Below are positions 1 to 64,000 of a DNA stretch of 64,000 bases, one piece after another; positions within the stretch are counted from its first letter, which is position 1; each line of letters starts with the position of its first letter. Made by a program: the position numbers and the translations under genes. Below the pieces are notes generated by a model that saw only the letters and a program-made list of their open reading frames with translations, made no database searches and was not told where the DNA came from. The stretch covers positions 124,001-188,000 of the forward strand of contig KZ538006.1 in the NCBI GenBank assembly GCA_000934665.2. Reading direction: 5' to 3'. This stretch comes from Catajapyx aquilonaris (taxonomy: Eukaryota).

Positions 1-263
1 TGTTATAGACGAATCGCCACTTTTGCATAAAGTTTTCTGCCTGCCGGTTGCAAATAATGCACAATACTGGATACTGATTTATGACAATATCCACAAAAAT
101 TCAAAATCAGCCTCATGTGCAAAACTTGCGACTAGTGTGAGGGTTGACCTCCTCAGGTCATCCCTTTGACCCCGAAAGGTCACTCAGGGTCGTTTATATC
201 CGGAGTCTACTGTACATGTATAATTCATTTTTATGTTCTACTTAATTCGGTGCAATACTTTAC

Positions 264-774
264 CTCTGACTGCGGCCATAACCTTATCCAAATTCCGAAT
301 GGTAATGGGCACAAGACTTGAGTTGAGGTAGTAGTGACCTTTCCTGTCGGGGTCAGCCACCACCAGGAAAATGCGCGTGTCCCGATTGCGAACCCGTCCC
401 AGACAGAACTTTGGGTTACCCACGCCTCGGACAGTCACCCGTTGACCCTCTGTCAATCCGTCACTAGAATGGCGACGACCTTTGAGGACTCGCTTGACCT
501 GCACAACCACCGCTGGAGGGTCATCAGGTCTGGACAGCACGTAGTGGTCCTCTAGTACCTCGTTGGTCAGCAGGGAAGACACTATTTTCTCCACTTTAGC
601 CGTGAATATGTGCGTCGCCCTTTGTTCCTTCTCCTTCATGGTGCCCTCTAGACAAGGGTGGTCACGCACTGAGCACACGCACGTGCGAAACATGACCAGG
701 AACACTAAGACTGTTAAGGCCAGCATTGCACAGCACAAATCTCGCACCCACTCGGAACCACTAAGAAGCAGCAT
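264..774 (-). CDS. AGRN: NtA cassette A: signal peptide + N-terminal agrin (NtA) domain, candidate alternative first coding exon of an agrin-like gene
   Basis: Hydrophobic N-terminus, then CLEGTMKEKEQRATHIFTAKVEKI...VQVKRVLKG...VRGVGNPKFC..RVRNRDTRIFLV...YLNSSLVPITIRNLDKV, matching vertebrate NtA motifs (REEEANVVLTGTVEEI, VWRYLKG, GFGDPLIC, GDTRIFFV, LNSSLMRITLRNLEEV). Ends GTC AGA G|GTAAAG (phase-1 donor, GT at 263-262). Start could also be the later Met (MLALTV). Gene symbol inferred from the domain only. Confidence 0.85.
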
Positions 775-1941
775 CTAGCTTCCTAAGTTTTTAACCTAGC
801 TGGCACAAGAGGCAAAAACCACGCAAATGAGTAAAAAATCCTGCAAAAACGTTCCTTCTGGAGGAAAAAAACAACCAGTGGGTTCTGAGGGAGGAAACAG
901 GAGACATCACTTTTGAGGATCGGAGGTATTAACGGCATCTCGTATTTTTAATACGTTGGCTTCCAGAAAAACCAGCAGGGTTAAAAAATCTGACAAACAC
1001 ATATAGAAATTTTTGGTCCTCTGTTTGCCTCTACCAGGAAAGGGTTGGGGGCGATGTGATCAAGCAGTTTTTTGGTGTATTCTTTTTCTGGATATATCAA
1101 GTCGCTAAATATGACTGGCATTTGGTGGAAAAAATTTAGAGAGGGAGATGCGACGACAATACGCGTGGCCTGTGGGGGTTATGGTTTTTTCATCCTGATT
1201 ATATTTGCAGAGACATGCCAAGCAGTTGTTTCAGAATAACTCACTATTCCCGTGTAAAATCCTGAAACTAAAATGATATAAGAAGACTTTTATGGTCGAT
1301 TGTGGAAAAAAAATGCATGTGTGAATACAAGGCAAAATTTAGGTCACAGTTAGAAACCAGTAGCAACATTGAAACGCCTAGAAAGTTAATACCCAACACT
1401 TTAGTCCCAAAATTTCTAACAGTACTCCCCCGTTATTATCCGAGAGGCTGAGGCACTACTGTGCAACATCCTGGGTAATTAGCGGTCAGTCAGTGGCGTT
1501 AAACAATCCGGTAAACAAAACCTGGAAACTAATTGCTGGCGGTTTTCTTCCCCCCTCCAATCATTTTGTTGTGCAATGGCCGAACGCAGAAGAGGTATTT
1601 TTCCCACGGAAAAGGGCTAGTGTGACACGCGGCAACCTCAGCATTGTGTCAGTTCCTCCGCCCGTGAAAATGTTAATTACTACCTTACGTTGACTTGATT
1701 AACCCGACCCCTTTGGCTTCCATCAGAGGGTCCACCTCTTTTTGCGCCCACTTTTGGCCAACAAGAGGCATTCACATGTCGCCTACGAGAGGGCGCGGTT
1801 GCCATGCCAAATGACGGGTAAATCTCGGGAATTTAACTAACGCCCATACAATCATGATGTATGAAACTGCATAAAAGGAAAGACAGCATGTGACACGGTT
1901 GTCCTTAGAATCAAAGTGAGACATTGCTGGAATGAACGCAC

Positions 1942-2488
1942 CTTTTGCTGCTGCGTTTGTCTTTCCCAAGATGGTGACTGACAACCGCAGCGGAGGCAGC
2001 AAGGCTTCGGACACTTTCCGGTCCAAGAAGAACAACCGGACATCTCCGACCCTCAGGTTTGTGGCCAACTCGCATACCAATGGGTCATCCAGAAGTATTG
2101 GGACACGGATGGCCATCATGGTTCCCTCCATTTCCAACCCGCCGCCTTTGTAAACCGATTTTATCTGAACCCACGTGTTGAAGTAAGCGACAGACAGGTC
2201 GAAGGACTTTCTGGCCCTCCTACGTTTAACCTTCCGTAACGTCCTGCTGAGTATGTGCTGGCTGACATTGCGTTCGTCTACCATCGTATAAAAGTACTGC
2301 GACTGCACTTTGGAGGGCACTAACTTCTTCACTTTTGCTGTGAATGCCATGTCCGACAGTCTGGTTATGGCTTCCAAGGGCAGAGGTCGACATCGAGAAG
2401 ATCTGGGACGACGACTGTCGCACACCCACCATAGCGTGGCGATGAAGATAACAAATAGCAGCAGCGTTTGGCACCTTTTATGCGCCAT
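1942..2488 (-). CDS. AGRN: NtA cassette B: signal peptide + divergent NtA domain with a basic insertion
   Basis: Signal-like MAHKRCQTLLLFVIFIATLWWVCDS; CRPLPLEAITRLSDMAFTAKVKKL, VQIKSVYKG, DDPLVC, VGDVRLFFL motifs; ends GCA AAA G|GTGCGT (phase-1 donor, GT at 1941-1940), the same position as in cassettes A and C. Confidence 0.75.
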
Positions 2489-2825
2489 TGTCTCAGTCGC
2501 GGTGGTCCATAAAATCCTGTTTTGTGAGGCCCACCGCTTATATCCCCCAAAATGTCACTTTGCCAAGAAAATGGTCGGGTTCACTAACTACATGCAGTTG
2601 AATAAGCACAAATGCTGGATCAACACTAGATGTCATCCCGATGTGACACTTCACACGACGCGATTACTAATGTCACACCGCACTGTGTACCCCAGAGAGG
2701 AGGACCTGCAACACACGTCCACATCACATGTCAACACCGAATGCACTCGTCCCACACACTCACACACTACTACGAGACGAGCCAGAGCCCCTAAGGCCTT
2801 TTTAGCAGTAGCCGATGAAAGACTG

Positions 2826-2859
2826 CAACCGTGGTGTGAATTTGTCCGCACGCAACTGA
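2826..2859 (-). promoter_or_regulatory. Inr + DPE core promoter candidate for NtA cassette B
   Basis: Minus-strand TCAGTT (2859-2854, A+1 = 2857) with GGTTG at exactly +28..+32 (2830-2826), fitting the arthropod Inr (TCAGTY) and DPE (RGWYV) spacing; about 370 nt upstream of the ATG at 2488. Confidence 0.5.
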
Positions 2860-5800
2860 CCCTTACTCGTAAAAGGTGATGGCAATGAGGTGGGGCACCT
2901 GCCACTGCTCCACTCCCCCCCTCCCCTCTCACTATTTTCACCGGTACCGTTTTTTATCCTTATCGAGGGTGAGGGGGGGTTCTGAGAGGTGGAGGGATGT
3001 CTTGCTTTTCCAGAGGGCGCCGCCTAACTTCAACGGTCCCCACAGGGAAAAGGGTGGAGGGCATCGTAATGCCCACGCACTTATATAGGATCCTGCAGCC
3101 CCTCTTATTTCTCTGAATAAAACTGGTTCCAAGCAGTTATCCATATAGCTGTTATTATAACAAATTAAATAATCCAGCCACTTTGAATTTACCTAAAAAT
3201 AGCTCAATTGCTTATTAGGAACCATCAGTTTATAATTAAACACATCATTTTAAAATGTAAGCAATTAAAGCAACTGATATTTGCTCCACACTTTTTTTTT
3301 CTTCAAATAAGCGGCTTATGGGTGATTACCAATGGTTTCAATTGGAACATGCTGTAATTCCAGCAATCGAACCGTGTGCTGATCCGGATTTTTGCATAAT
3401 CGTGACCTAGGCTTTCAAGCCGGCTCAAATTTAATAACATGCAAGGCGAGCATGATTTGTTAAACTGTTGGGGATAAAGGTATGCATTAAGGTCGCCAGA
3501 TTGCCCCCATTTTTTATTTTTTATTTTTCGGAGGGACGGACATTGCCATAAGCGGGGCATCATATATGAGATGCCATCCATCACTCGGCGGCAAGTCTGA
3601 CCAAATTGCTCAATTTCAGTGCTCAACTCGTTTTTTTTATTATTATATTTAAAAAAACATGACAACAATATGGGCTCGATTCAAGGGCCCGGTCATTTAG
3701 AGAAAACAATTTTGAGAATCTGCTCTCGGGGGCTTCCTAATAATGGACGCGGCTTTTCAACACTTGACTCCTTCCTAACCCCGTAGGCCACTCGGCTGTC
3801 CATGAACAGAATACACAAGCAGAGGACTTCACCTTAATTATTTACTCGAAAATTAAATTGGCCTATTTCGGAGTTGAACACGCAATTAAAAATTTTTTTT
3901 AATGTTCATGCATCCCTAAAACTCATTTCCACTTGGTGGAAAAGTGAAGATGAGAAAGGTGGATGGAGTAAAAAATATATACCGTATATATATATATATA
4001 TAAGGATATGTGTGTTGGAGGGGTGTTTTTTATGTGGGAAAATATAAGTCGAGGTTGTGTTTCTTTATGGGGGGAAGATGAAAAATGGTCAGTGTGCTTT
4101 CGGAGGTGACGAGAGGTCATGGGGAATGGAGGACCACCCGACGCATTAAGAGGATTGGAAGTGCGTAAAATGAATTCGGTACGGAGTTATTGAGGATTAG
4201 ACCTATAGCAAAACATTGCAGACTATTTGGCAAGTGTTGAGAGTTCTAGAATTTTGATGGGCCTTCGTAAATGACGTCCATTATACAGAACTTTAAGATA
4301 GCTAATAATATTAGGTTAAAAGCTGCTTTTTTATTGCGTGTGACGTATCGAGTGTTGACTATTAGTGACAAGTATATCGCTCAAAGTGATTCACTGCCTG
4401 TGCTATCACATATTTTAACAGCGTTGAGTGCTACACGATGTACCATGGCCTGTTGCCAAAAAAGTGTAGCATAACTTTCGGATTAGCTAATATATGAAGT
4501 AGCCATCAGTGAATCCGCTGCAAAAAAAAACGCTGCATTAAATTATCTTAATATAAAGTAAACGTAAAGCTGCATCAGTCGAATAACCACATAATATCCG
4601 CATTGCTAAAGACGATCCAATTCTTTAGATTCTTACGACGAATGAAATATGTGCAAGTCATATCAAGGATGGATTCGTTTAATCATCAAGAGTAACAAGT
4701 TCACAACAAGGATGCCTGAAATTTCAGTGCGGACAGCCGCGTCTCGCCAACCATTTTATAATCTACACAAAGGCGGTAAAAAAAATTCATAATCTGTAAC
4801 ATACATCAAGGGAAATCCCGTGGGAGGACAAAAATGACCCCGAAGGAAACGGCTTCCCGAATGAATATTGGGTCGGCCCATGATGCCGAAGGAAGGCCCC
4901 GTCCGACTCATTTGCATAATGATGTTTGTTTCCAGATGCATTATCAACATCTACTCGTGTGGCGTTTCAATATCATGCGCGCTTAATTGCGGCCCACTCG
5001 ATTGCGGAACAGTCCCACGTCCCATTCCGCCATGTTCAAATGAGGTACGTGCCCTGAAAGACAGAGGGACTTGAGCTCTTTTTGCACTCTTTTCCCCCCC
5101 TCCCCTTGGAGGTTAATTAGAAATCGTGAGTCCACCACCTCACTACAAATTTGCGGTGCGGGTTACGGGCCTGGAGCAAAATTTTATTAGCGACAATAAG
5201 CAGTAATGACCGTGTCGCGGTAATAATCGGCGTGTAGTGTTAAATTTTTAAATATAGTTTTTTTGTGGCCGTAAAAAGAAGGAGCGACCTTTGCTGAATG
5301 GTCAACTGCATGTGAATCGAGCGGGACGAATTAATATGATATTCAGGGACTCACACAACGGTGCACAACGTGAGGTAGGAGGCGATATAGAGGTTAGCGC
5401 CATGCCTTTAAAAAAAATTACTGTAAAAATTAACGGTGGAAGGAATATTTTTGGAGTTTTTGAAACAGTACGGCATTGGCATATAATGTTTTGAGGATTA
5501 TTAAACGACAAAAAAATGCCATAAAATTGCAAATAAATTAAATAAAATCAGCACTGTAATAAGTAAAGTGGTTATCCAAATCATTACTAGAGATTTTTTA
5601 ACAAAACTAGGAGCTGCTAGAGTTTAAATATTGTACGTAGAAAGCATACACATAACCTGAATCCAAGGTTGTCAGAGTATATTGACACCACGGCCAACAC
5701 ACAGGTTAGTTATCAAGTATTATTTGTTTACGTGATATTGCCCGCATGTTGCACACACTGCTTAAATGATGAGCAAAACATCCTATCTCCTTATGACAGG

Positions 5801-6908
5801 TTGACATAAACATTTTTGCCGGCTGAGCTTGTATCGTGTTCACTTCGCTGATGAACTAAATAATAATAACAGCACGGCATCCATGACGATGTCCATCATA
5901 ACTATCCGATTAAAAGCAGCAGGAGAAAATCAGATTGCAATGAAGATTTAATATGTCATTGCATATTCATCGCTCATATTTTGGCATGTATCCAGTACTC
6001 TTGGTGTATCTCCGCCAACGTTTCATGTATTGCTGTACTGCCCTGAACTATTATACGTTCAACTCTGTCTCATGTTCGTGCAGAATGCTAATAACCTTAC
6101 AATGGCCTTCTAGCATCAATATTGGGAATAATAAATAATCGCACTTAAGGATTAACGATTACATCAAGCTAGCCATGCAATTTCACGGCCTAATTGAAAG
6201 CACCTCATTTCAACAACACACATAATGGAACCGCAGTTAAAAGGAAAGCAATACCTTAACTGCCTCATTCTACATGCACCGTAAATTGATGAGAGCAATT
6301 ACTCTAAATGCCTCCTTTTCAGGGTCACGCGACCCCTTTAATAACACGTGCACACCTATGAGCATGCATCAAGAGACCCGAAATGTGACAGTAGCATGCC
6401 ACCACGGCGGTGAAACAAGTCCAGCTTCACACCGCCATTTAAAAAACACATGCCCCTACCACTTTTCGAGAGGACCTCAAAAAACCAAATTTTTTTGGTC
6501 AGTTATTTTGGTCTTGCTTTGAACAGGTTACTACATGTGGAGAACCGGTACAAGAGACGGAAGGCGACACAAACACTCCAGACAAGTAGGCTAAGAATGT
6601 CAGTGGGCGTCAGAAGCAAGGACGTTGCCGTCAAACAAGGTCCTGGAACCGTGATGGCATGGTCAAAGTACACCCCATACTACATAGATTACATTTGAAC
6701 AAACACAACCGAGTGCGCAGCATAGTTCGCACATCTTGTACGGTTGGCATTATCAATGAAATCTGGTAAGGTCTCCGTACAGAGTGGGCGTACTGATAAA
6801 TAAGCGCTACACTTATTTCCAACGCTACGCTTGGGGGAACAAAACGGCCGACGTTTTCGACGTTGCCAAGGCTCTGAAATGAACATCAGAGTCTTATTTG
6901 TTTATTTA

Positions 6909-7030
6909 CTGATTAATTTATTTTAATTTTTAATGAATGTTCTGATTAATTTATTTTAATTATTGATGAATGTTCTGATTAATTTATTTTAATTATTAAT
7001 GAATGTTCTGATTAATTTATTTTAATTATT
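6909..7030. repeat. AT-rich 33-bp minisatellite, about 3.7 copies
   Basis: Unit AATGAATGTTCTGATTAATTTATTTTAATTATT at about 6932, 6965 and 6998, plus a partial copy from 6909. Confidence 0.85.
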
Positions 7031-9424
7031 TATTTATACGGTATTTTAATTATTAATTAATTCGCTGATTTATTTATATTTTAATTATTTCAACTACCGG
7101 TGTATATTTAGTATGATTTGGCTCCTGTGGAGTAAGTTTTAGTTTGGCAACGTTGCTGTCAGAACAATATTGAGCTGCGCGAGTGTGGGTGCGCACTGGG
7201 TTACGCGAGTAAAAATTTTCCAGTTAGCCTTAACTATTACCAAACAAATGAAACCAATATTTTGAACACCTTTCGTGACTGGCAACCGCCAGACTCTTAG
7301 TGGAATCTCCCAAATTTGTCAATGTCTCCCGATTAGAAAGCGCCATCAATATAAAGCATTGCCACCCCTCCAGTTATGTCAGAGATGACCAAATGATAAC
7401 TTGTTATTGCTCACGGTGGTGTCAATTGACATGCATAGTGTCGGGCGTACCAACTCCCCATTGGCAGCACATAAAAGCCGGCCGCTGTGCCTTTGATGGA
7501 AAGAAATCATGCACCCAGCAAGGCCTGTTTTCTGGGTGGAGTCACCCTTTTTTTTATATACTCGCATCATAACCAGTACCCTTTTTTTTACCAGTGGTCA
7601 TCACCGGTCTTTCAGTTTAGGCGGTGACCGCAAGTGACCCTTTGCAAGCTGCGTCTGCGAGCAATCCATCATTTCGAGGCTTTTGCATACCCCCAAATCC
7701 GGTGTATCTATTGCTGTGGAGGGTGTCAAGATAATTTTGTCACTTTCACCTTTCGAAACATTTTTTAAAAAAGCGGAGAGAGTGTGTCGGTTTAGGGCGG
7801 AGGTGACGATTCCACTTGTCACATGGGAGGTCCCCACATTTTGGTGATAGCGAAGAACCGCTTTCTTCTTTTTTTTATAGAAAAAGTGGGCGAGGATCCC
7901 AAACTTGACACCGAGTAAAAATTGCTATCTGATTTGATAAGGATGAAGAATTTGGCATCGTTTCCGGATACAAAGTTTACAGAAAGGTGCAACGAGGTCA
8001 CTCTGACATAACCCATCATCACTTAGCGCTAAATAGGCGGTCTATCATGGTAGATATAGCATTATAACTTATAAGGTAAAGATATCAGTCGTACCCTGAT
8101 AATGCGTTACATGCATTTAGAAGGTGTGGACAATGTTCTCTTCGCAAAATATAATTCACTCCCTACATGTCAGCACCAACTTCTGAAGATTAATGGCGTC
8201 CGCTTGAATCAAAGCAAAAATGCCGGAGGTTCGGAAAACGAGTGAAGCGATACTTAACTTTGATAAGATTTATATGTTGTTCACTCCACCCTTCCCCCTA
8301 ACCTTCCAAAATTGCATCCCAATGCAAAATGAAAGGAACCATGATGGCCTATCAGGACACCCCCCAAAAAAACGTGCCCACATTCGTCTTTTTTTCCTCA
8401 ATGTATGTGTTTTAATGCCTACACCTTATGTGCCTAATTAAGCATCCACCGTAGAGTCATGTTCAGGCTATTCATGCGCTACTACACTAGTCTTCACCCA
8501 TAAAAAGTGTGGGTTTGAAGTAAAACGCGTCCGGACAGGTGGTCATTTGATTGCTGCCTCATCAGCATCCAGGCCCGACTCCCCTAAGAGTTATTTACGG
8601 CCCCGTGATCACCTCTTCACGCCCAGGAAAACCACTTCTGAATGGCCCTCTTAGGCACAAATGAAGGCCCCCAAAAGAGCCACCCCCATCCGATAAATGT
8701 TGACTCCCCTATCTGCTCCCCTAGACCCCCCATCCAAAAAAGGGTCTGAATATATTGTTGGGACTCGACTATTAGGACATGGTGGCGCTGCAGGGGGGTT
8801 TGTTATAGGTCATGGGGGGGAGGGGGAGGGGGAGGTGAAATATTGGTGGTAAAAATCTTGGAAACGACGTGTTAAGTGGAGCGATGAACTGCCGGGTGCT
8901 CGACCCTGATGGCCATAAGCGCCATAAAACGACACCGACGGCTGCTACGCTTCCGTACAAACTGATCCGGATCATTTTAAGTGCTACTCTGGAAGTGTCA
9001 GATATGTGCCAATAAACCGACTAAATACGGAAAGGGAGGGAACGCAAAGGCATGAAACTCGTTGCCATGTTGATTACACGCGACATAATAACAAGTGTCA
9101 GCTAGAAATTGTAAAGATTATGAACAAAAACACGCAAATTCACATAGCGATAAACTATTTCTCCTCATAGGCTTAATCTCTCCGCCGGATGTTTGCCCGA
9201 CCTAATAGTGTCGGTATCTCTCGCACGACTTGATGGAGGCAGGAGAGTGCAGAGGGAGTGTGCGCCATCTATTTGTGAAGAATATTACTACGTGGAAAAT
9301 CGGCTGGTTATATTGTCACTGTGACACTGATTATTATAGGTTTCGCTCAATTTTGGCAACTGGTTCACCATAGTAAATAAATGAATAGAGGTATTTGGGG
9401 TTGGACGATCCAAAATTGACTTAC

Positions 9425-9650
9425 CTTTAACAGCGGCTACCAGCCTGTCCAGGGTGTCCAGTCGTACCCGAACCATACCAGAAGCAAGTTGGACTCTTGG
9501 CGGTTTGGCCTCCTCGCTGGACTCATCAACATTGCTCAGGAATATACGTGTGTCTTTCACTTCAGCTTCTCCACCACACACACTGGAGTTGCCAACACCT
9601 TCCACTTGCACATAGCCATCTTCTTCTGGCTCCAAGTCCGGATGATTGTT
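9425..9650 (-). CDS. AGRN: NtA cassette C, second coding exon (C-terminal half of NtA)
   Basis: Acceptor cattacag|AAC (9652-9651); NNHPDLEPEEDGYVQVEGVGNSSVCGGEAEVKDTRIFLS...LASGMVRVRLDTLDRLVAAVK; ends AAA G|GTAAGT (phase 1). 226 nt = 75 codons + 1. Confidence 0.85.
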
Positions 9651-10626
9651 CTGTAATGTGTATTTCATGAGCTCTCCTCAGTGATGAAGGTTGCTTAACA
9701 CTACCACTTCTGTGATCTCAGCAGCCGGAGTTATGTCACAAGGGGTGTCAGATATATCTGTCCTCGTGATATGCAGAAGAGCCATCATCTAGACAACTTC
9801 TGGTACAGGGCGGCTTAAAGGGGCTTTACCCTGGGGATTCATCAGTCATTCAAACCCCAGGAAGGCAATCACGTCACTTTCCTGTCCGGCTCCGCGTGTC
9901 TCCCATTTATCTACCTTTTTTTTGTCAACTTGAAGACAGGAAGGGGACGGGAAGTTTACTGTCTCTAATGCCGTTTATAGTAAGAATGAAGATGGTTTAA
10001 ATTCTGGAAGAAAAAAGTCAGACCCGCCTTCTTCAAATTCTGCAGTTGCAGAAGTTTCAATCATGCCTACTACTGTATATAGGCACACCATTATAGGGTC
10101 TCGCGAAGGGTCTCGTATAATCTGAGATTACAGTCGAGATCTCTTAACGCAAGGGTAAGTACAATATTATTACATCATATTTATGTAATTCAGGAAAACT
10201 GAAATTGTGGTTGAAACATAACCTGCACTTCTCAGAAGTTAGTATTTTCAAGTCCCTTCAGCAAATATTGCATTCTTCAAGTAACATCAAGGGAAGGTAT
10301 TTTTTTAAAGCCATGGGAAACCACGTTAAAAAACGAGATTTTACAAACATAATGTTTTCATACACTTCGCCTCACACCGCGTAGAGAGTAAACATGATTA
10401 TTGTTGCATAAGCTCACGTTCAAATGCAAAAAAAAGTGCTATTGACAGGGGTACTAATTACGACACATACAAAACGACTAATTATTCCCAAAATCTCCAC
10501 TCATTGGCTATGCAGTGGCATCATTATCTGAACTAATTAGTACAAGAGTGCCCTCGCAATTTGTCACTATAGTCAGCTTAATACAATATAGTATATTTGT
10601 CACTATAGTTACTTTTAAAAACCCAC

Positions 10627-10818
10627 CTTGTAGACCCTCTTGACCTGAACCATTGCAGATCGATCTCTCATTGATCTAAAGGTCCCGGTGAAGACAACCT
10701 GTGCCTTTTCTTCCCGGTCAGCCAAAGCGTGGTCGTCATTGCGACACAACCTGGCGTTGAATCCGGACGACACCGCCAGGATCGCAGCCAGCAACAGGAT
10801 CTTCGCCCCACCAATCAT
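10627..10818 (-). CDS. AGRN: NtA cassette C, first coding exon (signal peptide + N-terminal half of NtA)
   Basis: MIGGAKILLLAAILAVSSG signal peptide; CRNDDHALADREEKAQVVFTGT...VQVKRVYK; donor AAG|GTGGGT, phase 0, joins in frame to 9650. A possible 5'UTR acceptor (ttcctttcag) lies at 11079-11078. Confidence 0.85.
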
Positions 10819-12285
10819 GGCTGGCTCCTGACAGACAAGTCTGTCCAGAATGTCTCGATGGGGCCGTCCTTCAAAGCCTCGAAATAGTTCTCGCCAACTT
10901 GTCTATGTTCTCATGCTCTTTATGAACTTGTCCATCACTCGAAGAAGCAATTAGCACATCTTCTATCGCAGCCTACCTTGGCTCCAGCTTTCTTGGAAAC
11001 GTCCCAGGTTTTCTATACAATATATGCTATCCTGTTATTCTCTCTTAACAGGGGACGAGGCAATTGAAGTCGAATTCCTGAAAGGAATGGTCACGTAATT
11101 ATTATGTGAATGGTAAATGTGCTGGGAATTGCAGATACTCTCTGCCGTGTATTGCATAAGATGGAATGTATCAGTTCAAAATGACTCACTTAATCACCTA
11201 AGGCTGTGGATAATTACAGTACATATATGGTCAGCATGGAAGTGAATCACACCAAGTCCAAAAACATCAGTCTCGAAAAAATCGAAGGCAAAGATTTGGC
11301 CTTGCACTTGCTTATATTACTAGTGAAGGCAAAATCCAGTCTTCCTGGCTCCTTATGAATAAAAGGACATCATCATGCGATCTAACAAAAAAAAAAAACT
11401 TGATGGTATAAATAACTTTAAAACACAGCCTAAATTGGAGTTAGTGTCTTTTATACTTGCATGCCAACATAAGTTTAGTAAAGATAGTAACTACATATTT
11501 TTTTGAGCATTATTTCTTTTAAATAATGGCAGGGTTATATTGCTTATCAAGGAAGCATATGACACACAATTGTAAAAATTGAAAAATGATCTACTGTAGT
11601 GTATTTTAAATTCTGAGCTAATAATAATTATATTAAATAATATTAAATCTAGGATATTGCATCTCACCTGTCACAACAAAATATAATTCGATGCAGCAAC
11701 AATAACTATTTCTGGTGAATTTAAACAAATTATCAGTATTAACTAGTCACACTCGGCCAAATCCTATGCGACCCTGACCGTGCACTTGAAAACACGTAAT
11801 AACTGCACAAACCCAGAAGCACATTAGTTCCATATGGCCTCATGGCATGGTCTATATCCCCCCCCCCCCACCTCCTCCTCCCCACCACCACCTACCTGCC
11901 CACTCTTTTTCCACCTACTTGTCCTGAAAAAGAGGCAGAGAGCCAACATAATATGTAGTCGCACTTCTTCGTGGAACCACCTACTTGTCAATTTTCATTG
12001 GTAGCGAAAAAGTGCAGCATCATTCCAAGACTCAACCACTTACATAAGTTTCACATTTTTCATGTTACGTGATTTTGAGTACCTGCCATTGCCCACACTT
12101 TCTATACCATCCTATCTGGTCCTATCATTAATAAAATAATAATATACAAAGGGCACTACATGAATGGTTATGACACAAGAATTTAAAGTAGAATATTTAA
12201 TGAATCAAATCCAATGTGCATGTGTCTTCGTGTATTCTCCAGTAACTCATTTGAAATGCAGCTGCTACCATGTAAATGTTGAGAA

Positions 12286-12575
12286 TTAATAATAATAATA
12301 ATCATTTTAATGATTATGGATACCCCCTGATAGGCCTCCTCGGGCCTCTTAGGGGATCATCTTTTCGTGAACCGACTTTAATCATTGCCTGCACTTTGAT
12401 GGATTTTGATTGTGGGAGGAAATGGGAGAACCCCGAGAAAACCCACGCGAACACGGAGAGAACCCATCGAAACTCTATCCACATAAGTATCGTCTGTCCA
12501 ACCAGGGGATCGAACTCAGGACCTTAAGAGTGGAAGGCTGTGGCGCTAACCACTCCGCCACCGTGTTGCCCTTAT
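12286..12575 (-). mobile_element. tRNA-derived SINE with V-domain-like core, full length with TSDs
   Basis: Minus strand: GGGCAACACGGTGGCGGAGTGGTTAG (A box), GAGTTCGATCCC (B box), core TTCTCTCCGTGTTCGCGTGGGTTTTCTCGGGGTTCTCCCATTTCCTCCCAC resembling the V-SINE conserved domain, (ATT)n tail; 10-bp TSD ATGTTGAGAA at 12276-12285 and 12576-12585. Confidence 0.85.
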
Positions 12576-14547
12576 ATGTTGAGAAATACTTATTTAATAA
12601 TACTGAAAACATAAAGGGGTGGATTCATCAAAATGTCGTAAGTCAAATTTTCGTCGTAACCTGTTGTAACCTTAGTTACGAACTCGGTGGCCCCAAGGTC
12701 CGCTATAAAGTTATCAAGAAACATCATGTGCATAAATATCCTTCTTTTTGTGACAAATGTTACAGCGTGTCACAACCATTGTGTAAGCTACACATGCATA
12801 AGAGATCTGTTTATGAATGCACGCTGAAATAAAGGAGGGAAATAATGGCGATACGAGTCTTGTTTGAGCAGGCAATATTTACTTTATATACCTGCACAAT
12901 TACAATTTGATCTGTAACACCTCCAGATGGATTTTCATGGGAAAGTGCAGGTTACTTCCTCACTACTCCCTAAGAAAGTGCAGCAAATTGTGGTTGACAA
13001 ACTGATTTCTAAAAAGTGTGTATGCCCATGTAAATCCATCTTGGGAGTGAAGAAGCACCAACAATATTGAGCTTAATCTCTAGAAATATTTCAACAATGG
13101 GAATCTTGTGTCCAGGAATTAAGTCAGTTCCAGTATAATACTGACTTTTTCGCAACAGGAATTTGCAGCTTGTTCACCAACACTAGCCAAAGTGAAATAC
13201 ACTACGATAGCTCTTACAACTACCTTTATATCGCAACAATTTCTGATACAATCAGGAGATTTACCCTAATAACAATCTGCCTGTACTAATTAGAAATTTC
13301 GCAGTAGATACGTTTCCACTGTATCCATGGCCAGTTATGCAGTTTCGTTGTACTTTGATTCCTCAAAGAAAAAGTCAGTAATGTGTACTATGTCACAAGG
13401 GATGGACTTACTTCCAGCACTTGATTTCCACTCAGGTTTGTCGTGTATTATTGCAGAGAGCAAGTTTAAATTGTGCAGAGGGAACAAGTTGAGAATGTGC
13501 ACATTATAATTTAGAAAGTCCATATATTGGAACAGCCGAGAGAATGACTCTTAAAATTCTGTTAACAAACCAACAGGGTAGATGTATTGCCAAATTTAAC
13601 AGTCAATTATAGCAACTTGAACTATTTTTATCATTTTAACAAGTACCGGTGTGTGAAATGTAACAGTCACACAATTTAAAAGTTGACATTTCTCCTCCAT
13701 CAACAAACATTGTTATCCCATCGCAGGGAAATAGCAAGTAAATCTGTCTGGCGACATGATGAACCCAGCAAACAAAAAATGCAATAATTCTAGTCCATAT
13801 TAGTAAATTTTTGGTCACTAAAATTTATCTGTTAAAAACTACATATAACTCGTGTAACAAAGACTGGCATGCATAATAATTATAATAGCTAAGAATAACA
13901 CAGTTAAGTTTATGCAATGTGGCAGCAATACCCTAAGTACTTCCCCCTTTCAGGGAGTTCAAATGAACATGTCTCCAAGACGCAGAAGTGAGTGGGAGGT
14001 TAGAGATCTCCAACTTGCCTGCCTGTATTGGTAACAAAATTTGTTCAAGCACTTAAAACACTGAATACAACTTATTAGGTACATTTGGTTAAAATGCAAA
14101 AGACCAGCCCTTTATCAGACAAGCATGTATCCAACATACTTTGAATGTAAAAGGAAAAGTAGGCAATAGCAAAATTCTTAAAAATCTGAACACTTAATTA
14201 CTACATTGTACAAAACTGAGATTCATTAAGATTAAATATCTGTTTACGTAGTAACAAAATCAGGATTATAGTCCTGTTAAAATATACGTATCAGCTTTAC
14301 TACTTAAGCCCTCATACCATAGTTAGCAAAACCAGTGAGACACTCAAACCTTGAAGACACATTTGTTTTTTGAGACAAGGCGGAAGACAAAAATGGAAAA
14401 GATGCGTAACATTAATTTAAAATTGAAGGAAGACCCATTCATATTAAAAGCTGCCACTTCCATATTGGCCCTAATAATCACCACAATTACAATAGGAACC
14501 ATCACATACATTAACACAAACAGATGATCCAATTAATTACATTCTTA

Positions 14548-14689
14548 AGGCTCGTTCAGATTCATGGGTGACCTTTGGCAGGAACGGTCAAACGCATATC
14601 TATTAAGTAGAAATTGACAAATTCCTTGCCAGATTGGCCATCAACAGAAGAGGTTACGTGCGCCTAAGGTCATCCATGAGAATGTGCCT
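14548..14689. mobile_element. Degenerate MITE (PIF/Harbinger-like)
   Basis: Imperfect terminal inverted repeats AGGCTCGTTC..TCATGGGTGACCTTTGGC versus GCCTAAGGTCATCCATGAGAATGTGCCT; TTA on both flanks. Confidence 0.55.
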
Positions 14690-14880
14690 TTAAACAATAA
14701 CTTCTCTCCATTAACTTCACCACTGACCAACCTACGATATAAATCACAATTTCACTGAGTGAGTTTGGTTTAATTACGATAACATTTCTATTACGTATAT
14801 TTTAATAAAACGGATGATTTAATGTAACAATGTAAATGACCAAAAGTTTGCATAAGTACTTAAAAGTCAAACATCAATTA

Positions 14881-15136
14881 AGGCAGGTTCACACAAGCAT
14901 TGCTGTTGCTCCTTTGGATCTAGTTCAAGTTCACTAATAACGATTGGCTAGGGGGTCGTTGTCAGCTCCTTTGTACAGGTTGCCTTTTGTTATTATACTG
15001 GCCGATGATTCACTGCTTCGCTACAACTTGAACTACAACCAATGACTGTCACAAGTAGATTTCAGATGAAAGATGAGAGTGGGGACCAACAAGAACTACT
15101 ATAAATCAGCTGAACAATGCCCTTGCAAACCTGCCT
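14881..15136. mobile_element. Degenerate MITE (PIF/Harbinger-like)
   Basis: TIR AGGCAGGTT...GCATTG versus CAATGC...AACCTGCCT; TTA on both flanks (14878-14880, 15137-15139). Confidence 0.55.
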
Positions 15137-15374
15137 TTAGCTTAAAGTACACAAGTGATTGTTAGGGCCGATAGAACCAATACTTTCATTATCACAGACC
15201 AACTACTCCTTCCAATATATTTAGAGGGTGTTTCGAATTTGTATGGCCACAAGTATACCAGGAAATTTTATGGCCCTAGAGGTTTTTTAAAACTGTAGAG
15301 TGATGGTGCGCGGTCCAGGCCATGTCTTGTGGGAAAAGTGCCATTTGCTCATTGTTATTGTGGTTTGTAACATA

Positions 15375-15533
15375 GGGGCACTGCAGACGGGCCAACCTTG
15401 GCCGCAGCTGGCCGCGGCCCTGGCCAACTTCCAGGAAGTTGGCCCGTGGCCTGGCCGTGGCATTGCTAGGGGGCCGCTAGGTGTGAACCGTCGCGGCCGC
15501 GGCTAACTAAGCTTGGCCCGTCTGCACTGCCCC
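15375..15533. mobile_element. GC-rich MITE (PIF/Harbinger-like)
   Basis: 21-bp TIR GGGGCACTGCAGACGGGCCAA / TTGGCCCGTCTGCACTGCCCC (1 mismatch), 3-bp TSD ATA on both sides, internal palindrome GGCCAACTTCC-A-GGAAGTTGGCC. Confidence 0.8.
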
Positions 15534-15670
15534 ATAATCACAATATGGCAGCCTGGATCGTTACTCTGCACTGTTCATTTCTCTAAGCCCATAAAATAAT
15601 ATGGTATGCCTATGGCTCTACAATTTCTGAAACAACAAAATATATCAAGAAGAAACTAAAAGCTGTATAC

Positions 15671-17480
15671 TTATATCAAGGGGCTACTCTGCTCCTTATC
15701 CTTCTTGTTGTCCTGCCAGTTGTACTTGAAGAAAAATGCCACTCCTCCGGCAACAATGGGCAATCCCAGCAAGGAGCAAATGAGCTCTCCCGTAATGGCA
15801 GGCGCGAAACTGAGCGCCAGGGGATCAGCTGCACTGACTCCTGTGCCCACCAGAGACCACCACACACCGCTCAACGGCAATGCGAGGGAAGCCACTGACA
15901 CAGCAAAGACACTGGACTCTGCCAGCACTGTCAGGTGGGCCAATGAAAAAGTGAAGGAGATGTAGGATATGACAAAGGCCCATGCGTAAGTGGAAAGGCG
16001 CCCACACGACTCGGAGCTTGACACGAGGCAGGAGAGGCCACCACTTGTGTAGTTTTCAAACTCGGACACAATAGACGCCTGCAGAAAAGGAATACAGAAA
16101 TTATATCAGACAGAGATCATTCAACTGAAACTGATTTTCCTGATTATTTTGGTGCTTTTCATCAACAAATTTTGGAATTAACTGACAACTTTTGGAGGAC
16201 CAAGGATGTCTAATATTGCCTTGTTGATTATGGAAAAACAAACAATATTTCTCACCTACTAGGCATGCAAATCTTACCTTTCCAAGACCGCCCACAAAGT
16301 CGGTCCATATAAACGCAAGTATAGTAATCAGAGCGAGGCAATGGGTCCAGCATATGTAGCTGAGTGTGCGTGAGAGCGGTGGCTGGTGGGCAAATGGATT
16401 AAGAGTAGGCTCCCTGACCAGACTCTGCCTGTCACTCGTGGCCACCTCTGGTTCGTCTAGCGGCCCTGAAATTGTTGGAACGGAGCTCTTGGCCCGAGGC
16501 CTCCTTATTAATACCACTGCCCTCTCTAGTGCAGAAAGGCCATCAGCAAAAAGCCACAGAGAGGCTGCATAGCCCAATGTCCACAGGAGGTGCACCTCCC
16601 AGCTCCATGGGCCATGGAAGGCCTCATGGGATTTCCGTACAGCCCCGTGGCAGCGGAACTCATCACAAAGCTGATAGTCCACTGCGATGAACAGGCCCGT
16701 CACTATTGCCACCAGTGAAAAGACACGTCGCAGGCGGAATGCTGAAAAAATATTAGGCATTTTAACACATTCAGGACAAACACCTTGTAGCATCTACATC
16801 AGCATTTCTCAACCTTTTTACCCTTCCAGAACCCTTAAAATAATAGTGACCTCTCAGGGAACCCCTATATAATAATAATTATATCAAGTAATGACTTGTA
16901 TGATTCATCGTTATTGTTTGCGGAACCTCTGTTGAGAAACCCTGGTCTACATGATCGGCGTGATCGCACCTTTCCTTCTCCTAAAAAAGTGTATGATGGC
17001 TGCCGAGACCACCACAAGTCCAAGCATGGGGTCCTGCAGGTGGCAAACAACCCTCATCCGATCCCAGGCGTAAAACACGACCATGCCAGCCACTCCATAC
17101 CCAACCCCAACCAGTGCCATTCGTGGGAGTCCCAGCAGGCCAGGCCCAACCGGGAAGCTGTGGTCCGTCGCTTTCCTCGCCACAGCCGCAGCAAAGAACA
17201 CCAGTCCGGACACCAGCGAGGTGAAAAGCGCGCCGGTGTACGCATCGCCCTGGACATTCAGGCTCTGAATGAACAACGGGAGGAGGATGACAACGGCCAG
17301 GGATGACGCCGTGACGCAAGCACATGTCGACGTGAAATGTGAACGTGAGCTGCGGAATGCCCAACGAGGAACCGGTCGTGCTGATGAAGCTGCCGGAGCA
17401 GCAGGTGGCGGGTCAGACAAGCGGCGAGGCGGTGTCGCCGTGTCCTCATCCGGCTGGATCAGAACATCCTGATCATCCAT
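15671..17480 (-). CDS. Multi-pass membrane protein, CRT-like / drug-metabolite transporter (DMT) superfamily, about 460 aa, 3 coding exons
   Basis: Exons 17480-16970, 16741-16278, 16078-15671 with GT-AG introns and compatible phases (1, 0); total 1383 nt. About 10 hydrophobic segments; motifs RVVCHLQDPM, WTDFVGGLGK, GLSC...SC, ALPLSGVWWSL resemble CRT-like proteins. Gene structure is well supported; the family call is less certain. Probable 5'UTR exon ending at donor 17587. Confidence 0.75.
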
Positions 17481-19689
17481 GGCTGCAATCTGCAATGGAC
17501 CACTAATTAACAAACCTGTCTAATTTGCAATGATTAAATTGAGCCAGTGTACCTGTACTGTAAGTACAATCTGTAATAACTATCACCTTGCCGAAATGGC
17601 TCAAGGCCACTGTGTTGCAGAATCAATCTTCTTTCTCTCACAGCATCAGGGACGCCATCTTGTTTCCCTTTACTGCAAATCTGCGAATCGCGCGCAAAAA
17701 ATTTGCGGGAGGGCCTGCAAACGCGCAGCTGCTATGAAATCCAGCAGTAAGCTAATACAAAGCAGTTCTGCCGCCAACCGCGTGATGTCGCTAGTAGTCA
17801 CGCACACTAGCGGCGCCTAGCGTCTCATTAAGGAACCAGTGCGAAACGACCGTATAGGCACACAATACCGTATTGTTCAAACCGCCTTTGTTTTTCTCAT
17901 ATTCATTGCAAATACATTGCGGATAATAATCGATGGCTGCGCGACTAGGCTACGGTGGGGGGAGGGGGGGGATAAAAGGAGCAGGGCCGAGTGCAAATTC
18001 TTATCCGGGCGGATGCTGAGCGTGAGTGGGTCTGACTGGGAAATTAATTAATGTCCTCTCCCTTGACTTGCCCTCCCCCCAAGCAGCTCCTCCCCCGTTA
18101 CAGCTCCTACCCCTTTGTGGAAATCCATTGGGAGGCTATCGAGCGGCAACCTTCCCCACCCCTCACCAAAACGCCTTGCTGAATGTGGCACATGACCAAC
18201 TCTCTCCAAAGCCATGACTTAGGCCCATTAAGTCTATTGCGCCCGAAATATTCAGCATTACATGCGATGGAGGGAAAAAATCTGCGACGTCGTACCCATA
18301 AATCGTACACTAACGAGAATAGCACCATCCTATACTAAAGAGACCAATTATGCAGATACGGCTGGTGATTAACATGGCAGGTCAGGTCAACCTCGAATAA
18401 CCAGTTTTTGTGTATATGTGTGCTATGGTCTCACACTGAAAAAAAGCAAGTTTGCGTTTCTCACGGAAAAAGATTTCAACAGCTGACAAGGAGCCAGGTA
18501 AAACTCGACCATATGACTGCAGCAATGTTGGTCCAGAAAAATAGGATCGTATATCAAACGTTCAAATTAGCGTGACGTCCTTGTATATCTCCAGGAAACA
18601 GCTCATATAGCGTATCGATACTTGAATTCAGAAGAAAATAACAAAAAGGATGATCGCAATCCATGCAACTGTATATCGGGCGCAGCGAGTACTGTACAGT
18701 GAGCGCAACGAGTAGCTTACTAGGAAGAAGGTGTCTGCGCCATTCCGCAGCTGTTAACTATTTTTTTCTCTTGGTTCGTTTGGGTACCAAGAGCTAAATC
18801 AATTTTAGCATCCCTTCGAGTCAGCCATGGCTCGTAAAGTGGCGGTGATGAAGTGTGGATGTGGCAACGCTGTGACTGTGAAGCTCCGGCCATTCTTCCC
18901 CGTCTAATTTACGGGGATAAGGCCTGGCGAGGAAGAGGGTCATCGGGAATCTCATTTGCCAGGCCAGGAAGGATGACATACGTATTGAGAGAACCCCGTT
19001 GCCTTGACCATCAAGAGACAATGCCTGCTCGGAATGGGAATTGTTGCTTCAGGACCCCCATTGTTGGGCGCCAATGGGGTTTGGAGGGAAGATGGCGCAA
19101 TTCGGGTGCCATTTTGGTGCCTCCCCATTTACGCCTCTTCAATATCATTCCGGAGGAGGGGGGACTGGGGTCGTAAATAGTATCTAGAAAATCAACTGAC
19201 CACGTGACCGTGCATAAATTAGGCAACGCCGCCTTTAAATTTTTGGAAACATGGCCGGGTCCCTTTTGAGCTTATCACGATGCCGATCTGCTTTTTCCTG
19301 CCCAAAAACAAGAGGGGGGCGGAGAAAGTTTGCAATTAGACACGACGACAAGCCGGTTCTTATAAACATTTCTCTATATCCTGTAGTGTGTGAAACACTA
19401 TCCGATATCCGACTGGCCACGCCCTCATTAAAATTCGCCGATTTTTCTTTTAAGTCACGTTACTTTGATTTCACCTCATTAGTACCTGTGGGTCGCCACC
19501 TGAATATAAATTACTAGCAGACAACACGTTGACATAATTTGATGACAACACTGTCAGGTCCGCACTTGGACGTAATAGCCTACAATATGCCACAACCAGA
19601 TGGCACATAGTCACACCAGAGTCACACCGAGTCAATTCTATATGTGACTAGCAGGGTTCTTCACATTGTGAAACACCATTTTTAAAAAC

Positions 19690-21395
19690 AAAAAAATCTA
19701 AATTTTTGGTATTTAGACTCAAAAAATTTGCAGTTTTACGACTTTTCCGTAAATCAGCAGCACGCAAGACGTCAGTGTGCCACGTTTCAGCACTCCCAGC
19801 ACTCTGAAAGTGGGTTAGGTAACTGTGACATATACATAAATGCCAACAAACTTTCTGATTTATGTACGGTATGTAAAATTGTGGCGAACCAGACAAAATT
19901 AAGCAACTTTCCGCGTCCCAGACCACCAACATGGCCCCCCCTTTCCCAAAATGTGACCCAATATTTGATACCCTGAACAGGTATATGTCCACGACCTGAT
20001 TGGTGCTCGGTTTGTGTTACATTGGAAAAACGGATGGAAATGTGTGAGGGGCGCTTGGAAGTGAAGAGGCCGAGGCCCAGCGGCACTTCATCAGGCGGCC
20101 GTGCGGGGGGTGCTTTTTGTGGGGCCCCACGGGGGGGCACTCTCCTAGGCTCCAGCTCTTTTGGAAGTTTTTGGGGAGGAAGAGGTGGACCTGTGGAGGG
20201 GAGGTTGCTGCTGCTGATGCACCCCCTTGTCCTTCCCCAAGCCGGCCTTCCTTGGCCAAGTTCAAGTCCGACATCCCCTTTGCAGCCATCCCTCAGCCTC
20301 CACCATCAACATCCAACTGATTACCATCTCCAACCATCATGGGCCCCTCCTTTGCATTCCACACCTCTGCAGGAACAGTAGTTGTCCCTTTTCAGAAAAC
20401 CTGTCCTAATCCGACCTGAGGGCCTTCCGCGCAATGTGGGCCAAATAGGCACACGCTTATATGGCACAGGTGGTAGAACCTGATGTGTAATGTCTTTCCT
20501 CCTACTACATGATGTTTCGTTAATATCTTCGTGCTCCAATTTCTTGCAATTGTGTTACAATTGTGTCAATATGTTTTAATCTGGAGAAGTTCCGTTAGAT
20601 CCGTTAGTTTCCCCCCTCCCACTATAGTCCCCCCCAGGCATGAAAATCAGGCAACATGGCCTCGGCCTCCTGTTTGTCAAAGCACCCCCAAAAGCCCAGG
20701 CCAAGAGCCGGCGGAGCTCTTTGTGGATGTTTGCTCCCGGTCAGTCAGAAGGAACGGGGGATGGTAACTATGGGGTGTGAGGGGGTGGGCCACAGGCAGG
20801 GAGAGACGGGGGAGGAGGGGACAATGGCCAAGTCGATCAGAAAACATCTGGCAGAGAGGAAACTCAAGGTTGACGTACGTGTGATCTGTGTCGCTCCTGA
20901 CGATGGATGCCTTTCAAAGGGTAGCCCTGACGATGATCGATTTCTAGGAGTGAATCGCTGCAGTTGCACTCTGGAGAGCTGAAGATGGAGGCTGGTCGCA
21001 TTGGACCCACTGGAAATTCATTTGCGTTTAATATTATTGTTCATATTGTAAAGTAACCAATGAACGGACATATATTATGCACGGGGATTGATAAATGGAA
21101 AAGGTTTGCAAAAGTTTGTAAAATTGCATCATATGAATACCAAAATTCGTGAAAAATCCTACATTTTGGGCATTTAGACTCAAAAAAGTGCGGTTTTTGG
21201 ACCTTTTCCTGAATCAGCGGCATGTAAGACGTCAGTGTGCCACGTTTCAGCACTCTCAGTAGTCCGAAAGTGGGTTAAATGGCCATGACTATGGGCAAAC
21301 TTTCTGTACTGTGTAACTTATATGTAAGATTTGTGCTGTGGTCCCAAGGAGAAATGCCATATCTCCAAACACAATAAGGACAAAAATCGCGTCCA
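19690..21395. repeat. Pair of diverged direct repeats (about 19690-19920 and 21150-21395), 1460 bp apart
   Basis: Identical 30-mer AAGACGTCAGTGTGCCACGTTTCAGCACTC at 19766 and 21226, plus shared ATTTAGACTCAAAAAA, GAAAGTGGGTTA, CAAACTTTCTG and CGCGTCC blocks. Confidence 0.85.
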
Positions 21396-22338
21396 CCCAT
21401 CCCTCTTCGACCATAGGGAATAGGTGCATGGAACTCGCGCTACCTTCGCCCTTACTGGTTTTGGAGATAGGTCGTTTCTCATTGGGACTTCCAGCAGGAC
21501 GCTATGTTTGGGTTAATTTCTTTTTTCAAAAAAAATTGAGACAAATGTCAGGTGTGCCCCAGCAATGAAATATGCTTCCAGCAGATTCCATGATGAGGAA
21601 ACTGGACATGCCTCCAGGAAATGAGACGTTGGCAGACCTGTGGGCAGGCAGGCGGGCCCGTAAGTCAATCGATGGAACTCTAACTCTGAGGGTGGAGGGA
21701 AGGGTGTGGAGGAGAGTTAGGCATGTACGAGATGGGGTTAGCTTTAGTGCATAGGGAAACGGAAAATGGGGTGGTCCAGAGAAGATGGCGGGCCAGCACC
21801 AGGGAAAAGGTTATGACCCCTGGACTGAGGGAATAATGCCGCTCGTTTTGCCTTGCAAATTCCATTTCCTGCAGCGTCGGAGGAGGGGGGGAAAGGGGGG
21901 GGGGGACAGGAGGAGAAGACTTCATTCCTGTTGGTCAGGGAGGAATAATTTCGGCCTCAAGGCTCTCCGGGGACCGCGCCCAATCTTCTCGGGGGCAAGC
22001 CGGAATAAAGTCCAGCTGCAGCCTCCCTCGAACATTCGACGAAAATGGAAGGGGACAGAACCCACGGGTCAAAAAGCGGTGCAGGAGAGGCTTGAACGGA
22101 TCAAAGGCGGATATGTGGCTTCCTTTTAATCCTACCGGACGGATGTGTCACATCTACACGGCAATGCACACCACATGTACGTTATTTGCAGGCGAAAAGT
22201 GCCGTGAAAACGCGCGCTTGGCTGAAAAGCAATTTTCCGGCTGGGGGTGCGAAAGTAGCGAGTTATTATTTTTATTATGGTGGGGACGTATTATGCTAAT
22301 GAGGATGTGACATTTAAAAAATAAAAAAATGAGAGACA

Positions 22339-22411
22339 TGCCTCCTGTGAGAATCGAACTCACGACCCCTGGTTTACGAGACCAGTGCTCTAACCTCTGA
22401 GCTAAGGAGGC
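22339..22411 (-). tRNA. tRNA-Thr (anticodon CGT)
   Basis: GCCTCCTTAGCTCAGAGGTTAGAGCACTGGTCTCGTAAACCAGGGGTCGTGAGTTCGATTCTCACAGGAGGCA: intact acceptor, D, anticodon (CTGGT-CTCGTAA-ACCAG) and T arms; oligo-T Pol III terminator about 10 nt downstream. Confidence 0.96.
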
Positions 22412-24908
22412 CGATTGAGTTAACGTCTTAGCTCGAGCTGAAGTGGTTCGCAAATTTTTGTTGAATGCAATTGTGCAGATGTGAACTGTATGAATAGGCT
22501 CTGAATTATTCATCATCACTGTATATACGCAGGTACGATTCGATATCAACATGTATAGATCTACAACTGCTCGCTTCTTATTATACACACCATATCAATA
22601 TGCAGTATTGAAAATCAATTTCAATAACAGCAGTTTTAATCAATCAAACAGCATTATGTGCACACAAACATTTGGTGTGAGACGAGCGTGTATAGTACCG
22701 TGCAAGTAAAAGAAATGCAATAATATAGCTATAGACTAAAGAGCGGCACGACCTAATAACCACCTCAGAAATTCGCTATAAAAATTCCTGCGCATTTTCT
22801 TCTTCTGTGCGTGCTTGCTTCTAGAGGCGTCTGATTCGAGTAAGGTCTGCCATTGACCGTTGGCGTCGATGATTGCCGCCGAAAAAGGGGCGACACGTGC
22901 AGGTCGTGGAAGTGTAATGGAGGAGATGGGCACAGTGACGTCAGGTCCGTCATTATCCTGCGCTGATGCGGCCACGCAGGAAGACCGTAATCAGGCCGCA
23001 GCCGACGGGGCGCCCATGCTCTTTCGACCATTTACTTCATCGCGCATTCGACCGACTCTCTTTCGATTCGTCAAATATTCAGCTTTGTCAACCTATCCAC
23101 CAATCCCGATCGCCGATTTGGCTCAAATTTGCACAAAATTGCACGTACGAATTACCGGGAGATGAATAATTCAAGCTCAAAAATGGCGATATGACCGGAA
23201 AGTACTTGCACAATCAGCCAGAAATATGCGTTGAAACTATAATAACATGTGATCGTTGCGCAGGATGTCGAAACTGCTATTTCAACAAGGCGTGTTATAG
23301 GATATCGTCTTAATCTACAGTAAAATAAACTCTCACTTAAGAAGTGTGTACAGAACGCGATTTGTGTAGGTGAAATCCTCATTACGGCGCAGTCAGGATA
23401 TTTTTATACCATTATATAAGATATGCACGTGAGAAACTTTTGCATCATGTTCACTCCAGCAGTGGAAAATATGCACGAATATGTGCCTTGTAAATAATGC
23501 GTATTGGGATGAAACTTCCTTATATATATGGCAACGTTAGTGTTCATTAAAGTGTTACTAATTTATCCAGAGTTGTTATCGCCATACTCACTTGTAAGTT
23601 TCCGTATATAGATATTTTAAAACACCTCTTGTAACAAACAAAAATCACCCGATTTCCGTATTATCCGGACACACATGTCACTGTTCAATCTGGACAACCA
23701 ACACTCTACTGCACTCCAGAAAAAGCATGGGCGTGGAGAATTGGGCCCATGTTTTCATAGACAGACACGTTTTCTTGTATAGTCTTGCCCGATAAGCAAT
23801 CGTTGCGTGAAGTGGCTAATGTGATTGTCTGGAAGATGCTTCCACTTCTCTCTTACACTCTCTGCTACCCCTTTTTTTCCCCCCCTTAAGAGTGCGGAGA
23901 AAAAGAAGAGCTCTCGAGGCAAATGGGTGTTGGACGTGATAGCAGTTGCTTTCGGGCGATTCCTAGACAGATCGAACAAACAGGCTCTACAGTCCAGGCT
24001 AATGGAAAGTGGCACCTATACCTTTCAAGATCTGGCTCAAAAATTGGTTGGGTAACATTGAAACAAGGTTAATCGAATCTGGTGTTCACGAGCCCTCTAA
24101 AAAAATCGTTCGCTGAATATATCATCAGACAAAATATATTTTTATACGAATTTATTTAATATTTATAAAAATAATGTCCATAATCATTAAAATATTGAAG
24201 GCTGAGCTCAGCTCTCTTGCAATCACCCTTCCTCCCCTATACTCACCCGACGACTCCATCACCAGCTCACCTTCCCCAAAAAATATCCTTCCTCCAAGGT
24301 CAATGTTAAACAAAAACCGGCAATGCTGTAAATCAGCACGGACACTATTAGTAAATAAAAATTTATTTATACCCAAACTCACCACTGCTTATTATTACAT
24401 CATTGTTAGCGAACCAGAGTATGAACTCTATCATGTAAAAATCCATTTTGTCGACGGATGTGTGTGACGATTCGACGCAAAAATGATATCGATTGAAGGC
24501 AAAGTCTAGAAAATGACCTCAAAAAAGAAAAAAAAATGTAGAGTTTTTCACGGGGGGGTTTTTTCGAAAGAGGGCCACCTTGGCAACGTCGAAGTGGCCT
24601 TGTGAGAGTGTTGACTTCCAAAGTTCCAAGTGGATGCTTTTCCCCCCAGGGCGCCCTCTCTTTTGCTTCCATGCTCGCTGCCTTGCCCACAAGGAGATCT
24701 CTTGAAGCATTAGGTTTTTTTTTGTAACTTAAAATATATTTGTGTCGCGAAAATGTTAGCATTTTTACTATCACTCTTAAACACAGGTGCGCAACTTTTA
24801 TGCAATGATTTGCCCTTTTTTGCTGAGACTCGTCCTTGTTCTTTTATGGTCCCGTCTTCAACTTGTCATTTTCCTGCCTGTGCAGGTGGGGCCTTGATTA
24901 CCTGATAA

Positions 24909-25091
24909 ATGGGCAATTGTGTATCGCATCAGGAAGAACCGTGTGTCTTCCTGAAATGCAGCATCCCACTTGTCCCTGGATCACGAGTGACAGCTTGTAA
25001 CATCAACAACTTTGTATACGCCAATATCAACCAATATGGATGTGTTGTTCAAATTTACAGCTGCATTGAAGAGGACGTGCAGCAGGTCTGA
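24909..25091 (+). CDS. Candidate 60-aa microprotein with MGNCVS acylation motif
   Basis: Polypyrimidine acceptor ...cattttcctgcctgtgcag at 24885, ATG 24 nt later, stop at 25091, AATAAA at 25103. No recognised homology. Confidence 0.3.
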   Translation: MGNCVSHQEEPCVFLKCSIPLVPGSRVTACNINNFVYANINQYGCVVQIYSCIEEDVQQV

Positions 25092-28000
25092 TTGTGTTTT
25101 AGAATAAACACTGGTCTAAAGAAAAATCTGAGCTTTCCAAGGTGCGTGATAAGCGCGATTATTAATTTCTTGCCAACCAAGCTAGACGTAACTGACAACC
25201 ATAAAATAAATTATTTGCCTTATTTGTAGCGTGACCATGTTACGCAAGTGCTCGTTAAAATACCAACCAAAATAAAATCCAAAAAGATTTCAGCTAACAA
25301 GTAAGCAATTCTCTGACATACCCTTAAATTTAAACCGTTTAAATTTCTCAAGCATATCATCGATTAAGCTCATTTTCGTATCCAAAATATGAAAAAAATG
25401 CTTTTAAAATATTTCCTGTGCACCTAATTATTTATTATGATTTGTGTTGGGTCGAGCGTAATTATACTGTTCAGCAACCCATATGTTCTACCGAAGCAAG
25501 TTACTGCCGCTTAAATGACACTTTGAAAGTTCACACCATGATGCAGTCGTATATCCTTGTACTGGCAAATTATATAAGTATTGCTTACCTCAGCACTTCC
25601 TAGTTTCCCTGAGTTTGTTTCCACTCATGTCAAAACAAGGAAGAATGCAACAGGACGTGACTATCATCTCCAAACTTCACATCATTTAGGTTTTTTTATC
25701 ATTTCAACTCGGTCTTACTTGCTAGTTGCAACGACAATTTTTCATGCTTTTGTACATGTGAATGTACATTGGCCTGTATTAAAATCACTTGAGCCCTCAG
25801 CTACTGTATACATAAAAAATCGATGTTCATGTGGGACAATTCAGAATCCCATAACGCACGTGGTCATCAAGAAAGCTTGCGAAATTCTGCCCTTTAATTT
25901 TGCATGCGGCCTAATTTCCTAATCACCTACAGACACGAAGATATGCCATCTTCAGCCGACTCCATACATTTGCCCTCGTTTGACCAGGAATCGTTCATAT
26001 TATGTCGCAATGGCCCCTCGTCGGAGCCTCAGAAATTTTGGGGTCCTCTTCACCTCTCCACAAGGACATAGTTTAACGAGGTCTCAGAAACCACAAATCG
26101 TATATCTACAACTCAAGCGTACCGACAAGAAAGTAATCCTAGAGAATAAATTAAGCCGGAAACGATCCTCGTGGATTCTAAAGTGCTATGCTAACGCTTC
26201 TGTGATTACAATTCTTTTTTTTCCTTTTCTCTTACTCTTGAGAAACACACCTCCTACATTTTTTTTTCCGTATCTGACTCTCAACTGATGCAACAAATGT
26301 TGAAGGCCAGCATATCTGCAGATCTTGCCTGTATACCCTCCTACAACATGTACAAAAAAAGTAGTTTTCCCTCGTCCCCTCAAGTTGTACGTCAGAGAAA
26401 CGCGGCATTGATGTATTAGGGGCGGACTTTAATTTTACAGCTCAGGAATGAAGCTACTGACTTTATTTGCTTCTGCTCCTGCACGCAAAACCGTCGCATC
26501 AATCAAGATCAGGGTTGCATTTCGCCGAATGATTCGATTGTTTTCTCTAATTCCGAAAATGAAATCTTCCAGGATTAGACTTACGCAATAGGCTGCAATA
26601 TTACTTGTTAGCTCATGTTTATAATACAGCATTATATTTAATATTTCATTTCAGAACATACCACGACATGCTGAGGGATAAACACATCATGCTGCTTGCT
26701 TATACAATTATTTTGACAGCTTTATGCAAAACTGGTTTATATGAAATTATTTATTAATTACATGACCAGCACTCAATGTATGACTCACAGTGTTATGATA
26801 AATAAATTAGCAAATTTATAAAATGACTATTGCACATGCCGTTAAAATCCAATGAAAAATTCGATTCAAAAATAATTTTTATAGCATCTATAATAATCAA
26901 GTACAGCCTGACTTGTAACCCTAGAATTTTAACTTGCTGAACTTTTTTTTAATAATTCCAAATAATTAGCAATATTTCCAAACGAAATTCCTCCCGCTGA
27001 TTTTGACCCACTAATAACTACCCAACCCCAATTTTTTATCGTCAACTCTCAGTTAGCCTACTCTTTCCGTCCAACCACAACAACCAGCTTCACCCTACCA
27101 TTTTTTTTATCATTTTCGAAAAAAAGGCCTCGGGGCGAATTTTTTTGGCCCATCCAGTCCCCCCACCCCATAACCACCTCCAAAAAAAAACCTGATTCCA
27201 AACTCGCTCCACAGCCTTCCAGCTAAAGAAAAAACCAAACAAAAACTAGTTGACGTGAAGATAGTAGGATTTTTTGATAGGTTGGAGAGAGGCTATTCCA
27301 GTTCACCCTACCCCCCACCATTTTTTAAAGGATCGCTCTTTTCTCTTTCCAATCACCTTTCACTATTCTCAAATAACCATGCATATACAGCCCGATTTTA
27401 GCTTAGTTTAAATAGTGATACTAATTTATTGCACTTTTTATTTTAATCCATTAATTGGCATACACCTATACATGCATATAACCTGTCGAAGGTATACCAG
27501 GGAAATGTAGGTCAATGGGTGAAAACTTTCGTTTGCAAAATAGTTAGAAATCAAATTTCTAAAACCGCATAACGCTCACGCAAACTAATTCAAGTGAAAG
27601 TTTGTGCACTCGTTTTAAAATTCCCATCAAGGTTGCATGAAATCGACAGTCCAACTCGTGACACATCTAGAAACGGTTTAATTTACACCATAGCCAAATT
27701 GCCACTCTTTTAAACTCGCATTATACACCATGGACTAAGATATACCATATAAATTTTTTTTTCATCCTTACCCTTTTTTTCTCCCCCCCAAGGGAGATAG
27801 GGTGGATACGAGGGTGGAGATTCACAGGGCCAGCAAAAACGTGGTGTTTACAGGCCGTCCCAGGACAACCTGTGGNCCCCACACCATACCCACAAAACCC
27901 ACCCCATCCCTCCCCGGAAGAAGAAGTGGACTTGGAGGAGAACCTAGTATCCTAATCACCCCCACCACCTCCTCTTTTTTTTGGCGGAGGATGAAAAGAA

Positions 28001-31000
28001 AAGAGTCCCAGTGGGAATGGGATAGGATTAAAAGGACGCGTGTTTACGAGCTTTCTGATGCTGGCAAAAACTTGTGATTGTAGTAGGCCACGTTCTGAAC
28101 ACGCCCCTCATTAATTAGCGTCTTAAAAATTGTCCAATTAATAATAACATATGGGAATAATATTTGTCTAATCCCTGAATGGGACGGATTAATTTTATAT
28201 GAATGTGACAATTGAATTAATTATTTATTTACCAGCAGTATACCCGTTCTTCTCACGAGAATTGAAGACAATTAATATATTGAAAAATGGTACAAAGTGC
28301 TATTGTCATTGCTATTGTATGGTAGAATAGAGTGGTAAATGGGACATGCTGACAAGCTTTGCCTTATATAAATATAAAATAAGATTTATTTATGTATTCA
28401 TTAATTTATTATTCTGCATAATATATTAAATATTGGGAGCATTTATGAAATTTAGGGGCCATCCATTTTCCCCCCTCGACCCCCCCTTAAAATGAATTTT
28501 GGCCAGCACATGATCGCACGAAATCTGCATTTTCGCCCGTCGCGTTAAACTCCGGGAATATTATGCAAATGAGTGGACCACGCCTGATTTATGGAACAGC
28601 GTTGGGTCCATCGCAAAGACGGGCGTCCCCCCCACCAATTTATCGTCCCCATGTCGCTATTGATCGTACCCGTAGACAGACATCGCCATGTGTCAACGTC
28701 AGCGCTCTTCCTACACCGATTAATCCCAACGTCGTCAACAAACCCGCATCAAGAACTTCTCAAACACAACGCAAAGTACTTCAACATTTTGTGGAAAAAA
28801 AAACATTTATTTTTTCAACTTGGTTATGGAGGGGGCAGCAGGCCAGCCTATTTTTTTTCGGGTCCTCAGCAGTCGTTTAGTGAACTTGATCGTGGTAGGA
28901 CCCAACGTCCTCTGATTGCTCCTGGTTCTCTCCGTTTCCAAGTGGCCCAATTCGGGAGAATGGCGTGCTGCTGACTTCTTTTTTTCCCTCTCTCTTCTCA
29001 CTCTTTTTCATTCAGCCCTCGGCCCGTGTCACGATTTTGGGCAGTTACTAAGGTCCCTTTTTCGCCAGGCCCCCCACACCCTAAAGTTTTCTCAGGGTGA
29101 ATATCGTTGCAAGGGGGGAAAGACCAGGGAAAATGGAGGTGGTGGGAGGGCTTGTGTAAAGTCTCCCCCATTCAATGTTAGATTAATGTGACAGCTTCCA
29201 GCTCTACCATTTTCAGGATCAATGTTAGCAGGTTTAAGCCGGAAGGCCAGGGATAAAGTTGGTCTAAGTCATTTTTGAGCTCCATCGAGGGTGTGAACCC
29301 AATGATGGATGCCTGTAGATAAAAAGAGAAAAATGGAGGCGGGATGCAACCATATTTTTATGAATTTATTTGTGAGTGCTGAAAAACACTGGGCTTACAT
29401 AGCCCACGAAAGCTATTCAAGAACCAGTTTCTCATTTCAATAGAGCTTACAGTATCTGAATGTGGGTCATCTGTCTGCAGTAGCGGAAACGGCACTTGTA
29501 TTTTACAGAAAAACATCGTAGCTTCTATTTCCTCGAAAACTTAATCGTCGGCACACATCATAACTGTCTAATTACACTGGAACAGAAGTAGTGAGTCACA
29601 TGTTCCAGGACTGACTCACAGGCCATGGGAACAACATCTGTGACATCCTCAGTTGAAACATTAGATCTGCGACTCATCACTGTACGACCTAATTTGCTTC
29701 CAAGCATAAATGTGGACCAGTAAAGGCATGGATCTCACGTGCCGCTGGACAAGGAGAAAAGAGAAGCAGGGACCAAGAGCTGGAGCACTGGACAATGGAG
29801 GCTGACCTTGATGGAAAAAAAGGGCCTCGGGAGAGAGTGAGAATTTTGGCAAGGGCCTTATTTTCGGCTCCTCCACTGCTGGGAATGGTCAACGGTCCAA
29901 TTTTGGTGGAGCTTTATTTCGGATATAGGGCTTTGCCCCGGGGCAGATCGTCATATGTGTGTCTAATTGGCGGTGAAGGTATTAACTGCATGATGCAGGG
30001 TGTAACCAGAGGGTAAATTTGGATGCGAATATTTAAGCCTAGAAAATTGGTAGAGTGTTGGCCAAGCGCGAACGCCAGCTGAAGAAAGGGGAATCCGGTG
30101 TCAGATCTTGGAAATACGGTACGTTTTAGTCGTACTTATTCCGGTGAATCCATAAGCAATAGCCAACAATTTTTGCATTCACTTTTTTTACACCCCATCT
30201 CCCCATGCGGTATTTTTTTTTAAAAAAAAGATCCAACGGTCAACCCATTTTACCCTTTCAATTGTTACAGGAATTCCTTTCCCCCTTTTACGTAACCAGA
30301 ACTCTCCATTATGACATCAAGGGACAGAAGGGGAGAGAAAATTTTTTTTTCTTTGCCCAACAAAAAACTTGTTGGGGAGGGTCAGGTTTTCTGGAAGCGG
30401 TCAATGAAAGTGAAGTTGCAGTGGTAGATGGGGGAGGTGTAACATTGCAACAACAAAAAATTGCACGTGCTTTGCAAGGTTGCTTCTATGGTGTGCTGCC
30501 TTGTTTCCATTTCTTTTACCCGTAGGCTACCATATTTTTCGGATCAGAGAGAACAAGTGATTACATGTGTACACGCGTAATGCAGTACCGTGTTACGAAG
30601 GGCATCATGAAAATTTCATTTTTCTTTCTCAGGCTCGGTAAATCTCTCGCCAATGGCTTCATGCAACAAGTGGTAAGAATCCAAGCCAAGTGCATGATCA
30701 TGTCACAACCTTCAACTTTATGAACCAGAAGGTAAACACGGTGGTGATTAATTTATATTCAATAGCACAGGAAAATTAACATGATTCACTTTGTCGCTGA
30801 CTAAATCAGCACGTGCAGCAAGTGAAGTGTGTAGGGCTATACTTCAAAAGTATCTTCCAATATTAAAAGAGCTACATGTACGAATAACAAGGTTACCTTC
30901 ACAGCCTGTCATGCAAGCTGGCATGACTGTCATTCAGGTGCAAGGCTATTATTATGTCACTGTTAGCATTGTAGTAAGCAGGCTTCATTTCCAATTACTT

Positions 31001-32395
31001 AATATTTTCCTGCTGCATATTGAATCATTTTATTGTCGATTTCATTGCGTCCTACATATTGCAGTCACATTTTAAAAATGGACAAGATCGTGTACTGTTA
31101 TAGGAGAAAAGCCTTTTTTTTGAGTGGACATTGCTCATAATGATCCTTACGCTGACTGACGTCACCATATAATTCTGGGAAAGACATTTACGGTTAAAAT
31201 ATCTGACATTCCATTATAAACATACCGACACCGTAATTGAAGAAGCAGTAGTACCCTTATATTTATTGCGCTTAAATGATTTTTTCTAAATTATATACCC
31301 ATGATCTTCATAAAAATTAGCAACCATATTATTATACGAAATCGCATCTTTTTGTCTTTAATCTATGAATTATTCCGAAATATACCGGTACGTATTGTTG
31401 AGTATTACAAATTTGATCCAGCAGCACCTTGTTTTCCAGATAGTTCACATACAGTACTTGCAACGTTCCCGTGCACATAATCATAATCAGACAAAGCATA
31501 ATAATTCCGATTCCCGCTTGCATTATTTCTCAACGTGCATTGTGCAATTATTACACAATTCGCAAGCTGAACATGCACTACGTATACAGTATTTGCGAGA
31601 GGGAAATAGATTACACTTGACGCGCATCCGTGAGAAACTGGATATTCCATCTGCGTAACCATTTATTAATGATAGGCTTTTCTTCTTCCTTGAAAACCGC
31701 GCAGATTCATTCCATATCCGCGTGTGAAACTGGCTCTGTAACAGTACATACCGCCCTGTATACAGTGGGGTACTACATCGGGAGTGAAAAAGAGGACAAT
31801 TACAAATGCACGTATTATCCTTGACTTTGACCCATTTTTTGAGGAGGGCCTCGGTCATTGATGTGGGCGCATTCCTATGAGAACCAGTCCTGATGTGTGA
31901 CGCAATAATGCATCCTGACAGTCCCCGAGATGAAACCAGGGGGGTTGGCATAAAGGATTTTTTTTGGAGGGGGGCCTTTGAGTCACACGGGGTTGGGGGG
32001 GAAGGAGAGGCGTGTTTATTTCCAGGCGTGCAGTTGGGGGACTGGTTGGCTGGGGGAGGCAGCAAGGCCGAGGCATGGTTGGCTCGTTTGGACCAGAAGC
32101 GTGCAGAGAGGAACCCAGTTCGGTCGGGTCCGCTCTGACACCCGGTAGATAGATAGATAGAGAGATAGACACCCGGTGATTGGTGGTGTCCCGGATGGGA
32201 GTGCGCTGGGATGCGGTTCGGACAGAGTGGACATGTGCGTTGGACATGCTTTTTTCGCGGTCGTGTTGACTGATGGGTGTCATCCGGTCGGTGTCAGTGA
32301 ACCCCTGAGAAGTGATATAGCACCGTTGCCCCATATTATAATGCCGCCCGGAGTAGTGTGCGCGCCTGCATCAGGTTGGTGATGACCACGGCAGA

Positions 32396-35122
32396 ATGGC
32401 CAGTGGCGTCCACCACTGTAAGGATTGCGGGTTGTACTTCGAGAGCGGCAAGTCACTGGAGGTGCATCTCAACTACCACAAGGAGAACCTGCTGAGTCGG
32501 TGGGCGACGCAGGCCACGGAGGGGACAGCGGACAGTAAGAACGGAGGTGGCGGAGGATCCGGTGCCAATCGGAATTCCGCCACCCCCAGTGCCACCATAG
32601 GCAACCACAGGGACTACCACGCCGAGAACGGGACCGTGGATGCAGGCGGAGGAGGGTACCAACAGCAACAGCAGAATAGCAACCAGTTCCAGCAGCACGA
32701 GCCTCCGTCCAGCACAGTCAGTCCAGGGTTGAGTGTACCGGCGTATGTGCACCATTACGGCAGTCCGCCGCCTCCGTCGTCGCAACCTGCTGGCTTCCCT
32801 ACCTACCAACCTATGACCACATCTGACCCGAAAGCTGGTTTAATCTTCCACCGACCTACCCCGCATCTACCTGCCACAGTCACCCAACCCACGGCCTTGC
32901 ACACTTTCGGTGTCATCCTCCCACACGACAATCCCATATGCTACCCCCAAACCACAGCTGCACCGGTGTTCAACCAGGAGCTGTACGACCCTTTCAAGCA
33001 GCACCAGCGGCGACAGTACCATTTCCACCCGTACAATGGCACCCTGCCCCATTCTCCTAACCAGCCGTACCCGCAACCCAAAGGAATCCAGGTCGATTCT
33101 CCCCCACCCCAGCCACCGGAGCAGGTATTCGATCCATCCAGAGAGCCGTACCATCAAACCCTGATAGTGCCCAAGAACATTCAGTCGGATTTCCCTTTCT
33201 ACGACAACAAGCCGACTGGAAATGGGAACGCGGAGCACCCCAACGGCGGCGGAGACCTGGAGGCCTCAGAAATCCTGGACTTGGACTCGCAGAAGGTGGT
33301 GTACCAGTCCACCGCAGGAGGCATCATTATCGGCACCGGAGGACCTGGAAGCCCGCAGATCAACCTCCATACTCCGTACCCGACACCGCCGCCTTCAGGG
33401 TGGGGTCACCCGATCTGGCAGCCCAAGACCGGAAACGGCAGCCTTGAAGAAGGCAATAAGCCGTCCAGCATGCCTCCGGAGGTCAATGTCGGCTACCAGC
33501 AGAGGCTGCCCTCGTCGTCCACCGTCACTCCTCCTCCGGCCACCTACCCCGTCCACAACATGCACCACCACCAGCAGCAGCAACAACAACAACAGCCACC
33601 CCCACCCCAGCCAGCAGCACCAGCACCGCAGCAGCAGCAACCTCAAGTTCCTCCACCAGCTAGTCCCAGCAACCCGGGATGGTCCGGCAAAGGTCATCCT
33701 GACCCAAAGCGGCCCAAGACCTACTTATGCGAGATCTGCAACAAGTGGTTCACCAGCAGCGGCCATTTGAAGCGCCATTACAACACCACCTTGCACAAAA
33801 ATGCGATGAGGGCGAGAGGGCTCCCAGATCCTGGGGAGAACTCCCCTTCTCCGGGGCATCACCCACCACCCACCCCCTCGACCCGGCAACAGCCCCAGCC
33901 CCCTCCTCTACCTCCTCCTCCTCCTCAGCAGCACCAGGGGGAAAACTTGAGCCCCCCGGGGTATATGGCTGCAACCTCGGGGGGTCCCCCCTCTACCACT
34001 GATTTTGCAGCCATCTCCAGTCCTTCCATCAGCGGAGTTGAGGATTCTTCTTCCTCTGGAAGCGCCTTGACCAGCGGTGACGACTCTGGGTCCTCCGCGG
34101 GTGGGAGACCCGCTAATCACCACCAGCAGATGAGAAACGGATCGGAGGCCAACGGAGTACATCAAATGTACCACAGAGGTACTGACTCGCCTGTTTCTTC
34201 TTACCACCCCAATGAGCCCATGCGCGTGTTGATTCCTCACATGGGCAATTACCACCACCCGGAGCAGCTCAACCTTACATCCCCTGATCCGGCCTCCTAC
34301 CCTCATTATGCCACCAACAGTGTTCCCATCGATAATAATAAACCTTGCAACAATGCCAACCGACTCCCATCCTTCCATCCATATCAAATCGACGCCGAAA
34401 ATATGAACGACCCCAATCATCACAATGGCGGTTCTGATTTCTCCATGGCCAGACCGTATATGAACCACCATCACCAGATGGAGTTGACCAACAACAATGG
34501 GCTCGGACCGACGGATGAGAACAACCCGTACATGCTGCCGATGCAGGACGGACAGGACAAGAACCAGCTGTCTCCCAACGCGGTCTTCAGCGGCGACAGC
34601 AGTCCATCAGACGAGCCCGACACCACCCACGAGCCCGACCCTCCCAAAGGCAAATTCAAGAAGTACACCAACGGTCACTACAACAACAACAACAACATCA
34701 AGAAGAACAACAACAACAACAATGGTAGGGGCCATCTAAAGTGCAAGGAGTGCGGTATAGTGTTCAAGAAGGCCAGTGTTCTCGTCCAGCACAACAAGCA
34801 CGTGCATGGAGGTACCGGTCTGTACCTGTGCGAGATGTGCAACGTCCAGTTCGACGACCAGCAGCAGTACGAGGCTCACCTGAAGACCAGCCACGAGGGT
34901 CAGCGAATCTACCCGTGCACCCTGTGCCACAAGCATTTCAACCACCGCACAGACCTGAAGCGACACCTGTGCACCCACACTGGCCAACGTCCCTTCGAGT
35001 GTGTCACCTGCAAGAAGCGCTTCATCCGCAAGGACCACATGCGCAAGCACTTTGAGAAACACCTGGAAGCCGACGGGAGCGCCAAGGCAGAGACCTCTTC
35101 TGCTGACGGGTTTGAAAACTGA
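32396..35122 (+). CDS. zld: Zelda/vielfaltig-type C2H2 zinc-finger transcription factor, 908 aa, single coding exon
   Basis: N-terminal finger CKDCGLYFESGKSLEVHLNYHKENLL, acidic patch EILDLDS, central JAZ-like finger CNKWFTSSGHLKRHYNTTLHKNA, four C-terminal fingers including FNHRTDLKRHLCTHTGQRPF and FIRKDHMRKH; Q/P/N low-complexity linkers. This is the Zelda architecture and signature sequence. Confidence 0.9.
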   Translation: MASGVHHCKDCGLYFESGKSLEVHLNYHKENLLSRWATQATEGTADSKNGGGGGSGANRNSATPSATIGNHRDYHAENGTVDAGGGGYQQQQQNSNQFQQHEPPSSTVSPGLSVPAYVHHYGSPPPPSSQPAGFPTYQPMTTSDPKAGLIFHRPTPHLPATVTQPTALHTFGVILPHDNPICYPQTTAAPVFNQELYDPFKQHQRRQYHFHPYNGTLPHSPNQPYPQPKGIQVDSPPPQPPEQVFDPSREPYHQTLIVPKNIQSDFPFYDNKPTGNGNAEHPNGGGDLEASEILDLDSQKVVYQSTAGGIIIGTGGPGSPQINLHTPYPTPPPSGWGHPIWQPKTGNGSLEEGNKPSSMPPEVNVGYQQRLPSSSTVTPPPATYPVHNMHHHQQQQQQQQPPPPQPAAPAPQQQQPQVPPPASPSNPGWSGKGHPDPKRPKTYLCEICNKWFTSSGHLKRHYNTTLHKNAMRARGLPDPGENSPSPGHHPPPTPSTRQQPQPPPLPPPPPQQHQGENLSPPGYMAATSGGPPSTTDFAAISSPSISGVEDSSSSGSALTSGDDSGSSAGGRPANHHQQMRNGSEANGVHQMYHRGTDSPVSSYHPNEPMRVLIPHMGNYHHPEQLNLTSPDPASYPHYATNSVPIDNNKPCNNANRLPSFHPYQIDAENMNDPNHHNGGSDFSMARPYMNHHHQMELTNNNGLGPTDENNPYMLPMQDGQDKNQLSPNAVFSGDSSPSDEPDTTHEPDPPKGKFKKYTNGHYNNNNNIKKNNNNNNGRGHLKCKECGIVFKKASVLVQHNKHVHGGTGLYLCEMCNVQFDDQQQYEAHLKTSHEGQRIYPCTLCHKHFNHRTDLKRHLCTHTGQRPFECVTCKKRFIRKDHMRKHFEKHLEADGSAKAETSSADGFEN

Positions 35123-38100
35123 AAAACCGAGCTCAAGGTGTGTGTGAGAGTGCGTGAACCTGCTGTGTATGTGAGAGGGATACGTGTGGAGTATGATGAC
35201 ATGCCCTGCAGTCGAAAAAACGGGGCTTAAAAAAACTACCCGGCGAGAAAAAAAGGTGGGAGGGAAAAAAAATCCAGAAGAACAAAGAAGCTGACGGTTA
35301 TTTTATATCAGCCATACTGATAGTTAATTATTTTTGCAAAGTTGCTAATTGCAGCCCTTTTTTCTGTAATGTAAACTTAAGTGATTACTGACAATGGTCT
35401 ACATAACCAGGTCTCCACTTGTTTTTATTTTGCTACATGTGTCCTCTTTTTAAGTTCATGAGTTATTTATTCGCAGCAGAATGTGTAACTCAGGGATAGC
35501 TGGCATTGCACGTTGCATATCAGCCAAGGGTGTGAGTTGCTGTGTTGCTGTTTTCCAGAAGAAAAGTCACATACGCATGGTCCCCCCCCNCCCCCCCCCC
35601 CCGCAAATCCCCCCAAACATATAGTTTATTCTGTTGTCATTTTTCCCCCAGTACATGATACATGCTCCTTATGTAACGAATGTTCCTATGTGCCAGAAAA
35701 TGCAATGTTACTCTGGTGTGCTCCATAAGTTTGTTATATATAGATTATTTTGTTTTTTTTTCAGGTCAGAATTTAATATGTCCTATGATGACTTGGAAGT
35801 AGCAATGTCAAATTCCTAAGGGACAACATTTTTACGACGCTTGAGTTGGTTTTATGTATCCTACTTCACGTGCTATATGACACCTCGCATGACAGATTTG
35901 TCTATACGTATATAAGGAACTATAGTTTTTTGATTATTTTTCGGGAAGAAAAAAGAATTATGAAGCCTCCCGTGGGGCATTTTTAAAGTAATTGATTTGT
36001 CAGTTTTATTGCTGCAGGCTCAGTGCAAGAGTGTTTAATGGTTGAAGTTTGTGGGAGCAGATTATTGGTGCGGTTCGTGATTTTTCAAAACCTCCCCGTG
36101 TTGGTCCATATTCGAATCATTATGAAGCTGTGATAACCAGCCAGTTGAGACCAAGTTTTGTAATTCTGTAGTTTAATTTAAAAAAATTCGCGCCATGTGA
36201 ATTAATTTTACGAGTCAACATGATACATAGTTCCTTTAAAATGTGCAGTTTTTATCTCCCCGATTAATTGAGATCAATTAATGCGGTTCCCATGAAACAA
36301 ATGTGACCATATCGACATTCTTGCATGTCAATCCTAATAACACCCACCCTTAGTTCCTTTTCCAGAGAAATATAATGACAGAGAAAAAATCTATCATACA
36401 ACTAGTAGCTATATCTTAGAAATTTGTACACGTATTTGTTATCGCGTAGAAGGAATTTTTAGTGGACTATTGTCAGTAAGTAGTGGTTAATCTGAAAAAT
36501 GTATTCTTAGGCAGACTGAAGATTTTGTATGTAACTTGAAGGGCATGTTGGTGTCAATCATGAAAAAAGACTTCTTTTTTTTTTTGCGAAAGGAAAATAA
36601 TTAGAAAGCTTGCCTAGCGAATTGATTTTCCGCTACACATTGTTGCAGATGTGTGTTTTTTTTTTGAAAACTCCAAGTTCCTGTGTGATGGTGCAATGCG
36701 TTTGTGGGTCCTACTGTTTCTTAATTTTAAAAATAATAATCCCAGATGAGATGCTCAAAAGTTTCAGTTCCAATTACACGAGAGGAGTTAACTCTTGAGA
36801 ATTAGTAGTTATAATTAAAACTAACTAAAAGTGAAAATGAATAAAAAATGTGACAAATGTTTTTAGACAATTTATTATTGGTGGTTATCGTTTATTAAGA
36901 AAAATGCCTCATGCCCTTCCTATGTAATATGTACAAAATATCAACTACCTCATTTTCAAGTGTTCCATGCGTCACGTGCTAGTTTGGTAGCACTGATTTG
37001 TTTCTTTGTTTTACCCGCGAATCTCAAAAAAAATGAGGACGGAATGACTAAGATTTGATTCGGAGTTGGATTGTGTATAATGAATCGTGATTTTTTTTTT
37101 GGCACTTTTGTTCCTCATTTTCAAACCATCACATTACGATCTCGATTGTCAAAAGTGGCTTGTTGCTGTCTTTCTGTTTTGTCATTGTTGCTGTTTCTTC
37201 CCGTGTTAAAAAAAGAGTCTAGGAAGTCAGCATGGCAGCCACGTAACATTTCCATTGTCTGTGGATTTGGACCAATAAAGGAAAAATATTGCCATTCTTA
37301 GTGTCGTTATGAACGAAAATATGCAGTGACTTTTGTTTCAACCGACGATTTTCTTTTATTGGTCTTAATTGTTTTTAAACACCTGAATGTGACATTGTTG
37401 TGGCATTTTATTTCTGGCTGTAAATTGGACGATTTAAAACTGAGGGTGTAGCCAGTCACACGTATATTTTGGCTGTTTTGTTTTCTCTCTCAGTAAGCGT
37501 GGAACTGACTGATATTGTATGCTACCGTGACCCTCTGTAATCCAAGGGCTACTTATTGTCAAACAGATGGTAGCCTATTGCTGCTTGATAGAATCTTGCA
37601 TGGAAGGGATTTTTTTTTCTTGATAGCTGGAACTCGGGATTGAAATAAACCGTTAACGTTCCTCATGATTCTGTGTATTAATTTGATCCACCCCTCAAGA
37701 CATTTCAAAATGCGTGATTTGAACCAAAAACCTAACCTGAATATAAAAGAAGGCAACTTCCTCACCCTTATCTCCCACCTTTTTTTTCTCATTATCCCGC
37801 CACTAAGGTGACGGAATCTTCCTTTTGTGTGCCAGAAGAGCCCAGAAATGAAACGTCAATCTCCTGCTTTATGGACGTAAACTTGTGGAGGGATATTTTT
37901 TGACAACAAACGCAGTGCAAGCAGCTGTTGCGCTTGGGTTAATCCGTAAAGTAAGCAGACTTCCATTTTGGGTGGTCCCAAAAGGATTCCTCTTCTCTCA
38001 CCTTTGTTGTCGTCCAGCTGGACCATATTTGCCCACAGAACTATATATCTCCAGTACATTGACCTACGAGGAACTGCATCATAATCGTAGGATTTTAATG

Positions 38101-41100
38101 TAAAAATTTAGCAGTATTATTTTTCGCAGCAAATGTAATACGTTCATCTTACATGAGAAAAGTGCAGTTACAAGTACATTACGAGCCCGCTGTGTCACGT
38201 GCATCATGAAATACTGTGTACGTACAGACGTAATTTTGCTGCAAGAAGCAACTTCGATGACATGCAACCTTGGGAAGCTGGAATTATAAATAAAGAAATG
38301 ACGTGAATGTGTGAGTGCAACAGGTTATATTTTTTACGCGGCACAGTTCGGTACTAGGCGAGATGGTAAGCTATATGTGAATGTTACGATGCATATCTTC
38401 CTACGTAATGTATATTGCACTACCGGTACATGGAGAGCCATGCAGCAAGTACACAAACATTTTTTTGTGTATGAATGTGCCTATGTATTTCACTAGGACA
38501 AAGCCGATTTAATATTGCATGGCACATTTGATTATTGAACTTATTGAAACTTTCTTGTAAATTCACGTCATATATACTGCCGTCCCTATCAAACAACAAT
38601 ATTACATATAGAAACAGTGTAAACTATATTTAGCCTGTCTTTTTCTGGTACAGCTGAACAGAGAAATGCCTCTTTGATGAGCTTCTAAAAGGAAAGGTCT
38701 TGCACGTAGATTCTTCCATATTCTTCTGTAATCAACTTTTGCAAGGAAAAAAGCACTCCTGTCTAATAAACAAGGTTGTCTTCAGCATCATACACAAGGT
38801 ATTCTCGGAAAGTTCCTAATCCCGGAGCGAGATTATGGCCGTGGCTTTTATGCGACGATCCTTAATTTACAGTAAGTAACAGAAGATGTTGCATTTTAAA
38901 AAGGCACTCATGCTTCCATAATTTCCCCTGTTTTGGCCTTTTCACTCCGCATCGGCAAAGATATAAATAATCATGTACTACAGTATACAGTGAATCAGCA
39001 TCCAATAAAGTTTCGGTCCCCTTTTCACGGGCAACAGGTTTCCCGTTGTATTTAACCACTGCATTGTAATACTTTCCATCTAGGTCATTAAAATGACAGC
39101 ACGTACCTGAATTACTTCGTGTTAGTGTTTTATTATTATTTCGTACTAGTTTGCACAAAATTCGCCTCCGTGGACTTTTGACATTCTGGAATACACTACT
39201 GTACTGTATACGTGTGCCAATGAATCACAAGAAAAAATAAGCAATAAAAATCTTAGCGAGGGTAGTGCCAATAATAATTAATTATGCAAATATTTTAACT
39301 CGTCCTAATACGAGAGCTAAAGATGGATGATTTTCAGATAATTTTTTTGATACACTGAATATTGATTCTAAACTTGCGGATTTATTTATGGTAAAATCAC
39401 ATTTGACCTGTTTCACTCCTTCAGCAGATATGTACATTTTCAGATCGGGATTGACGGGGGTTTCTAAAGGTGTAAATCAGTCGACATGATTGATTTGAAT
39501 AAATCAAACTGAAAATCCTCTCCGCACTTGCAACCAGATATGCAAAACCCACTCGCGCAAAACACCGTGCCAATCCTGCGGACCGTGCATCAGTCCGCAG
39601 AAGTAATGAGGCAAGCCAGCGACAGAAGACAGTGTCCATCCAACTGGAAAAGAGAAGGGGGGACGGATGGATGCGAAGAGTAAGTCACATGTACAACGTG
39701 TGGGATTGCAAGGAAAATGCGACTGGATGATGACCCCGAAGAGAAGCGGTTGCAAACCCACCATCTCCCTTCCATCCCTCTCCCTCCACCAAGAGCAATG
39801 GGGCAGAACCAAGCCCTTGGGGAGTGATGGGTCAGCCAGTGGAAGCGTGTCGAGATGGCGAGGGGACTACTTTGGCGTTCCCATGGAACATGTGCAAATG
39901 ACGAGGCTCTAAGTCCGGCTGCCCTGATGCTGCTTCTGCTGCTGGGAACCAGAATAAGAAAAGAAAGGATTCATCTCTCTCTCTCCCCCCTTTTACTAAG
40001 GGGGACGCCCAATAGACGCTGCTGGAGGCTTTTACAATTTTTTTTTTCATGGGAACGCACCTGACGCACCTGGCCCATCCGCATTGATGGTCACCTTTGG
40101 ATTAACTGTGGGGGACAAGAATTGGGAAGGGGGAGAAATGGCGATTGGCTTTTGTTGTAAGCGGTTTGCAACCTGTAACGGATATTGTTTGTCACACCGG
40201 CACAAGATGTGTCAGTGACTGCTGCAGAAAAGTAATATTAATGCATAACTTAAACTGTGGGCAATGCACCCTGTACACTCCAAAAGCAAAAGGCTATCCA
40301 ACCATGTTACCGCATTGTAATGCCGATGAGCAATACCTGCAACAACAATAATAAAAGAGAGGAATTCAAGCCTGAGGACAGTTTCCAAACCGAACTGGTA
40401 TGCTGTGTGACTCTACGCATTGTTCATGCAGTCGGATAATGATTCCCTTTCGTCTCCGCAATATTTCCGAGCCATGTACTATACACCCGCAAGTATATGC
40501 ATATGAAAACAGCGGTTCGACGTAACCTATATAGTATTATTTGCTTATGCAAGCCCTGCGGTATATGAAGATTGAATATCGTGGTGCCCTGTCGCAAGTA
40601 TAGAAAGTGATTTCGAGGGGATATCCAGCAAAACTGAAAGTCATCAAGTGTGAATTGTTGGAAGGTGAGTAAGCTGTTTCTGTATTTTCTGAGGGGTGAA
40701 ATGCTAATCAAGCGCGAAGTTACAAACTTATCACTGACTACATTACGGGACCGCAGCCACACCTGACTAAAACTACAGCATTGCAATGGGACCGTAGAAT
40801 TGCGAGTCAGTGCAACATTGTATTAACATATGCTGATGGCAAATTGTTAGAAAATTTTGACAGCATTTAAAGCTCCGACGTACTTTCGTTTAATTTCATA
40901 GCAAATTTTCCAGGGAATTGGTGCAATTATCCGGACACCGCATGCATATATCAGGAGCATGCGAATATCAGGAGTATGCAATTATCCGTAATTATTACCG
41001 AAGCAGGTGTCGTCGACCTCCACATATTTTTTCCCCCTCAACCCGTACACCAACCCCATAGTGTCGATGAGTGTACCTGCGGTTAGAAATGAGCAAGTAT

Positions 41101-41197
41101 AGTGTGGCTGTGAACAGAGACGGTTGGGCGTCTCCGTTCCCCCTTCTGGGGGTCCATCCATGGACTCAGCTTGTGCGTCCCCCTCTCTCAAAATCCT

Positions 41198-41237
41198 CCA
41201 CCATCACCCCCACCTCCACCACCACCACCACCACCAT
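41198..41237. repeat. (CCA)n microsatellite
   Basis: Imperfect CCA/CAC run ccaccatcacccccacctccaccaccaccaccaccacca. Confidence 0.8.
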
Positions 41238-44200
41238 GGCTGCTGCTGTGTGACCCACATTGAAAAGCGGGGAAAAGGCTTGTCAATACTCCTGGCCAGC
41301 TATGGTCGTGGCTCAGGTAAAGCTTCCCACGGAGGAGAAGAAGTCTGCTGAGGACGCCAGGAGGGGCCATGGATAGATGGATGGATAGATGCTGCTGATG
41401 CATGATGGAACCCCCTCCCAGGTGCACCGACGATACACTGATGCACCACACTCTTTTCCTCATAGATAGGAAGATCCCTCTTCCTATTGTCTGAACAACA
41501 ATCGATGCCCATGAATGGAATGATCAGCATCATGAGAAAATGTGATGTAATTGCTTTAACAGCGTCTCCTCTTGAGAGGTTTGGCCATTACCCGTGGTAA
41601 CCTGAGTAAAACGACAATGTCAGGTCTTGGGACATACAGTCCGTATGCATTTTGCGAGTATGTAAAGTGACAGCTGGCACTTTGACAACCTCTTTCAGCA
41701 GGAAAAAGGTTATGAAGTAGCTGTCAAAAGATCGAAAATAATGCAGCTTATTCTGACATAGGTGACTGCACTTGACATGTACGGATAGTAGTTGTCAATA
41801 AACACAAGGTGGTTTTTTCCTCCATGTTTCTGTAGTTACCATGGTGAACAGGTCTCGATGACACTAATAAGTCGGTAGTCATGGCGACTATTCATGATTA
41901 ACCACAAACCGGATTTATTTTCTACCTTATATGACTTTCCTTTCAAGCTCATCTCGACACCGTCAATACTGAGAGAGATAACGTCGTAATTTTCAGTCTA
42001 CCTTTGATGCGATCATTTCGAAGATATTACCCACGCTATATTTTCGCAATGCCCATATTCCTAATTCAATAAAAACGAGCTCAACAACGGCACTTACGCA
42101 GCTAAATGGCTGCATCATGAAACTGCCGTGCAAGATTTCGCGAAATTGATCGTGATGTGTATCTGACATGACGAAGCTTCGAACTCTTGGTTTCTGTTGG
42201 CCTTATTCGCTTTTATCCAGCTTGGTTGGTTGGCAAACTAGGCCATTTCGCTTCTTCATCCTCAGCAGCCCCCTCTTCTTTTGATAAACCAGAAGCAATG
42301 GGCAGAGGGGAGAGCCATCACCTGCCCAACCGACTAATGGATACGCCACTATACATTATGAAATCCCATCCCATCGACATGTCACTTGTAAGCCGTTGAC
42401 AATACGTGCGCAATCTTTAAAAATCGTGGATGAAAAATGTGAAAATAATATCAGGCCAATGACACATGATCGGTCAATTTCTTGCGAGACATTATTATTT
42501 TCTTCTTATGCACAAGGAAAAGTGGAATATTCCAGAAGAAATCCGTTTCCCCCCAAAAGACACGTGTCCACTAGCTCTCAAATACTAACAGCTGTGGGGG
42601 CAGCTGTTAGACTTCACGGTGATGGCAAGCCAAGCGGCTGTTTTCGTTGCGCCTATATACTCTGCTCTTGCCACTCGAATCACACGATCGCAAAAAAATT
42701 AACTGCTACGACATGGAAAAAAAGATATACGATCTGGTCTCATGTGTACCGGAAAAGAGCTATAATTAGGAAAATTAATTTGCACTGCGCCAAATGCTCT
42801 CCATATGTATAACGCTTGATACTCCCCCACAACTTGCAACAAATATTCCGGTTCAGGTTGTAAAAATCCCACATGCATATAAGTTATTATTTTAGGACAT
42901 GCATGCTTATGCTGTTAAGATGCCAAATGTGCCATTTCCTTTATATGAATTCATTACGAGTTATTAAACCCCAAATAGGCGGCATGTGAATGAATACTAA
43001 AAAAATGTTAAACAGTTCTTCTTGCGTGACAGACTATTCATATTTTTGGTACAAAAAAAGTCACAAATAAAAAAGGGAAGACCCAAAGCTGTTCGGAGCT
43101 ACTCGGGGGCCCCTCATTAGTGGGATGAAAAAAGTAGTGTTCGTTTAGTTAAAGATAGGGACATGCTCAGCAGGGCTTGATTATGACAATAAATATGACA
43201 GTGTTAACTATATTGCTTCCTAAAGCCATTAAAACAAACACGAAGAAGCTTACTCCTTTTGAAAGCGAATTCATATTCCGCTAACTAACCTCCTAGTCCT
43301 ACACCTTGACCGAGAAGCTCGCAACTGTGAATTCTGCAATTATCGCAGCCGAACTCATCGGTACAAAAGTTTCACATTTTTATGGGATTGTGTAAAACAC
43401 AAGAGTTGAGTATTATTGCCGACTAAATTTTGAGCAGGTCAATGCTCACAGTAAAATGATAGTGCACGCCTTCATGACTTACCGCGGTATCTTTTTTTTT
43501 TAACGTGACAGGAAATGTTCAGCTGTAATTGGACATTGTGGTAATTGGGGATCAGCTTTTTAATTGCAATAATTTCGATAAACAATGTACTTATCAGTGT
43601 AGACTGTAGAGCGTTACACGTCCTATAATGTGTCTAGTAAACTGCAGAAAAATATTATCTATATCCATCATTCATACACCTGCGGATATGGGATGCTCAC
43701 CACCTGTACATCTACCGTGTGTTTAATAATTCCGTGTCAGCATAAAATTGCATACCTCGCCTTTCGCATTTATTGTAATACAGTTTAAATTTCTTTCCAC
43801 TCTATACAATTAAACCTCAATTTCAAAGGCGACATAACTGAAGGCTCCCCAGCAGCATACAACAACAGCAATTGGCGCCTTTGGTTCGAACTCCTGATTT
43901 GTGGCACCACTAAATAAGCTCTTACACCCAATATCATAATTTACGACCTCCACAACGATTACAACCATACTTTGGGCCTACCGGTTGATAGTCGATCCCC
44001 TTTAAAAAATTAAAAAGAAAACAGCACCCGGTGTATTTTTAACAATGAAAGATGTCCATCGCGAAGAGCCCACCGGTTTTCCAAAAAAAGAGTAAACCCC
44101 AGGCCCACCTCCCGGGCACAGGAAAAAGAACTGGGAACAGAGCAAAACAGGGCGGCCTCAGCAACCCTGTAATTTCTGCTGAAGAGAGAGGAATTCCGGC

Positions 44201-45748
44201 GGAGAGGGCCAAGTATAATACATGTAAGGGAAAAGGAAGGAAGGAAGCAAAAGAGCAGCTAACAGGGCAGCAGACTCTCTATATAAAAGTCTAAAAAAGC
44301 ATCGCGGGGAGTCAGCTGTGGTCCAAGCCGAAACCTATTCTGTATAGTTCCGACATTTTTTTAAAATGGGTGTTGAGAGGGTTTTTCTCTACTGATTGGT
44401 TAATTATCCACGGTTTCTCAGGCATCAGCGGTTTACAAAAGCCGCTTGTTTCAGAAGGAGGATGACTTTGGGGCGTGGCCTTCAGATCGAACCAAGAGTG
44501 ATAAATGGTGTCCTCGCCTGACTGTATTCTTGTGGATAAAAATTGCCTGTCCGATTGCTATGTTACGCTTGTTCGTTAATTTATAGAATTATTAGTTGCT
44601 CGTAATGAAGTTGCGGTCTTGAATAGCACAGAAAATTCTTCCTCCCATCTGGTCCCAAACAAGACTCTTCAGTCTTATGGTATTGAGCAGTAAGGCCAGA
44701 ATTGAAACGGAAATGGAGAGAGAAAAAAGTGGACAAGAAACTTTCTTGATGAGCCATGCCCGTGGCTACTGAGACGGCAAGAAGTGAGCCATGGAGTCAT
44801 GAAAGACACTCTGGGGCAGTTAAGAGACCATCATCCAAGCCCTATAACCCCCCTTCCTGCGTTCCCAGCATGTGCCATCATCAGGAAAAGAACTTCACCA
44901 GTATGTGAACACACAATCTCATACTGCTTCTGAGGTTCTTTTAAACAACCTTGATGTAAGCTTGCAACAAATCCATTCCTCTAATTGGATTATCGCTAAT
45001 AATGTAACACAGAGAAACGTAACTTGGTGCGGTCAACTACGGAACTTTCTCCATTCATTTCTGCAATATTAAGTATCCACTTTCACGCAGTGATACAACT
45101 TTGCAAGCATGTTACGTGCTGAAAAAAATGAGGTCGTCCCAGTAATAAAATTAAAAAGGCAGAAACACATAAGAAGTGCACATCATTCTCTCCAAATAAA
45201 ATGGCCTGGTAAACGATCCTTTGGGAATGGGGCAAGCGGTGAAGTTCCAGGGGGCGACCCAGTGACCCTCAAGAGACTCACACTACATTCAGTTGCAAAT
45301 GAAGGAATCTTCCTTTTTTTTCCCCCTTCGTCTTACTTCCATATCCCACCTGCATCCTTCAGGATATCACTTTCTTCTCAACTTTCGCTCCTCCACTTTC
45401 CCTCCCTTTTATTCGTTCCCTCCCCACGCCCACATTTCGACGGAAGCCTTTTCTATCTCCGTCTCTTGTTACGATTACGTGAATCCAAGTCTGCCTGCTG
45501 CCTTGGCATTTTGTTCGCTCTTTGAAATGCGAATCCTTTCAACTCCCCATTCATAATTATGTATTAAGAGCACCAATTCATTGCAGTTTTCCTTCATAGT
45601 TAAAATTTCAACAAATCTAATTGTTTGGCAATTATTCAAAATGATTAGTCACATTTTCGTTGGAAATTAGTACAGTCTTTAGGAGTAGTCAGTTTCATAA
45701 TACTGATGTAAAGGTGCAATAATTTGTAACTCAAAATTATTAGTATTA

Positions 45749-45885
45749 GCACTCCAAAGTGAGTCATGGAGTGCAAAGTTTGCACTCCAGTTGGTCCTGC
45801 TATTTAACATGGCTAAGCCCAGAAATGAAAAATTAATCGCTCCATTTGCACTCCAAATGAAAGTATGGAGTTCAAACTTTGCACG
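45749..45885. repeat. Cluster of short inverted/direct repeats (GCACTCCA / TGGAGTGC), probable DNA-transposon remnant
   Basis: GCACTCCAAA..TGGAGTGCAAAGTTTGCACTCCA..TTTGCACTCCAAA..TGGAGTTCAAACTTTGCAC. Confidence 0.5.
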
Positions 45886-48800
45886 TAAGTTTCGACACTT
45901 GATAATCCCTTGGAAGAAATTTTGACACAAAAGGAGTATCAACGGTTTAATCTATGAGACTGTAATATCGCGTCGTACACAAGAAATTATTAAAAATAAA
46001 TTACGCGTCAAGCCAGCGAGTGAATGAAAAGTGCATTAATTTCACAGACGTGCATTAACCAACAGCACAAAAGGATATATGAATGGGTCACGTCAACTGT
46101 CACGCTTTTTACCCACATCTCTAATTCAAAAAACACACTCTCGGGACACGGGATATGTGCCTTGTGTCACTCCCGCTTTCCATCATCCAACAATGAATAC
46201 ATCAAGCGAAAACGATGCAAACTAAGGATCAGGACCGGTATTATAATCCAGGCCTTCAAAAAACTTGGGAGGACAGCGCCTTGTTGCTTAAGGATCAAAA
46301 GGCGCGGCCGCGTGTAGTATAGGGGCCCGCCTAATTATGAAAATCGCTGCGGGCATGCTACAAATTTTCAGAACCCATATGGCAGCCTATAATAAGTGGA
46401 GCCCTGGCCAGTTTTAAGGGTGCTGGTGGCTAATGCCAGGTGCTTCTGAGGGGTTTTTGGAACCCAGAAAAAGTGACTCGAAGAACGTGCCCCCCTTCAG
46501 TATGCGTGAAAACCAAATTTATTCTAATTCGATCGACGCCAGTAAGAGGAAGGGGTTACACCAGATGGAGGTCCTTTTACACCCTAAGGCTCTCTCCCCA
46601 TCTCAAAAAAAGAGGGGGTTAGCATGTGAATTACGATCGGGTCCGATCTATTAGCCTACCTATTGGATGCGGGTTTTTGAAAAGCAACAGATGCCGACTT
46701 TGGTCAGGTGTACTGCAAAATAGCGTATTGGGGAACTGCAGCAAGCTGCACCTAAAAGAAGAGAAGAGGGCCTTGGTTCCCACAGATTCGCTGCCTCTCA
46801 GACCCTCTTCTCTCGCACTTCTGACACGCAGATTTATGGGGCTTGGATGGCCTTTTGTGGCGCAGCTGCCACGCCAAAAACTGCTCTTCCGTTTCGAACC
46901 CTGTGTGGACATATACCCTGCTTTCTCAGGAGGGGGTTTCATATTATTGTTGCAATAATTATTGGTAGATGGAAAAATCCACTTGCTTCAAGGACATGAT
47001 CGGAAATTCTATTAGGTATTTTTGCGACCCCCCCCCCCCTTTTTAAACCATCGGGCTTGACATGAATCGATATGCGCTCAACTTCAAATAAGTTGTGATC
47101 AATATGCATTTTCAGAGTGCAGACCAGACGGTCCACGACTTAGTCGCGAGTTGGGCAACATCATGCATTAATAATGAAGTTTGCGTCCGAAGACATCAGT
47201 TTTGTGTACCGGAAGAGGAGACTCGGAGGTAAGGGCCAATGACTTGCTTGCTTCTTGGGAATATAAAAAATGGGACTGTCCAAAACGACCGTCTAAGTAT
47301 CGCATATTCAAATGTCTGTCAGTATACAGACACCTTCAGATAAGCAGAATAAATGTTCATCAAACAGGTCAAAGCGGGCCTATAAATATGGAATATCTAT
47401 GGTCACCTGAGTGCAAAAATAAATTCACACGCAGGTCATGAGGTTATGTTCCAAGACATTTCCATACTTATAAACAGTACTTGACTTACAATCAGCTACA
47501 GCTGAATCTAAATGTACGAATCAGTCAATTCGTCCCGAATTAACTGCCCTTGTGCTCATCACGTAATGAATAAAACTGGTGCATAAAGTCTGACGACAAT
47601 AACGTATACCTCGTCCCCATCGTCTCACTCCCTCAAGGTCAGGATCGCAAAAGGGCATATGGTGAGTGAATAACCTTTCATGTCTTCCCTGGCCAGAACT
47701 AGATCCTGCTTTTCTTACACCCAAATCACCTTGACTATATGCTTTTCAAATATAACGTCACGTCTCATTATACATCACCAAAGAAAACTGATATCCGGAT
47801 AAAAATTGAACACATTTTTTTTTCTTCTCTTCTCTCACATCCGACCTTCCCCAAATTTTCATTGCAAATTCAGCTCAGTGATCCACATTGAGCCGAGTTA
47901 TCCGAGGACAATGTCGTTCGCAAGTGGACATAACCGCCTAAGGATGCACCTTTCACCTATAGCTCTCTTATGTATAAAGCCGGGGCACCCTAGACGGTGT
48001 TTCCCACGGACCACCGAAAGGGTTGCAGGATGGCCCCACCGAAGAACTCCATTGTCCTCTGTTCTTCCACCTTCCGATTTGAAATTTAAAACTTCGCGGC
48101 TCCATATATTGAAATGGGGCGTTCGATTCAACTGGTGGATGGCAGGGAAAGGAAGGGGGGGTTCCCCATTCGGAAATGTTGCATGTTCTCTATTCCTTTG
48201 CCTATTCATGACCCTCGGGAGCATCTTGGACCAAGTCAAGGAGGCCTGCTCGACCATAGCAAGTAGGCGGAACCGCCTTCGTTCCATACACAAGATGGCC
48301 CCTCACCGAATTTTTGATTGGGAAATGGCCGTTGCAATCTCAGGCCTTATGTTACACTATTCGCGGGATGGGATATTATGGCTGAGGGAACGACGGTTAA
48401 GGGAATTCAAGTCAGCACATGCGGCTGCTTATGAAGAAAGAAAAAAAACTCTAACATGTCGGTTATTCATTGCTTATATTGAAAAGGAGGTGTGACTTGA
48501 ATGTGAAATAATAAGCACAGCTTCTGTGTCAAAGGACGTGCTAATTATTTTTCCCTTTACGCAACGCCGGGAGAGGTTTATGACTTTGTACTGACCTATT
48601 TGTACCTATAGAGTTGGAAAGGTTATAGAGAATCTGTGTCGCTTCGCAAGATCCTTGTATTGATCAAGTAATTGCCCTATATCATCTAAGACACAAAGGA
48701 GCAGCTTGTTGACTTCTTCCAACCTGATATTGTTCTTTGCAGAAGGAACTACGAGTCAGGCTATCATCCTTAGACGTTTTCTTCCCAATAATAATCGATA

Positions 48801-51800
48801 TTAAAGAGATGGACTCGAAGACACAGGTCAAATAAGCACTTGTGGCGTGTAATCTCGCAAATTTAGTGCAAATATTCGCATCGAAATAAAAATAATCGTC
48901 GTATAACCAGCAACTACTGCATACACATTCTTTAGTAATAACCTGTTCATTATTATTCATCAGTACATATACGTACTAGGAGCTTAAATTATCATAAACA
49001 TTATGTGTGTATAACAGGAATAAAATATTGCTTTAATAGTGCTATTTCAACTTCACTTTTGCGCCTAATGCCCTCACATAATAACTCACGTATAATGGAT
49101 TGCAGGCATTCATGAGGGTTAACGACACTAATGGGGGGTAGAGAAGGAATTTTCACATTTCACTGAACCGGGGAGAACTTTATTTTCCGCGAAAATGAGA
49201 CCTATACCCGAACTCGTGGTTTAAGACGTTATGAGAGCAACACAATGGAAATATAATAGGATAAAAAGTCTTGACCCTGTGCATTTGAGAGTGGCGATAA
49301 AGAATATTTCTCGGTATTCCTTGACCAATGGATGTAGGCATTTCCGTTCCTCATGGGAAGGTTGAAGCCCTAGGCGCCATCAAGGCCAACTACAAAAGAC
49401 CGCCACTGACTTCATATCCGAAGTGATGGGTGGTATAGAGGAAATCAGCGGTTAGCAATAATAGAAAACGGAGAGAAGCACTATACAGAGAGAAAAAAAA
49501 GGCTCAGGTAAAAAGCTGTCGATTTTCTTTGTTCCTCGAAAATCGCACGCGCGACATGTGTGGCACAACTGTCACAAATACCCCACTTTTTCAAGCGAAT
49601 TTTTTTTACCTGCTTGAACGAAGATGGAGAGTTCGATTACCTTGGGACTTGGGAGGTAGGAGAGATAATTCAGGCTCTAATGACATGCTTTGCGTACGAA
49701 AAAAACTGCAATAATGAAATATCTCCTGCCAGCTTATGACGTTGCAAATGCGGTACACCAGATTAACCGGTACAGTCGACGTGTAATTTTGCAGCCTGCA
49801 ATGATACCATTGGATGATTCTTCATGAATAGTAAAAAAGATTCCTGCATACCGAAACGCACAGGTGAGTTGAATAAATATTTCGGCGTATATGTCAGCAT
49901 GTGATTTACATATACAGACGCATTGGCCGCCTTTTAATATTTTACTACGAGTACCGACGAATACTATTGTCTTTTCTTAGACCACTCCAGCATAATTTCT
50001 ATACATATGCACTTACGTAAAACAAGGTCAAGCACGCCGATTTTATCTGTAATCGGAGCAGACAGAGTGTGCTGTACAATGTATATTTATGTTTTGGTTA
50101 GAATATCTTGTCCTTTGTGAAGGCCTGCTTTAATAGAGGTTGGAAGAGCAGCATACTCTTTTTTCCAATCCTCACTTCGATTGAGCGAGAAGACATGAGC
50201 AGCCAGCCGCCCTTGACCTTCCTTCAAGGAGAAGCCAATTTTCGTCCAGGCAGCTCTCGCCTGCTTAGCTCTCTTGTCTTCGAGCCTCCCCGATTCTTCT
50301 CGGGATAAGGTACAGGTAGAATGCAGAAGGCCGTTCCAACTTGTAACAATGATGTCGCTGACCGGAGGCAACTGATGGGATATACCGGTATCCTTTCACA
50401 GCAGGGGAGCTGCAGCGGATATTGGACGAGGATTTGGAGCCTGGGTATTATTTTGTTGTTGTAGGCTTTGGGATGGTTCACAAAATCATATAATACGTAT
50501 TGTGTGCGAAAGGTTGTTGAACTAATTGGGAGGAGCTAGTTACGTCATAGTTACGTCTGTTACTCACTTAACAAGCAGCCCAAGTAATGATCATTCTTAA
50601 TGACTCAGAAGAAATTAACCCGCTTTTTTTGATTGGAAGAGAAAGAAAAATCCTCATATGCGCGAATTCCGAACATTTCTGACCTGAAATGTTTTTTGTA
50701 AGTCTATGAATAAATAATAACATTCAGGAGTGATGCTGGCAAAACTATAAATTTCGCCGAACATTTGCAGAAAAAGAAATTGGGAACGACCTGGTGGCCT
50801 TTTTTTTCCAGCCGAACTCCAGGCGATTTATTTATCAAGCTGGCATCGGAATATTGGACGTGAATAGCACCGTCATAAAAATGTCGCCAAATATGGAACA
50901 GGTATTCAGAGAAAGAGGATGGCGGCATACCACACACAGCTAACACTAAATATGTATGCACTCCGAATGTCTTTTCCCTTGTGCAGATATAAAAGATACC
51001 GACTGGCGCTGGCGCGGGGATTGACCTACACCAGCTATCTGATTGCACATTCATAGATGCACAGGTGTCCGCACATTGTCGTACATGTATGATTAAAGAG
51101 GCTGTCTCTTTACGCCCTTTATTCCAGTTGATCATTTGTGGCAAGCATTGTCCAACTGTGACAAAAGCCACTCATTTTTACAAATTGTGCAGATGTATAA
51201 ATTTTTGCTAATATGAAGGCTATATGATCCAAAGAGCAATATCGAACATTTTCTTCCAATACGGATTAAATATGTGCGAATATTTAATACATCCTGTTCT
51301 GGCCAGGGCACGTTCATCAAAGATCAGCCTGTATGAATTCGATACTGCAATAAGACACAGTAATTACTCTACCATTAATCAATCATTAAGACTTAAATGC
51401 ACATTATTTCAGGTACAAACTAACAGAAACACCGCTTTGCAAGCCATAATGTTCTTGACTTATTAAAAAAGAAGATGATGTGACATCAGATAAGACACTT
51501 CCTGCGCTGCAAATTAAAAAGGGCATAAAGCTGGAGCCCATGACCGGACATATAATACGCACACAAAATGGGCTTGGCAGGGATAATTTTCGGCAACTCT
51601 TTGTTAAATAATGCATCACCTTGTTATCGTCATTATTTTACAGTATGCATGATAATCTTACGCATTATGATCAGTTATGCCACATAAGCAGACGTATTTT
51701 TATGCCGAAGACTTTTCTGTACTAAGCCAAATTAAACGCGTGCTCTGCAGTCCATAGCTACATCTACTTTATATCGTTAACTATTTTGCACTGGCGTTTA

Positions 51801-54800
51801 TGATTCATGCTACAGGTAAATAAATCGTAAAAACTGTCTGGATTTCACGCCATAATAATTGGGCCTGTATGCTGCACGTTTGCCGAACCTGCAGAGAGTT
51901 GTCACATTCCAGTTGTTCTACATTCTTGAAAATTCTAGCTCCAAAATGCTGAGAAGGAAGAAAAACAGGCGGAGTCCAGCCGAGGGTGGGGACAAGAAAG
52001 AATTTCCCTTTTTTTCTTCCTCTTCTTCTCTACAGCAACACGGCTCGTCTTTCGGCAGCTCAGGCTACAGGCTCCACCAGATTGAAAGAGACCACAAAAT
52101 TCCGTGTCACACTCGAATTCGGGTTGCATCGACATGTTGCGTGTCGCCCGTCTTATCACGGCTCTCTTCCCATATACATTGCAGAGAAACAAGATTTCTC
52201 AAGCCGGTATTGCTGGGCTCGGATTGCTGAAGATCCCATGTAATAATGATGGCAGGATTATGCTTGCAACAGCCAATAATCAATGACATGTTCGCATTTT
52301 GATAACTGACGGAAAGGAGGCAGATAACATCGTAATTAGAGGATCCAAAATGTAATTGAATTTCATAATGCAGACATATTTTACTATCTCATGTGTATCA
52401 TTCTTCATTGGATTTTTGTGAATTAGGAATGAGGAGTTGACTCAGTTGCGTTCAGGTAATTTTGCATCACACGACTTCGGGTGTGCTATAGTTGCAAGGA
52501 CACTCGGCAGTATTTATCATAAAAATTGGTATTAAATGTTGACATTGGACAATCCTTCGCTGTGTTCGTGACACGTCTCAAGTGAAGCCGATGGCACCTT
52601 CTGATTACCTCCCAAGAATCTCTCTTTGCCGGTTAAACTCCCTAAAAATTTGCGACAGGCGATAATTAGTTTTTAGTCGCGCAAAATAGCTTCTCAACCA
52701 GATGAAGAGGCGAGGTTATGATCATATTCGATAGGTTCCATCGTGATCGAACACAACGGAATTTCTCTGCCCCCCTCCCCCCTCCCCTCTTCTCTATACC
52801 CCACCGTCCTTTCTTGTCGGTCGAATGAGCCTCGGGCTGTTGAGATCAGCCAGGCGTTTTGAAGGTGGAAAAAGCGTTCAGGGAGAAACTGGCGGTCCGT
52901 AAGAAGGAAAAGAGAGAGACCCCCTCAGCCCCAGAGGCGGTGAAAGGTAGGGGGGGGGGGGGAGATGGTTTGAGGTACGCTTTTCGACCAGGCATACTGG
53001 GATACTTGTTTTCCAACAGAACTGTGCGACATTCCACTTTGACCGTGCTATGTGTGAGGTCTCTGTACTCTAAATACCTCAGGTATGACGCATTATTTTG
53101 TCGACTGTACACAAAGTTCGGGGGAATAACTCAGGAAAATGATTCACTCGATATATTCCCCCTCTAAAATTGAGCGTAATGACAGCTTACATAATTTGAG
53201 CAAATCTACCGAATCACTTATGAAACGTTCATTATTTGGGTCTGGACAAACACAACTTCCTCCCCACAACGGAAATTGATTTACAATCAAGATATCGGTA
53301 TCAGAAACATGTCATTTTTACCAACAAAAAAATGTCCCTCTTGTACACACAAACGGGGAAAAACAAATCTTATACGAGTTGGCTCCACATGTGCGCAAAC
53401 CAACTTCATCTGCAACATTTAGTGATGCAATTGAATTGAGTGATCCAATTTTGCACTTGCTTGGTGGGATACCCCCGAAGAAGGAAATCCCTTTTGAGTG
53501 ACGTAATAATTCAGAATGTAAATTTCCGGTTAGTCAGTTGAGCGAACAAAAAAAAAAAAGGAAGAAGAGTGGCTGGCTTCTATTTGCGGCCACTGAATCA
53601 TGCAGAGCGACAATTGTTCCAAAGGGCCAAATGCTCTGGCTGTAGGTCAAGCACGTGTCCCCTTTGAACTAACCTTAAGAAATTGCAGTGCCGAATAGGA
53701 CTAGCCTGCCAATCAGTTTCCGGAGCATAGCGATTAAATTTATATAACTTTTTTTTTACGAGTGACCACCAGAATGCTTTATGAAGTGATATATATTGAT
53801 TCCAGACAAATGGCTGATAAGCGTAACAACTTCCGCTGTTCCTTACTTCAACTACAAGTTTTTTTGCTTCCGAACGTCCCATCTGGCGAATACAAAAGGT
53901 GCAATAAAACATCCGCATAATTTATAAGCCCACAGGTTATGGCTATCCTCCCCAAAAATCTGCACGCACATATTAATCGAAACTTGTAATAAAATTAGAG
54001 CAATCCCGCTCTAATTTTTCGTTCCTTCCGATGGCTTCCAAGAGTATCTCTGGGAAGTAATCCTTCCGGGGAGATATACCTGCAAAGGGTGTGGTTGTTG
54101 GTCCTCATCCAAATGGGGTCTACGGGATGAGGCTGTGCAGTGGGTATTGGGGGGAGGGGGGAAATGGAGAGTGAGGCCAAGACCTATTCGGCCCATTTTC
54201 CCCCGCGAAACTTTCACCCCACGTGCGCCCCTCTGCTCACTCAACAAGGACCACTTACGAATGAGAGAGGAGATGTGGATGGTGGGGACCATCGAAACAG
54301 GCATAAACTAAACGAGGGTCGGACCTATTGTTTCAAGAGGGACTTAAGCCACCGCTTTCCGCAGCTATACTGCTCATTTAGAAACAAGCACAAAAGGGTC
54401 TATTTAAATTGCTTCAAAAAATCGTATCGGGGCCTGCCTATTTACACTCTGTAACAGGTCAGCATAAAATGGGGGCGACATACTTCCTGACCCGATCGGA
54501 ACGAAGGACCCTTCCAGCACCTTGTCCCCAAAAGCCTGGCATTTCGCCCAAGACTCATTTCCCCTAGCTAGCCGAACAGTGCGGATAACGACAACCGAAT
54601 CTCTGAGCTAAATCGGGGTTGCGACGACAAAAGAGGGCGCGGGTGTCGCCTAGGGATGAGGGACTATGAGCAAGATGGAGAAGAGAGCAAGAGGATGAGA
54701 ATGGAGGGGACACCTCACCTTTACCACCCTAAAAAAGTGCCGAGAATTTCATCGGCGGAGATATTGAAGGGCCATGGGTTAGAAGGGGGGGTTGAACTAT

Positions 54801-55842
54801 CCAGGCTCATCTTAGCAGAAAGTATGAGATTGGACACTCCGGCTTGCTTTACGAGCGAATCGGAGAAAAGAGTTCCCAGTCGCGACACTACACCCTTTTA
54901 CACCTTCCCCCTTCGGTTATCCATTGTAGCCGAAGCCCACCTTTTGCAACGGCATTGAAGATTCGCACACATATCACCGCTAATGGCTTCAGCTCCNTTG
55001 GAGAGACGTTATATCGAATTTTTTTTGCAGTCGCCAACTGACATATGGAAGATGAAGTTATTTTCCCTTCTTAGATATTCAATTATTGCCAGGCATGTTA
55101 TCTGCCACTCAATAATTGAAAAGTTGCTTTATAACATCAAACCCTTACGATGAGAAGCGTTTTTTTTTTTCGGGCCGTCTTCTTTTGTATGCAAAGTGGC
55201 GCCAATACCACCCTGCAAAAAAAATGCTCAACAACCGCGCAACACTTGACAACCGTAAATTACTTCTCCTAGAATATGAAAATTCAAGTCGTAACAAGAG
55301 GTGCGTGACATCCCCGCATGTGCGTGTGTGCAATCTCCGCCGAGTTATATTCATAGGGTATTGACCGCCTGCAAGGTTGACCTCCACTTTTGGTCAGCAG
55401 TTAGTTAATTGCACCATCTCCGCTCTTACTAATTCCGCCGGAAAACGCTGCACATTTCCTAACCCCCCCTGTATCAATGCCATCCTATTATGCAGATGCG
55501 GCCGGAATTCCACACACACACAAAAAGAGTGACCTCCTGCCTTTGCCAAAATGCTACCTGCTACACACTACAAGCGGCAGCAACAACATTCCAGAACCCC
55601 AACTCGCAACAAGAGAAATCGCTTTAGGCCACACCTGGGCCAAGGTCTCTTGATTGAAGTGTGCCACCATCCTCCGGGGGTCTTTGGGGAAGTTCTTCCT
55701 TCCTCACGAAGATTTTATTCCAAATAATTATATGGCCAATGGCCATCGTGTTCCCCACCACGTCGAAAAAAGAATGCCCAGAAATAACGTGCTCACAATG
55801 CGGTATGGCATGCCCAGTCGAAAAAAATGTTTACAACCTACA

Positions 55843-56010
55843 GGGTTTTGGCTGCAAGGTTTAGGCCATGCCGCCCTCTCTCAGCAGGTCGAGTTCGATC
55901 CCTCCTGATCGGACATGTGATTTTCTCATGCGGAAAGTGCGTTGACGGGTTCTCTTAGTGTTCGCGTAGGTTTTCGTGGGATTTCCTGCCACCCACGTAA
56001 AGTCGGGGCT
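55843..56010 (+). mobile_element. Degenerate tRNA-SINE related to the element at 12286-12575
   Basis: B box GAGTTCGATCCC at about 55891, then GGGTTCTCT..GTGTTCGCGTAGGTTTTC..ATTTCCTGCCAC..AAAGTCGG, matching the core of the first copy; no clear TSD. Confidence 0.6.
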
Positions 56011-56624
56011 CCATGGCAGTTCCAACTTACACAATGACGAAAATCATACTATTAATTCCCTTATTCTCTTCCTCTGATTATATGTCCGCGTTGACCCATC
56101 GCCTATATATGTAGTAGTTGCTATAGTTTTCACATTCCCCGTTCAACCATATTATTAGAGGACATACAGCGGTCAGAGAGGGTGGGACCCACTTCAATGG
56201 AGGTTTACTTACTGGTTATAGCGCTTAGATGGGCTTTGTCCGCTCGGTGATTCATCACCAACGTGCACGTATGCTAGTAGCATCCTCTTTCCACCTGAGA
56301 GCAGCAGTAGTGTGCCTATGCGCCAACTGGTAGGGGCCTACATGCACTACTTCCAAGTGGAGGGGAGGAGGCAGTGTTGCCAAAATTTGGCAACGAGTCT
56401 GCTACTACAGTAGTCTGTTTGATAATTACAATACTTATGCATGTAAACATTTCCCCATCATGCATTTTCCTACAACAAAAAATGACATAGAGTGAACGAT
56501 GCATGTAAACGAGCTTGTATTTCCGGTCGTCCCCGCCCAGCTCTGGGGGCACAACAACGTCCAAATATGTTCATAACGGCTCTGGGTGTGTAACATGGTC
56601 CCCTCGCCATGCAATTTCATGCGA

Positions 56625-59600
56625 TTAATATCGCCAGTGGCCTGCACTATTTCGGGAAAAGTCGTCCAGGATCATGGCCCCTCGAAGCTTCACAGTCCTC
56701 CTGTTAGTCCACGAGGTGCGATCAGGCTGTGGAGGCGGCAGTGCTGGCAGTGGAGGAGGAGAAGACATCTTTCCCCTGATCCGGAAGCACTCGCCTGGCT
56801 CTGGACTGCCCACCGGAGAGTACCAGCTGTTCGGGGTGTTGCACGGAGTTGTCATGCCCTGCCTGGAGTCCTCTTCCGGGTACTCATACCGACGGGCCTT
56901 CAGTGCCGGTCGCCTGTACTTCGTCATACCCGCGCAGTTCTGACCTGTCTGGTTGGGGAAGTGGGACTCGTTGTGGCCTTTGAGATGGCGGCCCGCGTTG
57001 GGATTGTCCACCATGTCAAGATGGCGGCCGCAGAGGACCAGTCCCGTGGCCAGTAAAGACTTCCTTTTGTCGTCAGTGTGCGATTCACGCTCTTTCACTC
57101 CTTCTGTGGAGGGATCGAGTCGCACGGGACGGGCAGCTCTGGAATGTGGGATATGGAATGAGGACTATTGAGGAAGGAAATAGGTGACCCTATACATAGT
57201 AGATCGCGTCTCTTTTCTGGCTAGTAAATTATTCTGGGGACGGTGCAACCAGAATAATTGCTATCAACACTGAATATCAAATTGCAACTTGTTCTATAGA
57301 TTTACTGTGGATCACACCCCCACAGAATGTTTCATGATTGAGGCTATAAGGGAACACCACGTCTAGGCCTACACGTGTTGTCGGTGAGTGCGTTTCCTTC
57401 AGTGTGTAACTAATATTGCAATTTCTTACCTCCATTTTCTGAGGATAGCTCAAAAGAAGAAGAAAAAATAAGAAGGTAGCCTATATGCTGGATTGCCACG
57501 AATTCCTGGAAATCGCTAGAGGCTTTCAGAGGCCCTGCATATGACCGTGCTGCTTTTAGCTGAAACGTCATTCCCGACCACTTCTTCTCGTCTTCCGTCT
57601 TGGATTTGGTTTGTGTCGCACGGTACTACTATTCAGTAACATAAGTGAGGCAGCACAAAAAGGTTATCGCGCCAGCGTATATATGTACAAGGCATATCAT
57701 GTAACAATGACGCACTCTGGAAACGTGCAACATAGTGTATAGCCTTCCAATTCACATGGACACGGCACATGACACACGGAGCGACTTGGCATGAAGGGCT
57801 CTTTAATTTAAAAATAGGCGCATGCCAATCACTACTGTCGTTCTCGGCTACAGCCAATTAGCGTATGTGGGTTGAGTCTGAATAGGATCGCCCTGAATAT
57901 TGGCGCCTATTCCACAAAGGTAAATCAAGATTTTTTTCTTCTTCTGATATAGTCATTACTGATTATAGCCCTCCCTTCCTGTAGACCCAAGCTATTAGAG
58001 TCTACACTTTGAGAGCCGGCGGTGGTGTATGACTGTCACACCGCTTCTGCGGCGTGTGTGTGTGCCGCTGCTGTATACCAAGGACAGCCAGGAGCAAATG
58101 AGAAGGTCGATAGAACTTACCGTCCTTCGACCAATTTGGCGTTGACATCGTGGCCATCCAAAGGGCACGTAGCCGAGCGGTGAACGAGCCAGAAATCAAT
58201 GCATGTCGCGTGAAACATATGGTGACAATGCAGTCGCCTTGCCACTTCACCGACCTGGAGCGAATAAAGCCTTGTTTATAGCGCGGAACTCTCTCCAGAC
58301 AAAATGAGGATTAAAAGTCTCGCAACTCGAATTAGAAACTACCCAACTTATTCTGGAATACTATTTGCAATTTATTACTAAGATATTAAATGGCGCGTGA
58401 AGTCTCCTCTGGCTTCAAAATATTTTATTAAATGCATGGAACCGGCCACTTGCATCTAATATGCTAATCACCATACAGCTATTCATGCGTTTTGTTTACT
58501 GAATGAATGAATGAATGGGTTCCGGTTTCCAGCTGCATTATCCCTTTCAATTTCAACCCATAGCTTGAAGCAACGGGGGTCATCAAACAGAAGTAAATCA
58601 CGCGCCAGAAACACCTCAAGAAGAAGGTGCGAGAGAAAGAGAATGATAATAAAAAATTCACTTTTCCACCTTAGAAAAGGGTTCAACACAATAATAATCC
58701 TAATCTGGCCGTAATTTCCAATGCAACCCTTTTTCCCTTCCTTGACAGCCTCCCCCGAAGCAAAAGGGAAGCTTGGCCCCTCTTAATCTTAACGAGATAA
58801 TGCTCCTGCTATCAATATTATGTCAACAAACGTGTGGGCCCCGCCACCCGCAGCCTCCGAAAAGGCGCAAAAAAGGGAAACCGGGAGGGATCCTTCCCCC
58901 GCCAACCCCTCCTCCCCAACTACCCCGTCCCTCCCTCAAATAATATAAAGAAAAAAAAAGAAAGAAAAAGAAGAAGAAGAAGTGTACGAGCAGCTTATAT
59001 AGTGTCCTACTAGATGATAAAGGGAGAAGGAAACGAGCTCTGCGAGAGAAAGAATGGCTACAATGTTGCGCGGGACTTACCAGGAACGGACGGAAGCAGA
59101 AGGAGCATTGTTCTCCGTTGTCCAGCAGGCGGTGCTTGGACGTTACCACCACGGAGGGCAGTTGGTTCAGAAGTCGCTCGGGGAGGCTGGAAAAAAATGC
59201 AAATTAGCGAAATTCAACAATCATGAGTTGAACATTTTTGCTTCAGACAGCTAATTTGAACATACGCAAATGTGCAATTAATACCCAATGACATTAAAAC
59301 ACATAATTGGCGGCGTGTGTCTGTGTTAGATCCCCCCAAAAGTGGACTTGACTGATTTTGATCTCAGACCCATTAATTTTTGTAATTATACAAAATTGTG
59401 GCTGCTAGCACACTGTAAGGGATATACGACCAGACGAACGTTGTATTTTCGTACCATGCTGACGGTGTAAAAAAAAATGCAAATGACTGTACTTATAACA
59501 ATAGAAACGCTGGGTACACGTATGACGGTCATTGGACTTCAATGTGGTGTTATCCGGGAGGAAATCAATTACTTAGAACAGCAATTTCTATCTCCATCTT

Positions 59601-62401
59601 TCATGCTTTGTTGCCTTGCTATAGGCGGGGAAAAAAAGCCACGTTGATTCCAACGTGATACCATGCTCAAGGATCAACAAGTTTGCAGGAGTACAGGGTG
59701 GTCAGTAGCTCTCCCAGCATATTCGTTATTTTTCGTTAAATCTCGTCCCCTATTGTCCTTCGCAGTTTGCAAAGATTGATTTCAAGAGAGGCCTTGCACG
59801 CCTTTAAAACTCATTAGGAAAACAGTGCGTCAGCTCTAGCGGTTTTTCCCTGAAAGAGTGGAAAAAAACAACAAAAAAAACCCTCAATCGGTGGGTGGGT
59901 GAACCCCTCACGTTTTCTTGGAGATAATCCTGCTGGACTCGTCGAGGTGCATGAGCAGTTCGTAATCTCGTTCTCCCATTTCCCTCCTTTGAAGAGCCTC
60001 GACCACTGCCGGCGACAAAACGCTGCCAAACGAGCCGGGCGGCATCAGGCGCCATCTCTGACCAGGGAACTGAAATGTTGAAACAAGAAGTGAATGATTG
60101 TTCGCCCCAGCAACCAATAGCACAGCGGGGAAACAAACCCGTGAAAACAACAGACATCACTTGTATCGATTGCAAGAGTAAACAATAATTCAGTAGACAC
60201 TTGTCATTTGCCCCTTTTTAACATCAGACGTGTATATCAAACACAGCAAAAATATATTAGAAATAGCTAAATGTTATAACTTATTATTTGATTTATAGCG
60301 ATTTATAGGCTGTTGGTCCTACAGCACAGATGACAGAGTTGGGGGGGGGGCTCATTTTTACTGGATAATCCTATTCACGGCTAATAATCTGGGTCGTTGC
60401 TAGGTTAGCACGTGCTGATGGCCTCCATCTCTCCGAATCTGTTATAAAAATGTCCGTTTTGGGACCTCTCAAATTGTTAATTTCCGATTTCTGTCGAGGT
60501 GCAAAATGATTGATACATTTGGGCAGAAAAAATAAACTCGCATATTTTTTTTGAGTGGGGGGGTTCGACGCAGTTTCTTAGATCTGTCACACGATGTCAG
60601 CCGGATGAGAGGCTGCAACTTGAGCTTGGCTTAAGGAGAAGAAGAAAAAAAATGGGCGCAGAATTGACGCACAATCCAACACCTGAACTTTCCATTCAGT
60701 CCTGTGGGTCTTGGATGTCCTTCCAGAGGGATTGAGCGGATTTATATGAGGACAGAGAGGGGGGACGAAAATCCACAAGACCAAGTCCGTGTGCGCATTC
60801 ACGCCCCCCTTTTCCTGGGAACTGTCATATATTAGGGCCGTCCCCAATTTTTCATTCCTATGACATCGCCAACAATAACCCGGCACCAGCATGCAGGGTG
60901 AGTCCGACCTGCAGCTCACGGTACTGGATGACTGCAGTTGTGACTCTCATCCTGTGTATACATACGATACGGACTGTTGGTTCAGAGGATGTGCACATAT
61001 ACCTGTCTGAACTGAAAGTCGTGCCTCTGATGACTTCTCTGCACTACATCCAGCAAAATGCAGCTGGAGCAGAAGGTGGCCAGTGGGCACTGGTAGCACC
61101 GGTACAGGTTGCCAGTCACGGGTTTGATGTCGCAGTGGAAGCACGTGAAACCGTGGTGTATGATTCCTCCTGATGCGGAAGGGTTGCAGTGTCGAGATAT
61201 GCGGATCTCGTGCATCAGGTCCTGTCTGTTCGAGAACACACCCCTGCAATGGAATGAAAAGTGACATTAATATGATATCGCTGAATTATATTGTCATGTG
61301 AACTTCGGTACTGATGACCATAAATAACTGCAACTCACCTGCACAGAGGGCATAAGACGTTGGGCGTGCCTTTCTCCATCGGTTGATGCTCAACCCACAG
61401 TTTCATGCACGTGAGGTGCACGTTGTTGCCGCACCCGTACCGGCAGAAAGTCACTGGAAAAGAAGAAATGGACACAGAGCTCGAATAGCCGCGCGCTACC
61501 ATGGCCGTACCAGGGACCTTCTTCTTCTTCGCCAACTCCTCCTGGCATATCGGGCATATGTCCTCGTCGGATATGTCTCTCTGCGGCACCTTCATGGACT
61601 CCAGGAGACCTTCTCGAGGTATCTCTGAAGGGACGATTTGCTGAGGCCGCGTGTCGTAGACGCCCTGTAAAATGCCGTTTATCTCTCGGGGTAGGAGGCC
61701 CAACTGCAGAGAGACGATGAAGACAACGTCATATTAAATTAGTGTACCAGATCGGACATGTCCGAAGTGTATTGATCACTCTTGAAAATGCGCTAAGTTG
61801 ACACACATCTGCACATACATATCGGCACCTTGACCTCTATACACACAGTAATGCAATCATGCTTTCGGAAATTTACGTACATCTTAGTTAAATAAGTCGC
61901 AATAATTCAATTTTGAAATTGAAATGATTATTCTCCGGAATTTATCCTGAAAAGCAGACTGCCAGAAAAACAAGGCCCGTTGTGAGGGTTGCTATATGAA
62001 GAGTTAGGAAAAGCCATTCTCATTGGTCTTGAACATTTTGAGAATCATCTGCACACCTGCCAGTGAATCAACAATATTTTGCAAAAAAATAAAATGCCAA
62101 TAATGCAGTTCACCTGATAAGAGAGGGGGTCATGAGACATAATCCTGAACTTCCGCAGCAGGACCCAGCATATGTGCACGCAGAGGTCCTTCTCTCTGTA
62201 GTAGACCGGGCATGAGCACCGGTGTGGGTCTCCCAAGCGGACCTGGTAAATGAGGCGCCTGGCATCGTCCCTGATTCCGAACGCGGTGGGTCCTCCCTGC
62301 CTGACCAGGAAGAAAGGGACGCCCCCGTCGCTCAGTACCTTCTCCTGTCGCTTCTCCACTGACGGAGGGCACTTCTGACGCCAAGGTGAACTGCGGCTCA
62401 T
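56625..62401 (-). CDS. ZSWIM2: E3 ubiquitin ligase ZSWIM2/MEX-like (SWIM, RING, ZZ, RING-H2), about 582 aa, 8 coding exons
   Basis: Exons 62401-62114, 61703-61511, 61453-61339, 61243-61003, 60069-59912, 59186-59081, 58254-58121, 57138-56625; all GT-AG, phases compatible, total 1749 nt. SWIM CSC..LCVHICWVLL; RING CPICQEEL..VTFCRYGCGNNVHLTCM..CPLCR; ZZ CFHC..YRCYQC..CSSC; DYELLMHLD; RING-H2 CSFC..LHCHHMFHATCIDFWL..CPLDG. The last exon is the least certain. Confidence 0.9.
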
Positions 62402-62820
62402 GACTGCATCGAATTGAAAACCCAAAAAGGTGCAAGTGAATGTTCTGTTCTCTCGCACCAGCGGTTCATAATAGTTGATGTGGTGTTGCTAAGAAACAGT
62501 GGGGTTTTTTTCACTAATAAATTATTGCCTTTTCATTGATAGCCTACATCTTTGGCCTACAATCATGATGAAGGCAAGGACGACAAACTCGCGCCCAAAT
62601 CCATCCGCGCCGCCATCTTTTCGATCCCCCCTCCCGCCCCCTCCAATGCCGCCAACCGAGAATTTTGGCGCCCTTTTCCCTTCTGTTGCGTCTTGCAGGG
62701 TTGCCAACCCACATCCGCTGCCCTCATATGCTCTGTGGTGGTGCCCGCCTGGCAATAAGCACCGTCCTCCGGTCCTTCCCGTCGTTTGTTGTCCGTCTCT
62801 TCGTAGCCTCACCGTCGACC
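62402..62820. promoter_or_regulatory. Bidirectional promoter / 5'UTR region between ZSWIM2 and FEN1
   Basis: Divergent ATGs only 420 bp apart; CpG-rich; YY1-type motif CCGCCATCTT near 62610-62620. Confidence 0.65.
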
Positions 62821-64000
62821 ATGGGTATTCAGGGCTTGGCCAAGCTCATCGCGGACGAAGCACCGGCCGCCATCAAGGAGAGCGAGATCAAAAACTACTT
62901 CGGTTTGTTGTCCTTTTTTGTTGCAATGTGCACTTGGTCTGCACTGTTAAATAATATATCATTTGTGTCCATTGCAGGTCGTAAGGTTGCGGTGGATGCG
63001 TCTATGAGCCTGTACCAGTTCCTCATTGCGGTCAGATCGGAAGGAGCGCAACTGACCAACGCGGACGGGGAGACCACCAGGTATGAAAAAGTGGCAGGAG
63101 GATAAAACACTCATGCGATATCCACGCATTGTTTCATGAGGAAGATGCTCACTTGAAGGCTATTAATGCGTTGTTATTATTATATTTGGCGCTTGCTTCG
63201 CCGTATGATGTAGTGACACTCTTTTTTACTCGGTAGTCACCTGATGGGATTCTTCTATCGCACCATTCGAATGGTAGAGCATGGAATCAAGCCTTTGTAC
63301 GTCTTTGATGGGAAACCACCTCAGATGAAGTCGGGGGAATTGGCCAAACGTCAGGAGAGGCGTGTGGAGGCTCAGAAGGCACTCGAAAAGGCGGAAGAAG
63401 CAGGTATGGTATAGCTTCTAAAAGTCTAATTACCTGGTCCTCTGTCCAGTGCTTCTGATGATTATTTCGTTGCCCAACAACAATGATATTGTTACCTAGC
63501 TATGGAGAGAGAGGGGACGGTTGCCGTGGTTTGAACAATGTGCCAATTTGTATCATGTGACGTCATGTGCATTTAGGTGCGACTGATAATGGGAAGGTCA
63601 TCAGCGACTTACTCTCCGTTGCTATGTTTCAGGAAACATGCAAGATGTGGATAAATTCAGCCGCAGGTTGGTGAAAGTGACCCGTCAGCATGCAGATGAT
63701 GCAAAGAAGCTTCTTGACCTGATGGGGATTCCGTATGTTGAGGCGCCTTGTGAGGCAGAAGCACAATGTGCTGCCCTTGTCAAGGCAGGGCGTGTGTTTG
63801 CCACTGCCACGGAGGACATGGATGGACTCACATTTGGGTCCGATGTACTCCTGCGCCACATGACCTTCAGCGAGGCTCGAAAGATGCCCATACGCGAGTT
63901 CCACCTCTCGCGTGTCTTGGAGGGGCTTTCCCTTACTCATGAGGAGTTCGTGGATCTCTGTATCTTAATGGGCTGTGATTACTGTGACACCATCAAAGGG
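62821..64000 (+). CDS. FEN1: Flap endonuclease 1, 5' part (runs off the window)
   Basis: Exons 62821-62902, 62978-63080, 63237-63403, 63633->64000. [90 protein letters not shown]. Confidence 0.98.

What the first reader, a model, noticed from the sequence alone, without database searches (positions are those of the whole stretch)
264..10818. Clustered array of variable signal-peptide + NtA first-exon cassettes for an agrin-like gene (protocadherin/sDscam-style 5' diversity)
Seen: three tandem same-strand units, each with its own ATG, signal peptide and one complete NtA domain, and each ending in an equivalent peptide (AAVRG / AAAKG / AAVKG) at a phase-1 GT donor (263, 1941, 9424). The units are highly divergent yet have intact frames, cysteines and donors. 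I found no follistatin/Kazal, EGF or LamG exon between them. Known: NtA is the laminin-binding N-terminus of agrin; vertebrate agrin has one NtA isoform and one transmembrane N-terminus; variable 5' cassettes spliced to a constant region are known for vertebrate clustered protocadherins, UGT1A and chelicerate sDscam. Inference: alternative promoters select one of at least 3 NtA heads, spliced to shared agrin exons left of the window, giving isoforms with different matrix-binding specificity. I know of no description of this for agrin; more cassettes may lie beyond position 1.
Basis: partly seen in the sequence, partly recalled or inferred. Interest (0 to 1): 0.92.

Follow-up and report, generated by a model that had tools for sequence, protein, structure and literature searches.

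The report
Three tandem agrin NtA head exons
Three very different copies of the exon that encodes the matrix-anchoring tip of agrin lie in a row, each able to start a protein and each ending at the same splice point, so one gene may make agrin with three different anchors, though the rest of the gene lies outside this window and could not be checked.

Summary
The minus strand of 262-10818 carries exactly three units. Each has an ATG, a hydrophobic leader and one NtA (agrin N-terminal, TIMP-like) domain: C 264-774, B 1942-2488, and A 10627-10818 plus 9425-9650, which is split by a 976-bp intron. All three end at a phase-1 G|GT donor. That position is the canonical end of the NtA exon in 103 of 150 relatives from other animals. 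C and A pass Pfam NtA. B fails Pfam but matches a custom NtA profile, a fold search and a language-model search.

No follistatin, EGF or LamG exon occurs anywhere in the 64 kb, and no other Pfam domain was found between the units. The heads are old paralogues (23-36% identity, no DNA repeat). They differ most in one loop: 9, 29 or 53 residues, with net charge +2, -4 or +10.

The central claim could not be tested. It says alternative heads are spliced to shared agrin exons beyond position 1. No genome is held, no RNA run was listed, and no close relative is in the protein collections. I rate it the best explanation at about 0.55. Six full-text searches found no description of multiple NtA heads.

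The parts
10627..10818 (-). Unit A, exon 1: ATG (10818-10816), leader MIGGAKILLLAAILAV..., first conserved Cys and the first half of NtA. Ends at the phase-0 donor AAG|GTGGGT.
   Evidence: Translation; Pfam NtA 0.0084, profile positions 3-45; custom NtA profile 3.4e-8; donor.
9651..10626 (-). Intron inside unit A's NtA domain (976 bases, GT...ttacAG).
   Evidence: The exon 1 frame stops 3 codons after the donor. Exon 2 follows an AG in the same frame. The joined product aligns end to end with the NtA profile (85.9 bits).
9425..9650 (-). Unit A, exon 2: second half of NtA (second Cys, DTRIFL motif, C-terminal helix ...LVAAVKG). Phase-1 donor AAG|GTAAGT, GT at 9424-9423.
   Evidence: Pfam NtA 2.7e-6, 27.6 bits against cut-off 25.1; custom profile 2.5e-15; donor.
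1942..2488 (-). Unit B, single exon: ATG (2488-2486), leader, and a divergent NtA with a 53-residue basic loop (net +10, contains KVKRRRARK). Lacks the LNSS motif. Ends ...NAAAKG at the phase-1 donor AAG|GTGCGT, GT at 1941-1940.
   Evidence: No Pfam hit. Custom NtA profile 4.8e-11 among 2661 ORF segments. AlphaFold2 model pLDDT 78; four of the five best Foldseek PDB matches are chicken NtA entries. ESM Atlas first hit is an NtA cluster, score 0.94. Both conserved Cys are invariant columns. Loop.
2537..2543 (-). TATA-like ATATAAG, about 50 bases upstream of unit B's ATG. Possible own promoter.
   Evidence: Read from the sequence. This is a consensus match only and was not tested.
264..774 (-). 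Unit C, single exon: ATG (774-772, with an in-frame TAG directly upstream), leader, and the most canonical NtA (LNSSL, RNL...AAVRG). Phase-1 donor GAG|GTAAAG, GT at 263-262.
   Evidence: Pfam NtA 2.5e-14, profile 1-115 of 115. Chicken NtA structures 1pxu/1jb3/1jc7/3i70 at about 4e-8 and human agrin 8s9p at 6.6e-8. Oyster agrin residues 40-160 by tblastn at 4e-13.
775..1941 (-). Spacer between B's donor and C's ATG (1167 bases). No recognisable exon. It holds three polypyrimidine-AG acceptor-like sites 65-115 bases upstream of C's ATG.
   Evidence: No Pfam hit among its ORF segments; no agrin tblastn hit; sequence.
2489..9424 (-). Spacer between A's donor and B's ATG (6.9 kb). No recognisable exon. 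It holds an AT-rich 33-bp tandem repeat at 6909-7030.

Best explanation
The three units are alternative first coding exons ("heads") of one agrin-like gene on the minus strand. Transcription would start at or upstream of one head. That head's phase-1 donor would then be spliced past any downstream heads to a shared phase-1 acceptor lying beyond position 1. That acceptor would lead into the linker and follistatin/Kazal exons of agrin.

The result would be secreted agrin isoforms that share one body but carry different NtA anchors. C has a canonical, probably laminin-binding NtA with a 29-residue acidic loop. A has a minimal 9-residue loop. B has a 53-residue strongly basic loop and no LNSS motif, so it probably has a different matrix or glycosaminoglycan preference.

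Shown here: three intact NtA heads; same strand; equivalent donors; no body exon between them; old divergence.
Inferred: the shared acceptor; the agrin body; one promoter per head; different binding.
For: 1. All three are NtA-type domains behind a start codon and a hydrophobic leader.

2. Each ends at a G|GT donor in phase 1 with purine at +3. The position is homologous to the NtA exon end elsewhere. In 103 of 150 relatives the same profile position is Gly. It is followed mostly by K (42), E (16) or R (13), which is the read-through of GGT-AAG, GGT-GAG and the like. In 16 more it is Ser followed by K or E.

3. Five relatives carry Cys-rich follistatin-type tails and look spliced: oyster P0042, Aplysia P0102, ostracod P0123, P0149 and vertebrate P0050. 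In all five the NtA continues into a linker plus a follistatin-type domain, which is agrin.

4. No agrin body exon or other Pfam domain lies between or around the heads. Full tandem agrin genes are therefore excluded. B's donor is only 1167 bases from C's ATG.

5. The heads are 23-36% identical with no DNA-level repeat, yet all frames, both Cys and the donors are intact. B's 260-codon open frame is exceeded in the window only by the 921-aa zinc-finger ORF. This argues for selection on each head, including its donor.

6. In a tree of 120 NtA domains the heads are not each other's closest relatives. A and C fall in a 19-member clade with shrimp and ostracod sequences (support 0.96). B falls with a chelicerate/millipede group that also has a basic insert in the same loop (support 0.76).

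7. A millipede assembly has two NtA ORFs that are 31% identical, on one contig, with locus tags two apart. The same pattern may therefore exist elsewhere.

8. Vertebrate agrin already uses alternative N-terminal exons from separate promoters (PMC2189804, passages).
Against: - The shared acceptor and the agrin body were not seen. The window ends 261 bases after C's donor.
- There is no transcript evidence of any kind.
- Same phase and same boundary are also what simple descent from one NtA exon would give.
- There is no shared promoter motif, and only B has a TATA-like box. Acceptor-like sites lie upstream of C's ATG, so C may have a 5'UTR intron. The choice could then be made by splicing rather than by promoter.
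- Three Crassostrea virginica agrin isoforms carry one identical NtA, as do the Magallana and Ostrea entries (7 of 7 hits). A 13.4-kb metagenome contig has a single NtA with no second head. Multiple heads are therefore not general.
- Among 82 relatives with tails of 15 aa or more, no pair had the same tail behind different heads.
- A shrimp RefSeq model (158 aa, 'agrin-like') joins NtA to a short non-agrin tail. Two unnamed ORFs (P0019, P0139) run from NtA into Ser/Thr-rich sequence. NtA without an agrin body is therefore at least predicted in databases.
- B's placement in the tree is a long branch with weak support.
Confidence: 0.55

Rival explanations
1. Three separate small genes. Each encodes a secreted NtA-only protein, or NtA plus a short tail. 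It would be made either by read-through of the donor or by splicing to a small private terminal exon. Such free laminin-binding or TIMP-like modules could compete with agrin.
For: Databases hold short NtA-only predictions: shrimp XP_037796393.1 at 158 aa with a short non-agrin tail, plus spider, mussel and millipede 'NtA domain-containing' or hypothetical proteins. The frames stay open past the donors for 7, 55 and 44 codons. An ATTAAA lies at 952 between B and C.
Against: Most short database entries look like ORFs called on unspliced DNA. Their tails begin with the read-through of a GT donor and stop soon after, with a median of 13 residues measured from the end of each hit's profile match. 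The three donors are kept at the ancestral boundary despite 64-77% protein divergence, which read-through genes would not need. The post-donor tails share nothing. There is no AATAAA or ATTAAA in the 261 bases after C.
Confidence: 0.15
2. One working head and two passengers. Only unit C, the most proximal and most canonical, is the agrin first exon. A and B would be old exon duplicates that are silent or rarely used.
For: C is by far the best NtA match. B fails Pfam and lacks the LNSS motif. Oysters manage with one NtA.
Against: A and B keep long open frames, start codons, leaders, both cysteines and consensus donors after very deep divergence. Unused exons that old should carry stops or frameshifts. 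A and B each have nearer relatives in other animals than each other.
Confidence: 0.12
3. Heads of different genes. The donors of A, B and C join different downstream bodies, interleaved or nested beyond position 1. Some of these may not be agrin, for example a mucin-like Ser/Thr-rich body.
For: Two unnamed relatives (P0019, P0139) continue from NtA into Ser/Thr-rich sequence with no Gly-donor signature. The tree suggests at least three old NtA lineages in arthropod-like sequences. These could belong to distinct genes.
Against: The heads are tightly clustered on one strand, with 1.2 and 6.9 kb spacers free of recognisable exons. All five relatives with follistatin-type tails continue into follistatin domains.
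Confidence: 0.13

Closest known systems
Vertebrate agrin LN/SN (NtA versus transmembrane) alternative N-termini
   Same: It is the same protein family. Alternative 5' coding exons from separate promoters are spliced to common agrin exons. The N-terminus decides where agrin is anchored (PMC2189804, passages; PMC2874008 and PMC1939731 introductions).
   Different: Vertebrates have one NtA head and one non-homologous transmembrane head. Here all three heads are NtA paralogues, and no transmembrane-type head was seen. The splicing to common exons is shown in mouse and only inferred here.
Clustered variable-first-exon loci: vertebrate protocadherins, UGT1A, chelicerate sDscam
   Same: A tandem same-strand array of paralogous 5' exons. 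Each has its own start codon and leader and ends in a donor of one phase, with no constant exon in between (sDscam: PMC4835542, search listing and abstract only; UGT1/PCDH: PMC1885805, abstract only).
   Different: There are only three cassettes in view, against tens. The variable part is a matrix-binding NTR-type module, not a homophilic adhesion or enzyme domain. There is no conserved promoter element. The constant region and one-promoter-per-cassette use are unverified.
NtA / NTR / TIMP-type OB-fold modules (chicken agrin NtA 1jb3, 1pxu; PCOLCE NTR 1uap; TIMP-1)
   Same: Sequence matches for C and A. The fold model for B matches. There are two conserved cysteines and a C-terminal helix.
   Different: B has a 53-residue basic, low-confidence loop and no LNSS motif. 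A has almost no loop.

Membership tests
Agrin NtA domain (Pfam PF03146) | Scores above the Pfam gathering cut-off (25.1 bits) | tested here: inconclusive
   Met by C (53.5 bits, full length) and by A exon 2 (27.6 bits). A exon 1 alone scored 16.4 bits. B was not met, with no hit. With a profile of 150 relatives all three match: C 129.5, A 85.9 and B 38.9 bits. B scored 4.8e-11 against 2661 window ORF segments.
Agrin NtA domain (Pfam PF03146) | Two conserved cysteines (start of domain; before the DTRIF motif) | tested here: met
   C41/C124 of unit C are nearly invariant columns in 65 sequences. C33/C139 of unit B are the only invariant columns in 51 sequences. Unit A has C25/C89.
Agrin NtA domain (Pfam PF03146) | NTR/TIMP-like OB fold with a C-terminal helix | tested here: met
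   Tested for unit B only. The AlphaFold2 model has pLDDT 78 and pTM 0.63, with strands plus a terminal helix at 171-182. Foldseek PDB ranks 1-5 are PCOLCE NTR and chicken NtA 1pxu, 1jb3, 1jc7 and 3i70 (E 8e-5 to 1e-3, TM about 0.62 on the target). Caveat: the model was built on an alignment of NtA sequences, so it leans towards that fold.
Agrin NtA domain (Pfam PF03146) | Sits at the N-terminus behind a secretion signal | tested here: inconclusive
   Each unit has an ATG followed by a hydrophobic stretch (Kyte-Doolittle 12-mer means 2.7-3.0) before the first conserved Cys. No signal-peptide predictor was available. The 17-18-residue stretches of B and C could also be signal anchors.
Agrin (whole protein) | NtA followed by follistatin/Kazal, laminin-EGF, SEA/EGF and LamG domains | not testable with these tools
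   None of these occurs in the 64 kb. The expected place is beyond position 1, and no genome is held.
Clustered variable-first-exon gene (Pcdh / UGT1A / sDscam type) | Tandem same-strand paralogous 5' exons, each with its own start codon | tested here: met
   Three units on the minus strand, with ATGs at 10818, 2488 and 774. An in-frame stop lies directly before C's ATG.
Clustered variable-first-exon gene (Pcdh / UGT1A / sDscam type) | Every cassette ends in a 5' splice site of the same phase | tested here: met
   Phase-1 G|GT with purine at +3 in all three, at the homologous residue. This is sequence evidence only; use of the sites was not shown.
Clustered variable-first-exon gene (Pcdh / UGT1A / sDscam type) | No constant-region exon between cassettes | tested here: met
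Clustered variable-first-exon gene (Pcdh / UGT1A / sDscam type) | Shared constant exons downstream, joined to each cassette in transcripts | not testable with these tools
   They would lie outside the window. No genome is held and no RNA run was listed.
Clustered variable-first-exon gene (Pcdh / UGT1A / sDscam type) | A promoter in front of each cassette | tested here: inconclusive
   A TATA-like ATATAAG lies about 50 bases before B's ATG only. No k-mer of 8 or more is shared by all three 600-base upstream regions (0 seen, 0.03 expected). Acceptor-like sites lie before C's ATG.

The most novel reading that the evidence does not exclude
Agrin in this animal, probably an arthropod, and perhaps across arthropods, is a multi-head gene. 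Several ancient NtA paralogue exons are kept as alternative first exons of one agrin body: a minimal-loop type, an acidic-loop type and a basic-loop type shared with chelicerate and millipede sequences. Cells could then choose which matrix component their agrin is tethered to. This would be a protocadherin/sDscam-style 5' cassette system applied to an extracellular-matrix organiser, and it would be hundreds of millions of years old.
Probability: 0.35. Interest if true: 0.8.

Novelty: new variant of a known kind. Interest (0 to 1): 0.6.

Why it matters
Agrin is among the most studied synaptic and basement-membrane organisers. Its NtA domain is described as a single laminin-binding anchor. The only known N-terminal choice is NtA versus a transmembrane segment in vertebrates.

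A locus offering three deeply diverged NtA anchors would mean that matrix targeting of agrin is itself diversified in some invertebrates. The anchors differ in a surface loop ranging from 9 residues to a 53-residue polybasic stretch.

It would give natural variants for mapping what NtA binds besides laminin. It would also add an extracellular-matrix protein to the short list of genes with clustered variable coding first exons. If the heads prove to be free-standing NtA genes instead, that would also be new: a family of secreted TIMP-like modules.

Tried and rejected
- **Whole genome of the window:** none is held, so the DNA left of position 1 could not be read.
- **RNA evidence:** no RNA holder was listed for window 1-2600.
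- **Full-length relatives:** The search for homologous proteins with 'longer' gave no hit at E<=0.001, both for unit C (611 candidates) and for a 65-sequence NtA alignment (7998 candidates). The tool itself calls this weak evidence.
- **Oyster agrin N-terminus as query:** 7 of 7 hits are oyster agrins sharing one NtA per species, so there was no alternative head there.
- **Metagenome contigs:** the first alignment was too diverse (error). A smaller one gave 2 loci, each with one NtA and no agrin body exon. This is uninformative on arrays.
- **Same-tail/different-head pairs among 82 relatives with tails:** none.
- **More cassettes:** none on either strand of the 64 kb.
- **Recent duplication or assembly artefact:** rejected. 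There is no DNA repeat between units and protein identity is 23-36%.
- **Full tandem agrin genes:** rejected.
- **Retrocopies:** rejected, because the units keep the 3' donor and A keeps an intron.
- **Shared promoter element:** none found.
- **Earlier notes of this scan:** none on this genome or on this sequence. The word search returned only unrelated bacterial TIMP-like notes.
- **Literature:** six full-text searches, plus passages of PMC2874008, PMC1939731, PMC12445529 and PMC2189804, gave no description of multiple NtA heads. The PDF supplements of PMC2874008 (invertebrate agrin gene models) were not seen and might bear on this.
Full report
**What is there**

The minus strand of window 262-10818 holds three units.

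- **Unit A.** It starts at ATG 10818. Exon 1 (64 codons) ends at a phase-0 donor AAG|GTGGGT. A 976-base intron ends in ttacAG. Exon 2 (9650-9425) ends at AAG|GTAAGT.
- **Unit B.** One exon of 183 codons from ATG 2488, ending at AAG|GTGCGT after base 1942.
- **Unit C.** One exon of 171 codons from ATG 774, with a TAG directly upstream in frame, ending at GAG|GTAAAG after base 264.

In all three the final donor splits a codon after its first base (phase 1). It follows AAVKG, AAAKG and AAVRG respectively. The finding does not mention A's internal intron.

**Are they NtA domains, and beyond chance?**

- Pfam NtA (PF03146) matches C over the whole model (2.5e-14). It matches A's exon 2 above the cut-off (27.6 against 25.1 bits) and A's exon 1 below it (16.4 bits). 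It does not match B.
- C also matches the solved chicken NtA structures (about 4e-8) and human agrin (6.6e-8) directly.
- A library-wide HMMER search with C found 169 relatives at E<=0.001. Of the 150 listed, 149 are 96-314 aa and one is a 1490-aa oyster agrin.
- A profile of those 150 scores C 129.5, A 85.9 and B 38.9 bits.
- Against all 2661 six-frame ORF segments of the window, that profile finds exactly the four exons: 1.2e-39, 2.5e-15, 4.8e-11 and 3.4e-8. The next best is 0.16.
- By phmmer, C matches 150 of 150 relatives, A matches 143 of 150 and B only 11 of 150.

B was tested further, in three ways:

- Its two cysteines are the only invariant columns of a 51-sequence alignment.
- An AlphaFold2 model (pLDDT 78) gives an OB-type barrel with a terminal helix. 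Its five best Foldseek PDB matches are the PCOLCE NTR domain and four chicken NtA entries. The model was built on an NtA alignment, so it leans that way.
- The ESM Atlas feature search, which uses no alignment, puts an 'agrin-like' cluster (98% NtA) first at 0.94 with 184 shared features.

B is therefore a very divergent NtA/NTR module, not a Pfam-grade member.

**The exon boundary**

In the profile alignment, the position of the terminal Gly is Gly in 103 of the 150 relatives. It is followed by K in 42, E in 16 and R in 13. It is Ser, mostly followed by K or E, in 16 more.

That is the signature of ORFs called on unspliced DNA that read through G|GTAAG or G|GTGAG. From the end of each hit's profile match, the ORFs run on for a median of 13 residues before a stop.

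Five relatives carry Cys-rich follistatin-type tails and look spliced: oyster, Aplysia, an ostracod, one unnamed and one vertebrate. All five continue into a linker and a follistatin-type domain.

The three units therefore end precisely at the conserved end of the agrin NtA exon, in the conserved phase.

**Surroundings**

- tblastn of the 1490-aa oyster agrin against the window hits only unit C. The other hits have E above 3.
- Of 143 ORF segments of 40 aa or more in 1-10700 on both strands, only the two NtA segments hit Pfam at E<0.001.
- There is no further NtA anywhere in the 64 kb.
- Upstream of A, the next gene-like ORFs are a membrane protein at 15.7-17.5 kb on the same strand, with a weak MFS hit. 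Further right lie a tRNA-Thr, a 921-aa C2H2 zinc-finger ORF, a SWIM/RING gene and the first FEN1 exons.
- The array therefore starts with A. It can only continue to the left, beyond the window.
- The spacers are 6.9 kb (A to B) and 1.2 kb (B to C). Only 261 bases remain after C's donor.

**How old and how different**

- The NtA domains are 36% (A/C), 27% (B/C) and 23% (A/B) identical. No DNA repeat links them.
- In a FastTree of 120 NtA domains they are not each other's nearest relatives. A and C lie in a 19-member clade with shrimp and ostracod sequences (support 0.96). B is a long branch in a group with spider, mite and one millipede sequence (support 0.76).
- The tree rests on about 118 columns and is only indicative. 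It suggests an arthropod origin for the window.
- The loop between the FTGxV strand and the VxVKRV strand differs most. It is 9 residues (net +2) in A, 29 (net -4) in C and 53 (net +10, with KVKRRRARK) in B.
- B's tree neighbours also carry basic inserts in that loop.
- C keeps the LNSSL and RNL...AAV helix motifs of chicken NtA. A keeps the hydrophobic pattern but not NSS. B lacks the LNSS motif.
The search for it found nothing usable.

**Interpretation**

Full tandem agrin genes are excluded. So are recent duplication, assembly artefact and retrocopies.

What remains is a choice between four readings:

- (a) Alternative heads of one agrin gene.
- (b) Free-standing NtA genes.
- (c) One working head plus relics.
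- (d) Heads of different bodies.

I favour (a) at about 0.55, for these reasons:

- All three donors are kept at the ancestral site despite deep divergence.
- All frames, leaders and cysteines are intact.
- B's 260-codon open frame is exceeded in the window only by the 921-aa zinc-finger ORF.
- B's donor lies only 1.2 kb before C's start.
- NtA is followed by the agrin body in all five relatives with follistatin-type tails.
- Vertebrate agrin already uses alternative N-terminal exons with separate promoters (PMC2189804, passages).

A millipede assembly has two 31%-identical NtA ORFs on one contig with locus tags two apart. This hints that the arrangement is not unique. Their adjacency is inferred only from the tags.

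**Against this reading**

- Nothing shows the shared acceptor or any transcript.
- Same phase is also expected from common descent.
- No common promoter motif exists and only B has a TATA-like box.
- Acceptor-like sites precede C's ATG.
- Oysters use one NtA for all isoforms found (7 of 7 hits).
- One 13.4-kb metagenome contig has a single NtA.
- No relatives share a tail behind different heads (0 pairs among 82 tails).
- Databases contain short NtA-only predictions and two NtA-to-Ser/Thr-rich ORFs.

**Novelty**

Six full-text searches and passages of four agrin papers gave no description of several NtA heads. PDF supplements were not seen.

The architecture would be a known kind, a variable-first-exon cluster, applied in a new way to agrin. 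It remains unproven here because the decisive sequence and RNA data were out of reach.

Noticed in passing
window 32357-35122 (+): A single uninterrupted 921-codon ORF in a 60% G+C island. It encodes a Gln/Pro-rich protein with C2H2 zinc fingers at both ends (Pfam zf-C2H2, zf-C2H2_jaz). This is the longest ORF of the window.
   Followed up: partly
window 61338-62488 (-) and 62572-64000 (+): A SWIM plus RING-finger gene lies head to head with the first exons of a FEN1-type flap endonuclease (XPG_N, XPG_I). The two probably share a bidirectional promoter region near 62.5 kb.
   Followed up: partly
window 22339-22411 (-): A tRNA-Thr (CGT) gene. It is the only Rfam hit in the window.
   Followed up: yes
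window 15674-17519 (-): Three long ORF segments of a multi-pass membrane protein, with a weak MFS_1 hit at 2.5e-4. This is the next gene upstream of the NtA array on the same strand.
   Followed up: partly
window 6909-7077: An AT-rich tandem repeat (33-bp unit, 3.7 copies, 96% matches) full of AATAAA/ATTAAA words, in the spacer between units A and B.
   Followed up: yes
window 840-890 (-): Three polypyrimidine-AG acceptor-like sites lie 65-115 bases upstream of unit C's ATG. Unit C may have a 5'UTR intron, or upstream donors could splice here. For the first site, read by eye, a phase-1 join runs into the TAG before C's ATG.
   Followed up: partly
proteins P0004 and P0024 (millipede assembly): Two NtA ORFs that are 31% identical, on one 15.9-Mb contig, with locus tags two apart. 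They fall in different clades of the NtA tree. This is a possible second example of tandem divergent NtA heads.
   Followed up: partly
proteins P0019 and P0139 (unnamed contigs of about 1.1-1.2 kb): NtA domains that continue, without the usual Gly-donor signature, into about 100 residues of Ser/Thr-rich sequence. These are possibly NtA in a non-agrin, mucin-like context.
   Followed up: no
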